Positions 1 to 64,000 of a stretch of 64,000 bases of DNA are shown piece by piece. The stretch is from positions 137 through 64,136 of the forward strand of contig JALZWA010000034.1 in the NCBI GenBank assembly GCA_023299815.1, in the 5' to 3' direction. The stretch comes from Akkermansiaceae bacterium. Lineage in GTDB: Bacteria; Verrucomicrobiota; Verrucomicrobiia; Verrucomicrobiales; Akkermansiaceae. Made by a program: the position numbers and the translations under genes. Under the pieces are notes generated by a model, which saw nothing but the letters and a program-made list of their open reading frames with translations, was not told the DNA's origin and made no database searches. How positions within the stretch are numbered: the first letter of the stretch is position 1; the number at the start of each line of letters is the position of its first letter.

Positions 1-155
1 CAGCAGCTCCTTCCTATAAGGTCGCCACTCCCACGAACACTCCTGGGATCGTGAAAAGCCCCTACTTCCCCTACACTCAGGTAAATGTGAGCGCACTGAA
101 GTCTGGAGATCAGGCACGTGTGCCGGGTAGCAATAATATCTTCCTAGTGCCTTAG
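1..155 (+). CDS. 3' end of an upstream gene (partial); C-terminus ...GIVKSPYFPYTQVNVSALKSGDQARVPGSNNIFLVP*
   Basis: Open frame from the window edge (in phase with position 3) to TAG at 153-155. A strong intrinsic terminator follows. It is absent from the ORF track because it has no start in the window. Confidence 0.5.
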   Translation, partial: AAPSYKVATPTNTPGIVKSPYFPYTQVNVSALKSGDQARVPGSNNIFLVP

Positions 156-180
156 GCGGAATCGAGCCTTAATTTTTAAG

Positions 181-216
181 ACCCAAGGTCGCGCTATCGC
201 GGTCTTGGGTTTTTTG
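181..216 (+). terminator. Rho-independent terminator
   Basis: ACCCAAGGTCGCG-CTAT-CGCGGTCTTGGGT forms a 13-bp stem (two G:U pairs) followed by TTTTTT. Confidence 0.8.
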
Positions 217-386
217 CTAAAAAGAGGGGCGGAAGTAAGCGCTTCAAATCCGCTCACATTGTCACCGAACGTCGCTATTCTAGGGATCAATCTGGCAATG
301 TCACCTTACCTCGCCTGAGATCCGGAGATCTCAACCTACGCTCCTTACTCCCAACTGAATTTTATTTTACGCGATGCTATTTTTGA

Positions 387-1034
387 TCACTCCAATAATT
401 TGGTGGCACGTTCATCGTCGAAACCCCTTACGATAACTCCCGGAAGAAAAACAATTTCGTTATCAAGGTAAACATCATCTTTCATCTGTAATGCCACTTC
501 ACGAGCTCTGCTCTCATCATCCTGAAGCCACTGTTTGAAAATACTGATGAGAGCATGGAAATTCCCACTTGAGCTTAATCTCTTTCGATAGTTGATCGCG
601 TGCTCAGGATCCAGCATTGCCATCCTTGTGAAACAGGTGCCGAAAAGTTGATTCTCAAATGGATCTGTGAAGCTAAGATCTTGAAATTCTTGGTGATCTA
701 GTAGCTTGTCAATATCCTTAACACTCATGTTGAGGATGGCCGCATTACTTTCCTCAACCTGACGTTCATTCAAATGATTCATGGATGAGATCACCATGTC
801 GATCATCTCACCTCGACTCCTCGACCGACGCTTCATGATACGAGACCGGTTCGCTGCGCGCTCTTCTACAGATTTTATTTTCACCTGTGCTGATGATCTA
901 CGGTCATGGCTCGAATCATTTTTATTTTCAGCAAGATTGGGCCGAATCATCTCCTTCAAGATTAAGTAGCAAACACTAAAAGCGACTACCGTGATGATGA
1001 TGTGTATACCCTTAAGCTGGGTGAATTTCGTCAT
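387..1034 (-). CDS. Hypothetical membrane-anchored protein (N-terminal TM helix GIHIIITVVAFSVCYLIL)
   Basis: 215-aa ORF, visibly more AT-rich than its neighbours, 8 nt downstream of the BlaR1-like gene. No recognisable domain. Confidence 0.5.
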   Translation of the reverse strand: MTKFTQLKGIHIIITVVAFSVCYLILKEMIRPNLAENKNDSSHDRRSSAQVKIKSVEERAANRSRIMKRRSRSRGEMIDMVISSMNHLNERQVEESNAAILNMSVKDIDKLLDHQEFQDLSFTDPFENQLFGTCFTRMAMLDPEHAINYRKRLSSSGNFHALISIFKQWLQDDESRAREVALQMKDDVYLDNEIVFLPGVIVRGFDDERATKLLE

Positions 1035-1042
1035 ATGGATCG

Positions 1043-2371
1043 CTATTCGTTCGGGACCACTGTTTTAAAGTGGTAGTTTTTAAGATTTTCAGCCCCCGTC
1101 GCCGTTGGGGAAGAATGGCAGGCGCTACAGCTTTTTTGCTTATGAGAGAGGCTATTGTGTCGGAACTTTCTACCATAATTCTCAGCCGTTTCTTGCTGCC
1201 GTTTCTTACTCATGGAAGTGTGATAATTCCTGAGACGCTGAGCTATTTGAGCCTCTGTTAGAGTCCCCGCTTTGATGGATTCCATGAGTTCCCTCGCGAG
1301 CTCTTCTTCGCTAGTTTCCCGTGATGACGGATCGCTAGATAAACGCTCACTGAATAAAGGGCTGGGATCAGGTTCTGCATACACAAATCCTAAGGGTAAG
1401 ATTGTCATTGCACCCAATACAGCTGCCATCTGGAGGCCTTTTGAGGGCTTACGGATTGCTGATTTATTGAGGATCATTTTTATGCGATTTTCAAGTTTCC
1501 CTCCACTCGTGATTTCACTCGCCAGCGCAAGCGAGCGAGACGTAGAAGGGATCAATTTCTCCACGACGGCCAAAATAGACTCTGCATAGGAACGGGAATC
1601 AGATTTCAGACAAGCGAGCACCTCAACATCGCAGCAAATCTCCTCATTCACACGGAGCTGTTGCCGGGCCCACCACATGATAGGATTCCACCACCAAATC
1701 GCCCCAGCAAAACACTCTAGCCAGCGCACGATATAATCTCTCCGTTTCACGTGGACCATTTCATGGGCCAGAACCCAACGCCATTCCTTAGGCTTCATGC
1801 TATCGAGCATGACCAAGGGCAGAATCACGTGAACCGCGCCACCCATCCACCAAACCATGGGTTCAGTCTTGGCGGAGGTGATGCTCAACTTAGGGAGTTT
1901 TTTTAGACCAATCACACCCGCTAGCTCGCGTCCCATTGCTTCAACTTCCGGTGGCGCCGGCTGAATTTCAGACATCATTGCGGAATGAAAACGCCGCGCT
2001 CTATACATAGATAAGAGCAGGATGATCGCGCTCCCCAAGAGGCTGATTCTAATCAAGGCGCCCGGAGGCCAGATAACCTCTAACCATGTGGTAGATTTTT
2101 TTTCCTCCAAGGAGTCATTGCCGCTGACCGCTTCTGAGATTTCGCAATTCTCGGGAGCGATAGAGGCACCTCCACTGACATTCATTGCGGGGATCTCAAT
2201 GAATGGTATCGATATGATTGGCGGAGTAACCAGCTTAACGAGAACGAGCAGCCATAGCTGGTAAGTGAGGTGAGGCCGTTTGCTAGAGAGTCCTACAAGG
2301 CATGCGATGACGGCAAAGACGCTCGTAACAACCACGTTACTAAAACCAAATTCGTAGAGGTCTTCCATCAT
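1043..2371 (-). CDS. BlaR1/MecR1-family M56 peptidase-type signal transducer (anti-repressor)
   Basis: N-terminal TM helices and the HExxH zinc motif in LAHEMVHVKRRD, which is typical of M56. Its start overlaps the stop of the upstream BlaI-like gene by 4 nt (ATGA). The C-terminal tail contains SCSACH (CxxCH). Confidence 0.8.
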   Translation of the reverse strand: MMEDLYEFGFSNVVVTSVFAVIACLVGLSSKRPHLTYQLWLLVLVKLVTPPIISIPFIEIPAMNVSGGASIAPENCEISEAVSGNDSLEEKKSTTWLEVIWPPGALIRISLLGSAIILLLSMYRARRFHSAMMSEIQPAPPEVEAMGRELAGVIGLKKLPKLSITSAKTEPMVWWMGGAVHVILPLVMLDSMKPKEWRWVLAHEMVHVKRRDYIVRWLECFAGAIWWWNPIMWWARQQLRVNEEICCDVEVLACLKSDSRSYAESILAVVEKLIPSTSRSLALASEITSGGKLENRIKMILNKSAIRKPSKGLQMAAVLGAMTILPLGFVYAEPDPSPLFSERLSSDPSSRETSEEELARELMESIKAGTLTEAQIAQRLRNYHTSMSKKRQQETAENYGRKFRHNSLSHKQKSCSACHSSPTATGAENLKNYHFKTVVPNE

Positions 2372-2763
2372 GACTGTTCACTCCTTTCATCCTCATCAAG
2401 GAGGTCGCGGATTCGCTTGATATCCTCGGGCAATATTTTCTTTTTCTCAATCAGATGCGTGAGCAATGGCGCGAATGAGCCAGCAGTGAGGGTCGAAGCT
2501 AAGTTTTCTAACTGACCGCCAGCATAAGCCTGCCGAGTGATGGTGGGGGTAAATAAGTGCACTGGTGTGTCACGCTCCCTGATGACGTAACCCTTAGCTT
2601 CAAGGCGCTGAAGAAGACGCTGCACTGTGCCGTTCTGAGCGGCCCCTTGGTTAGGATACAGTTGGTCACGAATCTCTCGGGCGGTGAACGGGGCCTTCTC
2701 CCAAAGAAGATCCATAACCGCGAGTTCTGCATTGGCCAGTGATGCTGTCAGCTTTTTTCTCAT
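2368..2763 (-). CDS. BlaI/MecI/CopY-family winged-helix transcriptional repressor
   Basis: From internal Met22 (MRKKLTASLANAELAVMDLLWEKAPFTAREI...) the product is about 131 aa, a typical BlaI length and N-terminal pattern. Coupled to the BlaR1-like gene. The ORF track extends to 2826. Confidence 0.8.
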   Translation of the reverse strand: MRKKLTASLANAELAVMDLLWEKAPFTAREIRDQLYPNQGAAQNGTVQRLLQRLEAKGYVIRERDTPVHLFTPTITRQAYAGGQLENLASTLTAGSFAPLLTHLIEKKKILPEDIKRIRDLLDEDERSEQS

Positions 2764-2893
2764 GAATTGACGTGAATTACGACTTCTTGTCGTAAGACAT
2801 TTGCGACAAATTGTCGTATTCGTCAACAGTTAAAAATGATTCTTAAGAATTTCAAAGAAGGGCAGCTGGGACGATTATTCTGCAGCGGCAGAG

Positions 2894-4258
2894 CTAGACT
2901 TTTTGCAGCGCTTCCGTGGAGTCGCCGAAGCGCTTATCATCGACTCCAAACTCGTTGAGCATGCGGAGGTAGAGATTTGAGAGTGGAACTTCACGACCCA
3001 GATCAACGTGCCGACCCGGAGTAAAGGCGCCCCCTCCATGTCCCCCCACGATGATCGGAAGATCATCATGATTATGGCGATTCCCATCAGAGATCCCACT
3101 GCCATAAACGATCATCGAGTTGTGCAGCAGTGACTTCCCATCCGCGTCTTTGGTCTCCTTCATCTTCTGAAAGAAGTAGGCGAGCTGGGTGAGATAGAAC
3201 TCATCGATCTTCTGGATCTTCTCTAAATTTTCTTTCTTCTTTTTGTGGTGCGAGACGTTGTGGTGACCATCGCTCACCCCGATATTTCTAAAGTCCCGGT
3301 TCGAGCCATCGTGCGCCATGAGAAAGCTCGTCACGCGGGTCGAGTCAGTCTGGAAACCCAAGACCATCATATCCATCATGAGGCGCATGTGCTCACCGTA
3401 ATCCTTAGGCTGACCACTCGGAGCAGACACCCCGGGGTCTACGGGAGTGCCAAAGGACTCCGCCTTTTCAATCCGCCGCTCAATCTCGCGCACTCCAGTG
3501 AGATATTCGTTCAGTTTTTGCTGATCATTTTTACCCAGATTCTTGTGCATCGCCTTCGCGTCATCCGCGATAAAATCGAGAATCGACTGCTGGCTCGCGA
3601 GCCGACTCCGCATCCCCTTTTCTCGGTCCTTTCCTGTGCCAGCCCCAAAGAGACGCTCAAAGACGAGACGCGGATTCGACTCCGGCGTCATCGGTTGATT
3701 CTCGGAGCGCCAGGAAATGTTAAACTGATAAGCACAAGAGTAACCCGAATCACAATTCCCCGATTTTCTCACCCCGTCACAAGTGAGTTCTAGCGAAGAA
3801 AGGCGGGTATGCTCCTGAGCAGCGCGCGCCGCAATCTGATCGACCGAAACTCCCACCCGAATGTCCGATCCCGATGTCTTCTTAGCACGCGCCCCGGTGA
3901 GGAAAGTCGCATTACTGCGAGCATGATCTCCGGCACCATCCTTACCTGCAAAGGCATGCCGATGTGCAAATCCGCTAAAGACTTGGAAATCATCTTTCAG
4001 CCCCTCCAGCGGAGCCATGCTCTTCCCAAGCTGATAGTCCGGTCCACTTCCTTGAGGGCGCCAGTGCTCTAAGTTCACTCCATTTGGAACCGTGAGATAA
4101 GCCATCCGCAGCGGACTACCAGAAGCCGTCTGAGCCACCGAACCGGTGGTCGCTCCCATCAGAGGTGAAAAAGACTCAAGCGCGGGAAGACCCACCGCAG
4201 TGCCCAAGCCGCGCAAAAATCCGCGACGATTTAAAACCTTAGATGACCCCATAATCAT
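2894..4258 (-). CDS. DUF1501-family (sulfatase-fold) protein with twin-arginine signal
   Basis: Tat-like N-terminus SSKVLNRRGFLRGLGTAVGLPALE, and a typical DUF1501 body (DGHHNVSHH..., GGHGGGAF). Paired with the DUF1592-type gene immediately upstream, as is usual in PVC genomes. Confidence 0.75.
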   Translation of the reverse strand: MIMGSSKVLNRRGFLRGLGTAVGLPALESFSPLMGATTGSVAQTASGSPLRMAYLTVPNGVNLEHWRPQGSGPDYQLGKSMAPLEGLKDDFQVFSGFAHRHAFAGKDGAGDHARSNATFLTGARAKKTSGSDIRVGVSVDQIAARAAQEHTRLSSLELTCDGVRKSGNCDSGYSCAYQFNISWRSENQPMTPESNPRLVFERLFGAGTGKDREKGMRSRLASQQSILDFIADDAKAMHKNLGKNDQQKLNEYLTGVREIERRIEKAESFGTPVDPGVSAPSGQPKDYGEHMRLMMDMMVLGFQTDSTRVTSFLMAHDGSNRDFRNIGVSDGHHNVSHHKKKKENLEKIQKIDEFYLTQLAYFFQKMKETKDADGKSLLHNSMIVYGSGISDGNRHNHDDLPIIVGGHGGGAFTPGRHVDLGREVPLSNLYLRMLNEFGVDDKRFGDSTEALQKV

Positions 4259-4294
4259 CAATACGACTGATTCCCTAAAAATCACACAGCTTTT

Positions 4295-6613
4295 TCACTC
4301 CGCTCCGCGGCGCTTCTGAAATGGCGCACTCTCAATCACACCGATCACGAGCTCCTTCAGGCTTCCCCCATGATCGTGAAGGCGCTCCACGAGCAGATCG
4401 ATCGTCGGAGCATCATAATATTCCACCCCGCGACCCGTGGCATAGACGAGGATCTTTTCAGAAATGCAGCGGTAAAAATCATCCCGCCGCTTGTCCGCTA
4501 GAATCTCCTTAAGACTCGAGACATCGCTAAACTTCTCGCCCGTGATGAGCTCGCCGCCGCTATCGATTTTTTGCCCATCCTCCTTCGTGCGGTATTGCCC
4601 GATGGCATTGAAATTCTCAAGCCCGAGGCCGATGGGATCCATCCGCTTATGACAGCTCGCACAGAGCTTCTTCTCCCGGTGGATTTCCATCATCGCCCGC
4701 ATTGTCAGCGGCTTGTCACTGCCATGGGCAGCCTCCTCCAGTTCAGGGATATCCGGCGGCGCAGGCGGAGCGGGCGTTCCCAAAATCTGATCGAGCACAA
4801 AGAGTCCCCGCTTCACTGGAGAGGTGCGGGTCGGATTTGAGGTCACCACTAAAAAGGTTCCTTGCGTGAGAATCCCACCCCGCTCGGGATATTCGGTGAG
4901 ATCAACCAAGCGGTGATGCTCTCCCTTTACTCCATCCACGTCATAAAAGTCCGCCAAGCGCTCATTGAGAAAGCTATAGCGCGCTGAGATCAGCTCCTCG
5001 GCAGGTCGCCCGTTCTTGAGCACGAAATCGAAAAACATCTCGGTCTCCGCCCGCATGTCGCTTCGCAAGCGACCACTAAAAATACTCGTGGCTTCCCCAC
5101 GATCCCGAATTCCCAGGATCTTCCGCGCATCCATCGCCAAGTGCTCCACATCCCGAGCCTGCAGCCACTGGCCGACAAAATTCTTCGTAAAGCGCATCGC
5201 CCGTGGGTCCTTGAGCATCCGGTCAACCTGTGCGCGGAGACTTTGTCGAAGCTCCTTCTTGAAGGCGAGGCTCAGCAGCTCGTCATCCGGCACGGAACTC
5301 CAGAGAAAAAAGGAAAGCCGTGAGGCCAGCGCATACTCATCAAGATCCACCACCTTGCTTGGGTCATTCGGATTGGACTGAACCTCCGCACGGAACAAAA
5401 AGCGCGGCGAGGCCAGCACCGCCGTCATGGCATGCTTGATGCCATCCTCAAAACTCTTTCCAGGCTGCTTGTCCACCTCGATAACCATCCTCACTAGCCG
5501 CCCTACCGAGCCGCCATCAAGCGGCCTCCGGAAGGCCCGGCTCACAAAACTGCGCATGATCTTCCGCGCATAGAGTTCCCGCTCACGAGGATCATCTGGC
5601 GCAGGCCCATCCACCATGATCGCGCGGTAGCCCTTCGGATATTCTTTAAAACTCCCGTCTAGCGGCCCCTTAAGGCTCACCTTTTGGAGGTAGAAAAATT
5701 GCTCCTCCTGTCCCTCATCCGGGGCATTCCGGGGAAGCACGCGCAGTTCAAAGCGGTTCTCCCCCTTCTTCAGCTCCGCTTTGCCGCTGAGACGGATCGT
5801 CTGCTCCTGCTCCCAACCCACCGTTCTCTCCGCCACCTTTTTTCCATTCACGAGAAACTCAAGATGCGCGGTCTGCTCCGTGGCGGACTCTGCACCACGC
5901 ACCGCATAATTCAGATGCACCTCGTAAGATCCATCGGCAGGAGCTTCCCCATCGAGAGAGACTTTCCACTCCTTCGCAAAGGCCAGCCAATGGCCAGATT
6001 TCTTCGCATTACCCGGAACCCAAAAACTCTTCCCTGAAAACTCACGCTGTGGAATCGAGGACGCCGCGCCCTTCGGCAGCGCCATTTCCACCAAATCCAC
6101 AGCAGCCTGCAGATACTTCTCCATCAAAAGCGGCGACATGCTCAGCACACTCCCGATGGTGTCAAACCCATAGCCTGTGTCATCCGCCGGAAAATTTTCC
6201 TTCGTGTTGTAGTCCACCCCGAGGAGATCTTTCACCGCATAGTGGTATTCCTGTCGATTAAGACGACGGATCGTCACGCGGCCCGGGTCTGGGTTCTTAG
6301 GATCGAGCTTGAAAACATCTTTTTCAATCCAACTCAGTAGCTTCTTCTTTTCCTCATCCTGCAGCTGATCCTTCTTCGCCGGCGGCATGATCTGCGAGCG
6401 CACATTACGCCACACTGCGAGCCAGTGATCCACATCGCTCAGATGCTTCTTCTCATCGGAGAACTCGTCCATTGAGAAATCCCCCTTCGCCGAGCCCTCG
6501 GCATGACAATCATAGCAGTAGAACTCAAGAATTGGCTTAATCTCCTCATCGAAAACGATATCAGCCCACGCCGACCCCGCAAAAAGAATAAGGAGACCGG
6601 AGAGAAGTTTCAT
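4295..6613 (-). CDS. Planctomycete-type cytochrome c domain protein (PSCyt / DUF1587-DUF1592-DUF1595-DUF1588-DUF1585 architecture)
   Basis: Signal peptide MKLLSGLLILFAGSAWA from internal Met11. CxxCH motifs at CYDCH and CASCHKRMDPIGLGLENF. Large size and adjacency to DUF1501. Confidence 0.75.
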   Translation of the reverse strand: MKLLSGLLILFAGSAWADIVFDEEIKPILEFYCYDCHAEGSAKGDFSMDEFSDEKKHLSDVDHWLAVWRNVRSQIMPPAKKDQLQDEEKKKLLSWIEKDVFKLDPKNPDPGRVTIRRLNRQEYHYAVKDLLGVDYNTKENFPADDTGYGFDTIGSVLSMSPLLMEKYLQAAVDLVEMALPKGAASSIPQREFSGKSFWVPGNAKKSGHWLAFAKEWKVSLDGEAPADGSYEVHLNYAVRGAESATEQTAHLEFLVNGKKVAERTVGWEQEQTIRLSGKAELKKGENRFELRVLPRNAPDEGQEEQFFYLQKVSLKGPLDGSFKEYPKGYRAIMVDGPAPDDPRERELYARKIMRSFVSRAFRRPLDGGSVGRLVRMVIEVDKQPGKSFEDGIKHAMTAVLASPRFLFRAEVQSNPNDPSKVVDLDEYALASRLSFFLWSSVPDDELLSLAFKKELRQSLRAQVDRMLKDPRAMRFTKNFVGQWLQARDVEHLAMDARKILGIRDRGEATSIFSGRLRSDMRAETEMFFDFVLKNGRPAEELISARYSFLNERLADFYDVDGVKGEHHRLVDLTEYPERGGILTQGTFLVVTSNPTRTSPVKRGLFVLDQILGTPAPPAPPDIPELEEAAHGSDKPLTMRAMMEIHREKKLCASCHKRMDPIGLGLENFNAIGQYRTKEDGQKIDSGGELITGEKFSDVSSLKEILADKRRDDFYRCISEKILVYATGRGVEYYDAPTIDLLVERLHDHGGSLKELVIGVIESAPFQKRRGAE

Positions 6614-6696
6614 CAACCCTCTGATACGAATCGCGCCGGGCATTCTAGTCGCTCTTTTTCGAAAAAGTGAGAATTTCTCTCCTTATCTTAAAAGCC

Positions 6697-6724
6697 AAAA
6701 AAAACTCGGTCGTGTGACCGAGTT
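6697..6724 (-). terminator. Rho-independent terminator of the PEP-CTERM gene
   Basis: On the minus strand, ACTCGGTC-ACAC-GACCGAGT is followed by a T8 run. Confidence 0.75.
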
Positions 6725-6751
6725 TTGAAGAAAAACACCTTGGAATCTTCC

Positions 6752-7786
6752 TTATCTCCGGCGTCTCAATAAGCCCATTGTCGCCCCCAGAAGGACCATG
6801 AGGCCGCTGGTTGGCTCGGGAACGACTTTGACCGTCGGACCTACGAAATCCATGAAACCATTTGTGTCGCGAGTCTCACTATCAGCGGGCCACGCGGGGT
6901 CCCAGACGGCAATAGACTCTCCACCATCGAGATCTGTCTCGTATTCGACGTCGATACCGCCCCAGTTACGCCCCCAAAGGCCAATCTTTTCATCTGGTCG
7001 GACATTGCCGGGGTCTACTCCAAGACCTTCAAAATAATCTTCAATTCCAGTATTATCCCATGACAAACTGATATCTTGAGTCCATTGTCCGGTAAGAGGA
7101 TTGAGAACAGGATCACCATAAATGAGCTCCACTCCAAGATTACTGACAGCCTGGGCGGTATTGAAAATAGGGTCCGAAAATCCGGGCTGTCCAACTCCTC
7201 CGAAATCGTTGGCTGGATTCACATCATACTCGTAGACACTCATGCCTGCATTTGGATCGATGACGATCATTGCATTTGTTGCTGGATCCGTGCCCAGCCC
7301 GACCCCTGACCCGTTGTTCAAAACAAAACTGAATACTCCAGTGTCAAAACCTTCATTCTGAGAGCGGGTCACATCCATCGTCCAGTTCATCGTTACCTGA
7401 TGTGCTCCTCCCAGACCGTCATCATTATAATTGAGGTTCATATTGAGGAACTGGCTTCCACCTCCTCCGGTGCCTCCCTGACTCTGATCCCAATCAAGTT
7501 CATGGCTGCATTCCTCATGAAAGGTGTCTGGCTCAATACCCCCTCCTAAAGGGACCCCTGGATCATTCGTTGGAGCATCTCCTTGAAAGGTAGGTTCGTC
7601 TGAGAGAACCCCACCTCGCTCAGTGCCACCTCGCTCAGTGCCGGGAATCTCAATGCCACCGCGCTCAGTGCCTGCGAGTTCAGTGCCGCCGCGCTCAGTG
7701 CCTGCATCAAGCTGAGCGGAGAGCGAGGAGATTGAAAAGAGGCCCAGAAGGGCGAGTTTGTAGGGAGAAAGTAGTTTCATAAACAA
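6752..7786 (-). CDS. PEP-CTERM sorting-domain secreted protein with N-terminal GTERG pentapeptide repeats
   Basis: Signal peptide, and C-terminus VPEPTSGLMVLLGATMGLLRRRR (PEP motif, hydrophobic helix, Arg cluster). Confidence 0.8.
   Translation of the reverse strand: MFMKLLSPYKLALLGLFSISSLSAQLDAGTERGGTELAGTERGGIEIPGTERGGTERGGVLSDEPTFQGDAPTNDPGVPLGGGIEPDTFHEECSHELDWDQSQGGTGGGGSQFLNMNLNYNDDGLGGAHQVTMNWTMDVTRSQNEGFDTGVFSFVLNNGSGVGLGTDPATNAMIVIDPNAGMSVYEYDVNPANDFGGVGQPGFSDPIFNTAQAVSNLGVELIYGDPVLNPLTGQWTQDISLSWDNTGIEDYFEGLGVDPGNVRPDEKIGLWGRNWGGIDVEYETDLDGGESIAVWDPAWPADSETRDTNGFMDFVGPTVKVVPEPTSGLMVLLGATMGLLRRRR
7611..7700 (-). repeat. Six tandem 15-nt units (CCRCCKCGCTCAGTG-like) encoding GTERG/GTELA/GIEIP pentapeptides
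   Basis: The direct 15-nt periodicity is visible in the DNA; it lies inside the CDS at 6752-7786. Confidence 0.85.
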
Positions 7787-7904
7787 CAGTTAGACAGGGG
7801 GTTGGCTGTTACTTTAGTTGAAAATCTAATTTTGTAAATATTTTTATTCTCTTGTTAGTAAAGTCTTCTTTCTCATTAGCTCTTTAAGATTCATAAAGCC
7901 ACCG

Positions 7905-9281
7905 ATGAAAATGCTTCAGCGATCAGTGATCTCCTCTATGGGAGCTCTTGATTCTCGTAGCATCTCACTCTGTCGCATTTGTCTTGGATGCTTAATCCTC
8001 TGGGACTTGTGCCAGTATTGGCAGCACCTAGAAGCTTTTCTCTTGGACGATGGCATCGTCTCTCGGACTCTCCTCGAGAAGCACTATCAGGCCAATAAGT
8101 GGACACTTCTCGGCTGGTGGTTCGTCACCCCGGCTTCTAGCTCAATTTTTGGCACCAAGATCCTCCTTCTCCTCCACGGACTCTGCGGGTTGGCATTTCT
8201 TACCGGCTTCAAGACTCGCTCGGCGGCCGTCTTAATCTGGCTCTTCACAATCCAAATCCACAACCGGAACCCCTATGTTCTCCAAGGAGGAGACGTCTTG
8301 CTCCGCGCAATCTTGTTTTGGTTCATGTTCCTCCCATCGGGGCGCCATTTCTCGCTGGACGCAGTCGGTCAGAAAATGAAGCCAGTCCTCGTGACAGGTC
8401 TCTCCCCCTTCTTCTTCACCGCTCAATTCGCCCTCATGTATCTCTTTACGTGGATCTTAAAAGATCACCCCGCGTGGAACAGCGACTACACCGCGGTCTA
8501 CTTGGCCCTTCACTACGATCAACTCGCGACGCCGTTCGCGGTATGGCTTCGACAATTTGAAGGACTGCTCCCCTTTTTCACGGCAGCCACCTACTGGACT
8601 GAATTCTCGGCACCGATCCTTCTCCTCCTCACTCACCGGCTGCCCCGCACTCGTCTTATCTTGGTGATCGGAATGATCCTCTTCCACATCGGACTCGCGA
8701 GCGCGATCTTCCTCGCCCACTTTCCTTGGCTCTGCGCCATCATCTGGCTCGCCTTCCTCCCTCCGAAATTCTGGAATGAGACCCTACCCGATCCCGAGGA
8801 AAAGAAACCCTCGCTTCTTCTCTCCCTAAAGTCTGGGTTTTGCGTCCTCATGTTCGCCGTCGTCATCGCGTGGAATATTCGGACCCTAGACTTCAAGCGG
8901 CACGAGACTTGGTTTCCCCGCTCCCTGAGCTCAGTGGTGCAAGCAATCCGCCTCGACCAATATTGGTCAATGTTCTCCCCTTACCCTACCAGAGAAGACG
9001 GGTGGTTTGTTCTCACCGGAAAAAGCGCCGATGGTTCCTGGCATGACCTCCTTCGGAATCGCAGCGAGAGCTTTGCCGAAAAACCCGAGTATCCCTCCCA
9101 TGACTACCCCAATGGTCGATGGTCGAAACTCTACAGCCTCCTCCGCAGAAAAACCCATCCAGCCCGCGCTGCGACACTCGACTGGTATCAGCGAAGCTGG
9201 AATCGCGAAAATCCTCAAAATTCTTTGATTGAAATCCGCCTCGATTTCATCGAAGAATATACCCATTCTCCCCCTCAATGA
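7905..9281 (+). CDS. HTTM-domain (vitamin-K-dependent gamma-carboxylase-like) polytopic membrane protein
   Basis: The N-terminal pattern LDSRSISLCRICLGCLILWDL resembles the HTTM opening motif, and there are many TM helices. Family assignment comes from motif memory only. Confidence 0.5.
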   Translation: MKMLQRSVISSMGALDSRSISLCRICLGCLILWDLCQYWQHLEAFLLDDGIVSRTLLEKHYQANKWTLLGWWFVTPASSSIFGTKILLLLHGLCGLAFLTGFKTRSAAVLIWLFTIQIHNRNPYVLQGGDVLLRAILFWFMFLPSGRHFSLDAVGQKMKPVLVTGLSPFFFTAQFALMYLFTWILKDHPAWNSDYTAVYLALHYDQLATPFAVWLRQFEGLLPFFTAATYWTEFSAPILLLLTHRLPRTRLILVIGMILFHIGLASAIFLAHFPWLCAIIWLAFLPPKFWNETLPDPEEKKPSLLLSLKSGFCVLMFAVVIAWNIRTLDFKRHETWFPRSLSSVVQAIRLDQYWSMFSPYPTREDGWFVLTGKSADGSWHDLLRNRSESFAEKPEYPSHDYPNGRWSKLYSLLRRKTHPARAATLDWYQRSWNRENPQNSLIEIRLDFIEEYTHSPPQ

Positions 9282-10234
9282 GCCCCCCCCTCACTTCGCG
9301 ATTCAAACCAGCCCATCTCGCTGTCATCGCCCTCTTCCTCCTTCTTCTCGTTCTCTCCCTACTCGCGCTGCGACCGGATCGAGAAACCAAAGTCGCAGTC
9401 ACCCGTGACCAAGGGCAGAATGCCGTCGTCGGTGGCGAGGAAGCCCTGCAATTTCTCATCAAAGTGCTCAGCTCCAACCCGCAAGAACGGCAAGAACTCG
9501 TTCTCCTCAGAGAAGGAATCCACGAGCGCATGCAGCGCGCCCAAAATCCTGCTTGGGAGGCGACTCTAAAATCACTTCAGCCCAAACTCTTCAGCCCGGG
9601 AGCGATTAGACAAAACCAACGGGAGCGAGGCTGGTATCGCTTGAATTACGAAATCCCCTACGGCGCACCCATCACCGATCTCTTTATCCCCCTAGTGACT
9701 AATGAACTGGCCCTTCAACAACGCTATCCCAATGCCATCGAGCGCGCCGCTTTTCGCGCCCGAGAAAAACAGGTAAGGCCCACGCGCTGCGCCTTTTTCA
9801 TCCGCCGGACGAAGGACGGGCTCCGCTTTGATTGGGATCAATTCCACCAAAGCCTCACCCACGCCGTAGAAGAATTCTGCGGTTCCCCTCAGGAGGGAGA
9901 GGAAAAATTCTTTGTCCTCACCATGATCGAAAACGAAATGATCGAGGAAATCTATCGTCACCCTCCTGCTCCGGCTTACCGCTGGTTCCGCTTCGGAGAT
10001 CCCGCTTACTCCAACCGCGGATTCACCGCAGCCCTCTCCGCCGATTCACCCCATCTTAGCCAGTATTTGAAACGTCTCGTTCCGAGAACCAAGACAGGAG
10101 ATCACCGCGTCATGCCCGTGGCCATCACCGTCACCTGGGATCAATCGGTCGACCCGCCCTTCTTAAAAATCACCGATTCCGATGGCTGGGGCTTTGAGGG
10201 ACTCCGCGAGTCCAACCTTCCTTGGACGGACTAG
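9278..10234 (+). CDS. Hypothetical membrane-anchored protein, translationally coupled to the HTTM gene
   Basis: ATGA 4-nt overlap with the upstream stop. N-terminal TM helix HLAVIALFLLLLVLSLLAL. No recognised domain. Confidence 0.55.
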   Translation: MSPPLTSRFKPAHLAVIALFLLLLVLSLLALRPDRETKVAVTRDQGQNAVVGGEEALQFLIKVLSSNPQERQELVLLREGIHERMQRAQNPAWEATLKSLQPKLFSPGAIRQNQRERGWYRLNYEIPYGAPITDLFIPLVTNELALQQRYPNAIERAAFRAREKQVRPTRCAFFIRRTKDGLRFDWDQFHQSLTHAVEEFCGSPQEGEEKFFVLTMIENEMIEEIYRHPPAPAYRWFRFGDPAYSNRGFTAALSADSPHLSQYLKRLVPRTKTGDHRVMPVAITVTWDQSVDPPFLKITDSDGWGFEGLRESNLPWTD

Positions 10235-10237
10235 CCT

Positions 10238-10741
10238 TTACTCCACTCCCGCTGCCTTCCACTCATCCCAGCCCCCTTTATAAATCGAGGTAGAGTAGCC
10301 TTCTTTTGCCAGGAGTTGAGCCACCGCATAGCCATCTGGGCAGACGATATCCGCGCAATACAAGACGATGGTCTGCTTCGCAAAAATGGCGGCATCAAGC
10401 TGCGGCTTCACCTTGGGATATTTCGTCACATAATTCTTTTTCGACAGGCTAATCGACCCGGGAATGTTTCCCAACGCATAAATCAGCCTCGGACGCACAT
10501 CGACGAGAAGAACAGAATCATTCAATCACATCTCGAACACACGAGGCAGTTCTACCGAGGTGATCTCCCCCTTCTTAAGCTCCTGGACGGTCACTTTCTT
10601 CACCAATTCCTGAGGAGCTGCCACCTTAACGACCGGCTTCACCGCCAGCACCTCAGGCGGAGCAGGCGCAATAACGGGTTCAGGATCCGCACATGACACG
10701 AGCATCATGTCACACATGAAGAGGGAAACCTGAATCGTCAT
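10238..10741 (-). CDS. Rhodanese-domain lipoprotein split by one in-frame TGA (complement of 10526-10528): possible recoding event or pseudogene
   Basis: Track ORFs 10526-10741 and 10238-10525 are in the same frame, separated only by TGA. The upstream part has a lipobox-like LVSC, a Pro-rich linker, and the start of a rhodanese fold (VTVQELKKGE). The downstream part is the rest of the domain (LLVDVRP...GNIPGS...VLYCADIVCP...GGWDEWKAAG) and has only a TTG start. Confidence 0.55.
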
Positions 10742-10860
10742 ATCGCGATTTCATCAACGCCTTCACCGAAAGACAACCATCCTTGCCAAGAGAGCCACTC
10801 CAAAAGCTCATTGCCAATTCAGCTGATCTTGCCACCCTCTCCCACCCCCCTCTTTTTACC

Positions 10861-12477
10861 ATGTCTGACTTCCTCGTCATCGGCTCCGGCATCGCCGGCC
10901 TCTCCTTCGCGATCAAAGCTGCCGAGCACGGCAGCGTCACCATCATCACCAAGGGCAAGCTCCTCGACTCGAACACCGCATGGGCGCAGGGCGGTATCTC
11001 AGCAGTCCTCCCTCCCGAACTTCGCGACCCGGAGGATAACTGCGAGAAGCACGTCGCAGACACGCTCGATGCCGGAGGCGGACTCTGCCACAAGGACGCG
11101 GTGGAGGTCATCATTGGCGAAGCCGCCGAGACGATCGAAGAACTCGTCGCCTGGGGCACGGACTTTGACCACGATCACGATGACCCCGAGCGCTACTCTC
11201 TTTGCAAAGAAGGCGGGCATTCGGAACGCCGCATTCTTCATTCAAAAGACACCACCGGTCGCGAGATCGCCACCTCACTGGTGGAGACGGCGCGGAAGAT
11301 CGAGAACATCACCATCTTAGAAGACCACTACGCGATCGACCTCATCACCACTGGGAAGCTCGGCGCCGTAACCGATGATCGTGTCCTAGGCGCCTACGTG
11401 CTCAATATTAAAAAAGGGAAAGTCAGCCCGATCGAATCCCCCCGCGTCATCCTCGCCACCGGCGGCTGCGGAAAAACCTATCTCTACACCACTAACCCTG
11501 ACTCCTCGACGGGTGACGGACTCGCAATGTCTTGGCGCGCTGGTGCCGAAATCGCGAACATGGAGTTCATCCAGTTCCACCCCACCTGCTTCTACAACCC
11601 CGCCGCAGCCGGCCCAGAAGCGCGCTCATTTTTAGTCTCAGAAGCAGTCCGTGGTGAGGGTGCCGTATTGGTCAATGCCGAGGGTTATCAATTCGTAAAC
11701 GATCACGACCCGCGCGGCTCGCTCGCGCCCCGAGACATCGTAGCACGCGCGATCGACACCGAGATCAAGCGCACCGGCGCGCCCTGCGTCTATCTCGATG
11801 TCTCCCCGCTCGGCGCTGAGTTCACCGAGCGCTTTCCTTTCATCCACGAGACACTCCTCAGCTTCGGTCACAACGCACTAGAGAAACCCATCCCCGTCGT
11901 CCCCGCCGCGCACTACCAATGCGGCGGAGTCGTCACTGACCTCGATGGCAAGACGAGCATCCGAGGACTTTTCGCCGTCGGCGAAGTCGCCTGCACCGGC
12001 CTCCATGGAGCGAACCGCCTCGCCTCGAATAGCCTCCTAGAAGGAAATGTCATGGCCCGCCGCGCCCTCGCCGAAATCCTGCGTCGCTTCCCTCCCGGCA
12101 AGCCCATCCCGAATGCACCCGAGATCCCGAAGTGGGAAAGTGGCAATGCCGCGCCGCCTGACGAGCTGGTCAACATCTACCACGCCTGGGACGAACTCCG
12201 CCGCACGATGCAGGACTACGTCTCGATCGTCCGCACCGATAACCGCCTCCGCCGCGCCTCTAACAGATTACAGAACCTCCGCCGTGAGGTCCGCGATTTC
12301 TACTGGGGCCACACCGTGACACCGGATATTTTAGAACTGCGCAATCTCGTAGCAACCGCCAGCCTCATCATCGACTCCGCCATTTTAAGAAAAGAATCCC
12401 GCGGCTCACACCACACCCTAGATTACCTAGGCACGGAGGAGCGCTTCGAGAAGGATACTGTGCTGAGGAGGTTTTAA
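10861..12477 (+). CDS. nadB: L-aspartate oxidase
   Basis: FAD-binding N-terminus MSDFLVIGSGIAGLSFA from internal Met27. NadB/succinate-dehydrogenase flavoprotein-like motifs throughout (AQGGI, HPT, RGEGA, GLHGANRLASNSLLE). Confidence 0.9.
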   Translation: MSDFLVIGSGIAGLSFAIKAAEHGSVTIITKGKLLDSNTAWAQGGISAVLPPELRDPEDNCEKHVADTLDAGGGLCHKDAVEVIIGEAAETIEELVAWGTDFDHDHDDPERYSLCKEGGHSERRILHSKDTTGREIATSLVETARKIENITILEDHYAIDLITTGKLGAVTDDRVLGAYVLNIKKGKVSPIESPRVILATGGCGKTYLYTTNPDSSTGDGLAMSWRAGAEIANMEFIQFHPTCFYNPAAAGPEARSFLVSEAVRGEGAVLVNAEGYQFVNDHDPRGSLAPRDIVARAIDTEIKRTGAPCVYLDVSPLGAEFTERFPFIHETLLSFGHNALEKPIPVVPAAHYQCGGVVTDLDGKTSIRGLFAVGEVACTGLHGANRLASNSLLEGNVMARRALAEILRRFPPGKPIPNAPEIPKWESGNAAPPDELVNIYHAWDELRRTMQDYVSIVRTDNRLRRASNRLQNLRREVRDFYWGHTVTPDILELRNLVATASLIIDSAILRKESRGSHHTLDYLGTEERFEKDTVLRRF

Positions 12478-12489
12478 GATCCCTCCCAC

Positions 12490-12740
12490 GGCCCAACGGG
12501 CCAAACTATCGTAACCTAGGGCAGCGCCCTAGGTTCTCTCTCCAGATCGAAAAGAGGCCAAGCCCAGCGGGTCGTAAATCTATCGGGAACCCGCAGACCA
12601 GAACCCATTCGCATCGGTCTCGCAATGTGGGCTGCGAGCGAATCATCTCAGACGTCGGCATCTGCGGCTTGCCCATGATTCCGCTGAACTAAGAAACCCA
12701 GGGCGACGCCCTGGGCTACGATAGCTTAGCCCTTTGAGTC
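12490..12740. repeat. MITE-like element or long-stem structure: imperfect ~45-nt terminal inverted repeats flanking ~160 bp
   Basis: The left arm 12490-12535 (GGCCCAACGGGCCAAACTATCGTAACCTAGGGCAGCGCCCTAGGTT) matches the reverse complement of the right arm 12696-12740 (...AACCCAGGGCGACGCCCTGGGCTACGATAGCTTAGCCCTTTGAGTC). Each arm also contains its own small hairpin (CCTAGGGC..GCCCTAGG). It lies between the convergent genes nadB and the VWA gene. Confidence 0.6.
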
Positions 12741-12786
12741 GTGAGAACTGGTGAAAGCTCACCCAGATGAGGGCACGCTCAACCAC

Positions 12787-14835
12787 TTAGCGCTTCGTGG
12801 ACCAGCGGCGGAGGATGTCGAGGAACTCGGCGCGCTCTCCTTTTACATCATCCCCTTTTCCGCTGAGGGCGAGTTGGGTGACGAGTTCGGGGGTTCCTGC
12901 TCCGGCGTGCTTTGAGTCGCGCAGGAGCATCCCCCAGAGGCTGACTGAGGAGGCGAAGCGGAAGTCCTCGCTCGCTTCCTGCCACTTGCCGTTTTGATCG
13001 GTAAGGGGCTGGCTGATCTCGGTGGAGACTTGCCCATCCGGCTGCTTATAGCGGAGCTTTACGGTGAGGAGTTCGGGCGAGTCGGTGAGCTTCACCTTAG
13101 GCACGACGGGCGCTTCTTGCTGCTGGTATTTGAGACCGGCAGGAATGGCGGGCTTCTCGGCTCCGACAGGGACGATTTCATAAAGCGCCGTGACGCGGTG
13201 GCCTGCGCCGATGTCTCCGGCATCGATCTTATCATTAGCGAAGTCTTCATCGCGCAAGCGGCGGTTCGCGTAGCCGATGAGGCGGTATTGCGCGACCTTG
13301 CTGGGGTTGAACTCGACTTGGATTTTGACGTCCTTGGCGATGGTCTGGATGGTTCCAGTGAGGCCGCTTTGGAAGACCTTCTGGCCCTCACGAAGGGAGT
13401 CGAGGTAGTAGTAATTCCCATCGCCCTTGTTGGTGAGATTTTCGAGAAGGGCGTCATTGAGATTCCCCTGTCCAAAGCCGAGCACGGTGAGCGAAATGTT
13501 GCCGTCAGCTTGCTTTTTCACAAGCTGAAGGAGGGCGTCGTGACTGGTGGGGCCGACATTGAAATCGCCATCAGTCGCGAGGATCACGCGGTTCACTCCT
13601 TCTTTAATAAAGGCCTTGCGAGCAAGCTCGTAAGCGGTGGTGATGCCAGCCGACCCGTGGGTGCCTCCCCCAGCGGAGAGGCTCTTGAGCGCCTTGTTAA
13701 CCTGAGCGCGGCCACCAGCATCGATGGCGGTGGGATCAAGAAGAACGGCCTGACGACCGGCGTAGACGACGAGGCTGACGCGGTCATCTTCATTCAACTC
13801 TTCGAGGAGGAGCTGGAAGGACTGCACAAGGAGCGGGAGCTTGTCAGCATTGCTCATCGAGCCGGAGACATCGATGAGGAAGACGAGGTTCGCGGCCTTG
13901 CGCTCGCCTTGGTTGACGGACTTTCCTTGGAGGCCAATTTTGACGAGGCGGTGATTTTCATTCCACGGACAAGAGGCGACCTCGTTCTGGACGGCGAAGG
14001 GATGCGCTCCCTCCGGCTGCGGGTAGGAGTAGTCGAAGTAGTTGATCATTTCCTCAATGCGGACGGCATTGGGATTGATCGCCTGATTGTTCTGAACGTG
14101 ACGGCGGATGTTCGTGTAGGACGCGGTATCGACATCGGTCGAGAAGGTGGAAAGCGGCGCGGTGAGAGGCGAGAGGAAGCCGGTCTCAATGAGCGGTCCG
14201 TATTTCTCGGTGGTGGGAGCTTCTTGAATACGACGACCGAAGATGGAACCTCGGCTGCCGGGAGCTGCTACAGCGTCTGTTCCGAAGTCTTTTGACCTCG
14301 TGTCCATTGCTGGACTCCTGCGCACGGATTTCGCGGGCATGGGGGCGGACTTCGCTAATGGTTGAGGCGAGATAGGACTAGGCTTGGGGGGGACACGTGC
14401 GCTTTCCGCAGGAGACACAGACACACTAGTGGGAGGTCGCTCAGCGGAGGCAATCACGTTAGCCACCGAAGAAGACGGGGCTGCTGGTTTTTTTGCGCCT
14501 TGATGAGAGTTTATTTTCTCTTCGATCTCACGCATTTCATCCGGAGTCAGCGCTGGCTCTTCCATAGAAAGAATCGCAATGTCATCGCTCGATCCTTTCT
14601 TCATTTTCTCGCTGAGGAAAAAAATTCCCACGGCAGTTCCCGTGACAAGGAAAAGGGCCGCGATGGCGGAAAAGGCGGGGCGTCTTTTGCGCGCTCCTTT
14701 TTCAAGCGACTCCTCGTTTTTGACGGGATGCTGGTCGAGGGATTCTTCGAGTTGGTCGAGGAAGGCTTGGTCGTCTTTTGCTTCGAGACGGGCGTGTTCC
14801 TTGAGGGCTTGGTCGATGAAGTAGTCGTCGTTCAT
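12787..14835 (-). CDS. Anti-sigma-factor-like membrane protein with extracytoplasmic von Willebrand factor A domain (YfbK-like VWA plus C-terminal extension)
   Basis: Short cytoplasmic N-terminus, one TM helix (AFSAIAALFLVTGTAVGIFFL), a Pro/Ser-rich linker, and the MIDAS motif LVFLIDVSGSMS. Located 5 nt downstream of an ECF sigma gene. Confidence 0.7.
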   Translation of the reverse strand: MNDDYFIDQALKEHARLEAKDDQAFLDQLEESLDQHPVKNEESLEKGARKRRPAFSAIAALFLVTGTAVGIFFLSEKMKKGSSDDIAILSMEEPALTPDEMREIEEKINSHQGAKKPAAPSSSVANVIASAERPPTSVSVSPAESARVPPKPSPISPQPLAKSAPMPAKSVRRSPAMDTRSKDFGTDAVAAPGSRGSIFGRRIQEAPTTEKYGPLIETGFLSPLTAPLSTFSTDVDTASYTNIRRHVQNNQAINPNAVRIEEMINYFDYSYPQPEGAHPFAVQNEVASCPWNENHRLVKIGLQGKSVNQGERKAANLVFLIDVSGSMSNADKLPLLVQSFQLLLEELNEDDRVSLVVYAGRQAVLLDPTAIDAGGRAQVNKALKSLSAGGGTHGSAGITTAYELARKAFIKEGVNRVILATDGDFNVGPTSHDALLQLVKKQADGNISLTVLGFGQGNLNDALLENLTNKGDGNYYYLDSLREGQKVFQSGLTGTIQTIAKDVKIQVEFNPSKVAQYRLIGYANRRLRDEDFANDKIDAGDIGAGHRVTALYEIVPVGAEKPAIPAGLKYQQQEAPVVPKVKLTDSPELLTVKLRYKQPDGQVSTEISQPLTDQNGKWQEASEDFRFASSVSLWGMLLRDSKHAGAGTPELVTQLALSGKGDDVKGERAEFLDILRRWSTKR

Positions 14836-14840
14836 GGGTC

Positions 14841-15410
14841 TTAGGCGTGGGAAGTTTTAGAAGTGAGGCAGATCTTGAGGGCGGCGCGGCCGCGCTGGAG
14901 ACGCTTACGAGTGGCGGGCTCTGAGGCATTGAGTTGCTCGGCAGCTTCGGCAGTGGAGAGATCTTGGTAATAATGGGCGAGAATGGGACCGAGGAGAGTC
15001 TCGGGGAGTTTATCGAGGCAGTCTTTGAGCTCATCGAAGAAGCCGGACTGGGGCAGTTCTTTGATCGTGTCCTCGAGCTTGGAGAGCGCTTCATCATCCC
15101 ATGAGCTGAGGCGGGAATTTTTCCGGCAGTGCTCACGCCATTTATTCCGGATGATGCCACGGAGCCAGGAGCCGAAGTCTCGGGTGACATCGAACTTCGA
15201 CCAGTTCTGCCAAGCTAGGAGGAAGGCATCCTGAGAAAGGTCACGAGCAGTGTGCTCCTCTCCGGCAAGGGTGCGGGCATAGAGAAGCGCCATGCGATGG
15301 TGCTCACGGGCGAGCGCCGAGAAGGTCTGGCGAGGTGTGGGTTCAGAGGTGTCTGGCATTGCGAGAGAGTTCACAGAGGGTATTGACTCTAAGGACGCGG
15401 ATTGTGACAT
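14841..15410 (-). CDS. ECF-family RNA polymerase sigma-70 factor
   Basis: Region 2 (DLSQDAFLLAWQNWSKFD...FGSWLRGIIRNKW) and region 4 (DLSTAEAAEQLNASEPATRKRLQRGRAAL). Start set at Met25; Met42 (15359) and the track start (15482) are alternatives. Confidence 0.8.
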   Translation of the reverse strand: MSQSASLESIPSVNSLAMPDTSEPTPRQTFSALAREHHRMALLYARTLAGEEHTARDLSQDAFLLAWQNWSKFDVTRDFGSWLRGIIRNKWREHCRKNSRLSSWDDEALSKLEDTIKELPQSGFFDELKDCLDKLPETLLGPILAHYYQDLSTAEAAEQLNASEPATRKRLQRGRAALKICLTSKTSHA

Positions 15411-15593
15411 CGATCTTGGATTTTTTTCAAACTGAACCCGAATCAGTTCGAAAAGGAGTCGTGCCGCCGCTTCAGACAACAAGCGGAGAAAGCTGGACTT
15501 TGCTAACTTGGTTGCGGGGCGTGGTTAGATTAGCGGCGAGGTGTCACAACTCCTTTCTCATCTTCCTCGAAGTGCGCTCGGCACTTTGAAGGC

Positions 15594-15630
15594 AAAAGAA
15601 AAGGCCCGCCGCAGATGCGACGGGCCTTTT
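15594..15630 (-). terminator. Rho-independent terminator downstream of the two-UGA gene
   Basis: On the minus strand, AAAAGGCCCG-TCGCATCTGCGG-CGGGCCTTTT is followed by CTTTT; it is usable in both directions. Confidence 0.7.
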
Positions 15631-15656
15631 CGGATTAAACTTTGTTCTAGCTGAGC

Positions 15657-16220
15657 TTAGAGTGGGAGAGAGCCCATTTTACTGGAATCCTTCACTTCAA
15701 ACTTCGCACGCTTGAGAACTTTCTCGATGGCTTCCTTATCGTACTCATCTTCGCTACCGAGGAGAACCTCGACGCTGCTGGATGAAACGAAGGCAAAGCT
15801 AACACCATCAATCTTGCTAAGAGCGACACGCGCTCTTTCATTGGTGGTTGCTCATCCGCCGCCTTTTCCGACGAACTGATATCCAGCCGTTGGCTTGGCA
15901 TATTCGTCTTTGCTCATCTTCTCAAGCTTGAGACCTGCTTCCTTGAAGGCCTTACGGACATCAGATTTAGTCAGGTCTTCGCTCTCCCCATTAGGGATGA
16001 CGATGGCATTCGTTCCAGAGACGAGAACTTTCTCGACGCCTTCCATTTTTGTCAAAGCCGCACGGGCTTTGCCGGTAGCACCTCACCCACCGCCACTAAA
16101 GGCGACTGAGTAAGCAGCGATCTTGTCTGCAGCAACAGCTTCGACAGGATCTGCCGCGAATGCGACAGAGCTGACGGAACCGAAAGCGCAGACCATTCCG
16201 AAGAGGATAGTTGCTTTCAT
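15657..16220 (-). CDS. Secreted tandem HMA-like (beta-alpha-beta-beta-alpha-beta) protein with two in-frame UGA codons: candidate selenoprotein (187 codons)
   Basis: There is one continuous frame from ATG 16220 to TAA 15657, broken only by TGA at 16083-16085 and 15852-15854 (complement). Translation: MKATILFGMVCAFGSVSSVAFA|ADPVEAVAADKIAAYSVAFSGGG-U-GATGKARAALTKMEGVEKVLVSGTNAIVIPNGESEDLTKSDVRKAFKEAGLKLEKMSKDEYAKPTAGYQFVGKGGG-U-ATTNERARVALSKIDGVSFAFVSSSSVEVLLGSEDEYDKEAIEKVLKRAKFEVKDSSKMGSLPL*. Both UGAs fall at the same position of the two repeats (GGG-U-xxT...AR.AL.K..GV). Confidence 0.7.
15819..15837 (-). promoter_or_regulatory. Candidate bacterial SECIS-like hairpin 2
   Basis: mRNA AAGAGCG-CGUGU-CGCUCUU (7-bp stem, 5-nt loop containing GU), starting 14 nt 3' of the second UGA. 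Confidence 0.55.
16053..16071 (-). promoter_or_regulatory. Candidate bacterial SECIS-like hairpin 1
   Basis: mRNA CAAAGCC-CGUGC-GGCUUUG (7-bp stem, 5-nt loop containing GU), starting 11 nt 3' of the first UGA. Confidence 0.55.
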
Positions 16221-16370
16221 AACGGGGTGACGATATGGCAAGTGTTTCGATCTGCAAGACAACTTTTCAAATTCACATTCATTTATAATACTACATAAGC
16301 ATCTTTAAATAAGTAAATTGAAGGGATTAGGGGGAGATGTGGAATAAAAATTCGCCTAAACCTCACGGGA

Positions 16371-16856
16371 TCATACCGCACCTGCAGCGCCCATCCCGAT
16401 CAACCAGATAAAACTCAAGATCCAAAAGCTGAGGGTTAATAGCGCGATGATTCCGAAAAATTTCCATAAACTTCGCTGAGCATCGAGAGTCGAAACCAGA
16501 TTCTCCTCAGTGGGATGATACAGGAGAGAACCAATGCGCGTGGCATATTGGTTGAGCTTAAGCGCGGGGTAAAAATAGAGAAATGCCAAGACGATGTAAA
16601 TCAGCCCTATCTCGAATCCGAACCTCCCAATGATCCCAAGTATATCCATCCCCACTGGATCTCCAATACTTGTCCAGGCCACGATCATGCCGATGCCCCT
16701 CAAAACAGTGAAGCCGCATATGATGAAGCTCATGATGGCAAGGAAACGAGCCCAAGCCTTGGTCGCGGCAAGCGGCCTGTCCACGGCTTCCGAAACCGGA
16801 CCTCGTGAGATTTTCAGAGTATCTATCGCCAAGGGTGCCTCATAGGGATCTTCCAT
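16371..16856 (-). CDS. Hypothetical polytopic membrane protein
   Basis: ORF with 4 predicted TM helices. Start set at internal Met8 (MEDPYEAPL...). No recognised domain. Confidence 0.55.
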   Translation of the reverse strand: MEDPYEAPLAIDTLKISRGPVSEAVDRPLAATKAWARFLAIMSFIICGFTVLRGIGMIVAWTSIGDPVGMDILGIIGRFGFEIGLIYIVLAFLYFYPALKLNQYATRIGSLLYHPTEENLVSTLDAQRSLWKFFGIIALLTLSFWILSFIWLIGMGAAGAV

Positions 16857-16952
16857 CTGCCAAGAACAACGAAGCAAGCAAGTGCTGGCAAAGAAGCAGA
16901 GACAATCCAGCCCCAGTTAAGGGAAGTCGAAGAGCTCGTGACGCTCCTTTTT

Positions 16953-17678
16953 TTACTGACGGTAGCGGTAGTGGCCGATCACCTTGTAATCGAAGAGGCG
17001 GTTTTCCCAAGTCGGGGTGCCGTTCATACCATGCACGACCCATTTCTCGGTCTTCAGCGCTCCGGGTCCCGGAACGACGATGCCAATGTGGCTCTGCCCA
17101 TCAACGAGACGCCAAACAACGATATCACCGACTCCGTAGTCGAAGACTTCAGATGAGATCGGTAGTGACTGGCCTTCCCGGCTAAAGAAGCGCTGGAGAT
17201 TCGGCACGAGGCGGTGATCGATATTCGGATCCGCTTCCTTACGACGATAAATCTGGGGATAGCGGCGGAAGTTCTCGCTCATGTCCGCGTGGACAGCCTC
17301 TTGGAGGTCTACGCCGACTCCGCGGAAGGAGCGAACGATGAGGTCAGCGCGGTTTCCTTTGTCCTCAGGGATATCGCCATTGGGGAAATCAATCTTGTAG
17401 TAAGATTCGTCGTAAGAGACCTTACTCTTCGTCTGCTGAAGAGCTTGAGCAGCAAGAAGGGAGGAGAAATTACCCTCGCTCCGAAGCTCTTCGATGCCTT
17501 CGTTGATATTGCCGCTGGAGGTCAGGTCTTGCTGAGCCTGCAGGAAAGGAAGGAGAGGACGAAGAAAGACACCTCCAAGAATGAGCGCGAAAATCACGAG
17601 AAGCCAGCCGCCCAGTGGGTTACGGCGCTTTCGCTGAGTAGGCGCAGCGCCTACATATTCGAGAGGGGTATTTCTCAT
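16953..17678 (-). CDS. DUF1287-family protein, membrane-anchored/periplasmic
   Basis: N-terminal TM helix, then the DUF1287-like core ADLIVRSFRGVGVDLQEAVHADMSENFRRYP...DPNIDHRLVPNLQRFFSREG...GDIVVWRL..GQSHIGIVV. Confidence 0.7.
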   Translation of the reverse strand: MRNTPLEYVGAAPTQRKRRNPLGGWLLVIFALILGGVFLRPLLPFLQAQQDLTSSGNINEGIEELRSEGNFSSLLAAQALQQTKSKVSYDESYYKIDFPNGDIPEDKGNRADLIVRSFRGVGVDLQEAVHADMSENFRRYPQIYRRKEADPNIDHRLVPNLQRFFSREGQSLPISSEVFDYGVGDIVVWRLVDGQSHIGIVVPGPGALKTEKWVVHGMNGTPTWENRLFDYKVIGHYRYRQ

Positions 17679-17767
17679 GAAGTGGAAGTGTAAATAACTT
17701 AAGTTGTTACGGTTTGCGAGAGTTTATCTGTCGTAAACCTTGAAAAAGGTCACTTTTTTCGTAAAAA

Positions 17768-18379
17768 ATGGCCCTCTTGAGCCTATTTAGCGTCATTTTT
17801 ACAGATTCCTCTCCCAGTTTTGCATCGCTTTGGGAGCGAGGGCAGGACCTCAATGACGATTGGTTTGGGGGGAAATCTAAATTTTATCCACATTTTTTAT
17901 GCGCAGTGGACGGTTCTCATTTCTATTTTCTGGCTGGGGGTCGAGGCACAGCTGCTTACCACCCAGATGGGACAGAGGGCAAATTTCAGCCGGATCTCTG
18001 GAAATACGATGTCGCCGAGTTCTTCCTCGCCTCACCAGACGGTTCCTATCTTGAATTCAATCTTTCGCCAAATGGAGCCTGGTGGTCCGCCCGCTTCAAC
18101 AAGCCGCGAGTGGCGCGCGATCTCCCACCACTTGCTGGAGTAGAGACGGTGAGCGAGATCACGGATGAGAGCTGGCAGGTCCGAGCCGCGATTCCGCTGA
18201 GCGAGTTAGGTTCTCTCGAGGGGGCTCTTTTCAATGTCACCTTTATCCTAGGATCGCCGGCACAGCAGTTCTTCACCGCGGCCCCTCCTGGCGATGGTGC
18301 TCCGGATTTTCACCGCCCCGATCTTTTCCTACCAATGAGCCTTCCCTCCCGTGGCGATGCTCGGCAGACTGAGTCCTGA
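17768..18379 (+). CDS. Hypothetical protein, possibly carbohydrate-binding family-9-like fold
   Basis: The pattern LWKYDVAEFFLASPDGSYLEFNLSPNGAWW resembles CBM9-like domains. The assignment is weak. Confidence 0.35.
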   Translation: MALLSLFSVIFTDSSPSFASLWERGQDLNDDWFGGKSKFYPHFLCAVDGSHFYFLAGGRGTAAYHPDGTEGKFQPDLWKYDVAEFFLASPDGSYLEFNLSPNGAWWSARFNKPRVARDLPPLAGVETVSEITDESWQVRAAIPLSELGSLEGALFNVTFILGSPAQQFFTAAPPGDGAPDFHRPDLFLPMSLPSRGDARQTES

Positions 18380-19320
18380 TGTCAGACGCCGGAGCCACGA
18401 TCATCGCCTCGCCCGAGGCTTTCGAAGAAGCATGCTTCAGCATTCCCGCCGCGCGCGCGCTGCACTATGCAGGGGCGAGGATCTCCATCGCCGCTCCCGA
18501 GGAATTGGTTCCGCTTTGGGAATCTGTCACGGAGGTTGCCGAGGTGATTCCGCACAACGGATCAGCACGTAAGTTGGCGAAGCTCGTGGGAGAATTCACG
18601 CACTCTCTCGCATGGGAGGAGGGCGCAGCCGGCATCGCTTTTTCAAAAGCCGGCATCGCGAAGCGCAGTGGTCCACCGGCCGAGAAGCTCGCGAAATTTC
18701 TCACCGATCCGCTCGTGATCGAGCATAAGGTCGGCCCCGCGACTCACCGCGTGCGGCACTACCTGCTCATCGCCGAAAAGATGGGCGCACAGCCCTTCGA
18801 GGCTGTCAATTTCCAATCCCCTCCCCGCCCTGCTGCCGATGGCGTGACGCGGATCGGGATCGCGCCGGGCTCGGACTTCGGTCCCTCATCCGAGTGGCCC
18901 CTCGCTCGCTTTCAGGAACTCGCGCAAAACTTTGGCAGCGGAGAGCTCATCATTTTCCCATCGCCCGATCGCCCCAAGCCAGCACAGGCATTGGCCAAGG
19001 AATTGGGCAACCGCGCGACTCTCGCTCCCGCTGATCTCACCGCGCAACTTTCGCTTTTAGCCCAGTGCGACCTCCTCATCGGAAATGATGGCGCCATTCC
19101 GCATCTCGCGGCTCATGTGGGGACACGCTGCCTCACCATCTTCGGGCCGAATGACCCGACTTGGAAGCGCCCACTCGGAACAATCCACAAGGTCCTTCAT
19201 CAGCTCGGACCCTGCAGTTCTTGCTTCTTAGCAAAGTGCCCTCTCGACCACCGCTGCATGAACGAGATCACGGTGGAGAAAGTCTTTCAAAAGGCGCTTA
19301 CCTTTTTCCCCCAAGCCTAG
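18379..19320 (+). CDS. Glycosyltransferase family 9 (ADP-heptose:LPS heptosyltransferase-like)
   Basis: IGIAPGSDFGPSSEWPLARFQELA and LLAQCDLLIGNDGAIPHLAAHVGTRCLTIFGPNDP are GT9 signatures. TGATG overlap with the upstream gene. Confidence 0.75.
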   Translation: MSDAGATIIASPEAFEEACFSIPAARALHYAGARISIAAPEELVPLWESVTEVAEVIPHNGSARKLAKLVGEFTHSLAWEEGAAGIAFSKAGIAKRSGPPAEKLAKFLTDPLVIEHKVGPATHRVRHYLLIAEKMGAQPFEAVNFQSPPRPAADGVTRIGIAPGSDFGPSSEWPLARFQELAQNFGSGELIIFPSPDRPKPAQALAKELGNRATLAPADLTAQLSLLAQCDLLIGNDGAIPHLAAHVGTRCLTIFGPNDPTWKRPLGTIHKVLHQLGPCSSCFLAKCPLDHRCMNEITVEKVFQKALTFFPQA

Positions 19321-19763
19321 TCCGGCATCACGTATTCTATCAGCACGGACTGGACCGCGGTGTAGAACCGGCCACGGCGGTAAGCTCCCTGCTCTTCGGC
19401 TGAAGAGAGTTCTTCGATAACCACTTTTTCATCCGCCCCGAAATGATGCACACGCTCCAACCCGAGCCGAGCCTGATTCAGCGCGCCATACCACGCCTCA
19501 CTTTCCTCCGGTAAAATGATGACCTCTCCCTCTTTTCGGCCTGCTTTGAGAGCGCTGATCACAACCTCTAACTGACTGGAAAAATGAAGCTCTAAATCTG
19601 GAACGACAATATCATCCCACATCGACTCCTCATCCATCAGTCCACTAAATCGCTTGGCCAAATCCTCATTGGCATCGAGCGCGATGGCCGAGATAACATT
19701 CCAATCATCGTCATCCTCCGGGATGATCTTGAGGCCACCCTCCACTGTCGGCTGGACGGTCAT
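19317..19763 (-). CDS. Acidic hypothetical protein coupled to clpS (possibly DUF2017-like)
   Basis: 148-aa ORF overlapping the clpS stop by 4 nt. Family guess from memory only. Confidence 0.4.
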   Translation of the reverse strand: MTVQPTVEGGLKIIPEDDDDWNVISAIALDANEDLAKRFSGLMDEESMWDDIVVPDLELHFSSQLEVVISALKAGRKEGEVIILPEESEAWYGALNQARLGLERVHHFGADEKVVIEELSSAEEQGAYRRGRFYTAVQSVLIEYVMPD

Positions 19764-20050
19764 GATTGCTTCTGTAGCGTCGCGTGGAGCTGGGCGCTGT
19801 GGAGCTGCTGGACATACATTTCCGCCTTCTCACGGCCGCCACTCCAGACGATCGCTTTCCCCTGCTCGTGGACTGCCATCATCATTTCTTCCGCCTTCTC
19901 ACGGGAGTAGCCAAAGATCTTGCAGAGCACACGCGCGACATATTCCATTAGGTTCACCGGATCATCGAGCACGATGACATCCCAAGGACGGTCGGTCTTT
20001 TCCTTCGTCCGAGTCTCGCTTTTCCGAGTAGGGGCTGTAACAGATTTCAT
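19760..20050 (-). CDS. clpS: ATP-dependent Clp protease adaptor ClpS
   Basis: WDVIVLDDPVNLMEYVARVLCKIFGYSREKAEEMMMAVHEQGKAIVWSG is the canonical ClpS core. Confidence 0.9.
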   Translation of the reverse strand: MKSVTAPTRKSETRTKEKTDRPWDVIVLDDPVNLMEYVARVLCKIFGYSREKAEEMMMAVHEQGKAIVWSGGREKAEMYVQQLHSAQLHATLQKQS

Positions 20051-20053
20051 GGA

Positions 20054-21826
20054 CTAAATTTCAACCGCTTGAGCAGGTGCGTCGATCCACTTACCATGCT
20101 CACGGATGAGGTCTTGAAGACGCTCGACGGCTTCCGCCTCAGGGATATTAAACTTCACCGCTTGCTTCCCTACGTAGAGGTTAATTTTCCCAGGGGCGCC
20201 GCCTACGTAACCGAAGTCCGCATCGGCCATCTCGCCGGGGCCATTCACGATGCAACCCATCACCGCGATGCGCACACCCTTCAGGTGACCGGTAGCCGCG
20301 CGAATATTTTGCGTGGTGTCTTGCAGGTTAAAGAGCGTCCGCCCGCAACTTGGGCAGGCCACATAATCTGTCTTAAAGATGCGCGCTCCGGACGCCTGCA
20401 AGATGTTGTAGGAAAGACGGAGTGACTGCCCGGGCGCGGACTCACCCTGCATGATAATCGCATCGCCGATGCCATCGCAGATCAGCGAGCCGATCGTCAT
20501 CGCCCCACGAAGAAGAGTCGGCAAGAAGTCATCAGACTTAGGCTTGAGGGTATCTTTTAAAAGAATGATGTGACGCGCATCTAAACGAGCCGCAAGAAGG
20601 CGGAAAGCCGCGATAGGCGCGAGATCGATGCCATCCGAAACGGTCACAAGCTGAGCCTCAGAGGCCTCATTGATCTTCTGAATCGCAGACGCATCGCGCG
20701 GATCAATCGCACGGATCTCAGAGTCCTCAATGACGATCTCCGGCTGGTAATCGCCCATCTGATCAAGCTTATGCGAGACCGCATCGTATTTCTCACGAGA
20801 GGTGAAGACGCGCACGAGCTCGGTCCCGCCAAGGCGGTGATCGTTTCGAGAAATGATTTCGCTTTTACGACGCTCGTATTCGAAGGGGTTCCACGAGGGA
20901 GCAAAGGCCTCCGTAATTTTTCCTGTAGGGAGACTTTTCGCCTCTATGACAAGGGCCTGAGCCACCGGAACTTCATGAACGGCGTCCTCGGTAAGACTGA
21001 CGCGGATCGTATCGCCGATGCCATCCGCAAGGAGACTACCAATGCCGATCGCGCTCTTAATCCGGCCATCCTCACCATCGCCTGCTTCCGTGACACCAAG
21101 GTGAAGAGGATAATTCCAGTCCGGACCCTCACTCGCGAGACGCGCGACGAGGAGACGGTAAGCCTCGATCATGACCTTCGGATTCGAGGCCTTCATCGAG
21201 AACGCAAAGTTATGATAATCCTGCTCGCGAGCTAGACGGGCGAACTCCAGCGCACTCTCCACCATCCCCAGCGGAGTATCGCCGTAGCGGTTCATGATGC
21301 GATCGCTCAGCGATCCGTGATTCGTGCCGATACGCATCGCACGGCCCAGATCTTTACAAAGAGTCACCAGCGGCTCGAACTCCTCCCTAATTCGCTCTAG
21401 CTCCTCCGCATATTGCTCGTCGGTATATTCGCGGATCTCGAACTTCTTCTTATCCGCGTAGTTCCCTGGATTGACGCGAATCTTTTCCACCCACTTGGCC
21501 GCCTCGAAAGCCGCATCCGGCTTAAAGTGGATATCCGCCACCAGCGGAACATCGCAACCCGCCGCACGCACACCATCGCGAATATTCTCCAGATTCGCCG
21601 CATATTTTTTGGTCTGCGCCGTGATCCGCACAATCTGGCAACCCGCCTCCGCCAGCTGCAGCACCTCCGCCACACAAGCCTCGGTATCGCGGGTATCCGA
21701 GGTGATCATGGACTGAACCACCACCGGGTTTCCGCCACCCATTTTGACATTTCCCACGGTGACTTCACGCGACTTCCTCCGCTGGTAGCGGAAAAGGTCT
21801 TCACAATATTGCAGCTCGACTGACAT
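20054..21826 (-). CDS. ispG: 4-hydroxy-3-methylbut-2-en-1-yl diphosphate synthase, long (insert-containing) form
   Basis: N-terminal TIM-barrel part (VGNVKMGGGNPVVVQSMITSDT, VRINPGN) and C-terminal 4Fe-4S part (CPSCGRT...GCIVNGPGE), with a large middle insert. Start set at Met19. Confidence 0.9.
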   Translation of the reverse strand: MSVELQYCEDLFRYQRRKSREVTVGNVKMGGGNPVVVQSMITSDTRDTEACVAEVLQLAEAGCQIVRITAQTKKYAANLENIRDGVRAAGCDVPLVADIHFKPDAAFEAAKWVEKIRVNPGNYADKKKFEIREYTDEQYAEELERIREEFEPLVTLCKDLGRAMRIGTNHGSLSDRIMNRYGDTPLGMVESALEFARLAREQDYHNFAFSMKASNPKVMIEAYRLLVARLASEGPDWNYPLHLGVTEAGDGEDGRIKSAIGIGSLLADGIGDTIRVSLTEDAVHEVPVAQALVIEAKSLPTGKITEAFAPSWNPFEYERRKSEIISRNDHRLGGTELVRVFTSREKYDAVSHKLDQMGDYQPEIVIEDSEIRAIDPRDASAIQKINEASEAQLVTVSDGIDLAPIAAFRLLAARLDARHIILLKDTLKPKSDDFLPTLLRGAMTIGSLICDGIGDAIIMQGESAPGQSLRLSYNILQASGARIFKTDYVACPSCGRTLFNLQDTTQNIRAATGHLKGVRIAVMGCIVNGPGEMADADFGYVGGAPGKINLYVGKQAVKFNIPEAEAVERLQDLIREHGKWIDAPAQAVEI

Positions 21827-21919
21827 TCTTAGACGACTCCTTAAGCCAAAATCACCCGCTCGGCAATCGCTGGAATTCACCCATTGCCCTAATCACCTCC
21901 TCCTTTTAGAATATCGCCC

Positions 21920-22738
21920 ATGAAAGTGGTTACCATTCTCTTCTTTCTCAGCCTCGTCTGCCTCGCAAAAGAAGCCGCACCTGTCGAAAAAAAGACCGAT
22001 TTCCTGCGCGTCGAGCACAGTGAAAAAATCGCCAAACTCCAGACCGCAGTCACCATTTACGAAAAAGACGGCGCCAAGGTCTCCCTCATCGGAGCCGTCC
22101 ACATCGCTGATCAATCCTACTACGACGCCCTTAACAAAAAATTCGCCACCTACGACCGCCTCCTTTTCGAGATGATCGGCGGCGAGCGCATGGGCGAGAT
22201 CCAGAAGCAGGGCGAAAAGCCCAGTTTCCTCGGCAAGACCTACGCCGCCGTCGCCGGCTTCCTCAAACTCGCCGACCAAAAAAAGGCCATCGACTACTCC
22301 GCAAAAAACTTCATCCACGCCGACCTCTCGCTCACCGAATTCAAAACCCTCCAAGAAAAACGCGACGAATCGCTCCTCAGCTTCGCCTTCAATGCCGGCC
22401 AAACTCCAAAGAAGAATAAAAAACAACCCAACTCCTTCAAACTCCTCACCGCAATGCTCACCGGAGACGCTGACAAACTGAAGCTAGAGCTCATCGAAGC
22501 CTTAGCCGATGGCGACGACCAAATCGGCGCCTTCGCAGGCGATTCCGTCATCATCACCGACCGCAATACCAAGTGCCTCCAAGTCCTCGACGCCCAACTC
22601 AAGGCAGGCCACAAAAACCTCGGCATCTTCTACGGCGCCGCCCATTTCCCCGACATGGAAAAAACCCTCAAAGAAAGAGGCTTCACCATCGGAAAGCAAG
22701 AGTGGCTCGACGCCTGGACCGTCAAGAAGGACGACTAA
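21920..22738 (+). CDS. TraB/GumN-family protein, secreted
   Basis: Signal peptide. GAVHIADQSYYDALN and FYGAAHFPDMEKTLKERGF resemble TraB/GumN motifs. Confidence 0.55.
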   Translation: MKVVTILFFLSLVCLAKEAAPVEKKTDFLRVEHSEKIAKLQTAVTIYEKDGAKVSLIGAVHIADQSYYDALNKKFATYDRLLFEMIGGERMGEIQKQGEKPSFLGKTYAAVAGFLKLADQKKAIDYSAKNFIHADLSLTEFKTLQEKRDESLLSFAFNAGQTPKKNKKQPNSFKLLTAMLTGDADKLKLELIEALADGDDQIGAFAGDSVIITDRNTKCLQVLDAQLKAGHKNLGIFYGAAHFPDMEKTLKERGFTIGKQEWLDAWTVKKDD

Positions 22739-23609
22739 AATGATCCCAGCCCCCGCTCAGATTATCGCCCTCATTCTCCGTCAGCGTTCCAATCCGCGTC
22801 AGCGTTGGAAATGATGCCGCCCACTCACTTTCCAGCTTCTTAGCCGAGCGATCTGAGATCGTAAAAAGAAGCTCATAATCCTCCCCATCCGCCAGCGCTG
22901 CCCCCACCGAACAGCCCCGCGTCCGCGGAATCGCCTCCCGCTCGATCTCAAACCCGCAGCCACTGAGCTTCGCCAGCCTTGGCAGATCCTTCGCCAGCCC
23001 ATCAGAGAGATCCATCATCGCGCGCACTCGAAAATTCTCCGTCAGCCAAGCCGCTTCCTCAAGACGCGGCGTAAAAGACAGATGCTTCCCCTTGATCGAT
23101 CCTCCTAGAAATCCCGTCACAAAAATCGCATCTCCCGGCCTTCCCCCATCTCTTGTCACCAGCTGTCGAGCCGTCACCGCCCCCCGTGCCGCCACCGAGA
23201 TCATGATCGGCGCCCCCGCCGGAAGCGACGTCGTCTCGCCTCCCACGATCACCCCGCCATGCTCCGCCAAGCACGCGCTCATCCCCTCATAAAGTGACCT
23301 CACCCAGCGCAGCGGCGTCTCCTTCGGCAGCGCCAGCGTCACCAGAAACTCCCCCGGCCGACCGCCCATCGCCGCAAAATCACTCAACACCCGCGCCACC
23401 GCCTTCCAGCCCACCTTCTTCGCAGGAGCCTTCGGCAAAAAATGAACCCCCTCCACCACCGCATCCGTCTTCAGCAGAATCAGAGACCGTCCCTCCCGCA
23501 CCACTGCACAATCATCCCCCGGCCCCACCACCACATTCTTGGCAAGCGCCAAGCCCTCACAAAGCTGCGCCACCAGCGGATCCTCACCCAACTCACCCAC
23601 CGTCTTCAT
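22722..23609 (-). CDS. thiL: Thiamine-monophosphate kinase
   Basis: AIR-synthase-like fold with GPGDDCAVV, LLKTDAVVEGVHF and GGETT motifs, and a typical length. Confidence 0.85.
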   Translation of the reverse strand: MKTVGELGEDPLVAQLCEGLALAKNVVVGPGDDCAVVREGRSLILLKTDAVVEGVHFLPKAPAKKVGWKAVARVLSDFAAMGGRPGEFLVTLALPKETPLRWVRSLYEGMSACLAEHGGVIVGGETTSLPAGAPIMISVAARGAVTARQLVTRDGGRPGDAIFVTGFLGGSIKGKHLSFTPRLEEAAWLTENFRVRAMMDLSDGLAKDLPRLAKLSGCGFEIEREAIPRTRGCSVGAALADGEDYELLFTISDRSAKKLESEWAASFPTLTRIGTLTENEGDNLSGGWDHFSRPS

Positions 23610-24433
23610 GACGCCCCCGCCCCCTTCGCGATCAGCATGATGGCCATTTGAGTTCCATTAAAGAGCGCATGACAAGCGATCGGCGGCCAGATCGAACCCG
23701 TCCGCTCGTAGAGCACCACCAGCAAAATCCCCATCACCGCCAGCACCGGAAAACTCGCCAGATTGAAATGAATCACGCCAAAAAGCACCCCCGAGAAAAG
23801 AGCCGCAAACCACTTCTCGCTGAAGCGCTTCACCACCGGATAAATATACCCTCGAAAAATCACCTCCTCCACAACCGGAGCCACCACCACCGCCACAAAA
23901 AGCGCCGCTCCCATGAATTTCCAGTCCTTCGTCGTCTCCAGCGCCTTCACCAGCGCCTGTGATCCCCCACCAAATCTCTCATTTACCCAACCCTGCCAAC
24001 CCGTGACATAAACAAGCACCATCACCGCAAAAATACTCAACACAAATACCGGTGCGATCACGAACACCTGCCGCCACCTCTCCCAGCGCAGCCCAAGAAA
24101 CTCCACCACACTCGCCCTCCAAAAAATCAACAGCGGCACCAGCCCCCCCATCAGCAGCATCCCCAGCGCCCCTGCCACCAATCGCGCCGTCGTAACCTCC
24201 ACCTGAGTCTGCAGCATGCCCCTCCAAGCCGAGACATACATCACCATAAAAGCCCCCACCACCACCAGATCGAGAGCCCGAATCGGCGACGTACTCACGC
24301 TCCCACCCAGATTCCACCCACTCTCCGGCCACCACTTCCGGATCAGCCAGTAACCCGGTAGCGCAATCCCAAAAAAAGCCACCACCGTCCCTAACAGAAT
24401 ATTCCCTAACAACGCATACTCAGCCCCACTCAC
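23606..24433 (-). CDS. CPBP-family (CAAX) intramembrane glutamic endopeptidase
   Basis: EEVIFRGYIY, FGVIHF and HALFNG motifs. The track ORF extends to 24691 but would overlap the divergent secreted gene, so the start is tentatively placed at GTG 24433. Confidence 0.7.
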   Translation of the reverse strand: MSGAEYALLGNILLGTVVAFFGIALPGYWLIRKWWPESGWNLGGSVSTSPIRALDLVVVGAFMVMYVSAWRGMLQTQVEVTTARLVAGALGMLLMGGLVPLLIFWRASVVEFLGLRWERWRQVFVIAPVFVLSIFAVMVLVYVTGWQGWVNERFGGGSQALVKALETTKDWKFMGAALFVAVVVAPVVEEVIFRGYIYPVVKRFSEKWFAALFSGVLFGVIHFNLASFPVLAVMGILLVVLYERTGSIWPPIACHALFNGTQMAIMLIAKGAGAS

Positions 24434-24527
24434 AAAAAAGACCCTAGAGACAGTCGCACCACTTATCCAATCATCAAATCTCCTCGCTAAGTGAAAGATT
24501 TTCGAACATGATCTCTTATATCTCTTT

Positions 24528-25271
24528 ATGAAGACTCTCTTCCTCCTACTCCTGCTTGCTCTTCCTCTCGCAGCAGTGCCCCGTGTCTTTACCGATACAA
24601 AGGGCCGCCCCCTCTCTGCTGAACTCGTCAAATCCGACGCCACCAAGGTCTGGCTCAAGCTCGATTCTGGAAAAACCACCGCTGTTCCCAAGAAGAACTT
24701 CAGCGAAGCAGACCAAGCCTACATCACAAAATGGGAAAAAGATCTCCTGCCCCAGACCCGCGTCGAGCCCAAGTTCATCCGCAGCAATACCAAGAACGAC
24801 GATGACGGCTACTTCTACGACTCCAGTCGTATCCAAAAGTTCAACATGTCCATCGAACTCAAAAACCTCAGCACTGACAAAGACCTCGAAACATCCGAGA
24901 TCATCTACTACCTCGTCGGAAAATCCAGCTCTGATGACACCTACAAGATCCTCGCCCGCCAAGTTGCCACCACCGGCGTCCCTAAGAGAGACAGCAAGGA
25001 AATCACCTTTAAGCCCATCAACAACCACTATCGCGATGACAAATCCTACAGCTCCGGCCACAAAGGCATCGGCTACGTTCTCCTCATCCAGCGCAAGCGC
25101 GATGGACGCCGCATCCACCTCAGCACCACATCTGCCCCGCTTGAGAGCGCTATCGAGAACATCATCCGCCTCAAGGAAGGAGACGTCACCGGGGCAAGCT
25201 TCATCAAAGCACCTCCCGTCCCCAGTGGTCGTAAAAAAGGTGGCGAGCCTGACACCATCATCATCCGCTAA
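24528..25271 (+). CDS. Secreted SHD1-domain protein
   Basis: Signal peptide MKTLFLLLLLALPLAA, then FTDTKGRPLSAELVKSDATKVWLKLDSGKTTAVPKKNFSEADQAYI, which matches the SLA1-homology-domain-1 pattern common in PVC bacteria. Confidence 0.6.
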   Translation: MKTLFLLLLLALPLAAVPRVFTDTKGRPLSAELVKSDATKVWLKLDSGKTTAVPKKNFSEADQAYITKWEKDLLPQTRVEPKFIRSNTKNDDDGYFYDSSRIQKFNMSIELKNLSTDKDLETSEIIYYLVGKSSSDDTYKILARQVATTGVPKRDSKEITFKPINNHYRDDKSYSSGHKGIGYVLLIQRKRDGRRIHLSTTSAPLESAIENIIRLKEGDVTGASFIKAPPVPSGRKKGGEPDTIIIR

Positions 25272-25666
25272 CCTCCTATAGGGCACTCACCCTCCTGCTG
25301 GTTTCTCAAAAAATCAGCCACCTGAGAAAAGAAAGCCATCAAGGCCTCTCGCGCATCCTCATCTGAGATCTCCTCCGCCGCAGCCGCTCCCATCAGCTCG
25401 ACCCAGCGGTCCCGCTCCGCCACCCCGATCTTGAAGGGCATATGCCTGCCCCTGAGCCGTGGATGCCCCCGCTTTTCCAAATACCGCTCATCCGCACCAA
25501 AGCGAAAGAGAAGAAAATCACGCAGCCGTTCCTCCGAGCCCTCCCAATCATCCGCCGGATACATCGGCCCGATCAGAAAATCCCTCCTCATCCTCCGGTA
25601 AAAATTCGCCGTCAATCGCGTGAAACCCTCTTCCCCCACCGCACCATAGATTTCTTCCTCATTCAT
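25268..25666 (-). CDS. Group II truncated haemoglobin (YjbI/GlbO-like)
   Basis: LRDFLLFRFGADERYLEKRGHPRLRGRHMPFKIGVAERDRWVELM is the trHbO signature region. Start set at Met11. Confidence 0.75.
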   Translation of the reverse strand: MNEEEIYGAVGEEGFTRLTANFYRRMRRDFLIGPMYPADDWEGSEERLRDFLLFRFGADERYLEKRGHPRLRGRHMPFKIGVAERDRWVELMGAAAAEEISDEDAREALMAFFSQVADFLRNQQEGECPIGG

Positions 25667-25759
25667 CAAGAATGATAAAGCAACCAATCGAAACAAAATT
25701 CAAGGATTGCTTCGTTCCCCTATCAGTTGTCACTCTGCACGCGCACCTTTTCTCAACTC

Positions 25760-28459
25760 ATGAGCGATATCATCTCCTTCCAAGCACCCGAGCCCGAAGA
25801 CCTCTCCGCACTCCTTGAGAGCTATGATATTAATAGCCTTATCGCCGTCGGTGGGATGGGCGCCGTCTACCACGCCACCCAGACCTCTCTCGATCGAGAA
25901 GTCGCCATCAAACTCCTCCCCAAGGAATTTGGAGACGCCACCTTTCACGAACAATTCGCCGCCGAGGCCCGCTCCATGGCCAAGCTTAACCACCCGAACC
26001 TCATCGGGATCTACGACTACGGAACTGCCGATGGCATGCCCTACATCGTCATGGAGTATGTCCCCGGCAAATCGCTCTACTACTCCTGCTACCAGAAAGC
26101 GATCGAACAAGACGTCGCCATCCGACTCACCACCGAAATCTGCTCCGGCCTCGCCCAAGCCCATAAATACGATATCATCCACCGCGATATCAAACCCGCC
26201 AACATCCTCCTCGATAGTGCTGCACATGCCAAAATCGGTGACTTCGGCCTCGCCAGCGGCAGCCAAGAATCTGAAAACGATGGCCTCGTCTACGGCACCC
26301 CCGGCTACGCCGCACCCGAAATCCTCCAAGACGGCTCTAACATCGGCAAACCCTCAGACATTTTCGCCGTCGGCGTCATCCTTCACCAACTCCTCACCGG
26401 TAAAATGCCGGACGAGGACACCCGCCCTGCCTCACGCATCTCAAAGTGCGACCCCCGCCTTGATCGCATCATCCGCAAGGCCACCCGGAGTAACCCAGCC
26501 GATCGTTACCAGACCTGCGAAGACATGGTCAAAGACCTCGCCGCCATCGGAAATTCACCGGCAAAAAAAGTCCTCTCCACCGAGCCCAAAGCCGGAGGAG
26601 TTAAAATGTCGCGCAGCGCCGTCCGAAGCTCCCGCACCGAATCCACCCCACTCAAGGCCGCTGCCCCAGCCGCAGAGAAACCTAAGCTCCGCCGCCTAGA
26701 GCCCGGCAGCCAAGCCCCTACTAACTCTCCCGCCCCCGATAGCCCCCAAGAAGCAAGCCAAGCTTCACCCGTCATCGCTCCGATCTCCACCAGCTCTAAC
26801 TGGCCCCTGATCCGGAACCTCATGATCATCGCCCTCCTTATCCCTGCCCTCATCTTCGCATGGGACTTCCACCAGAAGAAGGAAGCCCGCATCGCAAAAC
26901 AAGAAGAAGAACAGCGCATCGAAAAAGAAAACATCACCCGCGAAGCAGAAGCCACCCGCGCTGCCGCCGCCCGCGAGAAAGAAGAGCGCCGCACCGCCCT
27001 CGCAAAAGAGAAGAAAGACAAAGCAGCCCAAGTCGCCAAGATCGATAAAATGGTCAAAGCAAAGCCCAAGCTCACGCCTCTCGAACAACTCGCCAAAGCC
27101 CGGACTACCCTCGTAGGCGGTTCGCGCGACCACTTCCCAGAAGGAGTCATCACCCGGGGAAACATCACCCTCTTCTTCATCGAAACCCCCATGACATGGT
27201 CCGCCGCCTCAGAATTCTGTGAAAATCACGGCGGTCACCTTCCCACCCCCCTCCTCGCCTCAGACCTCGCCTGGATTGGCCGGCAGCAAGGTAATGCCAA
27301 ACTCGCCTGGCTCGGCGGCGGCGCCCTCGGCTCCGCCGAATGGGGCTGGGTCACCGGAGAAAAGTGGGAGCACAAAAAACCCTCCACCAACCTCGGCACC
27401 TGCGCCGCCATGACCGCATCCGGCATTGTCAAATCTCGGCCCAATGGCGTCAAACTCCCCTTCTTTATCCAGTGGAATAATGATGGCACCAATCCCGGCT
27501 CGCTCGAAGCCCAGCTCGGCCGCCTCAAAGGAACCCTCGATGCCCCCAGCCCCGCTTGGCCACCCGGAACCCTCGCCTACGATGGCCGGAACTACCTCCT
27601 TATCCAGCGCTCCCTCCCATGGGATGAAGCTGAATTTATCGCCTCCTCCACCGGCGGCCACCTCGCCGTCGCCAGCAATACCGCAGAAAAGACTTACCTT
27701 TCTGACACCCTCTCCAGCTCCCTCACCCTCAACGAATCCGCTTGGCTCGGTGCACGCCTCAAAGAAGGAAACTGGGCCTGGGTCACCGGAGAAGTCTGGA
27801 ACATGCCCCAGTGGCGCAAAAATTCACCAGACGGCGGCCCAAACCACTCCGCCCTCCGCTTCACCTCCGCCGCAGATGACTCCGGCTGGGATGACGCCAA
27901 CCCAGAAAATGCCGACCTCGCCAACGCCTTCATCATCGAATGGAGTAACGACTCCAAAAAAGCCCCTGCCAAAGACAGCACCCAAGGCAGAGACGTCGCC
28001 GCTGAAATCAAAAACATGGGTGCCAAGCTCGTGCGCCGCAGCATTGCCGATCACAAAAAACTCCTCATCGATAACCACAAAGACCTCACCTGGGGTCTCA
28101 ACAGCTGGATCAGAGGACTACCAAAATCAGTCAGCTCAGTCCAAGGCCCCATCGTCAGAAAGTATATCAACGACCTCCCTCCCAACGCACGCGTCCCCAA
28201 AGATGCCGCCACCCAGCAACTTCCCGGAGAGCCTAATGAACTCATCAAAAAAGCCCTCAGCCGACAGCTCAACTACGACAACAAACTCGAAGTCAATCTC
28301 CTCAACCTCCGCGTCGCCCTTCTCGGCAAACTTGTTGCCGAAAAAGAAACCTTGGAGAAATCCAACCTCAAAGCAAAAGCCGCCGCCATCGATACCGAGA
28401 TCCAAGCCGTCGGCCAAGGCTCCGCCGGACTCAGAGCCTACTTCGGCATCAGCAAATAA
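25760..28459 (+). CDS. Membrane Ser/Thr protein kinase with two extracytoplasmic C-type-lectin-like domains
   Basis: Hanks kinase motifs (GGMGAVY, VAIK, HRDIKPANILL, DFG, GTPGYAAPE); a Pro/Ser linker; a TM helix LIRNLMIIALLIPALIFAW; a charged coiled segment; and two lectin-like modules (WSAASEFCENHGGHLPTP...AWLGG...WGWVTGEKW and WDEAEFIASSTGGHLAVA...AWLGARL..NWAWVTGEVW). Confidence 0.8.
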   Translation: MSDIISFQAPEPEDLSALLESYDINSLIAVGGMGAVYHATQTSLDREVAIKLLPKEFGDATFHEQFAAEARSMAKLNHPNLIGIYDYGTADGMPYIVMEYVPGKSLYYSCYQKAIEQDVAIRLTTEICSGLAQAHKYDIIHRDIKPANILLDSAAHAKIGDFGLASGSQESENDGLVYGTPGYAAPEILQDGSNIGKPSDIFAVGVILHQLLTGKMPDEDTRPASRISKCDPRLDRIIRKATRSNPADRYQTCEDMVKDLAAIGNSPAKKVLSTEPKAGGVKMSRSAVRSSRTESTPLKAAAPAAEKPKLRRLEPGSQAPTNSPAPDSPQEASQASPVIAPISTSSNWPLIRNLMIIALLIPALIFAWDFHQKKEARIAKQEEEQRIEKENITREAEATRAAAAREKEERRTALAKEKKDKAAQVAKIDKMVKAKPKLTPLEQLAKARTTLVGGSRDHFPEGVITRGNITLFFIETPMTWSAASEFCENHGGHLPTPLLASDLAWIGRQQGNAKLAWLGGGALGSAEWGWVTGEKWEHKKPSTNLGTCAAMTASGIVKSRPNGVKLPFFIQWNNDGTNPGSLEAQLGRLKGTLDAPSPAWPPGTLAYDGRNYLLIQRSLPWDEAEFIASSTGGHLAVASNTAEKTYLSDTLSSSLTLNESAWLGARLKEGNWAWVTGEVWNMPQWRKNSPDGGPNHSALRFTSAADDSGWDDANPENADLANAFIIEWSNDSKKAPAKDSTQGRDVAAEIKNMGAKLVRRSIADHKKLLIDNHKDLTWGLNSWIRGLPKSVSSVQGPIVRKYINDLPPNARVPKDAATQQLPGEPNELIKKALSRQLNYDNKLEVNLLNLRVALLGKLVAEKETLEKSNLKAKAAAIDTEIQAVGQGSAGLRAYFGISK

Positions 28460-28460
28460 C

Positions 28461-28503
28461 GGCACAAAAAAACCGCGCCCAGAACTGGGTGCGGTGCCTT
28501 TTT
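28461..28503. terminator. Bidirectional rho-independent terminator between convergent genes
   Basis: CCGCGCCCAG-AA-CTGGGTGCGG stem flanked by A7 on the left and T5 on the right. Confidence 0.75.
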
Positions 28504-28521
28504 CCTCTCCGTGAACTTGTG

Positions 28522-29589
28522 CTACTCGCTCTGAGGCGACTCCGCATAGAAACGGATGAAGCCGCGCTCTCCATCGGGAAAACTCACCACTTGCTCTCCA
28601 CTCTCGCCCACCTCTAGTCCTTCGAGATCCGACCAAGAGTCAGAAGTGAGATCGGGAGAAAACTGAGGAATCAAGCGAGCCCTCAACCCATCTACCGGCA
28701 GCTGAATCACAACTTCGGGCTCTCCTTCAACACTGACCGCAGCGACTGGAATCCGTTCACTCCCGACAGGGAGCTGCAGCGCGTAAAGAAGGCTATAAGG
28801 CAACCCGCTCGCATTCAGAGTCTCCGGAAGCTCGTTCCCCAATTCTTCATCGCTCAGCCACTGCCCGTAATCCGTCGGTAAGACAAGCGTCCCTTCTGCC
28901 ACGATTTCGCCTACTTCCGTAAAAGTAAAAGTCGCATTCGTATCCGGAAAAGGAACGTCCTCCGTGAAATCCACCTTGTTCTGAAGCTCGACCTTCACCT
29001 CCCGCTGGAAGAGGTCTCGCGAGAGTTCACTGAGCAGCAAGGTCGTCTCTCCTGAAATGTCGCCCACACTGGGTTCAACCCCATAATCTAACAGATTCGA
29101 CTGAGGGCTGCCTAAAATAGTGACCGTAAACTCCACCGTCCCTCGATCGAAGGTAGACTCGTGATCCTCATTGCGCACCTCACCCATCGCCCCCAGGAAA
29201 CCAGTGTCTAGAGTCCGCGTAATTGAAGAAATTCCTTCAGTCCTTTGCTGGATAAAAGTCGTAATCGAATCATTGACTGCGTCATAGTGGATGAGTGCCG
29301 AGACATCCAAGAAACTCTCAGAAAACGACACTCTCCCGTCGGTAAAAACGATCTCTAAAGGCCTCAAGCCGAAGGTATCCAAGGTAAGATCGATCGCGAA
29401 CTCCCCTGAGTAGCTGACAGTATCGGCATCACGATCAGCCGCTCCATCAGTCGTGCTGACGCTCATCCCAATGATCGTCTCCGCATCATCTCGAAGGGTC
29501 AAGGTCAGCTCCTCAGTGATCGGAACTGCACAAGCGATCCCCGCACCACTGAAGAGAGTCAGCGTGAAAATATTCTTCGATGAAATCAT
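28522..29589 (-). CDS. Secreted hypothetical protein
   Basis: 355-aa ORF with a signal-like N-terminus, acidic and Thr/Ser-rich. No recognised domain. Confidence 0.5.
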   Translation of the reverse strand: MISSKNIFTLTLFSGAGIACAVPITEELTLTLRDDAETIIGMSVSTTDGAADRDADTVSYSGEFAIDLTLDTFGLRPLEIVFTDGRVSFSESFLDVSALIHYDAVNDSITTFIQQRTEGISSITRTLDTGFLGAMGEVRNEDHESTFDRGTVEFTVTILGSPQSNLLDYGVEPSVGDISGETTLLLSELSRDLFQREVKVELQNKVDFTEDVPFPDTNATFTFTEVGEIVAEGTLVLPTDYGQWLSDEELGNELPETLNASGLPYSLLYALQLPVGSERIPVAAVSVEGEPEVVIQLPVDGLRARLIPQFSPDLTSDSWSDLEGLEVGESGEQVVSFPDGERGFIRFYAESPQSE

Positions 29590-29594
29590 GAGTG

Positions 29595-29993
29595 CTATTT
29601 TTTAAGAGCCATCGTCACCAACACCGTGCGCTGTCTACCAAAGGCTGGCGTATTGAAAACACTCATCGTCAGCCGAATCTTATCGTTCTTGGGATGTGAA
29701 AAAGAAACCGATTCCCCCATCGCTTGACGGGCAGCGGCATTTTCTTCAGTCCCCTTTGACTCCTTAAATCCTTTCTCCTTCACCTCGACCCACTCTTTAC
29801 CCACCGCCTTCGCCAACTGGTCCTTGAGATCGATAAAGTCGGTATCCGTGGCAAAGTAATAAGTCTTATTAGTTCCCTTCAGCGTCTTGGTAAGAAGCTG
29901 GCTCTTGGCAAAAGCCTTGCTGAGATTAGGGATATCCTGCGCAGAGAGCCCAGGGCAGAGAAGGAAGAGACACAGAAATAGAAGTCGGGTCAT
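29595..29993 (-). CDS. Small secreted hypothetical protein
   Basis: Signal peptide MTRLLFLCLFLLCPGLSA. 1-nt overlap with the upstream gene's stop. Confidence 0.55.
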   Translation of the reverse strand: MTRLLFLCLFLLCPGLSAQDIPNLSKAFAKSQLLTKTLKGTNKTYYFATDTDFIDLKDQLAKAVGKEWVEVKEKGFKESKGTEENAAARQAMGESVSFSHPKNDKIRLTMSVFNTPAFGRQRTVLVTMALKK

Positions 29994-31411
29994 CAGAGAG
30001 AAGAGGTTTGTTTGTGAAGGCTCAGGAGGATCGCGCAGTAGGTCAACGCGATCACGTGGATCGAAAAGATCGAAAGAGGAAAATCAAAACAGCTATGTGC
30101 CCCCACCCCAAGGAGACCCACGAGAAGAGCTTTCACCAAATGAGCATTCGGAGCACTGATGCGAGACTGCTTCAGCATCACCAGAGCTGCAATGATCGCA
30201 CCAGCCCCCAGCGAAAACCACGCCACGAATCCCAAATAACCCCACTCCACAATCGTCTGCAGCGGATCAGAATGCCCCCGATGCCATGCCCCAAGGAGCG
30301 CGGAATTATTCTCCGGATTGAAATAGGGAAGAAGATGGGGAAAAGCCCCCGGCCCAAAGCCATGCCAACTCCCCTCGGATGGCGAACCCATCTCGATGAG
30401 CTTCTTCATCATCTCGACCCGGGAATGGACACTCCCTGACTGCTCATTCGCACTCAGTGTCTCCACCAGAGTGCTCCAGCGAGAGAAAAGGTGGCGCGTC
30501 CCCATCGCCATGAATCCGATCACGATGGCGAGCCCCGCAAAAAATCCCACCTTCGCCTCAAGTCCCAGCGGAGCTCCCGAGCGACGCCGCTTGATCAGAG
30601 TTCGCAAGGTCTGCCACTCAAGAAGAAGAATCAGGAAAAGGCAGAAAAGGAGAATGAGGAAACCTCCCTTGGAAGCAGTCGCGATCACCCCAGCCGCACT
30701 CACAAAGCCTGCCAGAGCCCAGAAAAAAATCGTAGAAATTGGCCTCTCGTTTCTCCAGGCACGGAGAGCCAAAGCCAGCGAAATTGGAAAAACGAGATTC
30801 AAAAAAGCCGCCGCATTCGCATTATAAATGTAAGGAGCAAAGAAAGTCTCAGGATGAACCACGACAATCCCTTCCGCAGCCTGCTCCGCGGTAGCCGTTA
30901 GACCCCACACCGTTTTCATCCCTAAAATCTTGTGGCCTAAAGCCACAAAAGTCACCGCAAGACCCGCCCCCGCAAAAAGCTGAAGCAACACAATCCAAGC
31001 CTTACTCTCAACACAACGCGCTACCGCAAAGAAACCCATCATCACTCCTGCGAACTCGAGGGTGAAGTATTGCGCATCAGAATAAGCCACCGCTCCCGGT
31101 GCTCCTTCAAAAGGACGATTCAGAAAATCGGTAAAAACCCAAATCTCGCGGTCGTGATCCGAGTGCGCATTCCAAGCCATGAAACTCGCCCACAGTAAGA
31201 GAAAGCCAAGCGAGAACCAAGTCCACTTCGGCAGCTGGGGGAAGCGATGACTCCGCGGCAAAGTCGCTATTGCGAGGATTGCCAAGAGAGCCAGCCCTGC
31301 AGCCGCGAACTTGCGATACTCAATCGTACTGCTCCCAAAGGCCGCCAAGGTCCACCCCAAAAGCAGCGCCGCAAGGGCAAGAAGGATGCGTCCGCGCCAT
31401 GATTCATTCAT
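29993..31411 (-). CDS. O-antigen ligase / Wzy_C-family polytopic membrane protein
   Basis: About 10 TM helices with a periplasmic loop and the pattern WHRGHSDPLQTIVEWGYLGF, typical of the O-antigen ligase family. Start set at Met16. Confidence 0.65.
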   Translation of the reverse strand: MNESWRGRILLALAALLLGWTLAAFGSSTIEYRKFAAAGLALLAILAIATLPRSHRFPQLPKWTWFSLGFLLLWASFMAWNAHSDHDREIWVFTDFLNRPFEGAPGAVAYSDAQYFTLEFAGVMMGFFAVARCVESKAWIVLLQLFAGAGLAVTFVALGHKILGMKTVWGLTATAEQAAEGIVVVHPETFFAPYIYNANAAAFLNLVFPISLALALRAWRNERPISTIFFWALAGFVSAAGVIATASKGGFLILLFCLFLILLLEWQTLRTLIKRRRSGAPLGLEAKVGFFAGLAIVIGFMAMGTRHLFSRWSTLVETLSANEQSGSVHSRVEMMKKLIEMGSPSEGSWHGFGPGAFPHLLPYFNPENNSALLGAWHRGHSDPLQTIVEWGYLGFVAWFSLGAGAIIAALVMLKQSRISAPNAHLVKALLVGLLGVGAHSCFDFPLSIFSIHVIALTYCAILLSLHKQTSSL

Positions 31412-31472
31412 GATAAAAAGGATGATCGGGCAGAAAAAACTCTGCCAAGAAAGCACAACTCAAGAAAACCTC

Positions 31473-32180
31473 TTAGCGACGGCGAAGCACCAAAAGAGAA
31501 CCGGAGAGAAGAAGCAATAAGCTGCTACTAGGCTCTGGCACCGCCATGATGTCTTGGTCATCAAAGCCGAAACTCAAGATCGTCGCCGTTTTTGCTGGCT
31601 CGTTGATCTCGATCTGAAGAAAGCCGAGATGGGTCGTCGTGACTCCAGCTTCTGTTCTGTCAAAAATCACCGAAAAAATCCCCGCCACCGGAGCTGAAGT
31701 CGAGGTATTACTCCACTGCCCATCAGACTCGTCCGCAAAAAGATCGTTACTAGCAAGCACTCCTCGGGAATCATCATAATTCAGAGTTGGATCCAAAACC
31801 GGGGCGACTCCCAGCACCGTCTCTAGCCGCTGGGCTGTCGGAATAGGACCACCGAACAGCAATGCCGCTATCGAAGTTGGAGAAGCTGCAGAAGCGGTTT
31901 CCGCCACCCTCAAATTCCCTGCCGATCCACTTTCAGAAAGCTGAAATGTGAGGATCTCATCACCAAATATAGTGGTATTGATATCGACAAAGAAGTTCAG
32001 TTCATTGACACCGTTGCCATCCAAGTCTATCGGCAATGTCGTCGAACTTGCCCCTCCAATGACCGTTCCTGTTGTGGCGCTCGGACTCCCAAAGGTATAC
32101 ATTACCGCAGCTGAAGCGCCGCCCGGTAAAAATCCAACTGAAGCGAAGAGAGCGAAGGAAAAGGCGAGGCGTGTAAGCAT
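31473..32180 (-). CDS. PEP-CTERM sorting-domain secreted protein
   Basis: Signal peptide, and C-terminus VPEPSSSLLLLLSGSLLVLRRR. Confidence 0.8.
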   Translation of the reverse strand: MLTRLAFSFALFASVGFLPGGASAAVMYTFGSPSATTGTVIGGASSTTLPIDLDGNGVNELNFFVDINTTIFGDEILTFQLSESGSAGNLRVAETASAASPTSIAALLFGGPIPTAQRLETVLGVAPVLDPTLNYDDSRGVLASNDLFADESDGQWSNTSTSAPVAGIFSVIFDRTEAGVTTTHLGFLQIEINEPAKTATILSFGFDDQDIMAVPEPSSSLLLLLSGSLLVLRRR

Positions 32181-32189
32181 AGAGGTCAG

Positions 32190-32537
32190 TTATTCGAGGC
32201 CAGGAAGCCTGTTGGGAGCAAATGTTCCCAATCCGTTCTGAGCTTCCCAGATAGCGCAAAGTCCGTCTTCCAGGAAATCGCGAGTAAAAGTGATGTCATT
32301 TGTGGCAAAGACGACCGCGAAAGCCGCATTAGCGAGGAAAGGAACATGCTGCTGAGCATATCCGAAAAGGGTCGAAAGACTCTGGCCCACAAAAGGACAA
32401 TCCATACTAGTAACCGTGTCACCAGTCGCGTTGAAAGGATTCACAATAATCGCAGTCTCGCCAAGCGAGCCTGGACGGCTATTTCCGAATGCGGAGCTAC
32501 TAAGAATAAGAGCAGCAGAGATAAAAAGGGCTTTCAT
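32190..32537 (-). CDS. Small secreted hypothetical protein
   Basis: Signal peptide MKALFISAALILSSSAFG; 115 aa. Confidence 0.5.
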   Translation of the reverse strand: MKALFISAALILSSSAFGNSRPGSLGETAIIVNPFNATGDTVTSMDCPFVGQSLSTLFGYAQQHVPFLANAAFAVVFATNDITFTRDFLEDGLCAIWEAQNGLGTFAPNRLPGLE

Positions 32538-32600
32538 GGTGAATAAAAGGTGAGGTAGTAAGGGTGTAAGGTGAGCAATGGCCTGAAAGACAATTTCTGC

Positions 32601-34523
32601 TTAAGGTTTACTGATAATTTCGCTTTCTGTCAATGACTTATTAACATTCTCGCATTTTTCAATTTCTCTAACTTCTAAGTCCGGAGCCCATCTAAACAGC
32701 TTGAGCTGCATGCGATTGCAAGCTTCTGAAATATTCTCCATCCTCTTTTTTGGAATATTTGAGGCCGTCAAAATCACGCCGCTCAGATTCCACTCATCGA
32801 TCAATTCAGGCAAAGCACTCAGATCTCCTAAGATTTTAAAGCCATCTGAATGTTTCCCAACGAGCTCGGGATGATCATCTAAAAATCCCAGAATGCGATA
32901 TTCATCAAAGTGACCACCAGCGGTAATCTTCAGATGCTGGATAAAGAGCTCGCCGATATCTCCCGCCCCATAGAGCACAACCCGCGGCCTCATGCCCGAT
33001 GACTTCCCGACGTGCCTGTGCAGAGAATCCACCACCATGTTGCGAGTCATCGGAAAAATAAGACGCGGCAGGGCCACCAGAAGAGCCCCCACTCCCAGCA
33101 CCGTCAGCTGAACCCTCACCGTTTCAAAAGGGGCACCGGTCAGAATAAAATTCACCGTTCCCGCAATCATCATTCCTACCATCAGCCAGAGAGTCATCGC
33201 TAGGAAATCGCGAAGAGTGCCTCGGCTCCAGCGGCGGTTGTAGACCTTTCCCGCATGCAACATTAAGAGACCGATCGCCACCGTGACGACTAGGGTGGGC
33301 AGGTAAATATCTGCTCTAAGCCTCATCAGGTCCCCATCTGTCTCGATAAAATAAGCGAAGAGTGAAGCGAGTATGAGGACTAAGAAATCGTAACCCGTCA
33401 GCGCCGCTCTTGAGATCCGCTGACGCGCCGGCCGCTTAATCATGATATTCATGACCTCCCCCGAAATTCTCATCTCGATCGGAGCAAGATAGCGGAAACC
33501 GACGAGGATAATGACAAGGAAAGCAGCAAAAGTGAGTCCGATGGCCCTTTCATCGAAGAGCGAGGGAATCAGCGTCACCACCACACCCAAAACCGCCACG
33601 CCATAGAGAAGGCTGGTCGCCTTTCGCTGATTCAACCCGTAGGAGAGAAGGCGGTGATGAAGATGATACTGATCGGCACCGAAGACTTTTGAGCCCTCGC
33701 CTTTCCCAAGCCTCCCAAGCCAAGAGCGAAAACTACGCCGCCACACCGCGAGGATGACATCAAGAAGAGGAACTCCTGCCACCACGATCGGCAGTAAAAG
33801 ACTGGCAAGAGTAAGCCGCTCACCGAGTGAGCTAGAAGCTGCCGTCGCGATGAAGAAGCCCACCAACATCGACCCTGCATCACCGAGAAAGATCTTCGCC
33901 GGATGAAAGTTATACCGGAGAAAGCCCAGTAAAGCGCCCAGCATCACGAGGAGGAGGATCGCATCATCGCCTCGGTGATACACCGCGGACAGGACAGCGA
34001 GACTTCCGAGCGCGATCGAGGCCAAGCCAGCACAGAGCCCATCCATGCCATCGATCAGATTGAAGGCATTGATCAAGAAGACCGTCCAAATCACCCAAAT
34101 CACAAGATCGAAGCCCCAGGGAACCTCTATCCCGAAGACCTCCCCGGACTCCACCCCACGGGCGTAGAACATGACCACGGCGGCCATCACGTGACACAAA
34201 AGTTTCAGCCAGGCACTGAGACCCCAGCCGTCATCGATCACCCCAATCGCGACGAGGAATCCCGAGGTCAGCGCAAAGCCGAGGAACCAAGTCCAATTCA
34301 TCGACCCCGTCTGATGATAGTATGCGGTGAAAATTCCAGCGACGGTGATAAAAGTCAGCCACACTGCGATTCCACCTGCGCGCGGGATCGGAGCACTGTG
34401 AATGCGCCTCTCACCAGGCTGATCAAGGAGACCGATCTTCGGTGCAACCGAGATCATCACACGCGTCAGCACCAGCGACAGGACGAGGCTGCTGAAGAAA
34501 ACGATCATCGCAGTTCCTATCAT
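32601..34523 (-). CDS. Polyprenyl-phosphate HexNAc-1-phosphate transferase (MraY/WecA, GT4 family) fused to a C-terminal TM plus Rossmann-like module
   Basis: The N-terminal ~340 aa carry WecA/MraY motifs (GLLDQPGERRIHSAPIPRAGG, NAFNLIDGMDGL, IFLGDAGSMLVGF). The C-terminal part has 4 more TM helices, then VVLYGAGDIGELFIQHL...ILGFLDDHPELVGK...ILGDLSALPELI...GVILT, which resembles the N-terminal module of WbaP-type transferases. Confidence 0.7.
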   Translation of the reverse strand: MIGTAMIVFFSSLVLSLVLTRVMISVAPKIGLLDQPGERRIHSAPIPRAGGIAVWLTFITVAGIFTAYYHQTGSMNWTWFLGFALTSGFLVAIGVIDDGWGLSAWLKLLCHVMAAVVMFYARGVESGEVFGIEVPWGFDLVIWVIWTVFLINAFNLIDGMDGLCAGLASIALGSLAVLSAVYHRGDDAILLLVMLGALLGFLRYNFHPAKIFLGDAGSMLVGFFIATAASSSLGERLTLASLLLPIVVAGVPLLDVILAVWRRSFRSWLGRLGKGEGSKVFGADQYHLHHRLLSYGLNQRKATSLLYGVAVLGVVVTLIPSLFDERAIGLTFAAFLVIILVGFRYLAPIEMRISGEVMNIMIKRPARQRISRAALTGYDFLVLILASLFAYFIETDGDLMRLRADIYLPTLVVTVAIGLLMLHAGKVYNRRWSRGTLRDFLAMTLWLMVGMMIAGTVNFILTGAPFETVRVQLTVLGVGALLVALPRLIFPMTRNMVVDSLHRHVGKSSGMRPRVVLYGAGDIGELFIQHLKITAGGHFDEYRILGFLDDHPELVGKHSDGFKILGDLSALPELIDEWNLSGVILTASNIPKKRMENISEACNRMQLKLFRWAPDLEVREIEKCENVNKSLTESEIISKP

Positions 34524-35707
34524 AATTTCGCAAAAAATTGTGCGCTCTGCGCAGAGTTCCTTGCCCGGTCAAAGTGACCCGTGGCAAACTGCAGCGCGCA
34601 ATTACCCCGGCGGGTTCGCTCCGCTTCTATGGATGCTTCATCAAGCGCCTTCGACATCGCCTCCGCATCGTCAGGGCAAACTACCCAGCCTCCCTCGCTT
34701 TCGAGAATCCACTGACCAATGGTGGACTCGGGTGAACCCACAAAGATCACCGGACGCCCAATACCAAAAACCCCCTGAAGTTTTGAGGGCACCATCATAC
34801 CATTCCAGGTGGGCTCCATCGAAACGAGATGGACATCGGCACTCGCAAGATGGACTGCAAGATTTTCATGAGAAATATAATCTAACAGATTTACTTTTTT
34901 ACCAGAATGATTTCTCAAAAAAATCTCCACCTCAGAACGTCTTTTCCCCCTCCCTGAAAAAACAAAGCGAAAACCCTCTCTCTCTTCAGCGGCAGCCTGA
35001 AGAAATTCTCTGAAACGATGACCCAAGCCCATGTTCCCGGAATACATCAAGACCGTCTCGCTCGCCCCCCATCCGCGCGTCTCGCGCCAGCGGGCAAGAT
35101 CTTCGCTTGCAACTTCCCGTGACGCAGTCGCCCAGAGTGGGATGAATTCGTTGGTGGCATCGTGATACTTTTCGAGAGATCTTTTCATGTCAGGCCCCAG
35201 TGAAAGCACCCCCTGATTCCGCTCCCCCCCGAACCCCCACTGGGTCATCTTTGAGAAAATCTTAGCCGGTAGGGAATCCGCTTTCAACAAGCCGTGAGCG
35301 ATCATGACATCCGGATAAAGATCCATCACCCAGTGTGCGTGATCTCCCCCACGCAAGCGTGAGCATGCCCGGGCCAGCAGAGAAAGATAAGGGGGCGTGG
35401 TCATAGCTACCACTCGATCCGGCGAGCGGACCACGAAGCAGAGATGGAAGGTCACCTGAAGGTAGTAGAGCAGGTAGTTCGTGACCTTAGAGAGCGTGCC
35501 GCGACTCCCTATCTTCAGTCCACCGAGTCTCACCACTCGATAAGCTGACTTCTTTTTCTCGCCTCTTGTCTCAGCATAACTGGCATCTGAGCAGAGAATG
35601 GTAACCTCATTTCCCGCGGCCGCGCACTGCTCCGCGACTCCTTCCAGCATGCGGCCCGTGGGGGCCTCATCGGGAGGGAAGTATTGATTAAGAAAGACGA
35701 GATGCAT
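34520..35707 (-). CDS. Glycosyltransferase, GT-B fold (GT4/WcaI-like)
   Basis: MHLVFLNQYFPPDEAPTG N-terminus typical of WcaI-like GT4 enzymes; C-terminal GT1-type domain. Confidence 0.7.
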   Translation of the reverse strand: MHLVFLNQYFPPDEAPTGRMLEGVAEQCAAAGNEVTILCSDASYAETRGEKKKSAYRVVRLGGLKIGSRGTLSKVTNYLLYYLQVTFHLCFVVRSPDRVVAMTTPPYLSLLARACSRLRGGDHAHWVMDLYPDVMIAHGLLKADSLPAKIFSKMTQWGFGGERNQGVLSLGPDMKRSLEKYHDATNEFIPLWATASREVASEDLARWRETRGWGASETVLMYSGNMGLGHRFREFLQAAAEEREGFRFVFSGRGKRRSEVEIFLRNHSGKKVNLLDYISHENLAVHLASADVHLVSMEPTWNGMMVPSKLQGVFGIGRPVIFVGSPESTIGQWILESEGGWVVCPDDAEAMSKALDEASIEAERTRRGNCALQFATGHFDRARNSAQSAQFFAKL

Positions 35708-36246
35708 CAGAGGTCGCCTTTTTTAGAAGCAGGATTTCCAGCCACAAGAATGTGAGCTGCTTGGTCTTTCGTCACCACCGCTCCGGCGGCCACCGTGCTG
35801 CCCTCGCCGAGGGTCACTCCTGGGGAAACAAAAACCTGTGCGCCGATCCAGACCGACTCACCCAGGGTCACGGGCGCGGTGATGAGATCAAATGTGCTCT
35901 TCCGCTGATCGTGCGATCCCGTGCAGATAAAAGCGCGCTGCGAGAGACAGGAGTGCGAGCCGATCGTCACTTGTGCAAGCGAGAGAATGAGAACGTCCTC
36001 CCCAAGCCAGACGTGATCTCCCACCTTCAAGCGCCAGGGGAAACTGATCGAGCAGCCCGGCCTAATCACCACGCCCTCACCCACCTCGGCCCCGAACATC
36101 TGGAGCAAGGTCACCTTGAGAGACGAGGGAAAAGGAAGATGCGGCAGGAAGAAAAAGGCGCGCACCAACCACCAAAGCGACTCCTTCCAACGAGGAGCGC
36201 CACGATCAAAATCAGCGGACGAATAAGTAGAGAGATCTCGTTTCAT
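35707..36246 (-). CDS. Hexapeptide-repeat O-acetyltransferase (WcaF-like)
   Basis: Left-handed beta-helix repeats ending ...VWIGAQVFVSPGVTLGEGSTVAAGAVVTKD...VAGNPA. Confidence 0.75.
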   Translation of the reverse strand: MKRDLSTYSSADFDRGAPRWKESLWWLVRAFFFLPHLPFPSSLKVTLLQMFGAEVGEGVVIRPGCSISFPWRLKVGDHVWLGEDVLILSLAQVTIGSHSCLSQRAFICTGSHDQRKSTFDLITAPVTLGESVWIGAQVFVSPGVTLGEGSTVAAGAVVTKDQAAHILVAGNPASKKGDL

Positions 36247-37616
36247 CGGGATGCTTGGTATTTAGAAAAGGCCCAGAAAAGACCGAGGCCGAAGAGGAAG
36301 GGATACATCACCAGCAAGGTAATATCGCGCCCCATATTGAAGGTCAGAATGAGCCCACTTACATAGAGCAGCAGGCGTGCTGGATTGTCATGCCCGAGAA
36401 GATCCTGCCGCGCAAGGAGTGCCACCCAAAATGCCATCAAAGTCGCCGCCGCAATAGGCCCCAAGAACCTCCCAAAATTCACCACCCCCTGCCCGATCAT
36501 TCCAGTAGAAATCGTCGCGGTGACGAGATTAGAGCCACCCGTCGAGGCCTGCCCCCGCGCAATCGCATAATCAATTCCGATGAGAGGCTTGTTCTTCCAG
36601 AGCACACGCGGGATGGGATTGACCGCTTCCGCGAAGTAGCGCTTGCCCCAGTTCACCTTGTAGCGACCACTCGCAATGTAGCGGTTCACCCAGCCCAGCT
36701 CCTCGAACATATTCAGCCCTTCATGGCTCTGCTTCTTGGTGCGCTTTTGAAACTCCTCGCTCTTGACCGCTCCGGCGATGCTTCGGTCAGTGCGGTTCTG
36801 CATGACGAAGGCGAACCACTGCGTGACCCCAAAAAGCCCCACCGCGAGAACCATTCCCTTCACCGCAAAAGTCGTCTTCAAGCGCAGGAGGACCCACGCA
36901 AGAAAACCCGGAAGGATTGTCGCCAGCATCGTGTTCCGCGTGCGATCAAAAATGTAGTAGGGAAAAGCCAAGAGGCAGATCACCGCACTCACCGCTCTCA
37001 CTTTAGGATCACGAGAAAGGGCAAACACAATCCCTGCCACCGCCGTCAGGAAGATTTGGAAATATTGCGCAAGCGAGAGCAGGGCATCAATCCCTCCACC
37101 CAGTCGACCTCGCGCCCAAGGATCGATTCTTTCTCCACTCAGATAAGGGGCAAAAAAAGAAACAGCCTTCCACTCCACCCGAGAAAGAGCCACCACCATC
37201 AGCAGACCCCAAACCGTGAAGGCGCCCACTGCCGCCCGATTCAGCTGCAGCTGAATATCTTTTTTCTCAAGTCGCCCGCTCTCATAGCAGATCAGCGCAA
37301 AGCTTCGTCGCTTGAGAAACAATCGGTTAATCCACCGATGAATGGGCGGAGTCAAAAAGGTAAAAGCCGTGAGAAAGAGTAGCACCTGCCACCACGCTGC
37401 AGTCAGAAAATCAGCCCCTATCTTTCGACGATAAATTTCATAGTCGTTGTAGAGGACATCGCCAAAATACCAGAACCCTGCCGTCGCCAACACCGCCATC
37501 GCCGGGAGACCGAAGCCTTGCTCACGCTTCGTGAAAAACCAAAACCCCATCAAGAGCAGCGCCGCCCCCGAGAGATAGTAGGGCAGCGGCAATCCGGCAT
37601 CCTCAGGAAAGGTCAT
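36243..37616 (-). CDS. Wzy-like oligosaccharide repeat-unit polymerase (polytopic membrane protein)
   Basis: More than 10 TM helices and its position inside a glycosyltransferase operon. No sharp motif, so the call rests on context. Confidence 0.45.
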   Translation of the reverse strand: MTFPEDAGLPLPYYLSGAALLLMGFWFFTKREQGFGLPAMAVLATAGFWYFGDVLYNDYEIYRRKIGADFLTAAWWQVLLFLTAFTFLTPPIHRWINRLFLKRRSFALICYESGRLEKKDIQLQLNRAAVGAFTVWGLLMVVALSRVEWKAVSFFAPYLSGERIDPWARGRLGGGIDALLSLAQYFQIFLTAVAGIVFALSRDPKVRAVSAVICLLAFPYYIFDRTRNTMLATILPGFLAWVLLRLKTTFAVKGMVLAVGLFGVTQWFAFVMQNRTDRSIAGAVKSEEFQKRTKKQSHEGLNMFEELGWVNRYIASGRYKVNWGKRYFAEAVNPIPRVLWKNKPLIGIDYAIARGQASTGGSNLVTATISTGMIGQGVVNFGRFLGPIAAATLMAFWVALLARQDLLGHDNPARLLLYVSGLILTFNMGRDITLLVMYPFLFGLGLFWAFSKYQASR

Positions 37617-38692
37617 TGGACACAGGAAGGTTTTTCGCCCTCACCGAGGACCCATTGATAAACAGAACCCATCTCACCCGCGACGCGCTCCCATGAAAAG
37701 CGACCCGCGACCAACTTACGCCCGCGCAGTCCCATCATCGGGAGGTCACTCGCCAGCCCCTCAGCAAGCCCCGCGGCGAGCGCATCATGAGAAAGCCGCA
37801 CTGCAGCTTTTGCCTCAAAGCCCTCTGGTAAATGGCAGTCATCAGTCATCATCACGGGCAGCCCCCATGACCAAGCTTCAAGCACCGCGATGGGAAGCCC
37901 CTCGGAAAAACTCGGCAGAATAAAGGCATCCGCTGTGCGAAAAAGTTCCTCTTTTTCAGCACCGAAAGCGGGTCCAGCAAAACACACCTCAGGAAGATCC
38001 TTCGCAAGCTCCCGAAGCTCCGCCTCATGCCCGCCTTCATCCCAGCCCGCAATAACGAGTTTCCACTGAGCCGGCTTCACCTCACTCCAAGCGCGCAGTA
38101 ATTCCGCGAGTCCCTTCTTGGGATGCAAGCGTCCTAAAAACAACAAGGTCCGCACCTCGCGATCTCCGCGCAGCGGAACTTCTTCAGGAAGGTTCACGCC
38201 ATTGGGGATGACCGCGATGGCTTGCTTCATCCCGAAGGCACGAATGGCATCCGCCTCTTCCTGACAAAGTGCATGAAAACAACTCGCCCCGCTAAGATGA
38301 TTCCGTTCGAAAAGAAAAGAGGCCAACTTCTTCTTCCAGCGCGAGTTCTGCAGCGCCCAAGAATCTAACATCCCATGCGGGCTGATGAGCCAGGGCGTGC
38401 CGATCTTCTTCGCCGCCGTGGGAACCGCAATAGACGCGACTGACCACAGTCCGTGGGAGTGAAAAAGGCGGGAATCACTCGAACCAAGCGCCGACATCAG
38501 CGACTTCGATTGCGCAATGGGGAAGCGATAATCCACCTCGTGCTCCACTCCACTCGCTCCCTCAAGCGCCGCTCCGCCATCTACGAGCGAGTGCAGCTCA
38601 GCATCCGGCCCGAGCGCCGCCACAAGATCGCGCACCGCATAAGCGATGCCTCCGCCCTTTTGGGTCATGGATGCGGTGACGTGAGCGATCAT
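37613..38692 (-). CDS. Glycosyltransferase family 4 (GT-B)
   Basis: From Met46 (MIAHVTASMTQKGGGIAYAVRDL); C-terminal EGLPIAVLEAWSWGLPVMMTD motif. This start gives an ATGA overlap with the upstream gene. Confidence 0.75.
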   Translation of the reverse strand: MIAHVTASMTQKGGGIAYAVRDLVAALGPDAELHSLVDGGAALEGASGVEHEVDYRFPIAQSKSLMSALGSSDSRLFHSHGLWSVASIAVPTAAKKIGTPWLISPHGMLDSWALQNSRWKKKLASFLFERNHLSGASCFHALCQEEADAIRAFGMKQAIAVIPNGVNLPEEVPLRGDREVRTLLFLGRLHPKKGLAELLRAWSEVKPAQWKLVIAGWDEGGHEAELRELAKDLPEVCFAGPAFGAEKEELFRTADAFILPSFSEGLPIAVLEAWSWGLPVMMTDDCHLPEGFEAKAAVRLSHDALAAGLAEGLASDLPMMGLRGRKLVAGRFSWERVAGEMGSVYQWVLGEGEKPSCVQ

Positions 38693-39816
38693 TTTAATAA
38701 AGCAGATGCGAGTGCATCGATGGTAAATTCTTCGCTCAGCGACGGCCTCACTGGGAGCGGGAGCGAGCGAGCGGCATTCCTCAGAGCCTCGGCAATCGTC
38801 TCCGGTTCGAGATCGGAGAGAACCCATCCATTCTCCCCCTCTCGCACCACCTGCCCGCAGTGCTGCGAGACCAGCAGCGGAAGCCCGCGCGCCTCCGCCT
38901 CAAGCTGGGTAATGGCGAAGCCATCGGACAAAGTTGGCAGGATAAAAAGATCGGCATCTTGGTAGACCGCATCCACCTCGTTGCGCGGGATCGCACCCAG
39001 CGAGGTTACCTTTGGTAGATCGCTCCAGTGCGAAGAATCGATTTCGCTAGGGCCCGCGAGAACCAGCTCGATCTCTTCATCTTTCAAAAGACGCATCGCA
39101 TCCAGCAGGCGCCCTACCCCCTTCCTTAGATTCACCTGACCAAGAAAGAGAACTTTGCAGAAGCTCGTAAATTCCTTCTTCCTCACCTCGCCCGAAGCGG
39201 AATAAGCCAAGGGCTGAATGACAATCTTCTCAGCCGCGACTCCCTCCTTCATCAAACAAGTACGAGACCACTCCGAGTTCACCAAAATAGAATCAGCCAA
39301 CTCAACCTCCTCGCGCCACTCTTCCCAGTAGCGACTCGGCGCCACTTCCCAGCTCGACCCCAGCTCGGGATAGCGCTCATGCTCGGCTTGCACAACCCTC
39401 TCCTCCTCAGGCCCCGGATCGATCTGACCCAGCACACAGCGCCACCCACGCGACTTCGCTTCGCGAAAAAGATCTCTCGCCGCATAGCTATAAGAGAACA
39501 AGGTCTGCTCACCCTTGAGCGCGCTCAGCGATGACAGCGCCCGCTTTTGAAAAAGTGAATTACGAGCCATAATACCCTCCCATCCTTTTTTACGAAGCGC
39601 TTCAAAGGCGAGCATGCGTAGATTGAAGGCCTCCACCCGCTCCTCGGCGAGCTCCTCGTGCCAGCGCCCGCCCAACCGCTTCACTTGCGCGAGCGGTGAG
39701 GAAGGACTCACCCAAAAATCCGTCACCAGCGCCGCCAATTCTCCCCGACCCGCAAGCGCTCGCGGGATGGCATAGTGCTCACGCGCACCAATCTGACAAA
39801 CGACCCAAGACATCAA
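38689..39816 (-). CDS. Glycosyltransferase, GT-B fold (GT1/GT4-like)
   Basis: C-terminal domain FLGQVNLRKGV...ILPTLSDGFAITQLEAEARGLPLLVS. Confidence 0.7.
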   Translation of the reverse strand: MMSWVVCQIGAREHYAIPRALAGRGELAALVTDFWVSPSSPLAQVKRLGGRWHEELAEERVEAFNLRMLAFEALRKKGWEGIMARNSLFQKRALSSLSALKGEQTLFSYSYAARDLFREAKSRGWRCVLGQIDPGPEEERVVQAEHERYPELGSSWEVAPSRYWEEWREEVELADSILVNSEWSRTCLMKEGVAAEKIVIQPLAYSASGEVRKKEFTSFCKVLFLGQVNLRKGVGRLLDAMRLLKDEEIELVLAGPSEIDSSHWSDLPKVTSLGAIPRNEVDAVYQDADLFILPTLSDGFAITQLEAEARGLPLLVSQHCGQVVREGENGWVLSDLEPETIAEALRNAARSLPLPVRPSLSEEFTIDALASALLK

Positions 39817-40913
39817 CTTTTCACCGCCGCTGCCATCCCTTTTCCAAAGGCCGAGGTCGGACAGCGCTCTTCTAAAATTCGTTTCGAAGCCTCCCCCATC
39901 TTTTGCAATTCCTCACTCGGAGTCTGCAGAAGCTTATCGAGGTAGATTTTCATCTCGGTGACACTTTCCGGATTAAAAAGCCAGCCATTCACGCCGTGGT
40001 CGATGAGCTCTTCCGCCGCGCCCACATTTCTGCTGGAAAGAATCGGCAGTCCCGCCGCCATCGCCTCATTAATCACCAGCCCCCATGGCTCACTCAGAGC
40101 CGGATGGATGAAGGCGCTCGCCTTGGCATAGAAATCAGGCAGCTCTTTAATCTGACGAAAGCCTGCGAAATAAACCCCCGGTTTCTGCTCCTTATCTTCC
40201 CAGGGAAGTCCTTCCTTAAATCTGTAAGCCTCCTCCTCAAGCGCCTTGCGTTCTTCACCATCGCCTAGGAGACAAAGCGACCACGTCTGGTCAATCGAAG
40301 AGCGTCGATAAGTCTGCAGCAGTGCAGCAAAGTTCTTCCGCTCGATGAAGCGCGATGACGCCAACAGAACCGGAGGAGTCTTCCGATCTGCGGATCTTAA
40401 AAAGGTGGCATTGTTCACCACGTTATAGCCAAAGTGGACATTCGTGAGCCCGAAGTTCGCGAGGTAAGCCGCGTGCGATTTCGCCCCGACTAAAGCGGCA
40501 TCGAACTTGCTGATGACGCGACCTTTGAGAAATTCCTTCCACCAGACGCGCTGCCCATCCGCTTCCCGCGTCTCGCTCATAAGAATGGCGCGCGCTCCAT
40601 TCTCCTTACACCATTTCAAACAAGCCCGTGCATCCGGACTTGCATAACCCGCAATCGCCACCGCATCTGGCTTCAGCTCATCGAGCTTGAGAGTGACCTC
40701 GCGGGTGATTTTAAAAGCGGCGTGATCTTGGTAACTACCCGATTCAAAGACGCGCGTGATCCCCTTCCCCTCTTCCACATCCCAGCCGTAGACCGCATCG
40801 TCGGGTGCGATTTCGAGTCCCTCTACATCCCAATCCAGCGCCTCCCGTGCCGATTGAAGCCGAGCGTGGTGATAAGGGCCGAAGCGCTCAAAGTGAATGA
40901 CAAGCAAAGACAT
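39813..40913 (-). CDS. Glycosyltransferase family 4 (GT-B)
   Basis: SSRFIERKNF...IHPALSEPWGLVINEAMAAGLPILSS motif. Confidence 0.75.
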   Translation of the reverse strand: MSLLVIHFERFGPYHHARLQSAREALDWDVEGLEIAPDDAVYGWDVEEGKGITRVFESGSYQDHAAFKITREVTLKLDELKPDAVAIAGYASPDARACLKWCKENGARAILMSETREADGQRVWWKEFLKGRVISKFDAALVGAKSHAAYLANFGLTNVHFGYNVVNNATFLRSADRKTPPVLLASSRFIERKNFAALLQTYRRSSIDQTWSLCLLGDGEERKALEEEAYRFKEGLPWEDKEQKPGVYFAGFRQIKELPDFYAKASAFIHPALSEPWGLVINEAMAAGLPILSSRNVGAAEELIDHGVNGWLFNPESVTEMKIYLDKLLQTPSEELQKMGEASKRILEERCPTSAFGKGMAAAVKS

Positions 40914-40914
40914 T

Positions 40915-41454
40915 TTATCCTAACCAAGGTGAGTAGTTTAATTCGTAATCCATTGAAAATTCTCGCTCGCCAATCTTCTTGGCAGGATTCCCGGCCACGA
41001 TCGTGAAAGGCTCTACGTCTCGCGTCACCACCGCCCCTGCTCCCACCACTGCGCCCTCGCCGATGGTGACGCCGGGCAAAACAATCACCCGGTAGCCGAT
41101 CCAGACGTGATCTCCGATGACGATATCGCCACCTTGATCTGCGAACTCCCGCGACTGTGGATCGTGCCCGAGCGTAAGAAGAGACGCTTCCGGCCCAATC
41201 GAGACATCATTACCAACCCGAATCTCGTAACTGCGTCCATCGAAAAGGCTGCCGAAATTAATGACACTGCGCTCGCCGAAGTAGACATGGCGGCCATTTA
41301 GAAAACGACAGTCGCTCTGCACTCCCGAGCCGTCTCCAAAGCCCCCGAGCCAGCTCTTAAGAAAGGCATGGCGCAGCGTGCGGCTAGGGAGTTTTCCGAT
41401 CACCGCTTGGTAAAGCCAAGCGAGCACGGAGCCTGCAAAAAGTCGGATCGTCAT
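40915..41454 (-). CDS. Hexapeptide-repeat acetyltransferase
   Basis: [33 protein letters not shown]...VAGNPAKKI. Start at Met14 gives an ATGA overlap. Confidence 0.75.
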
Positions 41455-42530
41455 AAGATGGCTTGGCGGATGAGTTGGACACTCTTTTCCCAAGAGTTAT
41501 CGGCGAGATAAGAATTCCAATCGAGAGAAGGAAGCGGCTTCGCGAGCGCCGCGGAAATTGCTTCCGCCGAATCAGGATCGCACCAATGACCAATCGCGTA
41601 GCGCTTCAGCAGCTCCGGAAGTGGGCCCTCACCACTGGAAGCGATGACCGGCTTTTGAAACTGCGCCGCGACATTGAGAACCCCACTTGCAGAACAAAAA
41701 CTTTGATCGTAAGTCAGCATCACGAGATCACTGGCGTGGAAATAATCAGCCGCCGCACTCTCGCTGATATGCGCGATCTCCCAGCGACACCGCGAGTCAA
41801 CTCCCAGCGCGCGCGCCTGCTCTTGATAAGTCGCCGCTTGCGCCTGCCCACTCGGTGCCTCGCTCCCTGCCACTAGGAGGTAAGTCTCGGGATGATCAAC
41901 AAGCGCCTTCAAAATAAGATCGAGATTTTTGTTATCCCGCAGATGTCCGAAGCTGAGAAGGAGACGCGCCTCGCTCGGAATATCGAGCTTCGCACGACAA
42001 TCTTCTTTCGACTCGGGAAAAGAAAAAGGACCATGCGGAATGACGCTGCTGGCGATGGGAAGCGCGATCTCTTGATGAACAAATCCGTGCTCCAAAAAAG
42101 AGTAACCCTGCTTCACCGAGAGATCATGCCACCACTCTGGACCCACCACGTGATCGCGCACCGGATCATGAACGATCGCACTAAACTTCACCCCGCGCTG
42201 CTTCCACTTTCGAAATCGCCCCGCCCAAAGCGGCGAAAGATATTCAGTAAAACTCCAGAAGAGAACATGGGTTGATCCGCGCTGATGAATCGCCCGATCC
42301 AAGCGCGCGAAATTTGTAAAAATGACCTGAAAAATCCGAAAGCGATTCCGCCAGCGCCCCGGAACCGAGAGGGTCGACACGAGACTGCGGTCCTGCTGAT
42401 AGCCCACTGCCTCATGAGGGAAATCAGCGGGACACAGCAGCGTCACTTCCGAGCCCAGCGCCTTGCACTGCTCATGCGCATAGTCCGCGAGACCTCCTTT
42501 TGAGGAAGAGCAAAAGTAGAGAAGCTTCAT
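41451..42530 (-). CDS. Glycosyltransferase, GT-B fold
   Basis: From Met19 ([20 protein letters not shown]); C-terminal GT1-like domain; ATGA overlap. Confidence 0.65.
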
Positions 42531-43720
42531 GCCGATTGAAACACCGCTTTGAGACGCGCGCCGAAAACATCGAGATTGAGACACTCTTCCATCAAGCGTC
42601 GATTGTTCACGCTGATCTCACTCCGCAGCGCGGGATCAGAGACAAGTTTTAAAATAGCCTCAGCCGCCTTCGCGGGCTCACGAGGTGGGACAAAAAATCC
42701 ATTCACACCGGAGTCTACGACATCATTAATACCTCCGTCGTCACACGCGATGATCGGCAATCCGTGCGCCATTGACTCAAGGTAGACGGTGGCAAAAGGT
42801 TCATCCCATCCCAGGAGAATGAAGAGAGTCGCGCGCGACATTTCCTCGTAAACTTCCTCGCGCGAAATTTTCCCTAGCAAAGTGATGCGATCCTTCACCG
42901 GCGACTCCGCGATCTGGGCCTCGACCATTGCGCGCTCCTCGCCATCGCCCGCGAGACGCAGGACGATCTCGCTATTCTTCTCCGCCGCTTTCTCAAAGGC
43001 GGAAATCAAATCCCCCAAGCCTTTCCGATGGTAAAAGACGCAGGCCGAAAAAAGAACCGGCGTAGCGGGCTCACACGCCGCCTTCCCCTGCTCAATCACC
43101 GAGCGAGCAAGCCCGTGATGAATCGCCTCCACCCGACAGTCCGGAAAGATCTCGGCAACATCCTCCGCCATCTGATTCGAGGCAGGAACATTTAAGAGTG
43201 CGTCATTTTTGATCTTGGTAAAGAGCGCCTTCTTCGCAGGCCGCGTGCGACAGCCATTGATGGTGTTAAAATCAAAATCCGCGAGCACGTAAGGCACGCC
43301 AGTTTCTTTGAAACAGCGCCACGCAAAGTAGCCATTCGGCAGAGTGTGATGCGCATAGATTGCATCCGGCTTGAAGCGCTCCACTTCATCAAGCAGCGCC
43401 TTACCACTCAGCTTCCAAAGGAGGCGATATTCTTGCTCAACGACAGATTCTAACAAAACCCGCACCCGATACATCGGCAGGTAAAACCAGCGCGGCGCAG
43501 TGACCTCGAGTCCCTCGATCGTATATTCCACAGGGCAGTCACTATAACTCCCGCCTTTTCCCGTGAGGGAGGTCACCCAGCGGGGAAACCAGGTATTGTA
43601 AGAGAGCACGCGCACTTCCACCCCCGCGTCCTGCAAGCCGCGCGCCTGATCCAAGGCCCAAGTCCCCATCGCCGAGTTCGAAGGCTTCGGGAAGTAGTCA
43701 GTGAGAAAAAGGATCTTCAC
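42527..43720 (-). CDS. Glycosyltransferase family 4 (GT-B)
   Basis: KILFLTDYFP N-terminus; LLGWDEPFATVYLESMAHGLPIIACDDGG motif. The GTG at 43720 gives a GTGA overlap; the ATG at 43747 is the alternative. Confidence 0.75.
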   Translation of the reverse strand: MKILFLTDYFPKPSNSAMGTWALDQARGLQDAGVEVRVLSYNTWFPRWVTSLTGKGGSYSDCPVEYTIEGLEVTAPRWFYLPMYRVRVLLESVVEQEYRLLWKLSGKALLDEVERFKPDAIYAHHTLPNGYFAWRCFKETGVPYVLADFDFNTINGCRTRPAKKALFTKIKNDALLNVPASNQMAEDVAEIFPDCRVEAIHHGLARSVIEQGKAACEPATPVLFSACVFYHRKGLGDLISAFEKAAEKNSEIVLRLAGDGEERAMVEAQIAESPVKDRITLLGKISREEVYEEMSRATLFILLGWDEPFATVYLESMAHGLPIIACDDGGINDVVDSGVNGFFVPPREPAKAAEAILKLVSDPALRSEISVNNRRLMEECLNLDVFGARLKAVFQSA

Positions 43721-44883
43721 TTGGACTCTAGAATTTTGGTCAGGCACTCGAAGAAATGCGCTCCAGAAAAATCGCGCCGCGCCCGAGGAGCACGCTTCGC
43801 AGCCAGCGCCTGCAGCTCACTAAATTGCCCATGACATTTCTGCAGGGCCTCCGCGAGAGAGTCAGGATCTCCCGCCTCAAAGGACACGCCCGCGCCATAT
43901 TCCTCGATGAACTCGGCCAACCAAGTCCCCTGAGGATAGATGAGCGGAAGACCGGCCTGCGCGGCATCGATCGCCACACGCGAGAGCTTGTCCCAATAAA
44001 ATTCCTTCCGATAAGGCAGCACCATGCAGTCGACCCGAGCAAGCCACTCAGAGTATTCTTCCGAGCGGGTGAATTGATCGAGATAGCGCACCACTCCCGC
44101 GGCTTCAAGCTCAGCATCACGAGTGATTTTTTGACCATCCGGAAGTTTGTAATCCCCCGTCCACTGAATGACGAACTCCACGCCCTCCAGCGGTGATTCT
44201 TTCAGCGCAGCATGAAGAACATCTGGCCCTTTATCGTAACGCGTGAATCCAAAGCTCCCATAGAGCGGCTTCTCAGATTTCTCGACCTGAGGCGCGACTT
44301 CCGCCTGCGTAACGTGTGGTAGGTAATGAGATTCCGTCTCAGAAAACTGAAGATACTGACGCTGAAGTCCTGCTGACTCGGTGGCAAAGATCACGGAGCG
44401 GCGCGTGGCCTTGAGAAGCGATCGAAAGAGCGTCGCACTGCGTGGAAACTGTAACTCCCCGGCGCCATCGTAATAACCCGGCGACTCCGCGAGGATGCCC
44501 AGCACTTTTCCCGCCGCGAAATATTCTGACACCTTCTGGCAAGCGAGCACGTGGTCAACCCTCAGCGTGGGGAAAATGGTGACATCAAATTCCTCATCCT
44601 GAGCTGTCAGCCAGTCCGCGACATCTTGGGTCAGCGCCCGATTATGCCGCCGGATCGCCAGCAGTCTCTTAAAGAATCCCGAGGGGCTATCCCCCTCCCA
44701 GACCGATTGCTGAAGCACGGGGTGTGCTCCCAATGTTTCGCAGATCGTGGGATGCGCATCGACATGAACCAGCACCTCCACGGTGTGCCCGGCAGCGCGG
44801 CCGCCATCGACAATATCGCGGATATACTGGAACCAATGGCCGTCCAGTTTCTGCAATGCTTCTTCAACAATAAGAACTTTCAT
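43717..44883 (-). CDS. Glycosyltransferase-like protein (divergent GT-B)
   Basis: MKVLIVEEA... N-terminus and MVLPYRKEFYWDKLSRVAIDAAQAGLPLIYP C-terminal motif. Confidence 0.55.
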   Translation of the reverse strand: MKVLIVEEALQKLDGHWFQYIRDIVDGGRAAGHTVEVLVHVDAHPTICETLGAHPVLQQSVWEGDSPSGFFKRLLAIRRHNRALTQDVADWLTAQDEEFDVTIFPTLRVDHVLACQKVSEYFAAGKVLGILAESPGYYDGAGELQFPRSATLFRSLLKATRRSVIFATESAGLQRQYLQFSETESHYLPHVTQAEVAPQVEKSEKPLYGSFGFTRYDKGPDVLHAALKESPLEGVEFVIQWTGDYKLPDGQKITRDAELEAAGVVRYLDQFTRSEEYSEWLARVDCMVLPYRKEFYWDKLSRVAIDAAQAGLPLIYPQGTWLAEFIEEYGAGVSFEAGDPDSLAEALQKCHGQFSELQALAAKRAPRARRDFSGAHFFECLTKILESK

Positions 44884-45893
44884 GACTTGCGTCGGAATTT
44901 ACGGGACAGCGACTGAGATGGCTTTTCCACCAATCGATAGAGCAACCAGGCGGCGGCGAAACTCAGCACCAAATTTAGCACAGGCACGGCATACAAGAGC
45001 CACGCCAGATCGCCGGTGAGCTTGCCACGCGCGGCTTGGTTCACAAAATCGACGATGGGATAGTGGATAATGTAGAGAGAGTAAGAAATCGTCCCAAGCC
45101 AGCGCATCCGCAGTCGAGGAGCACGCCAACAAACCATGAGAAAAAGCGAGGCATAGGCCACCAGCAAATGATGCGTCTGCAGCTCCGTGACGAATCCTGG
45201 CACCAGACAAAGTGCTCCCACAATGAGCGCCGCTCCTAGCGAGATCTGCTTCTGATGAAGAAAATACCCCAGCAGCCCGAGCGCGAAGTAAGGCGAGTAT
45301 TTTAGCAGCTCCACTTGCGGCAAGGAAACTGCCGGAAAGACGAGGAGCGAAAACAAAATCGGCGTGAGTAGCGCAGCGAAACGAGGACTCTTTTTTCCAA
45401 AGGCGAGAATCAAGGGAAAGCTCAACCCGATCACGAGATAATATTGAAACTCAACCGCAAGCGTCCAGTAGACTGCATTGAGCCACTCATGCTCGGTGAA
45501 GGGAATCAGGTAAAACAGATGCGCCGCGAGCTGTCCAAAGTCAGGCACCCAGGGAACTCCATTCGAAGCCAAGCGAGTCTTCACCCCGAACAAGACACAA
45601 GCAAAAATCAGCGAAACTAAAAAAACAGGCTCGATCCGAACCGCTCGCCTCAAGAGAAAGCGCGGCACATTTTCCAAGCGATAAAGCGGGCCCAGCGAGA
45701 GCGGTAAAACAAAACCCGAAATCACAAAGAAGACCGCAACCCCCAGTTTCCCATGACCACCAATCACCGCGATCACAGGATCAAGAAGAGGCAGTGGGAA
45801 CCACCCAAACAAGTGATCCACCACCACCATCAGCGCCGCAATCCCGCGGAACAAGTGCACGGATTCTACGAAACCAGAATTAGCAGATTTCAT
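44880..45893 (-). CDS. Acyltransferase family 3 (membrane O-acyltransferase, OafA-like)
   Basis: HLFRGIAALMVVVDH opening motif and about 10 TM helices. Confidence 0.75.
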   Translation of the reverse strand: MKSANSGFVESVHLFRGIAALMVVVDHLFGWFPLPLLDPVIAVIGGHGKLGVAVFFVISGFVLPLSLGPLYRLENVPRFLLRRAVRIEPVFLVSLIFACVLFGVKTRLASNGVPWVPDFGQLAAHLFYLIPFTEHEWLNAVYWTLAVEFQYYLVIGLSFPLILAFGKKSPRFAALLTPILFSLLVFPAVSLPQVELLKYSPYFALGLLGYFLHQKQISLGAALIVGALCLVPGFVTELQTHHLLVAYASLFLMVCWRAPRLRMRWLGTISYSLYIIHYPIVDFVNQAARGKLTGDLAWLLYAVPVLNLVLSFAAAWLLYRLVEKPSQSLSRKFRRKS

Positions 45894-47620
45894 TCTGAAA
45901 CTCCGAGTCGGACCACCTGGTCACAGCCCTCGATGGTATTAAGACGATGTGCGATAATAATGAGTGTCAGCGTCCCTTGCAGTTCGCGAATCGCAGACAT
46001 CACCTCATTCTCAGTTTTAATATCCAGCGCACTCGTCGCCTCATCAAGAATGAGAACTTCAGGATTGGTATAAAGAGCACGCGCGAGACCGATGCGTTGC
46101 CGCTGCCCCCCAGACAGGCGCACCCCGCGCTCGCCCACCTCGGCATCCCATTTCTTGGGAAGTTCCTCTTCGATAAATGAAGCCACTTTTGCCGCTTCTG
46201 CAGCGCGTCGCACCGCATCATGGTCGATCTCCTCCTTCGGGATTCCGTAAGCAATATTCTCCGTGATCGAGGCATCAATCAGGAAAATATCCTGCGGCAC
46301 GTAGCCGATCATGCTTCGCCAAGAAGCGATATTATCAAGACTCAGCGGGGAGTCATCAATCTTGATCGCACCCGATTTAAGTTGATGCAGCCCGAGGATG
46401 GCATCCACAAAAGTCGACTTCCCGGAACCAGTCGTCCCGATAATCCCCACCGAGGAATTCCGAGGAATCGTGAGACTCAAGCGATCAAACACCGGCTTGG
46501 GCGCCTCGGGATATTGAAACGTCGCCTCTCCAATCGAGATCGCCCGCTGAAAGCTCACCGTCTCTTTTCCCTCTTCAATCAGCGGAGCCTCCTGCGCTTC
46601 ACGAAGCTCCTCTTCTAACAAGTCCACGGTGTAGGCCTTTCCTAAGATCTGATGCAACTGCCCATACAGCATCTGCACCGATGGCAGAAGGCGGTAACCC
46701 GCGAAGGCCATCACCGAGAGACTCGGTAAAATCTCCGCGAAAGACTGACCGCGCGCCGCCATGAAGACCACCACGGCAACCAGCCCACCATAGGCTAGTG
46801 GCTCGATTAAATAGCGCGGGCTATTTCCACAAATCGGAATCTGCGGCATCAGCCGAGCTTGCTCCGCCGAATGCCTTGAGAACACCTCGATAAAGTAACC
46901 CGTCTTCCCCTGCACCAGCGAGGGCTTGATCCCACCAAAGAATTGCTGAGCCGTCACCATACTTCCCTGATTCGCCTTACTGAGTCCCTCACTGACGAGA
47001 TGCGCACGGCGCCTGAAGAAGAAAAAGAGAATGAGATAAAAGGTTCCAAAAAGGAGACCTGCACTCACCGCAATGACCGGATCAACGATGAAGATCATCA
47101 CGATCAACATCGCCAGCATCACAAGACGCGAGAACACCTCCAGAATTCCGATGAAAACAAAATCGATAAACTGCGTCACCTCCACCGCCACCTTTTGAAT
47201 CAAGGTCGCCGAGTTGCGCTCAAGGAAAAAGCGATAAGGCCGCTTCGCAAAGGACTCTAGAAGATGCAGTCGTAAAAAGTGCCCCAAACCATGTGCGTAG
47301 CGGACGCGCACCACCTCGCTCAAGAGACTGATACCATTCGCGAGGAAAAGAACCGCGATCGAAAACACCCCCGCCCAGACCAAGAGGGTATTGTCATCCA
47401 TCACGGGTAACTTTTCGAAAACCCAAGCGCCCATCGCACTCTCCCTCGCCAACTCTGGATTAGCTGCGAGTGCGAAAAATGGAAAGATCGAGGTCACCCC
47501 AAAGACCTGCATCAAGCCATTACCCAGAATCACGGCGACCACCACCACCATGCGCAGGCCGCCATAGGGACGCGCAATCGCAAGACAGCGACGGATCAGA
47601 GTAAGGAAGCCAGTGGGCAT
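45890..47620 (-). CDS. ABC exporter, fused permease/ATPase (MsbA-like type I exporter)
   Basis: Six N-terminal TM helices; Walker A GTTGSGKST; signature LSGGQRQRIGLARAL; Walker B ILDEATSALD. Confidence 0.85.
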   Translation of the reverse strand: MPTGFLTLIRRCLAIARPYGGLRMVVVVAVILGNGLMQVFGVTSIFPFFALAANPELARESAMGAWVFEKLPVMDDNTLLVWAGVFSIAVLFLANGISLLSEVVRVRYAHGLGHFLRLHLLESFAKRPYRFFLERNSATLIQKVAVEVTQFIDFVFIGILEVFSRLVMLAMLIVMIFIVDPVIAVSAGLLFGTFYLILFFFFRRRAHLVSEGLSKANQGSMVTAQQFFGGIKPSLVQGKTGYFIEVFSRHSAEQARLMPQIPICGNSPRYLIEPLAYGGLVAVVVFMAARGQSFAEILPSLSVMAFAGYRLLPSVQMLYGQLHQILGKAYTVDLLEEELREAQEAPLIEEGKETVSFQRAISIGEATFQYPEAPKPVFDRLSLTIPRNSSVGIIGTTGSGKSTFVDAILGLHQLKSGAIKIDDSPLSLDNIASWRSMIGYVPQDIFLIDASITENIAYGIPKEEIDHDAVRRAAEAAKVASFIEEELPKKWDAEVGERGVRLSGGQRQRIGLARALYTNPEVLILDEATSALDIKTENEVMSAIRELQGTLTLIIIAHRLNTIEGCDQVVRLGVSE

Positions 47621-47733
47621 TATTTTAAAGAAGAGACGCTGCCGCCCTTGGTCGCTTGCTCATCAGAAGCAAAACCATTGAATAAGCAATTTAAGGATTT
47701 ATGGGGGGCGAGAAGCAGCTCAGGAATGCTGCT

Positions 47734-49833
47734 CTAAAAATGTTCTTTTTGCGGTTTCGCAAAGGTGAGGTCGATCTCTTCTTGATCGTCTTCTTCACCA
47801 TACTCTTGATAGGCATATCCATATGCCCCTCCTTTAGATCGCCTAGCGGAGAAGCCATTGAGAACGATTCCATCAGGAACAATTCCCGCACCATCGAGAA
47901 GACCAATCGCCGCCTGCACCGCCTTACGCGGGGTCGATTCTGCGCGAACCACCAGTGCGAGATTCTGAGAAAGAGGCGCGAGAATCCGAGTGTCAGGAAC
48001 GGCAAGAAGAGGTGCAGAATCAATCACGATGTGGTCATAGGATTTCGTAAACTCATCGAAAAGTGCTCCCAGTTTTGATGGCTCCAAAAGCTCACCCGGA
48101 TTCGGTGACTTTGGTCCCGAGAAAATGACGGTGAGATTCGGCAGCGCCTCATAGTTTGTCAGCGCCTCTTCCTGAGGAGCTGTCTTGGTCAGGATATTGA
48201 CGATCCCAGGATGCGCATTACGGGCCTCGCCAAAAAGCTTATGCATCGCTGGCTTCCGGAGATCAAAGTCGATGAGCAGGGTCTTCGTCCCCTGCCTTGC
48301 ATAGGCGATGGCAAGATTACCGGCAGCAAAGGTTTTCCCCTCACCCGGGAGCGATGAGGTCACGAGCGTGATCTTCCGCTCGTCATTGTTTCCGAGGAGA
48401 GAAATCGAAGCGCGCAGCACTCGAAAAGCCTCCGCATTCTCAATCTCAGGCCCCCAATGAGTCGCAGCTAACCGGGCTGACACTTTACTCAAAGAAGGCG
48501 GCAGCTGAGGAAATCCTTTTTTCCTCAGCTCATCTTCATCCGAAATCTGATGCACCACCGCGAGACCAGGAAAGCCCAACTCCTCGCTCACTTGCTCAAG
48601 ATTGTGAATCTTATTATCGAGTAGCTGGAATACGAAGGCGAAGAGGAACCCCACAAAGAGGCCACCCACTCCCGCCTTGGTCAGAATCGATTTCACATTT
48701 GGTGAAAATGGCTCACGCGCACGGCGTGCAGGCTCCTTGGGAATCACCTCTGACTCCGCGCGCTCTGCTGTGACCTGCTTCGTTTGGACACGCTCAAGAA
48801 GAGTTTTATAAAGCGTGCTTCGGCTTTCGATCTCACTATCGAGTGTGGACTTTCGCGCGAGTAAAAGACGGCGCATTTCCTCGAAGCGATCCTCTTCAGA
48901 AAGCTCCACGAGTTGAGTGCGAAACTGCATCCAGTGATCTCCATCCAGAGGATTATCGATCGCCGAGGTCAGTTTTTTAAGAAGATCCTCTCGCTGAATG
49001 TCATGAGCACGTGTCGTATCCTTCATCTTAGGATGCTTGTGCAAGTAGCGAATGGAATGCTGGGCCACCATTTTCTCTACCTCGATGAGAGCCTTTTCCG
49101 CCTCAAAGGGAGCGGTGTAACTTCCCAAAAGCTTCTGCGAATTCTGGAGCTCTTTTCCCACTCGTTCAGATTCACTCATGAGATACTCTAAAGTCGTCAG
49201 AGCGCCGGATGATTTACTCTTCTCACGAATTGCGATGAAATGATGCAGGAGTCGATTCGCGACCACCTCAGCGACCACCGGTGAACTGTGCACCACTGTC
49301 ACGGTAATAAAGCGCGTCTCCGGGATCGCTTCCGAGCGCGTCCAGCTTCGGATCATGTCCGCCAGCACCGCCGAGGGAGGTGCTTCTGTAATAAGAGCCG
49401 CCTTTTCATCTTCCTTACTAAAGGAGGCCAAGAAGGCAGGTGCTTGCTTTGGAATTAAGTCAGAAAGATCTCGTACTAAAGGATCAGAAGCCACTTCTTC
49501 AAATAGCTGTCGCCGCTCAAAGTCGGCTCGGACCATCTCGACTGCTTCTTTTCCCCGGAGATCGATATCCGTAGGATCGAACTTACCCATCACGGTCATG
49601 TTCCAATCCCGCACCATCAGCATCGCAGTAGAACTATAGAGCGGGACCGAGCGCTTCACCTGGAAAAAGCCCCAGACCAAGCCCAGCAGAAGCCCAAGCA
49701 GAAGCCAGTGCCAGCGCGCGATGATCCGAGGAATGAGATATGCCGGATCAAACATTCCCGGCTGACTCTTCACACTCGAATATTCTTCGTAGCCGGTCTC
49801 AGCGATAGGATCTTGGTTGCGCTTCTTTGCCAT
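47734..49833 (-). CDS. Polysaccharide co-polymerase / BY-tyrosine autokinase (Wzc/GumC-like)
   Basis: Two TM helices flanking a long coiled periplasmic domain; Walker A SSLPGEGKTFAAGNLA; C-terminal Tyr cluster GGAYGYAYQEY. Confidence 0.85.
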   Translation of the reverse strand: MAKKRNQDPIAETGYEEYSSVKSQPGMFDPAYLIPRIIARWHWLLLGLLLGLVWGFFQVKRSVPLYSSTAMLMVRDWNMTVMGKFDPTDIDLRGKEAVEMVRADFERRQLFEEVASDPLVRDLSDLIPKQAPAFLASFSKEDEKAALITEAPPSAVLADMIRSWTRSEAIPETRFITVTVVHSSPVVAEVVANRLLHHFIAIREKSKSSGALTTLEYLMSESERVGKELQNSQKLLGSYTAPFEAEKALIEVEKMVAQHSIRYLHKHPKMKDTTRAHDIQREDLLKKLTSAIDNPLDGDHWMQFRTQLVELSEEDRFEEMRRLLLARKSTLDSEIESRSTLYKTLLERVQTKQVTAERAESEVIPKEPARRAREPFSPNVKSILTKAGVGGLFVGFLFAFVFQLLDNKIHNLEQVSEELGFPGLAVVHQISDEDELRKKGFPQLPPSLSKVSARLAATHWGPEIENAEAFRVLRASISLLGNNDERKITLVTSSLPGEGKTFAAGNLAIAYARQGTKTLLIDFDLRKPAMHKLFGEARNAHPGIVNILTKTAPQEEALTNYEALPNLTVIFSGPKSPNPGELLEPSKLGALFDEFTKSYDHIVIDSAPLLAVPDTRILAPLSQNLALVVRAESTPRKAVQAAIGLLDGAGIVPDGIVLNGFSARRSKGGAYGYAYQEYGEEDDQEEIDLTFAKPQKEHF

Positions 49834-49844
49834 AGAAATTCAGA

Positions 49845-50906
49845 TTAAAAACGACGCTCGGGGACAGAGATGACATCACTAGGCACCAGGTAAAATACTG
49901 CGACGTCCCCACGCGACATCTTCTTCAAATTCAAGGAATAGACATCCTTACGCTCTCCGCTGCGACGCGTCACCGTGACCTTTTCCTCATTGGCGAGGCG
50001 TCTATATCCCCCCGCGTGACCGATCGCATTAAGGATACTCATTTTGCCGTTGAGCGCGAATGCCACTGGCCCGGGCTTATTGACCTGGCCGACAATGGTC
50101 ACTGTTTTCCCCACAAATCGACTCGGCGGAACGGTCACGATATCGCCCGGGGCGAGGCTCGTAGCCCCATTGGGGTTGATCGCCATCACCTTCGCTCCTC
50201 GCTTAATCGTCGTGCGCCCGAGGTCCGCCTCCCGGGTCACCCCTCCTGCCGTTCCAATGAGCGTCTTGAGATCAAGAATACCGCTCAGCGGAAAAGGATA
50301 AGCATTCGCCTTCGAAATCTCACCGATGATCGTCACGGTCGTATTCGCAAATCGATTGACCGGAACATCAATGCGGTCCCCATTTTGAAGAATCACCGGT
50401 CCATTCCCCGCATCCTGGAGTTTTGAAAAGACGAAGCTCCTCGTCGCATCTCCGCGGCTCAACCGAATCTCCTTCGTATTCGCGAACTCTGAAAATCCAC
50501 CGGAAGCGGCAATTGCAGTCACCAAGTCAAGCAGTGAGTCAGACGGGATGTTGACTTCACCCGGATTATTGACAGCTCCAATCACGGTGACTCTACCCTG
50601 ACGTGCTTTGATCAAAGTGAGCGTCACCTCAGGGCTCACAAGCCAGCCATCAAGATAGGCCTCGGTAATCTTCAGCTCAGCTTCTTCTAGGGTGAGGCCC
50701 GCCAGCTTGACCGAGCCGATGAAGGTGAAAGCGGCTTCCCCCGCCTGTGTGATGACCGTCTTTTTATCGAGGTCCTCTTCCTCTTGATAAACTGTAATCC
50801 CGATCTCATCAAGAGGTTGAAGTCGATATGCTGTCGCCTCAGCTGAGGCGAAAACAGCAGAGAACGCAAGCCCGAGGAAAGCCACGAGGAGGCGGATGGA
50901 GGTCAT
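49845..50906 (-). CDS. Polysaccharide export protein (Wza-like, Poly_export plus SLBB repeats)
   Basis: Signal peptide; YRLQPLDEIGITVY opening motif; repeated V.V.G.V..PG modules. Confidence 0.8.
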   Translation of the reverse strand: MTSIRLLVAFLGLAFSAVFASAEATAYRLQPLDEIGITVYQEEEDLDKKTVITQAGEAAFTFIGSVKLAGLTLEEAELKITEAYLDGWLVSPEVTLTLIKARQGRVTVIGAVNNPGEVNIPSDSLLDLVTAIAASGGFSEFANTKEIRLSRGDATRSFVFSKLQDAGNGPVILQNGDRIDVPVNRFANTTVTIIGEISKANAYPFPLSGILDLKTLIGTAGGVTREADLGRTTIKRGAKVMAINPNGATSLAPGDIVTVPPSRFVGKTVTIVGQVNKPGPVAFALNGKMSILNAIGHAGGYRRLANEEKVTVTRRSGERKDVYSLNLKKMSRGDVAVFYLVPSDVISVPERRF

Positions 50907-50922
50907 TTTGAGAAAGAGGTTA

Positions 50923-52353
50923 TTAAAATCGATAGGTTAAACCTACTGATCCCGTAATTTGTTGAAAATTACGTCCTCCAGAATTCTCAGAATATGAGAT
51001 ATTTGTCGATAGCGAACTATCTTTCACGAAAGATGGATGTGAATAACTTAACAAGAGCACTTGAAAAGACTGGCTGAGAGAACTCGCCGACCCTCCACTT
51101 GCGACAAAATCTGTGCTGCTGTAAGAATAGGTAAAAGCGAGTTGCGAGAGCCCGAATGACCGACGGACTCCTGCGGAAAAGGTCGTATCCTCAATCGTCT
51201 CACCCACATTAATCAGCGACGGACTGTTGCGCAGCCGTATGCTCATCCAAGCCTCCCAAAGCTCGCTCGGCGAATAAGTAAGATTGATCGATGCGCTCAC
51301 CGCCTGCCCTTGATCCTCTACCGAACCCGCATTTTGCTGAAAAGGATTCGACAGAAAATCTTGGCTAATCTGGCTGCTCTGTAGCTCATCAATCGAGATT
51401 GCCTCGTAGCTAATCATGCCATTGACACTCCAGATTTCATCCAGCTCGTAATCAAACCGCAATGAACCCGTGGGAGAAATCGACGAACTCACGCCCGATC
51501 CCCCAGAGACCACTTCAGTTCCGAGACTCAGCGAAAAATTCGTTTTTCCACTGAAGTCATAATCCATCCGCCCCAGAAAACTGATGCTTTGGAAGCTACT
51601 CGTGCTATCTGAACTCGTCCTTGCATAGCGCAGCGAGGGCCCCGCATTGATGAGAGGAGTCGCCTCCCAGAGCGCAGAAAAGACCGCACTTAGTCCCGTC
51701 GTGTTTCCGATGCTGCTGACGCTATTTTCCCGCTGAACATAGTCGAGAGCCGCCGTCAATTCCGTCCGCTCCGACCACTCATGCTTCGCAGAAAAATTCA
51801 CCCCTCGATTCGTGCTCCGAGAGAAATTCTCAGCCAGACGATTCGAATTATTAAAGACACTGAAGTTCGCCCCCAGCGTCATAAAGGTCTTTGCCCCCTC
51901 GTAAGTCGCAGTGCCCCGGAAGCGCTGATCAATATTATCATTCAGATCCCCTCCGTGGTAAAAATTGAAGGTCGGAGAGTAACTTCCAGCCAGCACAAAG
52001 ACCGCTCGCCCATTCGGTGCTGAGCGATAAGATGCACTCGGACTCAGACTCGTAAAAAAGACACCACTCTCCCCCTCCTCGGAGATCCGTGGGTTCGAGT
52101 TGTAAGTCTCCCGCCCCCGAAACGAAAAATCAAACCCCTCCGATCCATCCTCTCGGAACGCGCCACTGGTAAAGAGTTTGATCGTATCCTCAAGCGTCTC
52201 CGGCAACTCCGGGCGCTCTTCTAAAACAGGTGACTCATAAAAATCCGGGCTGACATACTCCTCATCCGCCTCGATCACCACACTCTCATCAAGCACCGTC
52301 TGCCCCAGCAATCCTGGGACGGAGAGAAAAGAGAACAGCCAAAAGAAACGCAT
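50923..52353 (-). CDS. Outer-membrane beta-barrel protein of the EPS/exosortase locus
   Basis: Signal peptide from Met10; alternating beta-strand pattern rich in S/T/N/Y; C-terminal ...GLTYRF with a terminal Phe. Confidence 0.6.
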   Translation of the reverse strand: MRFFWLFSFLSVPGLLGQTVLDESVVIEADEEYVSPDFYESPVLEERPELPETLEDTIKLFTSGAFREDGSEGFDFSFRGRETYNSNPRISEEGESGVFFTSLSPSASYRSAPNGRAVFVLAGSYSPTFNFYHGGDLNDNIDQRFRGTATYEGAKTFMTLGANFSVFNNSNRLAENFSRSTNRGVNFSAKHEWSERTELTAALDYVQRENSVSSIGNTTGLSAVFSALWEATPLINAGPSLRYARTSSDSTSSFQSISFLGRMDYDFSGKTNFSLSLGTEVVSGGSGVSSSISPTGSLRFDYELDEIWSVNGMISYEAISIDELQSSQISQDFLSNPFQQNAGSVEDQGQAVSASINLTYSPSELWEAWMSIRLRNSPSLINVGETIEDTTFSAGVRRSFGLSQLAFTYSYSSTDFVASGGSASSLSQSFQVLLLSYSHPSFVKDSSLSTNISYSENSGGRNFQQITGSVGLTYRF

Positions 52354-52361
52354 AACCGAGA

Positions 52362-53027
52362 CTACTCTTTCAAAAAGCAATTCGCCAAGACGAAGCTTTC
52401 AAATACCCCATCTGCTTCCTCTCCCTCCTCGTAACCCCTCACCATCGCGAGCATTAGACTGGCCGCCGGAATGCTTTTTCGATTCACAATAAAATCCACC
52501 CTCATCCCCCAACTATCAAAATCCGGAATCGGTCCCTCCAGCCAGCCCTCACTCCCAAGCCAGACCAATTTGTAGACAAAAACAGGACCTGCCTCAGACG
52601 GATGCGTGAACTCATAGCGCATGATCCGACAGTCGGAAAAAGAAACCTCAAAGGACGGCGCCACCGCTTCCCCCACCGGAATCGCTCCCGATGTCGGCAT
52701 GCAAATATCCGGAGAATGTCCAAAGATATCGCGCCACACTCGCCCATTCCCCGCATCATACTCAAGCGCGATCACCATCAGCTGCTTCGCAGGGTCATCA
52801 TCGATAAACAACTGCCGGAAACTCTGACTCCTGTGAAATGAAAGAACCTCGCCGGCCCCACTGTCCGACATTGGAAAATCGATGGTGTCAGGTGAAGCGG
52901 CTGGCCGCTCCAGCCTCAGCATCGCCCCATCATCACTGACCTGGGCGAACCAAAAATACGGCAGAGCCTCGCTGAAAGCTACCGCCGCCAGAACAACAAA
53001 AAAGAAGATAGATTGTGGCCGCTTCAT
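52362..53027 (-). CDS. epsI: EpsI-family exosortase-associated protein
   Basis: N-terminal anchor and the GHSPDICMPTSG motif (EpsI HSPxxCxPxxG pattern). Located 1 nt downstream of the exosortase. Confidence 0.65.
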   Translation of the reverse strand: MKRPQSIFFFVVLAAVAFSEALPYFWFAQVSDDGAMLRLERPAASPDTIDFPMSDSGAGEVLSFHRSQSFRQLFIDDDPAKQLMVIALEYDAGNGRVWRDIFGHSPDICMPTSGAIPVGEAVAPSFEVSFSDCRIMRYEFTHPSEAGPVFVYKLVWLGSEGWLEGPIPDFDSWGMRVDFIVNRKSIPAASLMLAMVRGYEEGEEADGVFESFVLANCFLKE

Positions 53028-53028
53028 T

Positions 53029-53913
53029 TTATTTTGCGTGAACCCTTCTACGAACCACCCTCGCTCTCCGGCGATGGATCATCCAAGCCGCGACCGATAC
53101 CCCTCCGTAGACGATCAGAAGCACGAGAAATCCAAGCGGATCGTGAGCGGCCTCCACCGCCTCTGCCGTTTGCTCATTCCCAATTTTCCCTAACATGTAA
53201 ATCCGGAGAACATTCCCTCCCACTGCCAAACTCAAACTCACGAGTAACAAACTCACTCGCTGCCAAAACGACCCCCGACACACCTCTCCGAGAAAAAGTG
53301 CCGCTGCCGCACTACTCTGAAACGAGCGGATTCCACTGCACCCATCCGCAATATCGAGCGGCAGAGTTTTCGTAAGAAGAAGCTGCCCCAGCCGCTCGAC
53401 CATCTGACCGCTGAGCAGAAGAAGACTCTGCCCAGAATCGATCACGATCGCGGTAAGTGTATCCACAAGAGGATTTTCCACGAGACTCGGGAGAGGGACC
53501 GCAACGAGGCAAAAGAGCGTCGCTGGCAGGCAAGACCAGCTCGTCGCTTTCCCCGAAACCAGAATCAAAATTAGATGGAATGCACTGAGCGAGACCACCG
53601 CGTGGATCCAGAGCGGAAGCCGCCAAAGAGGATCCATCGATTCACTCAGGCGGAGAGGGATCAAAGCGACCAAACAAAATGCTAACACCCCAGTTTCTAG
53701 AGAAGTCAGCTTTTCGCCTTCCCCTTTCCACTCACTCCACCGCAGCCAAAAAAGAATCGCGCATGCCAGAGGCACCAGCCAACCAAAATCATAATAATCA
53801 GAGCCGCTCCAACTTGCAGAAAGAGCCCAAAAGAGCTGCACCGCCAGCGCAAGCAAAGCGAACACCGCCATCACCTGCTGAAGCTCGACACTCTTTTTCT
53901 GCTTGCTCATCAC
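53029..53913 (-). CDS. Exosortase (Xrt family transpeptidase)
   Basis: Polytopic protein with YYDFGWLVP, VAVPLPSL, catalytic-Cys motif DIADGCSGIRS, Arg motif GGNVLRIY, and His motif AAHDPLGF. Confidence 0.8.
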   Translation of the reverse strand: MMSKQKKSVELQQVMAVFALLALAVQLFWALSASWSGSDYYDFGWLVPLACAILFWLRWSEWKGEGEKLTSLETGVLAFCLVALIPLRLSESMDPLWRLPLWIHAVVSLSAFHLILILVSGKATSWSCLPATLFCLVAVPLPSLVENPLVDTLTAIVIDSGQSLLLLSGQMVERLGQLLLTKTLPLDIADGCSGIRSFQSSAAAALFLGEVCRGSFWQRVSLLLVSLSLAVGGNVLRIYMLGKIGNEQTAEAVEAAHDPLGFLVLLIVYGGVSVAAWMIHRRRARVVRRRVHAK

Positions 53914-55595
53914 TTTAAAAAATCAGGCCAATACGTTCTCAAGTGGCTCAGCAAATAAGGAGGGAGGTCGTCGCTTTCAAGAAACTCAGAAAGCGCAGCC
54001 GCTTCCCTTTTCTGATCATTCATAAAGAGAACAGTGGCCATCACCGCCCGGTCTGGAGCCGCCAGCTTCTCTCCCCGATATTCAGAGAGCTGCTCAAGAG
54101 CCATCTCTGGGTTTTGGCCCAACTCGGTAAGCGCCAGAGCTGCTGAAAGTGAGGCCGCAGGAGAGTCATGATTGAGAGGAATGAGAAGCCGACGCGCACG
54201 CGAAAGATCTCCTCCGCTCACAGTCAAAAGCAACGCATAGCGATAGCGAGCAAAGCGATCGTGAGGACGCGCCGCATGGACCCGCTCGTAAAAATCAGCC
54301 CCTTTTTTGCCGTCATAGTCCAAATAGCGCTCTAAAAAGACAAGCTCGACAGCCGGAGGCCACTCATCAGGAGATAGTCGCATAATCGCCTCCGCTATTT
54401 TCTGCGCTCCCTTCCCATCCTTAAATCGTTCGGCCAGTTTCAGGATCACCTGGTGAGCCTGATATGTTCCATCCAAAGACGCTGCTTCCAGCGCCCGCTC
54501 TCGGTAGAAAATTCCCTGAATGCTATTCCCTGTCTGAAACTCCAATCCGGCCTTCGTTGCCTCTAGAAAATAATTTTTCATCTTAGAATGAGGGGTTTCC
54601 AGAAGCTTCAGAGCCTCGGTATATTGCTCATCGTCGATCAGACTCTGCACCTTGGCCAAAAAGGTCGTCAGATCTTCCTGAGCCCTCTCAGATGAGAGAG
54701 CTGGCAGACGCTCCGAGGCTTGATTCTCCAGCAGCCACTTCGCGAGCGCTCCCGGATCTCTCTGCTCATACTGCTCCACGATCTGCTCGAGCAGCTTTTC
54801 ACGCTCCTCTCCCTCGAGCCTTCGCACATGAAGACCAGCGGCAAAAAGCCGCTCCTCTACCCCACCAAGTTTCCTTTGATCCAGCCACAACAGAAGTTGG
54901 TCTCCACGAAAAAGATCACCCGCTTTGTCCAAATCAGCAATCGCTCGAAAACCTCGGAGAGCTCTCTCATCTTCCCCTGCCATTTCCCGCTGGATCAATA
55001 GCACCGCAAGACGCCGGGCTGCCGGATCTTGGTCGAGTCCACTGAGAAGCTCACGAATCAAAATCCATTCTTCAGCGCTTGGGGCATCGGTCAACCAATC
55101 CTGTGTTGAGAGAAAGGCGGCCTCAAGACGCCCCTCTTGCTGCAAAACTCGGCTTTTTAAGAAACCAATTTTCCGATCTCCAGCCAAAGAACTAGGGAGT
55201 TCGCCCTCCACTTTCCGAAAGAAATCCAATCGCCCTAAAGAGAGCGCCCCTTCTAAGACTTGGCGGTAATCTTCACCAGTAACATCCACTTGCTTGAGCA
55301 AGGTATCCGCGATCGTCTCGTAGCTCGCTGAGCGAAGAGTTCGCGAAAGCTCTAGCAAGTCGCGGAGCTGATCAGCGGACCTCGTAGAGACTTCCCATGC
55401 CAGCACAAGCTGCTCATGCGCCAAGGATAAATCCTGACTCGCGAGCGCCTTCTCAGCTTCTTGAATCGTTTTCTCAAAGCGCCATTTCCACAGCCCTCGT
55501 TTTACAGGAATCGCTAAAAAAGCCACCGCCACGAAACCGCTAATAACGAAACTCCAGAAGACTCGACGAGAAATAGTTCGCTTGGCAGGACGCAT
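53910..55595 (-). CDS. Membrane-anchored all-helical (TPR-like) protein, paralogue 1
   Basis: N-terminal TM helix and helical-repeat composition. Clearly paralogous to 56799-58463 (for example FYERVHAARPHDRFARYRYALLLTVSGGDLSRARRLLIPL versus FYERLHASRPSEPFTRRKYALMLTVAGEENSRARRLLMPL). ATGA overlap with the exosortase start. Confidence 0.6.
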   Translation of the reverse strand: MRPAKRTISRRVFWSFVISGFVAVAFLAIPVKRGLWKWRFEKTIQEAEKALASQDLSLAHEQLVLAWEVSTRSADQLRDLLELSRTLRSASYETIADTLLKQVDVTGEDYRQVLEGALSLGRLDFFRKVEGELPSSLAGDRKIGFLKSRVLQQEGRLEAAFLSTQDWLTDAPSAEEWILIRELLSGLDQDPAARRLAVLLIQREMAGEDERALRGFRAIADLDKAGDLFRGDQLLLWLDQRKLGGVEERLFAAGLHVRRLEGEEREKLLEQIVEQYEQRDPGALAKWLLENQASERLPALSSERAQEDLTTFLAKVQSLIDDEQYTEALKLLETPHSKMKNYFLEATKAGLEFQTGNSIQGIFYRERALEAASLDGTYQAHQVILKLAERFKDGKGAQKIAEAIMRLSPDEWPPAVELVFLERYLDYDGKKGADFYERVHAARPHDRFARYRYALLLTVSGGDLSRARRLLIPLNHDSPAASLSAALALTELGQNPEMALEQLSEYRGEKLAAPDRAVMATVLFMNDQKREAAALSEFLESDDLPPYLLSHLRTYWPDFLK

Positions 55596-55627
55596 TTACG
55601 GACGAACCGTAGCACGAAGTTCGGCAC

Positions 55628-55654
55628 AAAAAAATGCAGGAAAATGACTTCCTG
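55628..55654 (-). terminator. Weak intrinsic terminator/attenuator between the cargo gene and TPR-like paralogue 1
   Basis: On the minus strand, CAGGAA-GUCAUU-UUCCUG is followed by CAUUUUUUU. Confidence 0.4.
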
Positions 55655-55676
55655 TATTTGACGATTGCGAGAGTCC

Positions 55677-56507
55677 CTAAGACCTCCGCTTTCGTAGGAA
55701 TGTCCAAGGCATCAACATTACCAACAAGGGCAGCACCGCTCCTACCTCAGGAACTGTAATCGAGGTCTTGGCCAGCGAGATCGTCGATTCTCCGTAGACG
55801 ATCTCATAGCCCTCAGGCAGACCAGAGACGTTATAAAAACGACCACGTCCTTCACCCGGAGCTACCGTAGCAAAGGTGTATGAATCTTCCGTGAGTTCAC
55901 CCAGTTGGCTAAAAGTGATAAAACTACCATTAATCGCCATCGCCCCAGCTGCAAAAACCAGATCAGTTCCTCCCTCACCACCCAACTCAATGAACCAGTT
56001 ATGATCGAGAATTTCCAGATCTCCATCCGTTCCATAGGAACCGATCGTTTCGTAGCCCCCGGGATTGATAAAGCCTGATTTTCCAGTGCTGGGCCAATTC
56101 CCGTCATCTGGCCACCACTGAGAGTCTCCCGTCGAAGTATCTCCGGTCCGCCCATCGTCTCTGGGTATTTCCTCCCTGGCGATCGCAGTTGCCGTTTTAT
56201 CCACAGCAGTAGCGACCAAGAGACCCTGCTCTTGACTAGTGAATTCCTCTCGGACGAGATCATCTCGAACGGCAGTCGCAACCTGATCAATCAGATCACC
56301 GGCAAACTTGCTTTCGCCTGCTTGCTGCTGCTCCGAAATGATGCCCGAAATCCTTTCCAAGTATTCGGAAAAGGCGCGAGAAGGCTCCTGCCGGACTTCA
56401 TCGGTAATTGTGGCACGACCAGAACCTTCCTCACCGCCCTTTTGTGCAAAGGCAGGCGAAGCAAGAACCAGCGCTAATAAAGCGGTCTGCTTAAATCGAG
56501 TTTTCAT
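55677..56507 (-). CDS. Secreted protein with variant PEP-type C-terminal sorting signal (VPEV...LPL...PW...RKRRS)
   Basis: Signal peptide MKTRFKQTALLALVLASPAFA from Met17. C-terminus ...GLPEGYEIVYGESTISLAKTSITVPEVGAVLPLLVMLMPWTFLRKRRS. Confidence 0.7.
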   Translation of the reverse strand: MKTRFKQTALLALVLASPAFAQKGGEEGSGRATITDEVRQEPSRAFSEYLERISGIISEQQQAGESKFAGDLIDQVATAVRDDLVREEFTSQEQGLLVATAVDKTATAIAREEIPRDDGRTGDTSTGDSQWWPDDGNWPSTGKSGFINPGGYETIGSYGTDGDLEILDHNWFIELGGEGGTDLVFAAGAMAINGSFITFSQLGELTEDSYTFATVAPGEGRGRFYNVSGLPEGYEIVYGESTISLAKTSITVPEVGAVLPLLVMLMPWTFLRKRRS

Positions 56508-56798
56508 GTAAATTGGGGGTGAAACCAACGTGCTGATTACTAACTTAGCTAGCAATCCGCAGACGAGTGATTGTCAATCGACCCCAATTAACTCAAGTTT
56601 GAAAATATCTGACGTTGAGAGAATCTCCTCATTTATCTCTCGAAGCCTTTTAAAATAGAGGCTCATTGTGAATAACTCTGAGCCCAACCGGTTAATTTTT
56701 ATAATTCGAGCCCAAAATCTTATTTTAGATCTCCTTATTAATAGCCGACTTGTCCCTTTCTAGGCTCTCGAACAAGCCCACCCAGACAGCTCCTTTCA

Positions 56799-58463
56799 CT
56801 AAAAGGTCCTCAAAAAGCTCAACAAGTAGGGCTGAACCCGTGATTCATCCAGCGTCTCGGATAGCTCTTTCGCCTCATCAGCCTTCCCATTCTCAGATAA
56901 AATAGTCGCGTAGATCAGTTTCGCTGGATCTTGCAAACCACTCGGATCGATCTCCTCAATCTCGGCCAGTGCCCTTGCGGGGTCATCCCTTAACCAGGTC
57001 ATCGCAATCGCACATGAAAGCGACTCGGAAGGATGAGTCCGAAGAAGAGGCATGAGTAATCGGCGCGCCCGCGAGTTTTCCTCCCCTGCCACGGTGAGCA
57101 TGAGGGCATATTTTCTTCGGGTAAATGGCTCACTTGGGCGGCTCGCATGCAACCTTTCGTAGAAGGCACAGATTGCGTTCGCATCGAAATCCATATATCG
57201 GTCCAGAAATTCCAACTTCGTTGCACTCGGCAATAAGCCCGGATTAAGCTCACTCATTGCCATGGCAACCTTCTCCGAACTCTCCCGATCTTCAAATCGC
57301 TCTGAAATCATCAAGATTGCAGAGAAAAATTTATAGCGTTGAGAGAGCGCGGCCGCCTGAATCGCTCGATTCCGGTGGAACAAGCTAGCCGAAGAATCCC
57401 CCAACTGATAGGCCAAGCCCGATTTTAGGGCCTCTACGAGATGCTTCTCAACTCGGGGATGAGGAACTTCCAGCCACTTCCACGCTTGCTTGTAGTCACC
57501 CCGGTCAATCGCCACCTGAATTCTTGCAAGATAAGTATCTTCACTGACGGCACTCTCATCCGAGAGCATCTCCTCGAGAGCTTCAGCGGCGTGATTCTTA
57601 AGCAGCCAACGCACCACCTCCGCTGAATTTTCTTCTCCGAACTTGTCCCTCACACCCACAATAAAAGCTTGGCGATCTTCCTCAGGGATTTGACTCAAGA
57701 CTAAGCCATGAGCAAAAAGAAGATCCTGAACCGTCCCAACAGTTGTCCGTTCCAACCAGTCAGCGATCTCATTGCCCAGACCGTGATCTTGCTCGACTTT
57801 GAATAGCTGAAGATCTCTCAAAGCCAAAAGGCCCACCTCAGAATCGACGGAAGCAAGATCCTCCCGAACAAGAGCCGCTGCCTCTTCGAAAGCCTCTTGC
57901 TCATTTCTATTCTTTAAGAGCAGCTGTCTCAACAGACTCCGTGCCTCAGGAACCTTTTGGAGATTGCTCCTCGCCCAAGAGAGCGCCTCTGACTCCCTTC
58001 CTGTAGACGCTAGGAATCTGCTCTGGTAAAACTGAAAGTGAGCCTCCTCCTGCAGCGCATCAGGCATCTTTTCATAAAGAGATGAAAAGAGATGGGGCTG
58101 TCCGAAATCGAGGCAAATGCCCAAAGCTCGATCATAGTCCTCTCGCTTGAGATCGTCCTTATCGAGGAATGCTGTCAGGACAGCAACGATCATAGGAGAG
58201 CGATTGTTCTGAGCAAGCCCTAGAACCTTGCGCAGCTCCTCAAGGGATTGGTCCGAGACATGCCAAGCGAACTTCAAGGAATGCTCCGCTTGCTGACCAT
58301 TCCCCTCGCCAAAGTGGTCGACTGCTTCCGAGAGTGATCGCTCGAAGCGGAACTCACGAAGATAATTCTTCGCAGGCTTCAGCGCACAAATAGCAATGAC
58401 AATCAGGAGAACAGAAATAACAGACTTCCGGCTGCGAAGGACTTTCTGAAACAGCGTTTTCAT
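56799..58463 (-). CDS. Membrane-anchored all-helical (TPR-like) protein, paralogue 2
   Basis: Same architecture and conserved blocks as 53910-55595. C-terminus QPYLLSFLRTF versus PPYLLSHLRTYWPDFLK. Confidence 0.6.
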   Translation of the reverse strand: MKTLFQKVLRSRKSVISVLLIVIAICALKPAKNYLREFRFERSLSEAVDHFGEGNGQQAEHSLKFAWHVSDQSLEELRKVLGLAQNNRSPMIVAVLTAFLDKDDLKREDYDRALGICLDFGQPHLFSSLYEKMPDALQEEAHFQFYQSRFLASTGRESEALSWARSNLQKVPEARSLLRQLLLKNRNEQEAFEEAAALVREDLASVDSEVGLLALRDLQLFKVEQDHGLGNEIADWLERTTVGTVQDLLFAHGLVLSQIPEEDRQAFIVGVRDKFGEENSAEVVRWLLKNHAAEALEEMLSDESAVSEDTYLARIQVAIDRGDYKQAWKWLEVPHPRVEKHLVEALKSGLAYQLGDSSASLFHRNRAIQAAALSQRYKFFSAILMISERFEDRESSEKVAMAMSELNPGLLPSATKLEFLDRYMDFDANAICAFYERLHASRPSEPFTRRKYALMLTVAGEENSRARRLLMPLLRTHPSESLSCAIAMTWLRDDPARALAEIEEIDPSGLQDPAKLIYATILSENGKADEAKELSETLDESRVQPYLLSFLRTF

Positions 58464-58515
58464 ACTCGATCATACGAGCTTATCTCGCTCTCCTAAGGTT
58501 CCTTTGATCGAGTCC

Positions 58516-59040
58516 CTATCGGCGGCGGCGTGACCAGAACCAAGGCAACAACATCCCCATAAGCGGAAGAATCGTACTGACTTCAGGAACAGAGAGATTC
58601 ACAAGGTAGACTTCATTCTGAACATAGGAGACCCCATAACCGTCCGGAAGGCCCGTCACCGTAGCAAATTGCCCGATACTGGTAGTGCCGCCAGCATCGG
58701 TGATGTTCCCGCTCCCGCTCGTGGCTTGGTAAATTAGAATCGAATTTGCGAGAGGCTCGCTGATAATATTGATTGCCAATGTACTACCAGTCAGGTCACC
58801 CGACACACTCTGCACATAATCAGAGCCATCAGAGCTTAAATCTATCAACCATCTTTGGTTCCCTTCAATATGGCCGTCGCCGATACTCGTCGCCACGATA
58901 CCAACTCCACCAGGATCAATGGTGCCGCCCTTACCATCACCACCACCGTCAAGTTCATCATCGGCCCTCTGTGAGAAGCCTATCGTAGTAAGTGAAGAAA
59001 AGATAAGTAGGAATAAGGTCTTAATTGAGATCGAAGTCAT
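58516..59040 (-). CDS. Secreted protein with variant PEP-type C-terminal sorting signal (VPEV...LPL...PW...RRRR)
   Basis: Signal peptide MTSISIKTLFLLIFSSLTTIGFS from Met71 of the track ORF. C-terminus ...GLPDGYGVSYVQNEVYLVNLSVPEVSTILPLMGMLLPWFWSRRRR. Confidence 0.7.
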   Translation of the reverse strand: MTSISIKTLFLLIFSSLTTIGFSQRADDELDGGGDGKGGTIDPGGVGIVATSIGDGHIEGNQRWLIDLSSDGSDYVQSVSGDLTGSTLAINIISEPLANSILIYQATSGSGNITDAGGTTSIGQFATVTGLPDGYGVSYVQNEVYLVNLSVPEVSTILPLMGMLLPWFWSRRRR

Positions 59041-59077
59041 TTGAGAATATAATTGGGGGTGAAACATCGGAGAAAAC

Positions 59078-59695
59078 TTAGACCGCACGGCGGCGGCGAC
59101 CAACGAAACACACTGAGGCCAATAGGGCCAACACGGCGCTCGATGGCTCAGGAACAGGAGCTGTCGCGGCGATCGCCTGACCCAGCGTGATCGCCGTCGC
59201 AGGAGAGGTGGAATCCGGATCGTAGACAAACGCACCAAAGGAAGGAGCAAAGAGATCAGAGTCCCCCGAAGGCCTCAACTCGAAGCTGATCCAACCGTAG
59301 TGATCCTGTGAGTCCTTAATAGCGGTCCAATTCGTAGTTCCGGCGACGTATCCATTGAGCAGAACGTTTGTGCCAGCAAATCCATACCAGTTCGTGAAGA
59401 AATCCACTTCCCTAGGAAAGGCCGTATCGGCTTGAAAACCTTCACCCGAGTTCTCAAAAAAATCTCCCGCAGTGTCAGAATCCCCGAAAAATTGGGTCGA
59501 GTTCAAGAAGTTCAATCCGCCAACGACGGTGGGCTGAGCAATTTCGAAGTCTGCGATGGAATCTCCATCAAGAAAGATAGCGGTGCCGCGATCGAGCGAC
59601 GAGCCATTCTGCTCCGATAGATCAAACACAGTAATTTGCGCGCTCGCAGAAATTGCGGATAGAACAAAAATAGAGATGAATTTCTTAATTGTCAT
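59078..59695 (-). CDS. PEP-CTERM sorting-domain secreted protein (classical)
   Basis: Signal peptide MTIKKFISIFVLSAISASA. C-terminus VPEPSSAVLALLASVCFVGRRRRAV. Confidence 0.8.
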   Translation of the reverse strand: MTIKKFISIFVLSAISASAQITVFDLSEQNGSSLDRGTAIFLDGDSIADFEIAQPTVVGGLNFLNSTQFFGDSDTAGDFFENSGEGFQADTAFPREVDFFTNWYGFAGTNVLLNGYVAGTTNWTAIKDSQDHYGWISFELRPSGDSDLFAPSFGAFVYDPDSTSPATAITLGQAIAATAPVPEPSSAVLALLASVCFVGRRRRAV

Positions 59696-59997
59696 TTGGA
59701 AATTATAGGAGAAAATTGTGAAAAGTTTGTGAGTAAGACTGGGTGATGAGCCCGCTCAGGACCAACTTCTGGACTTAGAGTAGCGTAATTCACTATAATG
59801 TCACGGAGATTTAAATATTTATTTCCGCTTACCTTTCTCCGTGCTTTAATGATTGGGAGAGCAACATGAAAGCAAATCTCCCACTACTCTGAAGAGAAAG
59901 CACACTGTGTTGCTAATAACTTTATTTGAGATGCCCATATCAGCCTGCTTGCTGTGAATAATTCGGCCCTCTCAAACACGGCATCACACGAGAGCAC

Positions 59998-60033
59998 AAA
60001 AAAACGTCTCTAGGGAAAAACCCAGAGACGTCT
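59998..60033 (-). terminator. Rho-independent terminator of rpsU
   Basis: On the minus strand, GACGUCUCUGGG-UUUUU-CCCUAGAGACGU (one bulge) is followed by U7. Confidence 0.75.
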
Positions 60034-60057
60034 TGAAAATTGAATCGCTATTCTGAC

Positions 60058-60315
60058 TTAGGAAGCATCGCGAGCTGCAGCTTCTTGAGCGCGCTTGGCG
60101 TCAGTTCCTTCAGAAATATACTTCCAACGAACTTTATTACGCTTAGGAGCGGTGCGCGCCTTGCGGATGTTCCGTGTAGTAGTGGATTCATGCGCACGGC
60201 GACGGCGCATTTCTTCGAGGATGCCCTCGGTATCAAGCTTGGTTTTAAGACGCTTGAGAGCACGGTCAACGGTTTCTCCGTTCTTGACATCAACGCCACG
60301 TGTAGGTTTCGACAT
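60058..60315 (-). CDS. rpsU: 30S ribosomal protein S21 (with a basic/acidic C-terminal extension)
   Basis: VDVKNGETVDRALKRLKTKLDTEGILEEMRRRRAHE...RKARTAPKR matches the S21 pattern. 85 aa. Confidence 0.85.
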   Translation of the reverse strand: MSKPTRGVDVKNGETVDRALKRLKTKLDTEGILEEMRRRRAHESTTTRNIRKARTAPKRNKVRWKYISEGTDAKRAQEAAARDAS

Positions 60316-60418
60316 AAAAAAATTCCCTTAAGGTTTAGTTGCGGGGGCGGGACGCTAATCAGACCACCCCAAGGGGTCAAGCATCCATTTGCGGAGTTTT
60401 TAGAATAATTTTAGAACC

Positions 60419-60937
60419 CTAGAGCTCTTCTTCCTCACCGTCGTATTCAGGGACCGGTGGCAAAAGATCCTCACGCTCAAGCAAGAGCGGAATCGAAAGA
60501 TCATCAAGGAGGTCATCTGCCGTCTGATTCAACACACTGGCAAGGGGAACGATGCGATCAAGCTCCGCAATGGCACAGTGAACGAGAGAGGAAATGATGT
60601 CCGTATCATAGAGTTCCTTCTCAAAGATATTTGTCGCGCGAAAGACAATGAGGCTACGATCAAGGTCGTATTCGAAGTTTCCAATCGTCAACTGCTTGTT
60701 CGCGCGCATCACAAGCTCCAGGCCCAGCGGCTCGCGGAGATTGTCAAATCTCAGCGGGGTTTCGGCCACGATCGAAAGCGCATTGAGATTTGTAAAAACC
60801 TGAGCATAGAGTCGGATCTGAGTGTGGTGCGCCTCAAAGGCGGTTTCGAGAACCTCGCGCCCCTCAATAGGCTCAGAATGCCACCCTTGGCGGCCGAAGG
60901 TATCGATAACAGACTGGAACTGACGTGATGGACCCAT
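60419..60937 (-). CDS. YbjN-like (T3SS-chaperone-fold) cytoplasmic protein with acidic tail
   Basis: From Met29. The general YbjN-domain pattern (...AHHTQIRLYAQVF...LSIVAE...) and an acidic C-terminus. The assignment is weak. Confidence 0.4.
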   Translation of the reverse strand: MGPSRQFQSVIDTFGRQGWHSEPIEGREVLETAFEAHHTQIRLYAQVFTNLNALSIVAETPLRFDNLREPLGLELVMRANKQLTIGNFEYDLDRSLIVFRATNIFEKELYDTDIISSLVHCAIAELDRIVPLASVLNQTADDLLDDLSIPLLLEREDLLPPVPEYDGEEEEL

Positions 60938-61164
60938 AACGGCAGGAATGTGAGAGGGCTGAGCCCGAGAGGAAAGAGTTATTTTCCTCAGAAAGCTCAA
61001 GAGTCTGCCCCTCATCATCATGCCCAGACCATCACGGTAGCGCTGCCCTCGGAAAGACCCATTGAGTCCCTATGGTGAAAAATCTATCATACACATTCGC
61101 GTGAACTCAGGGACCTCTGTCTTTTTAAAGTTCCCTCAACACTATCGGAGATCACACACATACG

Positions 61165-61550
61165 ATGAAACTTATTACTCTCGCGCTCGCTATCGCGTGC
61201 TCGCAGTTGCTGGGACAAACCATCTATAGATGCACCGGACTCGGCGACGGTGCGGGCTGGAACAATGCGGGATCTTCAGTCAATCAACTGGAGTGCTTTC
61301 TCTCTCAGAGAAGGGCTTCGCAGGAGAGATTGTAATCGAAAGCCTCACCTTCAATGAGAGCGGTGAATTTGAAATCAGCTTTCGTAACCTGATGCCAAGT
61401 GCCACTTATCAACTAAGAAGAAGCACTGACCTGCAGACCTTTGATCTCGATATTGAGGCCCCATTCTCGGGCAACACCACAAGAGTGGTAATCGACACGG
61501 ATCCACTTGAGAAGGCCTTCTATCGCCTCCTTGAAGTTGTCGCCCCCTAA
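61165..61550 (+). pseudogene. Small secreted protein gene apparently split by a frameshift
   Basis: ATG 61165 encodes the signal peptide MKLITLALAIACSQLLG... and stops at 61333-61335 (56 codons, below the track cutoff). A second frame, open from 61230, carries the folded-looking body ...GFAGEIVIESLTFNESGEFEISFRNLMPSATYQLRRSTDLQTF...YRLLEVVAP. Confidence 0.3.
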
Positions 61551-61591
61551 GCCAGGGAAGAATCACCTCCTTTTTCCTCCAAGGACTCCCT

Positions 61592-62458
61592 CTAATCCTC
61601 CTCTAGCTCCACCCTAAGAAGAGTTTTTTGCCGGGGCTTATCCGTAACATCAGCGAGCCATTGAAAGGCATGCGCACGGTAGAGGGGCACATCGTTACCT
61701 CTTCCTAAATGCTCAAGCAGAAGAGTGGCATTTGAACCCTCGCTCTCGAGAGTGAAATTGCACATCTTACGATGCTGGAAATATCCCTGTGTGATGATTT
61801 TTTGAAACCCTTCCTCACCATTGATGGTTTCAGCGGCTTCTTGGTTAAGAACCTCGGCATAAGTCACTGAGTCTTTCTTGTTTTTGGAATCCTTTGCAGG
61901 GTAAAAAGTGACCGTGGTCTCATCAATATTCTCGATGGTCTGTTTCTTCGCTTTCCCTTCCAAGAGATCAGGATCGCGATACCGCCCTCCCATGCGTGTC
62001 TGAATCACCATCTTGATCTCGCGACCGGTCAGCTCCTCCATATTTAGAACCTCAGGTTGCAAGGTAAGCTCACCTCTCTTGTCCGTGATCGCGTAGCGAA
62101 ACTTAATGCCGCCCGCTGCTTCACCCTCGATCGTGGCATGAGAAAATTTGGTGCTCTTTTCATCCTTGGTCGTGAGGCTTTTCGGAAGAATCAAGTGCCT
62201 CCGAGTCCGGCCATTTTTCATCGTCTCTCGGAATTCAAGCTGTTGAGCGATCTGATAGTAGGCGGATTCCTTGCCCTGGGGTCCCATCTTGGGATGGATG
62301 GTGATCAGGCCGTCTGGATTGATCTTTAAAGTGAACCCCTCGTGCTCGTGAATAGCAAAGGTGCCAAGCAAGGGAGCCTTATCAAAAGAAGGGAGCTGAC
62401 CTTGGACCGGCACCAAAAGTGAGGCCCAAAGAATGATTGAAGGGAAATTCATTTTCAT
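61592..62458 (-). CDS. Secreted hypothetical protein
   Basis: Signal peptide MKMNFPSIILWASLLVPVQG. 288 aa, Lys/Glu-rich. No recognised domain. Confidence 0.5.
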   Translation of the reverse strand: MKMNFPSIILWASLLVPVQGQLPSFDKAPLLGTFAIHEHEGFTLKINPDGLITIHPKMGPQGKESAYYQIAQQLEFRETMKNGRTRRHLILPKSLTTKDEKSTKFSHATIEGEAAGGIKFRYAITDKRGELTLQPEVLNMEELTGREIKMVIQTRMGGRYRDPDLLEGKAKKQTIENIDETTVTFYPAKDSKNKKDSVTYAEVLNQEAAETINGEEGFQKIITQGYFQHRKMCNFTLESEGSNATLLLEHLGRGNDVPLYRAHAFQWLADVTDKPRQKTLLRVELEED

Positions 62459-62540
62459 GATTTTCCGAAAGTCTCACTTACACTAAACGCCAACAAGCCA
62501 ATTCCCCTGAAATCAAATGAAACTGTGCGGGCAAGTTATA

Positions 62541-63386
62541 TTATGCGCTGAAGTCAGTGTTAAGCATGACAATGACCGAAATACCATTGTTCAGCGCATG
62601 CATCGCGACGGGAACCCAGAGGTTTCCCGTCCACTCGCGCGCGAGGCCGAGCAAGATGCCGAAGACGAAGATGAAGCTGATGATCTCAATCTCATACTGC
62701 CGGTGTATCACCGCCCAGATTGCAGAAGTCAGAATGAGAGTTACCCAAAGCCCTAGCTGGGACTTACCTCGCCAACCGCGAAAGAGCACGCCGCGAAAGA
62801 TGAACTCCTCCACCAGCGGAGCACCGATGGCGACGCCGAGAAAAAGAAGGATCGGATAGTCGGTCGTAGTCGCCATTTGCACCATCGATTCATGCATACC
62901 ATCGATCCCTAAGGAAGGAGCCAGAAGTCCGAAGCCAGCCGCGAGGAGATAGGTCGCCGCAAGCCAAGCGGGCCACTTCCACCAGCGCACAGCAGCATTT
63001 CCGAGATACTCCCAACCACCCCAAGGCTTTTTCACTTTCCCGATAACCCAAGCCAGAGGACAGACTGCAAAAATAGCGGCGAAACTCATAATACCGACGA
63101 GATCTCCGTCCATCAGCCTACCTTCAAGTTCTGCTCTTTTTAACCCGTCCTTGCTCTTTGCTATCTCTTCGAAAATCCCTTCGTTAAACATATAAATAAC
63201 CGCAATGACCCCTTGGACAGCGATAAAGGAGCAAAAAAGAGTCACCCCCCAGAGCAGGGTCCACCAGATATTCCACGGTGTCTTTTCCACCACCGGAAGC
63301 GGCGGTGGCGAGGGTTTGCTATCAGGTGAAAGATAGAGGTTTTCCATGCCGCGATTGAAATCCCTCCGCGACAGAATTGCGAGCAT
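62541..63386 (-). CDS. CPBP-family (CAAX) intramembrane glutamic endopeptidase
   Basis: EEFIFRGVLF, WAVIHRQY and HALNNG motifs. Met14 (63347) is an alternative start. Confidence 0.75.
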   Translation of the reverse strand: MLAILSRRDFNRGMENLYLSPDSKPSPPPLPVVEKTPWNIWWTLLWGVTLFCSFIAVQGVIAVIYMFNEGIFEEIAKSKDGLKRAELEGRLMDGDLVGIMSFAAIFAVCPLAWVIGKVKKPWGGWEYLGNAAVRWWKWPAWLAATYLLAAGFGLLAPSLGIDGMHESMVQMATTTDYPILLFLGVAIGAPLVEEFIFRGVLFRGWRGKSQLGLWVTLILTSAIWAVIHRQYEIEIISFIFVFGILLGLAREWTGNLWVPVAMHALNNGISVIVMLNTDFSA

Positions 63387-63443
63387 GGATCTATCTGAAA
63401 AATCACCTCCCCATCAGGGGCTTGAGCTGATTACCTTCCCGTC

Positions 63444-64000
63444 ATGCGTCATTTCTCTCTCTTGCTGCTCCTCTCGCTCCCCTGTGCCGCGCAGAAAAAA
63501 ATCGACCTCGTCGAACTGGGCCGGGAGACCTTCCACTCCGTCGGCTGCGCCGAGTGCCACTCGGAAGTGAAGAATGACACCGCCGTGAAAACCGGCCCCG
63601 GCCTCTACGGCCTTTTCCAAAAGACCGCCCGCAAGCGCAGCGTCCTCAGCGGAGGCGAGCAGCACCGCCAAGAAGTCACCGCTGATTTAAAATATCTCAC
63701 GCAATCCCTGCGCAGCCCGATCGAGGATCTCGCCATCGCCGAGTCCGGCGCGACCAAGGGCCAGGCCTACCTCCCCATCATGCCGCCTTATGACATGAGC
63801 TTTCTCTCTGAGAAAAAGGTGCAAGCCATCCATCACTACCTCCTCACGCTTAATGACCCCGATCAGCGCGGCCCGAAAGAAATCATCGTCGACGCCAAGG
63901 GCTACTCCACCCACAAGCCCGCTCTCGAAGATCCCGGCGAGGTCCTCGTCACGGATCGCACCCGCATCTACCGCGCCCGGCTCGATGACCTCTCGGCGCG
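63444..64000 (+). CDS. c-type cytochrome domain protein (5' part; runs off the window)
   Basis: ATG 63444 gives MRHFSLLLLLSLPCAAQ (signal), followed by GRETFHSVGCAECH (CxxCH) and a distal ...YLPIMPPY Met ligand region. The frame stays open to position 64000, so it is missing from the ORF track. The minus-strand ORFs listed here are shadows. Confidence 0.7.
   Translation, partial: MRHFSLLLLLSLPCAAQKKIDLVELGRETFHSVGCAECHSEVKNDTAVKTGPGLYGLFQKTARKRSVLSGGEQHRQEVTADLKYLTQSLRSPIEDLAIAESGATKGQAYLPIMPPYDMSFLSEKKVQAIHHYLLTLNDPDQRGPKEIIVDAKGYSTHKPALEDPGEVLVTDRTRIYRARLDDLSA

Follow-up and report, generated by a model that had tools for sequence, protein, structure and literature searches.

Two conserved in-frame UGA codons in a tandem HMA-like protein: a probable selenoprotein family of marine Verrucomicrobia

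The known HMA-type selenoproteins include the NF041115 proteins, with their UxxU motif, a UxxC cation ATPase and a MerT/CopZ fusion (PMC2398784, PMC13188914). Bacterial SECIS elements are recognised by a conserved G in a small apical loop located just 3' of the UGA (PMC1088965), and the screens that search for Sec/Cys pairs demand at least two Cys homologues for each TGA (PMC1088965, PMC12013277). The family described here would be missed by such screens, because it appears to be almost obligately dependent on selenocysteine (Sec) and showed no Cys/Cys form among 1.84 billion representatives.

Its starting point is a gene on the minus strand of a 64,000-nucleotide stretch of DNA from an Akkermansiaceae bacterium, the whole of which is called the window (features in Table 1). 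The gene most likely encodes an exported protein with two copper-chaperone-like domains and one Sec in each. It stands, again most likely, for an uncatalogued selenoprotein family of marine Verrucomicrobia whose members are routinely truncated or mistranslated by gene callers.

Table 1. Features of the locus and its downstream neighbours, in window coordinates
Feature	Coordinates	Strand	Details
Complete CDS	15657..16220	minus	187 sense codons and TAA; two in-frame UGAs, probably read as Sec
UGA 1, predicted Sec, codon 46	16083..16085	minus	motif S-G-G-G-U-G-A; TGA in 25/25 related genes
UGA 2, predicted Sec, codon 123	15852..15854	minus	motif K-G-G-G-U-A-T-T; TGA in 24/25 related genes, TGT in L007
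Predicted Sec-pathway signal peptide	16155..16220	minus	MKATILFGMVCAFGSVSSVAFA, then ADP; cleavage site placed by eye
HMA-like domain 1	15897..16124	minus	residues ~33-108; Sec46 (predicted) on beta1-alpha1 loop
HMA-like domain 2	15678..15887	minus	residues ~112-181; Sec123 (predicted) on beta1-alpha1 loop
SECIS-like hairpin 1	16053..16071	minus	stem CAAAGCC/GGCUUUG, 7 bp; loop CGUGC
SECIS-like hairpin 2	15819..15837	minus	stem AAGAGCG/CGCUCUU, 7 bp; loop CGUGU
Intrinsic terminator	15598..15631	minus	15-pair stem, 10 G-C pairs, then T run
ECF sigma gene	14841-15482		downstream neighbour
VWA/YfbK gene	12787-14835		downstream neighbour

As the sequence-only reading of this DNA had claimed, and as a re-reading of the minus strand bears out, one frame runs from the ATG at 16220 to the TAA at 15659-15657, and its sole interruptions are two TGAs. 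The conceptual product begins with a signal-peptide-like N-terminus and continues as SGGG-U-GATGKARAALTKMEGV and then as KGGG-U-ATTNERARVALSKIDGV; the contexts of the two codons are SGGG-U-GATGKARAAL at site 1 and KGGG-U-ATTNERARVAL at site 2.

Is this one gene, or are the TGAs the marks of a pseudogene, of a sequencing or assembly error, or of three separate small ORFs? Standard ORF finding yields fragments alone (16083..16262, 15852..16055 and 15692..15901), and the many fragments of this kind held in databases could be read in the same way. That the TGAs might be errors had been allowed for from the outset, and the 564-nt gene recurs with both TGAs and without a single difference in four other assemblies: ENA ERZ23499647 and ERZ23499574, and Logan SRR17046543 and SRR17046542 (two samples). 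The orthologues, which might have ended at the first TGA, do not; the sequence 3' of both TGAs is conserved and evolves under purifying selection. By the Nei-Gojobori method, six orthologue pairs, some of them saturated, give dN of 0.05-0.28 against dS of 0.67-2.1 in each of three segments, and purifying selection acts on all of them: before, between and after the UGAs. Since dN is far below dS in every segment, translation runs through both codons. One coherent two-domain fold spans the UGAs as well, and both TGAs are conserved across 25 genes, with Cys at site 2 in a single one. The probability left for a pseudogene, an error or separate ORFs is negligible, and the earlier argument that stops at homologous positions of two repeats reflect neither chance nor decay is strengthened, the pattern now being far beyond chance.

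The relatives on which this rests are misrepresented in public databases, where the genes are stored either as 45- to 67-residue fragments or, when called under code 4, as "Trp" proteins of full length. A word-indexed protein search gave a single homologue (P0001, 47% identity), and both of its annotated "Trp" residues are TGA in the DNA; the family as such emerged from an exhaustive search and from scans at the DNA level. Scanning the DNA of the GTDB species representatives added four genes from Akkermansiaceae and Verrucomicrobiaceae MAGs (45-78% identity), each with both TGAs. With HMMER, 45 proteins were retrieved in an exhaustive search of 1.84 billion representatives. About 15 of these span the full length and show "W" at both sites, and in the two "W" proteins checked in DNA, L006 and the related HMA protein L008, the sites are TGA. 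About 25 others are fragments that end just before a site, as expected, because the gene caller halts at TGA. Metagenomes contributed 18 more loci with TGA at both sites; the scan pattern was built on a 7-member clade, the 20-member alignment being too divergent for it.

Across the 25 related genes, at 28-79% identity, both TGAs are kept, save for one Cys codon at site 2. That exception is P0019/L007, with UGA at site 1 and TGT at site 2. No sense codon other than Cys occurs at either site, and TGG is never found among the 25 genes. The sequence-only reading had pointed to Cys homologues as a check, and the outcome is divided: L007 supplies one at site 2, and no homologue with Cys at site 1 was found. 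The exhaustive search returned no Cys/Cys form among its 1.84 billion representatives, so that inside the family the pairing of Sec with Cys is weak, seen once at site 2 and never at site 1.

Another question is whether the genetic code itself has changed, with UGA meaning Trp (code 4) or Gly (code 25). Verrucomicrobiota do offer a precedent, since UGA-to-Trp codes are known in two ciliate endosymbionts of this phylum, Ca. Organicella and Ca. Pinguicoccus (PMC13462651), and gene callers picked code 4 for several short contigs. Against this, TGA is the stop of 18 of the 47 long ORFs in the window (GC ~54%); genes have normal lengths, and under code 11 the long ORFs take up 87% of the window. 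As TGA is an ordinary stop for these ORFs, the code is not reassigned. No other gene requires read-through of UGA, and the UGAs fall at one homologous position instead of being scattered over Trp or Gly sites. A changed code is accordingly a very remote prospect. Within the window, a scan of TGA-interrupted ORFs and a search with the hairpin covariance model gave no second selenoprotein candidate.

How, then, would the ribosome be told to read on? The earlier reading had left the SECIS as a question, and conserved, covarying SECIS-like hairpins are found downstream of both UGAs. The loop begins 21 nt past the U of UGA 1 and 24 nt past the U of UGA 2, and the family covariance model matches the two hairpins at 16050-16074 (33.4 bits) and 15816-15840 (29.6 bits). 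All 49 UGA sites examined (49/49) have such a hairpin, with a stem of 7 bp in most, an onset of the stem 11-14 nt past the UGA and a loop of 5 nt in which the G at position 2 (G12) is invariant. The family hairpins thus display bacterial SECIS features, namely a small apical loop, a conserved G and closeness to the UGA. They also comply with the rules of bSECISearch, under which the loop lies 16-37 nt away and has a G as its first or second base.

The pairing is supported by comparison among 35 distinct hairpins. Standard pairs fill 93.9% of the cells, a share that drops to 25-54% once the 3' partners are shifted by one to three columns, and changes on both sides are seen in six of the seven stem pairs (52 cells). 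The covariation score is 0.614, compared with 0.248 ± 0.025 in shuffles, and none of 500 shuffles reaches it. The compensations are often doubly synonymous, as when Lys AAA...Ala GCU becomes AAG...GCC or Ala GCC...Val GUG becomes GCU...GUA; therefore, protein constraint is no explanation for them. Single-region folding energies are unexceptional against shuffles (z = -0.18 and -1.44), and the case for a SECIS rests on conservation and covariation, folding energy aside. A search of Rfam, run both with the gathering thresholds and permissively, gave no match except terminator look-alikes.

The hairpin is encoded by the K-A-R-(A/V)-A-L codons of the first helix, with the Arg codon CGU and the next G forming the loop. 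It is because the hairpin sits in these codons that the K-A-R-A/V-A-L peptide and its synonymous sites are so constrained. The "AR.AL" motif of the sequence-only reading is present, but it is therefore largely the RNA footprint of the SECIS-like hairpin.

Two further loci speak for Sec. The contig of one orthologue (L004) carries a SelW/Rdx-family ORF (64 bits with PF10262; 57 bits with TIGR02174, whose cutoff is 34) in which the UGA supplies precisely the U of CxxU, and behind this UGA stands a 7-bp stem with a CGUGU loop at +24. The second locus, L008, encodes a three-repeat HMA protein that scores 113 bits with NF041115 (cutoff 95). Each of its repeats has GMT-U-xx(x)-C, and hairpins with a CGUGN loop follow its three UGAs at the same relative place. 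Alignment of these HMA repeats with the family by hhalign (97.8% probability, E 1e-12) indicates that the family is homologous to recognised HMA selenoproteins, of which L008, as an NF041115 member, is one. NF045683 is also among the profile matches of L008. Among the other TGA-interrupted ORFs with CxxU or UxxC signatures, only the SelW-like ORF of L004 and the HMA protein of L008 stand out; the rest are off-frame and noise-like.

The machinery for Sec insertion was also sought. The first reading had noted none in the window, where a tRNA scan indeed gives no tRNA of any kind, and neither selA, selB, selD nor tRNA-Sec turned up in the window or in ~250 kb of related loci; with the E. coli SelA, SelB and SelD proteins as tblastn queries, a GTPase-domain match and ThiL were all that this DNA gave. 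An AIRS-family ORF at 22722-23609 was considered as SelD and turned out to be ThiL. The sel genes are normally unlinked to selenoprotein genes.

Could the UGAs be read through in hosts devoid of Sec machinery, by hairpin-aided near-cognate suppression (Trp, Cys or Arg) or by slowed termination? The lack of such machinery in the window and in ~250 kb of related loci would be compatible with this, as would the public gene calls that give Trp at these codons. However, the Trp is an artefact of code-4 calling on short contigs, for the DNA has TGA and never TGG, and the members show no sense codon save one Cys. The hairpin has bacterial SECIS features (PMC1088965) and recurs behind a SelW-like UGA in the same lineage, and the UGA site matches a catalytic or metal-binding Cys. 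Read-through of this kind is improbable. With high confidence, we infer instead that the UGAs are decoded as Sec through SECIS and SelB at both sites. The core of the sequence-only reading, a signal peptide and two HMA-like repeats each with a recoded UGA that is probably Sec, survived every test run of those it had listed for its own refutation.

As for the protein, all members of the family begin with a basic residue and a hydrophobic stretch followed by an AxA-type site, which in two of them is replaced by a lipobox (LASC in P0010, VTSC in P0020). These N-termini suggest that the protein is extracytoplasmic. Two AlphaFold models were built, one with a 2-sequence alignment (pLDDT 69.6) and one with a 15-sequence alignment (pLDDT 81.7, pTM 0.66); in the latter, residues 1-15 are modelled at pLDDT below 50. 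Both consist of two beta-alpha-beta-beta-alpha-beta units with residues 46 and 123, the predicted Sec positions, in the beta1-alpha1 loops. The elements of domain 1 are E33-43, H48-57, E62-68, E71-76, H85-94 and E97-108, and those of domain 2 are E112-120, H125-135, E140-145, E149-154, H162-171 and E174-181. The best Foldseek matches in the PDB are the tandem HMA domains of CopA and ATP7B, with TM of 0.73-0.75 for single HMA domains, and CopA is also the best hit of the family profile against the PDB (hmmsearch, E 3.5e-6). In an ungapped alignment of the family profile with B. subtilis CopA, U and U+3 of domain 2 match the two Cys of GMTCAAC, in that order. Models, Foldseek and the CopA alignment thus agree with the fold proposed from the sequence, of two HMA-like repeats with a UGA at the beta1/alpha1 junction of each.

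Membership in the curated HMA, MerP, CopZ or NF041115 families was considered and rejected, the scores being below all cutoffs. The PF00403 score is 20 bits if Cys is put at the U positions and 17 bits if X is, against a gathering threshold of 24.8, and the model matches only 2 of 20 family members at E <= 0.01. With NF041115 (cutoff 95) the window protein, which has a single U per domain, reaches 22.6 and 16.7 bits, and with TIGR02052 (MerP, cutoff 92.55) it reaches 25.3 bits, in a place that has no mer operon context. Where the HMA motif has the two thiolates of GMxCxxC, the family has GxG-U-x-x-(T/S/A...), and the second Cys is absent in most members.

In the 20-member alignment, G45-U46, S68-G69, P110 of the linker, R131 and L134 are invariant, and U123 is nearly so. 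With its run of Gly residues, the GGG-U loop is similar to the loop with which SelD binds selenium, GxG(U/C)xxK. The residue at U+3 of site 1 is Thr only in the window gene and Ala, Val, Leu, Lys or Ser elsewhere, and at site 2 it is Thr or Ser in most members, not in all. The "UxxT" motif proposed earlier hence holds for most copies of domain 2, where Thr or Ser occupies U+3, and is not a family motif at site 1. Three members (P0004, P0011 and P0018) have a Cys at U+4 of domain 2.

What would the two selenols do? The main rival to a metal-binding function is a redox role, in which the two domains form an interdomain diselenide, or each has a lone peroxidatic or resolving selenol (UxxT/S, GPx- or OsmC-like). 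Most bacterial selenoproteins are redox proteins (PMC13188914), the second metal ligand of HMA domains is absent in most members, Thr or Ser at U+3 of domain 2 recalls UxxT motifs, and the predicted export would place the protein in the oxidising periplasm. On the other side, the fold and the homology lead to metal-binding HMA domains and NF041115, and not to oxidoreductases of the thioredoxin-fold or OsmC type. UxxT/S is absent from domain 1, the Cys retained at U+4 by the three members above is like the UxxxC of L008, and no gene for a redox partner is linked. A redox role is, on this evidence, rather unlikely.

The neighbourhood, too, was searched for hints. The terminator claimed in the sequence-only reading is real, with its stem and T run, and the gene is a monocistronic unit. 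The ECF sigma/VWA adjacency noted there is likewise real, but the association is common only to the closest relative, L002. Further neighbours in the window are DUF5362 and DUF1287 genes; those of the orthologues are otherwise unrelated, and RidA/YjgF recurs only within one clade. Around the window gene and its orthologues there is no metal-handling gene, no mer or cop operon and no redox partner. With no conserved neighbourhood, the context gives no functional clue.

Taken as a whole, the reading of the gene as one for an exported, two-domain HMA-like protein with a Sec in each domain and paired selenolates for soft metals is probably correct. The mature product would be a periplasmic protein of ~165 residues, anchored to lipid in some relatives. 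It would consist of two tandem HMA-like domains of the ferredoxin fold, each with one Sec on its beta1-alpha1 loop, in the place of the first Cys of GMxCxxC in CopZ, MerP and the N-termini of Cu-ATPases. During translation, the hairpin would act as a bacterial SECIS and recruit SelB with Sec-tRNA(Sec), so that the ribosome would insert Sec and not terminate. The two selenolates, one per domain, would then act as a pair, and the domain pair would jointly replace the CxxC of a single HMA domain. Such a bis-selenolate site might bind, buffer or hand over a soft metal ion, for example Cu(I)/Hg(II), in the periplasm.

The function is the more tentative part. The family is homologous to metal-binding HMA proteins as well as to selenoproteins that bind metal, and it has lost the second ligand within the domain; for these reasons the paired selenolates are proposed to form a periplasmic site for Cu(I) or Hg(II), and by this analogy the proposal stands a little short of an even chance. 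A bolder idea is that an interdomain bis-selenolate clamp, or a reversible diselenide, dispenses with sulfur ligands altogether and is a new kind of active site; this is speculative and doubtful. If it were true, the clamp would trap or relay Cu(I)/Hg(II) in the periplasm with ultra-high affinity, or else carry a reactive species of selenium or sulfur, and the near-total absence of Cys forms would mean that sulfur cannot do the chemistry.

Selenoprotein and metallochaperone specialists are the colleagues to whom these genes may matter most. The bacterial selenoproteome would gain a well-supported family with two Sec residues. Almost obligate dependence on Sec is rare, which makes the family a concrete blind spot of current selenoprotein discovery, and a database artefact, the storage of such genes as fragments or as code-4 "Trp" proteins, is exposed. 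A compact, covarying SECIS is common to the family, a recognised HMA selenoprotein and a SelW-like gene, and can therefore serve as a lineage-specific SECIS model. A pair of HMA domains with one selenolate in each is, in turn, a new and testable way to build a periplasmic site for soft-metal or redox chemistry.

With regard to what has already been described, no model of Pfam or of NCBIfam release 20 covers the family, which is also absent from the 2026 table of 119 selenoprotein families, and Verrucomicrobiota are unmentioned in the text of PMC13188914, PMC12013277 and PMC13326102. A "MerP" selenoprotein of the GOS study was considered as a member and has an unrelated sequence; the family motifs do not occur in the GOS supplements searched.

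Among the known systems, a SelW-like/Rdx protein (PF10262, TIGR02174) is a small selenoprotein of the same lineage, on the L004 contig, with a hairpin of the same style. The SelW-like proteins, however, have only one Sec and a redox motif of the CxxU type, and their thioredoxin-like fold is unrelated. MerP, CopZ and the N-terminal HMA domains of Cu(I) P-type ATPases (PF00403) share with the window protein the fold and the location of the ligand at the start of helix 1, and MerP also the periplasmic location predicted here. Unlike the PF00403 proteins, the window protein would have Sec in place of Cys, and it lacks the second Cys and the Met of GMxCxxC; in contrast to the MerP and Cop systems, its gene stands outside any mer or cop operon.

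In the UxxC cation ATPase and the MerT/CopZ fusion, too, Sec replaces the Cys that comes first in the HMA motif (PMC2398784, PMC13188914), but these are membrane transporters or fusions that keep the UxxC pair, whereas the window protein is small, soluble and, by prediction, exported, with one Sec per domain. With NF041115 several features are shared: an HMA-like ferredoxin fold with Sec on the metal-binding beta1-alpha1 loop, a SECIS hairpin inside the first helix with a CGUGN loop on an Arg codon, and the existence of exported forms with several domains and several Sec residues (L008). The differences are in the motif, GGG-U in the window protein and GMT-U in NF041115; in the U-to-helix loop, one residue shorter in domain 1 of the window protein; and in the single chalcogen per domain, the family having no second Sec or Cys in the motif. 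The family also has a fixed two-domain architecture, with a conserved Pro in the linker and a conserved C-terminal end. It is the GGG-U motif, one Sec per domain, this fixed tandem arrangement and the almost complete absence of Cys forms that make the family new with respect to the known HMA selenoproteins.

Among the proteins retrieved by homology searches with the window gene product (P0001-P0046), a database artefact hides the Sec codons. Where contigs are short, the JGI and Logan gene calling went over to genetic code 4 and entered Trp at these codons; where they are longer, the gene is broken into pieces of about 45, 57 and 67 residues. Further hidden selenoproteins could be found among small exported proteins with G-W-[GAS].

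Trp also occupies all three UGA sites in the database copy of a related HMA protein, encoded on contig L008. Here each of the three repeats has its in-frame UGA, in the motifs GMT-U-GGSC, GMT-U-GAGC and GMT-U-GSC, which makes it a candidate for a protein with three Sec residues. Its score lies above the NF041115 threshold (95 bits), but the motif of NF041115 is UxxU, as against UxxxC/UxxC in the L008 protein.

Coordinates of genes in the window and on related contigs
Feature	Location	Strand	Remarks
ECF sigma factor (Sigma70_r2/r4_2) and 682-aa VWA/vWF_A/YfbK_C protein	window 12787-15482	(-)	
AIRS-family ORF, ThiL	window 22722-23609	(-)	TIGR01379, 219 bits vs cutoff 184
SelW/Rdx-family selenoprotein gene	L004:570-875	(-)	UGA at L004:755-753
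Family member with Cys (TGT) at site 2	L007:3095-3679	(+)	
Exported protein, three HMA repeats, in-frame UGA in each	L008:95-877	(+)	Logan SRR20820740 contig; protein P0026

One Akkermansiaceae MAG contig, L004, carries both an orthologue of the window gene and a SelW/Rdx gene, whose product reads …VEIEYCEQ-U-NYRPEA…GGIFEI…GHFPE. The table-11 ORF list holds no ORF of at least 60 aa in this stretch. Downstream of the UGA lies AGCUGAC-CGUGU-GUCAGCU, its loop starting at +24 (nt after the U). As for the family member on L007, a SECIS-like hairpin, AAGGUC-CGUGU-GGCUUU, is still present 3' of site 2 (the second UGA position of the window gene) despite the Cys codon, which points either to a change from Sec to Cys in the recent past or to a constraint on the same codons at the protein level.

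Within the window, the ECF sigma factor gene is directly upstream of the VWA/vWF_A/YfbK_C gene, and the two probably form one operon; the pair adjoins the selenoprotein gene only here and in L002, the contig of the closest relative. The ThiL ORF could pass for selD in a quick screen: it gives a weak SelD match by tblastn, an identity ruled out by its assignment as thiamine-phosphate kinase.

The signal peptide of clade 1 (window 16220-16155, minus strand, and the orthologues on L001-L005) has an unusually conserved hydrophobic core, FGM[VL]CAFG, the Cys of which is outside any lipobox, and a conserved K-x4-(L)P(L/F) closes the C-terminus of the same proteins. The GGG-U-(G/A) loop of the window family resembles the Gly-rich loop K/H-G-(A/G)-G-U-A-C-K of the SelD selenoproteins in the GOS supplementary sequences (PMC2398784), a likeness that may be a coincidence or may reflect a common mode of presenting a reactive selenol.

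Follow-up and report, generated by a model that had tools for sequence, protein, structure and literature searches.

Operon head and gene content

The region described here lies in a 64-kb window (the whole stretch of DNA that was analyzed) and is the head of a Verrucomicrobial exosortase/exopolysaccharide operon. Its genes run on the minus strand in the order VPEPSS protein, cargo2, TPR2, cargo1, TPR1, exosortase, EpsI-like protein, outer-membrane candidate, Wza-like protein, Wzc-like protein, and glycosyltransferases. The open reading frames and orientation of the two cargo-TPR pairs are as described in the initial annotation, and the features are as follows.

59078..59695, minus strand: secreted VPEPSS protein of 205 aa with a canonical PEP-CTERM tail, heading the unit (PF07589, TIGR02595)
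58516..59040, minus strand: cargo2, 174 aa (183 aa with an upstream start), with signal peptide, small Gly/Ser-rich domain, and variant tail
58519..58590, minus strand: cargo2 sorting tail, VPEVSTILPLMGMLLPWFWSRRRR (direct translation)
56799..58463, minus strand: TPR2, 554 aa, N-terminal transmembrane anchor and TPR-like solenoid (paralogy, TPR_19)
55677..56507, minus strand: cargo1, 276 aa, with signal peptide, helical N-terminal part, shared C-terminal domain, and variant tail
55680..55754, minus strand: cargo1 sorting tail, VPEVGAVLPLLVMLMPWTFLRKRRS (direct translation)
55637..55654, minus strand: terminator-like hairpin and T-run between cargo1 and TPR1 (consensus match only)
53910..55595, minus strand: TPR1, 561 aa, N-terminal transmembrane anchor and TPR superhelix (AlphaFold2, Foldseek)
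53029..53913, minus strand: exosortase, 294 aa, its start overlapping the TPR1 stop (PF09721, TIGR04178)
52362..53027, minus strand: EpsI-like protein, 221 aa (position after the exosortase; shared motif)
50923..52380, minus strand: secreted protein of 485 aa, candidate outer-membrane barrel (conserved position; ends in ...YRF)
49845..50906, minus strand: polysaccharide export protein, Wza/EpsE-like (Poly_export and SLBB domains)
47734..49833, minus strand: chain-length determinant/tyrosine kinase, Wzc-like (GNVR and AAA_31 domains)

A strong terminator 3' of rpsU (60034-60001) lies ahead of the first gene, whose product scores 26.5 bits with PF07589 (cut-off, 20.7) and 21.0 with TIGR02595 (cut-off, 16) as an isolated 37-aa tail and 22.2 and 17.2, respectively, at full length. 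A canonical VPEP cargo also heads the operon of L002, a Verrucomicrobiaceae MAG that is syntenic with the window, where the orthologue of this protein (50% identity) keeps its position. TPR1 and the exosortase overlap, as had been proposed, although not through the ATGA then given: the junction AAGTGATGAGC yields either GTGA (4 nt, GTG start) or TGATG (1 nt, ATG start). Downstream of this overlap, the intergenic gaps range from -19 to +16 nt.

The EpsI-like protein has no Pfam or NCBIfam match, but its gene is found 3' of the exosortase in L002, L003, L011, L014, and L015, and the C-terminal domain of a fused exosortase in L004 is a homologue that shares its H(S/R)P(D/E)(I/V)C motif. The 485-aa protein, which matches no Pfam or NCBIfam family, is kept at the equivalent position in L002 (53% identity) and L003 (31%). 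Domain searches identify the export genes around the pairs as Wza-, Wzc-, and Wzy-like; the Wza/EpsE-like protein scores under the TIGR03027 cut-off, and the Wzc-like protein is 71% identical to its L002 counterpart.

Ancient duplication and divergent sorting tails

The two TPR proteins are paralogues (34% identity over 537 residues, E 5e-98) in which the FYER.HA.RP, SRARRLL.PL, and PYLLS.LRT motifs noted earlier are present. The earlier description of these proteins as all helical, N-terminally anchored, and TPR-like agrees with the AlphaFold2 model of TPR1 (pLDDT 95.2), which has a continuous helix from residue 4 to 52 followed by about 33 helices, with a single hydrophobic segment at residues 11 to 32 in the hydropathy profile and with the finding that every Foldseek match to the model is a TPR superhelix. 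TPR2 reaches 24.6 bits with TPR_19, slightly below the cut-off of 25.

Comparison with L002 shows that the duplication of the cargo-TPR pair is old and predates the split between the window and L002 lineages, because each TPR protein has its reciprocal best match in L002 (TPR1 with TPRa, 43.5% identity; TPR2 with TPRb, 39.5%) and the cargos correspond likewise. The L002 orthologue of cargo2 is 53% identical, and tblastn found two L002 co-orthologues of cargo1, with 52% (ORF 9088-9903) and 41% (ORF 7963-8841) identity. L002 likewise has a hairpin with TTTTTT separating cargo 171 from TPRb, again as a consensus match only.

The cargos share 31% identity over 137 C-terminal residues (E 8e-17), a stretch that covers the GLP(E/D)GY motif and the tail, as had been reported. 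Cargo2 has an ambiguous start (174 or 183 aa, depending on the public gene call) and only three relatives found in public data; the cargo family is tiny and restricted to one lineage, and the window-type cargo with its tail was found in only two genomes. The AlphaFold2 model of cargo1 was unusable (pLDDT 39.9).

A six-frame regular-expression scan of the window found exactly five PEP-CTERM-like tails, three of them VPEP (stops at 6752, 31473, and 59078) and two VPEV, the latter with the pattern VPEV-x3-LP-x6-PW-x3-R-rich. The distinction drawn between the two types holds up: the VPEP tails pass PF07589 at 23.2 to 26.5 bits, while neither VPEV tail is matched even at E<=10. Across loci, PF07589 fails on all PE[VL] tails and passes the VPEP tails of the window and L002 (23.2 to 32.1 bits); the VPEP tails of L017 and L004 fall slightly below its cut-off of 20.7 (20.6 and 20.4), and the L008 IPEP tail gives no match. 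With TIGR02595, isolated VPEP tails score 21 to 27.7 and the cargo2 tail 16.3, marginally above the cut-off of 16, while the cargo1 tail matches neither this model, PF07589, nor any named C-terminal sorting-domain (CTERM) model. Apart from the marginal TIGR02595 score of cargo2, the VPEV tail is thus covered neither by the curated PEP-CTERM models nor by any of the named variants. The PE-x5-P-x6-P spacing is common to the window, L002, and L015, and L003 has the first proline only.

The divergence of the motif could mean that the VPEV proteins are not exosortase substrates at all, the tail being a permanent membrane anchor and the cargo a tethered partner or regulator of the TPR protein. Consistent with this, the near-invariant second proline of PEP is substituted in all seven variant tails, Pfam does not match them, and the cargo family has very few members, all from one lineage. 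We nevertheless consider such an anchor very improbable, as the cargos retain motif, helix, basic cluster at the extreme C terminus, and N-terminal signal peptide, their genes lie one to three genes from the exosortase, and the cargo2 tail reaches the TIGR02595 cut-off.

An unnamed TPR family and its exosortase clade

The TPR proteins belong to a family of 249 clusters at 50% identity, mostly 550 to 620 aa with full-length matches, for which Pfam and NCBIfam return generic TPR matches only. A single N-terminal hydrophobic segment is found in 45 of 50 members. The positive-inside rule cannot settle the topology because charged residues flank both sides of this segment (mean K+R, 3.1 before and 3.6 after); however, Arg/Lys/Ser-rich extensions of 40 to 80 residues precede it in some members, which argues for an N-in, C-out topology, and the TPR solenoid is most probably periplasmic.

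An exosortase lies within about 3 kb of the TPR gene in 9 of 11 judgeable contexts (the window, L002, L003, L004/L005, L006, L008, L011, L013/L014, and L015/L016), a linkage that is supported as far beyond chance in what is a small and phylogenetically non-independent sample, and that bears out the association of this family with exosortases suggested earlier. L009/L010 and L017 have no exosortase within 10 kb of the TPR gene, and L007, where a contig end cuts the locus, was excluded. A gene for a cargo with a sorting tail lies directly 5' of the TPR gene in six lineages (twice each in the window and L002, and in L003, L004/L005, L015, and L017). Cargo is not adjacent to the TPR gene in L011, where that gene is convergent with exosortase/EpsI, in L014, or at the second copy in L003; in L003 and L014 the cargo-less gene sits between the EpsI-like and outer-membrane genes. 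These cargo-less members would fit a general operon scaffold as well as cargo handling.

The window exosortase is recognized by PF09721 (E 1e-33) and TIGR04178 (56 bits; cut-off, 23) and has a CSGIR motif. Among the Xrt subfamilies, XrtA fits best but reaches just 88 of the required 208 bits; XrtD scores 61 (cut-off, 400) and XrtC 32 (cut-off, 300), and the XrtE model does not match. Placing the enzyme among the Xrt subfamilies, as had been recommended, recovered a clade but no assignment: the exosortases adjoining TPR genes form one clade, to which neither a second exosortase type nor the fused forms belong, and all score under every NCBIfam Xrt cut-off. That a single exosortase is visible is true of the 64-kb window by tblastn and does not extend to genomes, since L003 and L014 each have two, back to back.

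The initial annotation had noted that distinct tail subclasses usually go with dedicated exosortases or accessory factors and had suggested that the TPR proteins may be specificity or chaperone factors for this subclass. A link between tail and exosortase is supported, in that four lineages have PE[VL]-type tails directly 5' of the TPR gene, and each carries an exosortase from a single unclassified clade (clade A). In its full form, the idea would be a dedicated three-part system in which PE[VL]-x4-P-x6-P is read only by this clade and the TPR protein confers specificity. The four of four cargo-bearing lineages with a clade-A exosortase downstream have such tails and none of the three outside it, which have PEP tails, although the four are related and the count, with a Fisher's exact value of 1/35 calculated by hand, is non-independent. 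The failure of tail models on PE[VL] tails, apart from the marginal cargo2 score, and the VPEA cargo of the second L003 exosortase on its own side of the locus also point toward dedicated sorting. However, the TPR family is not tied to the variant tail, because more distant members lie directly 3' of ordinary VPEP-tail cargos (L004/L005 and L017); the family is broad while the window-type cargo and tail are found in two genomes, some members have no cargo, a VPEP cargo comes first in the operon in both the window and L002, and the L003 tail is without the second proline. We therefore regard the three-part system as distinctly unlikely; the observation of two duplicated pairs beside the exosortase is confirmed, and its interpretation is partly supported.

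Relation to known systems and proposed role

Variant tails paired with a particular exosortase clade, with cargo beside the enzyme, are a familiar concept from VPLPA-CTERM/XrtD, VPDSG-CTERM/XrtC, VPEID-CTERM/XrtE, and PEPxxWA-CTERM, but the models for these tails all miss those of the window, and the window exosortase is far under the XrtC and XrtD cut-offs and unmatched by XrtE. A TPR partner is not known to be a defining part of these systems. The window cargos share with PEP-CTERM proteins (PF07589/TIGR02595) an N-terminal signal peptide, an exosortase neighbor in an EPS locus, and an extreme C terminus ordered as motif, hydrophobic helix, and Arg-rich end; they differ in having PE[VL] for PEP and conserved prolines at +7 and +14, the latter followed by Trp.

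A closer parallel is pepA-prsT of the XrtA/PEP-CTERM system in Aquincola tertiaricarbonis, an arrangement known from XrtA systems of Betaproteobacteria. There, too, a PEP-CTERM-type cargo gene lies directly 5' of a TPR gene (PrsT, TIGR02917), with a stem-loop between them and as part of an exosortase/EPS system. PrsT serves as a marker for PEP-CTERM systems; in Verrucomicrobium, TIGRFAMs detected neither it nor EpsI (PMC1569441). Genetic evidence shows that the EPS-dependent floc phenotype requires prsT (PMC9850573, PMC1569441). The window TPR proteins are shorter (about 555 versus about 900 aa) and have an N-terminal transmembrane anchor instead of a lipoprotein signal, their genes and those of the cargos lie immediately 5' of the exosortase and are duplicated, and no sigma-54 motif was found at the window locus, which we count as a further difference. 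TIGR02917 does not match them, and relatives score 23 to 67 bits against a cut-off of 312. Homology to PrsT is not demonstrable, because the profile similarity (hhalign E 1.2e-18, 483 columns) is no better than that to an unrelated long TPR control family (E 2.5e-17, 472 columns).

LbcA (PDB 8sxf_C), the TPR adaptor of the periplasmic protease CtpA, gave the best TM-score among the matches listed for TPR1 (TMq 0.40). It is likewise a bacterial envelope TPR protein that acts as scaffold for a processing protease, but it is a lipoprotein with only 15% sequence identity, and the match reflects a generic TPR superhelix at most, as APC/C, Ctr9, and NatA subunits are better by E-value.

It is possible, though unlikely, that the TPR proteins are structural or assembly parts of the envelope machinery formed by exosortase, EpsI, Wza, and Wzc, in the manner of TPR modules from other systems for polysaccharide export, and that cargo adjacency reflects a shared operon only. 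The cargo-less members in L003, L014, and L011, the second, unrelated TPR/Sel1-like gene that follows the TPR gene ahead of the exosortase in L006, L007, and L015, and the coverage of both tail types by the family are in line with this. Yet cargo lies directly 5' in six lineages, including L017, where neither an exosortase nor an EPS gene is nearby; each pair has been passed on together from a time before the window and L002 lineages diverged; and Wzy-dependent export, the type encoded locally, is not known to need a TPR scaffold.

On balance, and with a modest degree of confidence, we favor the view that these are two anciently duplicated cargo-TPR pairs whose TPR family is a regular accessory of an unclassified exosortase clade with EpsI-like partners and a scaffold for tethered cargo. 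In each pair, the first gene would encode a cargo exported by Sec whose tail derives from the PEP-CTERM type ([VI]PE[VL]-x4-P-x6-P and a basic cluster), and the second a TPR superhelix (about 530 residues) anchored in the inner membrane. The cargo would pass the inner membrane and remain tethered via its C-terminal helix, while the solenoid anchored beside it may hold or present it to the co-translated exosortase/EpsI-like pair; the exosortase would then cut the PE[VL] motif and hand the cargo toward the polysaccharide or outer layer that the downstream genes produce. Judged by context, the cargo-TPR pair is most likely the Verrucomicrobial counterpart of a PEP-CTERM cargo and PrsT.

Organization of the exosortase locus

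All of the genes concerned lie on the minus strand of the window, in the order and orientation described in the initial annotation, with two secreted cargo genes, each followed by the gene of a helical, TPR-like protein, and an exosortase gene after the second pair.

Features of the locus (the six genes in order, then the shared leader sequence)
59695-59078, minus: first gene, 205-aa protein with a canonical VPEPSS tail
59040-58516, minus: second gene, cargo2 (VPEV tail)
58463-56799, minus: third gene, TPR2, 554 aa
56507-55677, minus: fourth gene, cargo1 (VPEV tail)
55595-53910, minus: fifth gene, TPR1, 561 aa
53913-53029, minus: sixth gene, exosortase
56515-56523 and 59055-59063, minus: C-rich element before the VPEV cargos, a shared leader sequence

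Between TPR1 and TPR2 identity is 34% across 537 residues (E 5e-98), and between the two cargos it is 31% across the C-terminal 137 (E 8e-17), which bears out their description as two sets of paralogues, and the motifs quoted for them were all found in the sequences. One detail needed correction: the TPR1 stop and exosortase start had been read as an ATGA overlap, while the junction is AAGTGATGAGC, so that the overlap is GTGA or TGATG. Downstream of this junction the intergenic gaps range from -19 to +16 nt. On the 3' side of the exosortase come a 221-aa protein, a secreted protein of 485 aa, an exporter resembling Wza/EpsE and a kinase resembling Wzc. An ABC protein and an acyltransferase are next, then numerous glycosyltransferases of GT1/GT4, an initiating transferase of the GT4 family, a Wzy_C protein and one more VPEP protein. 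The gene content is that of an EPS locus associated with an exosortase. The 485-aa protein (50923-52380, minus) ends in YRF, its gene overlaps the preceding one by 19 nt, and Pfam and NCBIfam searches gave no family match for it. It is kept between the EpsI-like gene and wza in two related loci (L002 and L003) and is probably an outer-membrane barrel of the system.

The closest counterpart of the locus is syntenic and lies in a Verrucomicrobiaceae MAG (L002, contig JBPOGH010000008.1). There the genes run VPEP protein, cargo (VPEVSSVLPMLGVFAPWFWSRRRR), TPR, cargo (VPELGTVLPLMAMMGPWFIGRRR), cargo (VPELGACLPLMAMLLPWGWKRRRR), TPR, exosortase, EpsI-like protein, outer-membrane candidate, Wza and Wzc. 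A locus search with the four closest TPR sequences found one genome locus. The TPR proteins of the window and L002 are reciprocal best matches (TPR1/TPRa 43.5%, TPR2/TPRb 39.5%) and the cargos pair likewise, which indicates that the duplication is older than the split between the two and that cargo-TPR pairs have been inherited as units.

The cargo genes also have leader features in common. An exact 15-mer, GTTTCACCCCCAATT, stands 8-15 nt before the start codon of each VPEV cargo gene, and the 9-mer TTCACCCCC occurs only twice in the 64 kb, both times 5' of these genes. In L002 the cargo genes are preceded by comparable C-rich stretches, TTCACCCCCTTACGAAAG-ATG and CCCCCTCCCCCC-ATG (about 9065-9087 and 7948-7962), and the element occupies the usual Shine-Dalgarno position. 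A terminator-like hairpin with a T-run lies between cargo1 and TPR1 (55637-55654, minus strand) and another between a cargo gene and TPRb in L002 (about 6128-6158); both recall the stem-loop between pepA and prsT, the cargo and TPR gene pair of the XrtA/PEP-CTERM system in Aquincola, and might set a high cargo-to-TPR expression ratio. Matches to a sigma-54 promoter of the kind found at proteobacterial PEP-CTERM genes were no commoner than expected by chance, none of them upstream of the cargos.

Elsewhere in the window, PSD/PSCyt-domain proteins point to the PVC superphylum (Planctomycetes, Verrucomicrobia, Chlamydiae). Between 22000 and 32000 the GC skew is strongly negative (to -0.35) and the AT skew positive (to +0.28), peaking at about 22-28 kb, where a plus-strand ORF of 910 aa resembling a Ser/Thr kinase is overlapped by other long ORFs, some in different frames and some on the minus strand.

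Variant cargo tails and the exosortase clade

A six-frame scan of the window found exactly five PEP-CTERM-like tails, three VPEP and two VPEV, the latter reading VPEVGAVLPLLVMLMPWTFLRKRRS and VPEVSTILPLMGMLLPWFWSRRRR in translation. While the Pro-Glu-Pro of PEP-CTERM is near-invariant, both cargos have Pro-Glu-Val instead. Scored in isolation against PF07589 (cut-off 20.7 bits), the three VPEP tails reached 23.2-26.5 bits, whereas the two VPEV tails and three L002 orthologues gave no match even at E<=10, so the tail is indeed non-canonical, as had been proposed. With TIGR02595 (cut-off 16), again on isolated tails, the VPEP tails scored 21-29, cargo2 16.3 and its orthologue 15.8, and the cargo1-type tails were unmatched; full-length cargo2 gave no match at E<=0.1, the score of 16.3 being reached with the tail alone. 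None of the named variant models (VPLPA, VPDSG, VPEID, PEPxxWA and others) matched the VPEV tails. By score and motif these tails fall outside the curated PEP-CTERM models. They agree with PEP-CTERM in architecture, with a C-terminal motif, transmembrane helix and basic cluster and an N-terminal signal peptide visible in the translations, and in exosortase co-occurrence, the enzyme (PF09721, 117 bits, E 1e-33) lying 1-3 genes downstream. The VPEV tail is a variant that current annotation models miss.

Of the related tails encoded 5' of TPR genes in L002, L003 and L015, 5/5 carry PEV or PEL, and all such PE[VL] tails, including those of the window, fail PF07589. The spacing P-E-[VL]-x4-P-x6-P is common to the window, L002 and L015, and the L003 tail has only the first of the two prolines that follow the PE[VL] motif. 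The form with PW and the exact cargo family were seen only in the window genome and the L002 MAG: the cargo search returned the L002 orthologues and the window's own protein, and none of the 75 stretches from a metagenome scan with VPE[VL][GS][ATS][VCI]LP[LM] was confirmed as a cargo relative. A metagenome DNA pattern for VPE[VL]-x3-LP-x6-PW-x3-RRR, too strict in that its PW requirement shuts out variants like those of L003 and L015, had a single match, which lay in a non-coding frame and was due to chance. An AlphaFold2 model of cargo1, built from four sequences, had a pLDDT of 39.9, too low to assign a fold.

The enzyme itself is a clear exosortase, scoring 56 bits against a cut-off of 23 with TIGR04178 in addition to its PF09721 match, and its translation displays the conserved Cys, Arg and His in CSGIR and AHDP motifs. 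It reached none of the subfamily cut-offs (XrtA-XrtX and the cyanoexosortases; best XrtA, 88 bits versus 208), and four further exosortases (three from the clade described here and the second L003 enzyme) likewise failed every Xrt cut-off. In a neighbor-joining tree of 11 exosortases, the window enzyme groups with others of about 300 aa that adjoin TPR genes (L002, L003A, L014A, L006, L011 and L015). This group, clade A, is separate from a second exosortase type (L003B, L014B) and from fused forms (L004, L008). PE[VL] cargos occur in 4/4 cargo-bearing lineages of clade A and PEP cargos in three lineages outside it, which is suggestive of a tail variant tracking one exosortase clade in a small sample of related lineages. 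In both the window and L002 the operon begins with a cargo that has a canonical VPEP tail, which speaks against strict tail dedication.

The 221-aa protein encoded after the exosortase (52362-53027, minus) matched neither the EpsI models TIGR02914 and PF11984 nor anything else in Pfam or NCBIfam. Its gene follows the exosortase gene in L002, L003, L011, L014 and L015, the extra domain of the fused L004 exosortase is homologous to it, and it conserves the motif H(S/R)P(D/E)(I/V)C(L/M)P..G; for these reasons we consider it an EpsI-like branch without an existing model.

The TPR family and its genomic contexts

An exhaustive HMMER search with the two paralogues collected 249 clusters at 50% identity at E<=1e-3, 70 of them at <=1e-10, with members mostly 550-620 aa long and matched end to end. 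Pfam and NCBIfam gave only generic TPR matches (TPR_19 in 31/50 members), and public records label these proteins hypothetical or "tetratricopeptide repeat protein." A word-indexed protein search with TPR1 returned only itself and one with the family profile mostly generic TPR proteins, and neither a PDB sequence search nor PADLOC gave any match. The AlphaFold2 model of TPR1 (50 family sequences; pLDDT 95.2) is all-helical, with 34 helices, the one at residues 4-52 running into the solenoid. Foldseek against the PDB gave 162 matches at E<=1e-3, and 50/50 of those listed are TPR or similar helical-repeat proteins, among them APC/C subunits, Ctr9 and Naa15; the best TM-score among the matches listed was 0.40, for LbcA, the TPR adaptor of the protease CtpA. 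The predicted superhelix of helix-turn-helix repeats is that of the TPR superfamily, and the helical proteins were rightly described as TPR-like.

One N-terminal hydrophobic segment was found in 45/50 members. A conserved aromatic-Arg motif follows it directly in most of the family (TPR1 residues about 33-42), typically W-R (KWRF, NWRF, GWRY, EWR) and F-R in TPR2, and this region may form an interfacial helix. Basic residues flank the segment on both sides, and the positive-inside rule gave an ambiguous topology for the family. Judging from sequence features, an N-in orientation with a periplasmic solenoid is likelier, because in several members the segment is preceded by an extension of 40-80 residues rich in Arg, Lys and Ser.

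Other genomic contexts of TPR-family genes
L003: cargo (VPEVSSLIP...CRRR), TPR, exosortase, EpsI-like, second TPR, outer-membrane candidate, Wza
L003, other side: second exosortase/EpsI pair with a VPEA cargo
L014: layout as L003, without cargo
L015: partial cargo (IPELSHATPLLSGLLPLLMVRVRRRR), TPR, second TPR/Sel1-like gene, exosortase, EpsI-like, Wza
L006: TPR, Sel1-like gene, exosortase
L011: TPR gene convergent with exosortase/EpsI
L004/L005: fused exosortase-EpsI, VPEP cargo, TPR
L008: exosortase 3 kb off, convergent IPEP cargo
L017: VPEP metalloprotease-like cargo directly 5' of TPR; no exosortase within 10 kb
L009/L010 (Methylacidiphilales): neither exosortase nor cargo nearby
L006 1957-3492, L007 11728-13236, L015 2034-3464: second helical-repeat protein, weak Sel1/TPR_27 matches

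An exosortase lies within about 3 kb of the TPR-family gene in 9/11 judgeable contexts, and a cargo with a sorting tail is encoded directly 5' of the TPR gene in six lineages. Genomes have one or two exosortases, and even Verrucomicrobium, with 65 PEP-CTERM genes, devotes only about 1% of its genes to this type (PMC1569441); since both gene types are this rare, both linkages are far above chance. The initial annotation had suggested that the TPR-like proteins might be specificity or chaperone factors for the variant cargo subclass, a reading that is partly supported. Their companionship with exosortases and cargo genes is upheld by these contexts and the tail variant does appear to follow one exosortase clade, but the TPR family is not confined to the VPEV tail, as members paired with VPEP cargos (L004/L005, L017) demonstrate. 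The main rival explanation, which we regard as improbable, is that the TPR proteins act as a general scaffold within the operon.

Several of these neighborhoods have features of their own. In L003 (2277-9914) and L014 (4849-9960), two divergent exosortase/EpsI-like pairs, of types 31-33% identical to each other, stand back to back, with one TPR-family gene before the second pair and another after it; the two sides of L003 have separate cargos, one with a VPEA tail and one with a VPEV tail. In several lineages (L006, L007, L015) a second helical-repeat protein of about 480-510 aa is encoded between the TPR-family gene and the exosortase; comparison with TPR1 and TPR2 detected no similarity. The L017 cargo (8868-9866), directly 5' of its TPR-family gene, is a PEP-CTERM protein with an HExxH motif (VAVHELAHVLG), and its neighborhood has neither exosortase nor EPS genes, so a cargo-TPR pair can travel without the enzyme.

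Relation to PrsT and implications for exosortase systems

PrsT (TIGR02917), a TPR lipoprotein of about 900 aa, is a marker of proteobacterial PEP-CTERM systems (Haft et al. 2006, PMC1569441), and no PrsT or EpsI turned up in Verrucomicrobium spinosum in the original TIGRFAMs survey (PMC1569441). Its gene is genetically required for floc formation in Aquincola, and its role is still described as open (PMC9850573). The gene arrangement in the window matches pepA-prsT, including the hairpin between cargo1 and TPR1, and PrsT and the window TPR family are both linked genomically to PEP-CTERM genes and an exosortase/EPS locus. However, PrsT has a lipoprotein signal, whereas TPR1 and TPR2, at 561 and 554 aa, have a single N-terminal transmembrane helix and no lipobox. 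TIGR02917 (cut-off 312 bits) did not match TPR1 or TPR2, relatives in the family scored 23-67 bits in local, non-collinear matches, and the hhalign score against PrsT (E 1.2e-18 over 483 columns) was equaled by an unrelated TPR control (E 2.5e-17 over 472 columns). We therefore reject membership in PrsT; as far as sequence comparison goes, the relation is one of context and probable role, without demonstrable specific homology.

The best explanation, and one that we lean toward with some reserve, is that the window locus would be a counterpart, in Verrucomicrobia, of the cargo-PrsT arrangement, and its variant tail a derived form of PEP-CTERM. A bolder possibility, which we consider doubtful when taken as a whole, is a previously undefined, dedicated Verrucomicrobiota exosortase system of four parts: a distinct exosortase clade failing every Xrt model, an EpsI-like partner missed by EpsI models, an obligatory membrane-anchored TPR protein of a new family, and a cognate signal, [VI]PE[VL]-x4-P-x6-P-CTERM, on cargos encoded directly 5' of the TPR gene. 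If this were true, the TPR protein would handle substrates, the first accessory of that kind to be identified for any exosortase.

Exosortase systems are widespread and biochemically little characterized. Through this locus a so far unannotated TPR family is defined, which comprises about 250 clusters (50% identity) and goes with one Verrucomicrobiota exosortase clade, and the order of a cargo gene followed by a TPR gene recurs across unrelated exosortase systems. For specialists, it offers a test system for TPR partners of exosortases and reveals two gaps in annotation models. With two cognate pairs and one enzyme, it is a compact, duplicated and internally controlled test case for the question of whether TPR proteins hand substrates to exosortases.
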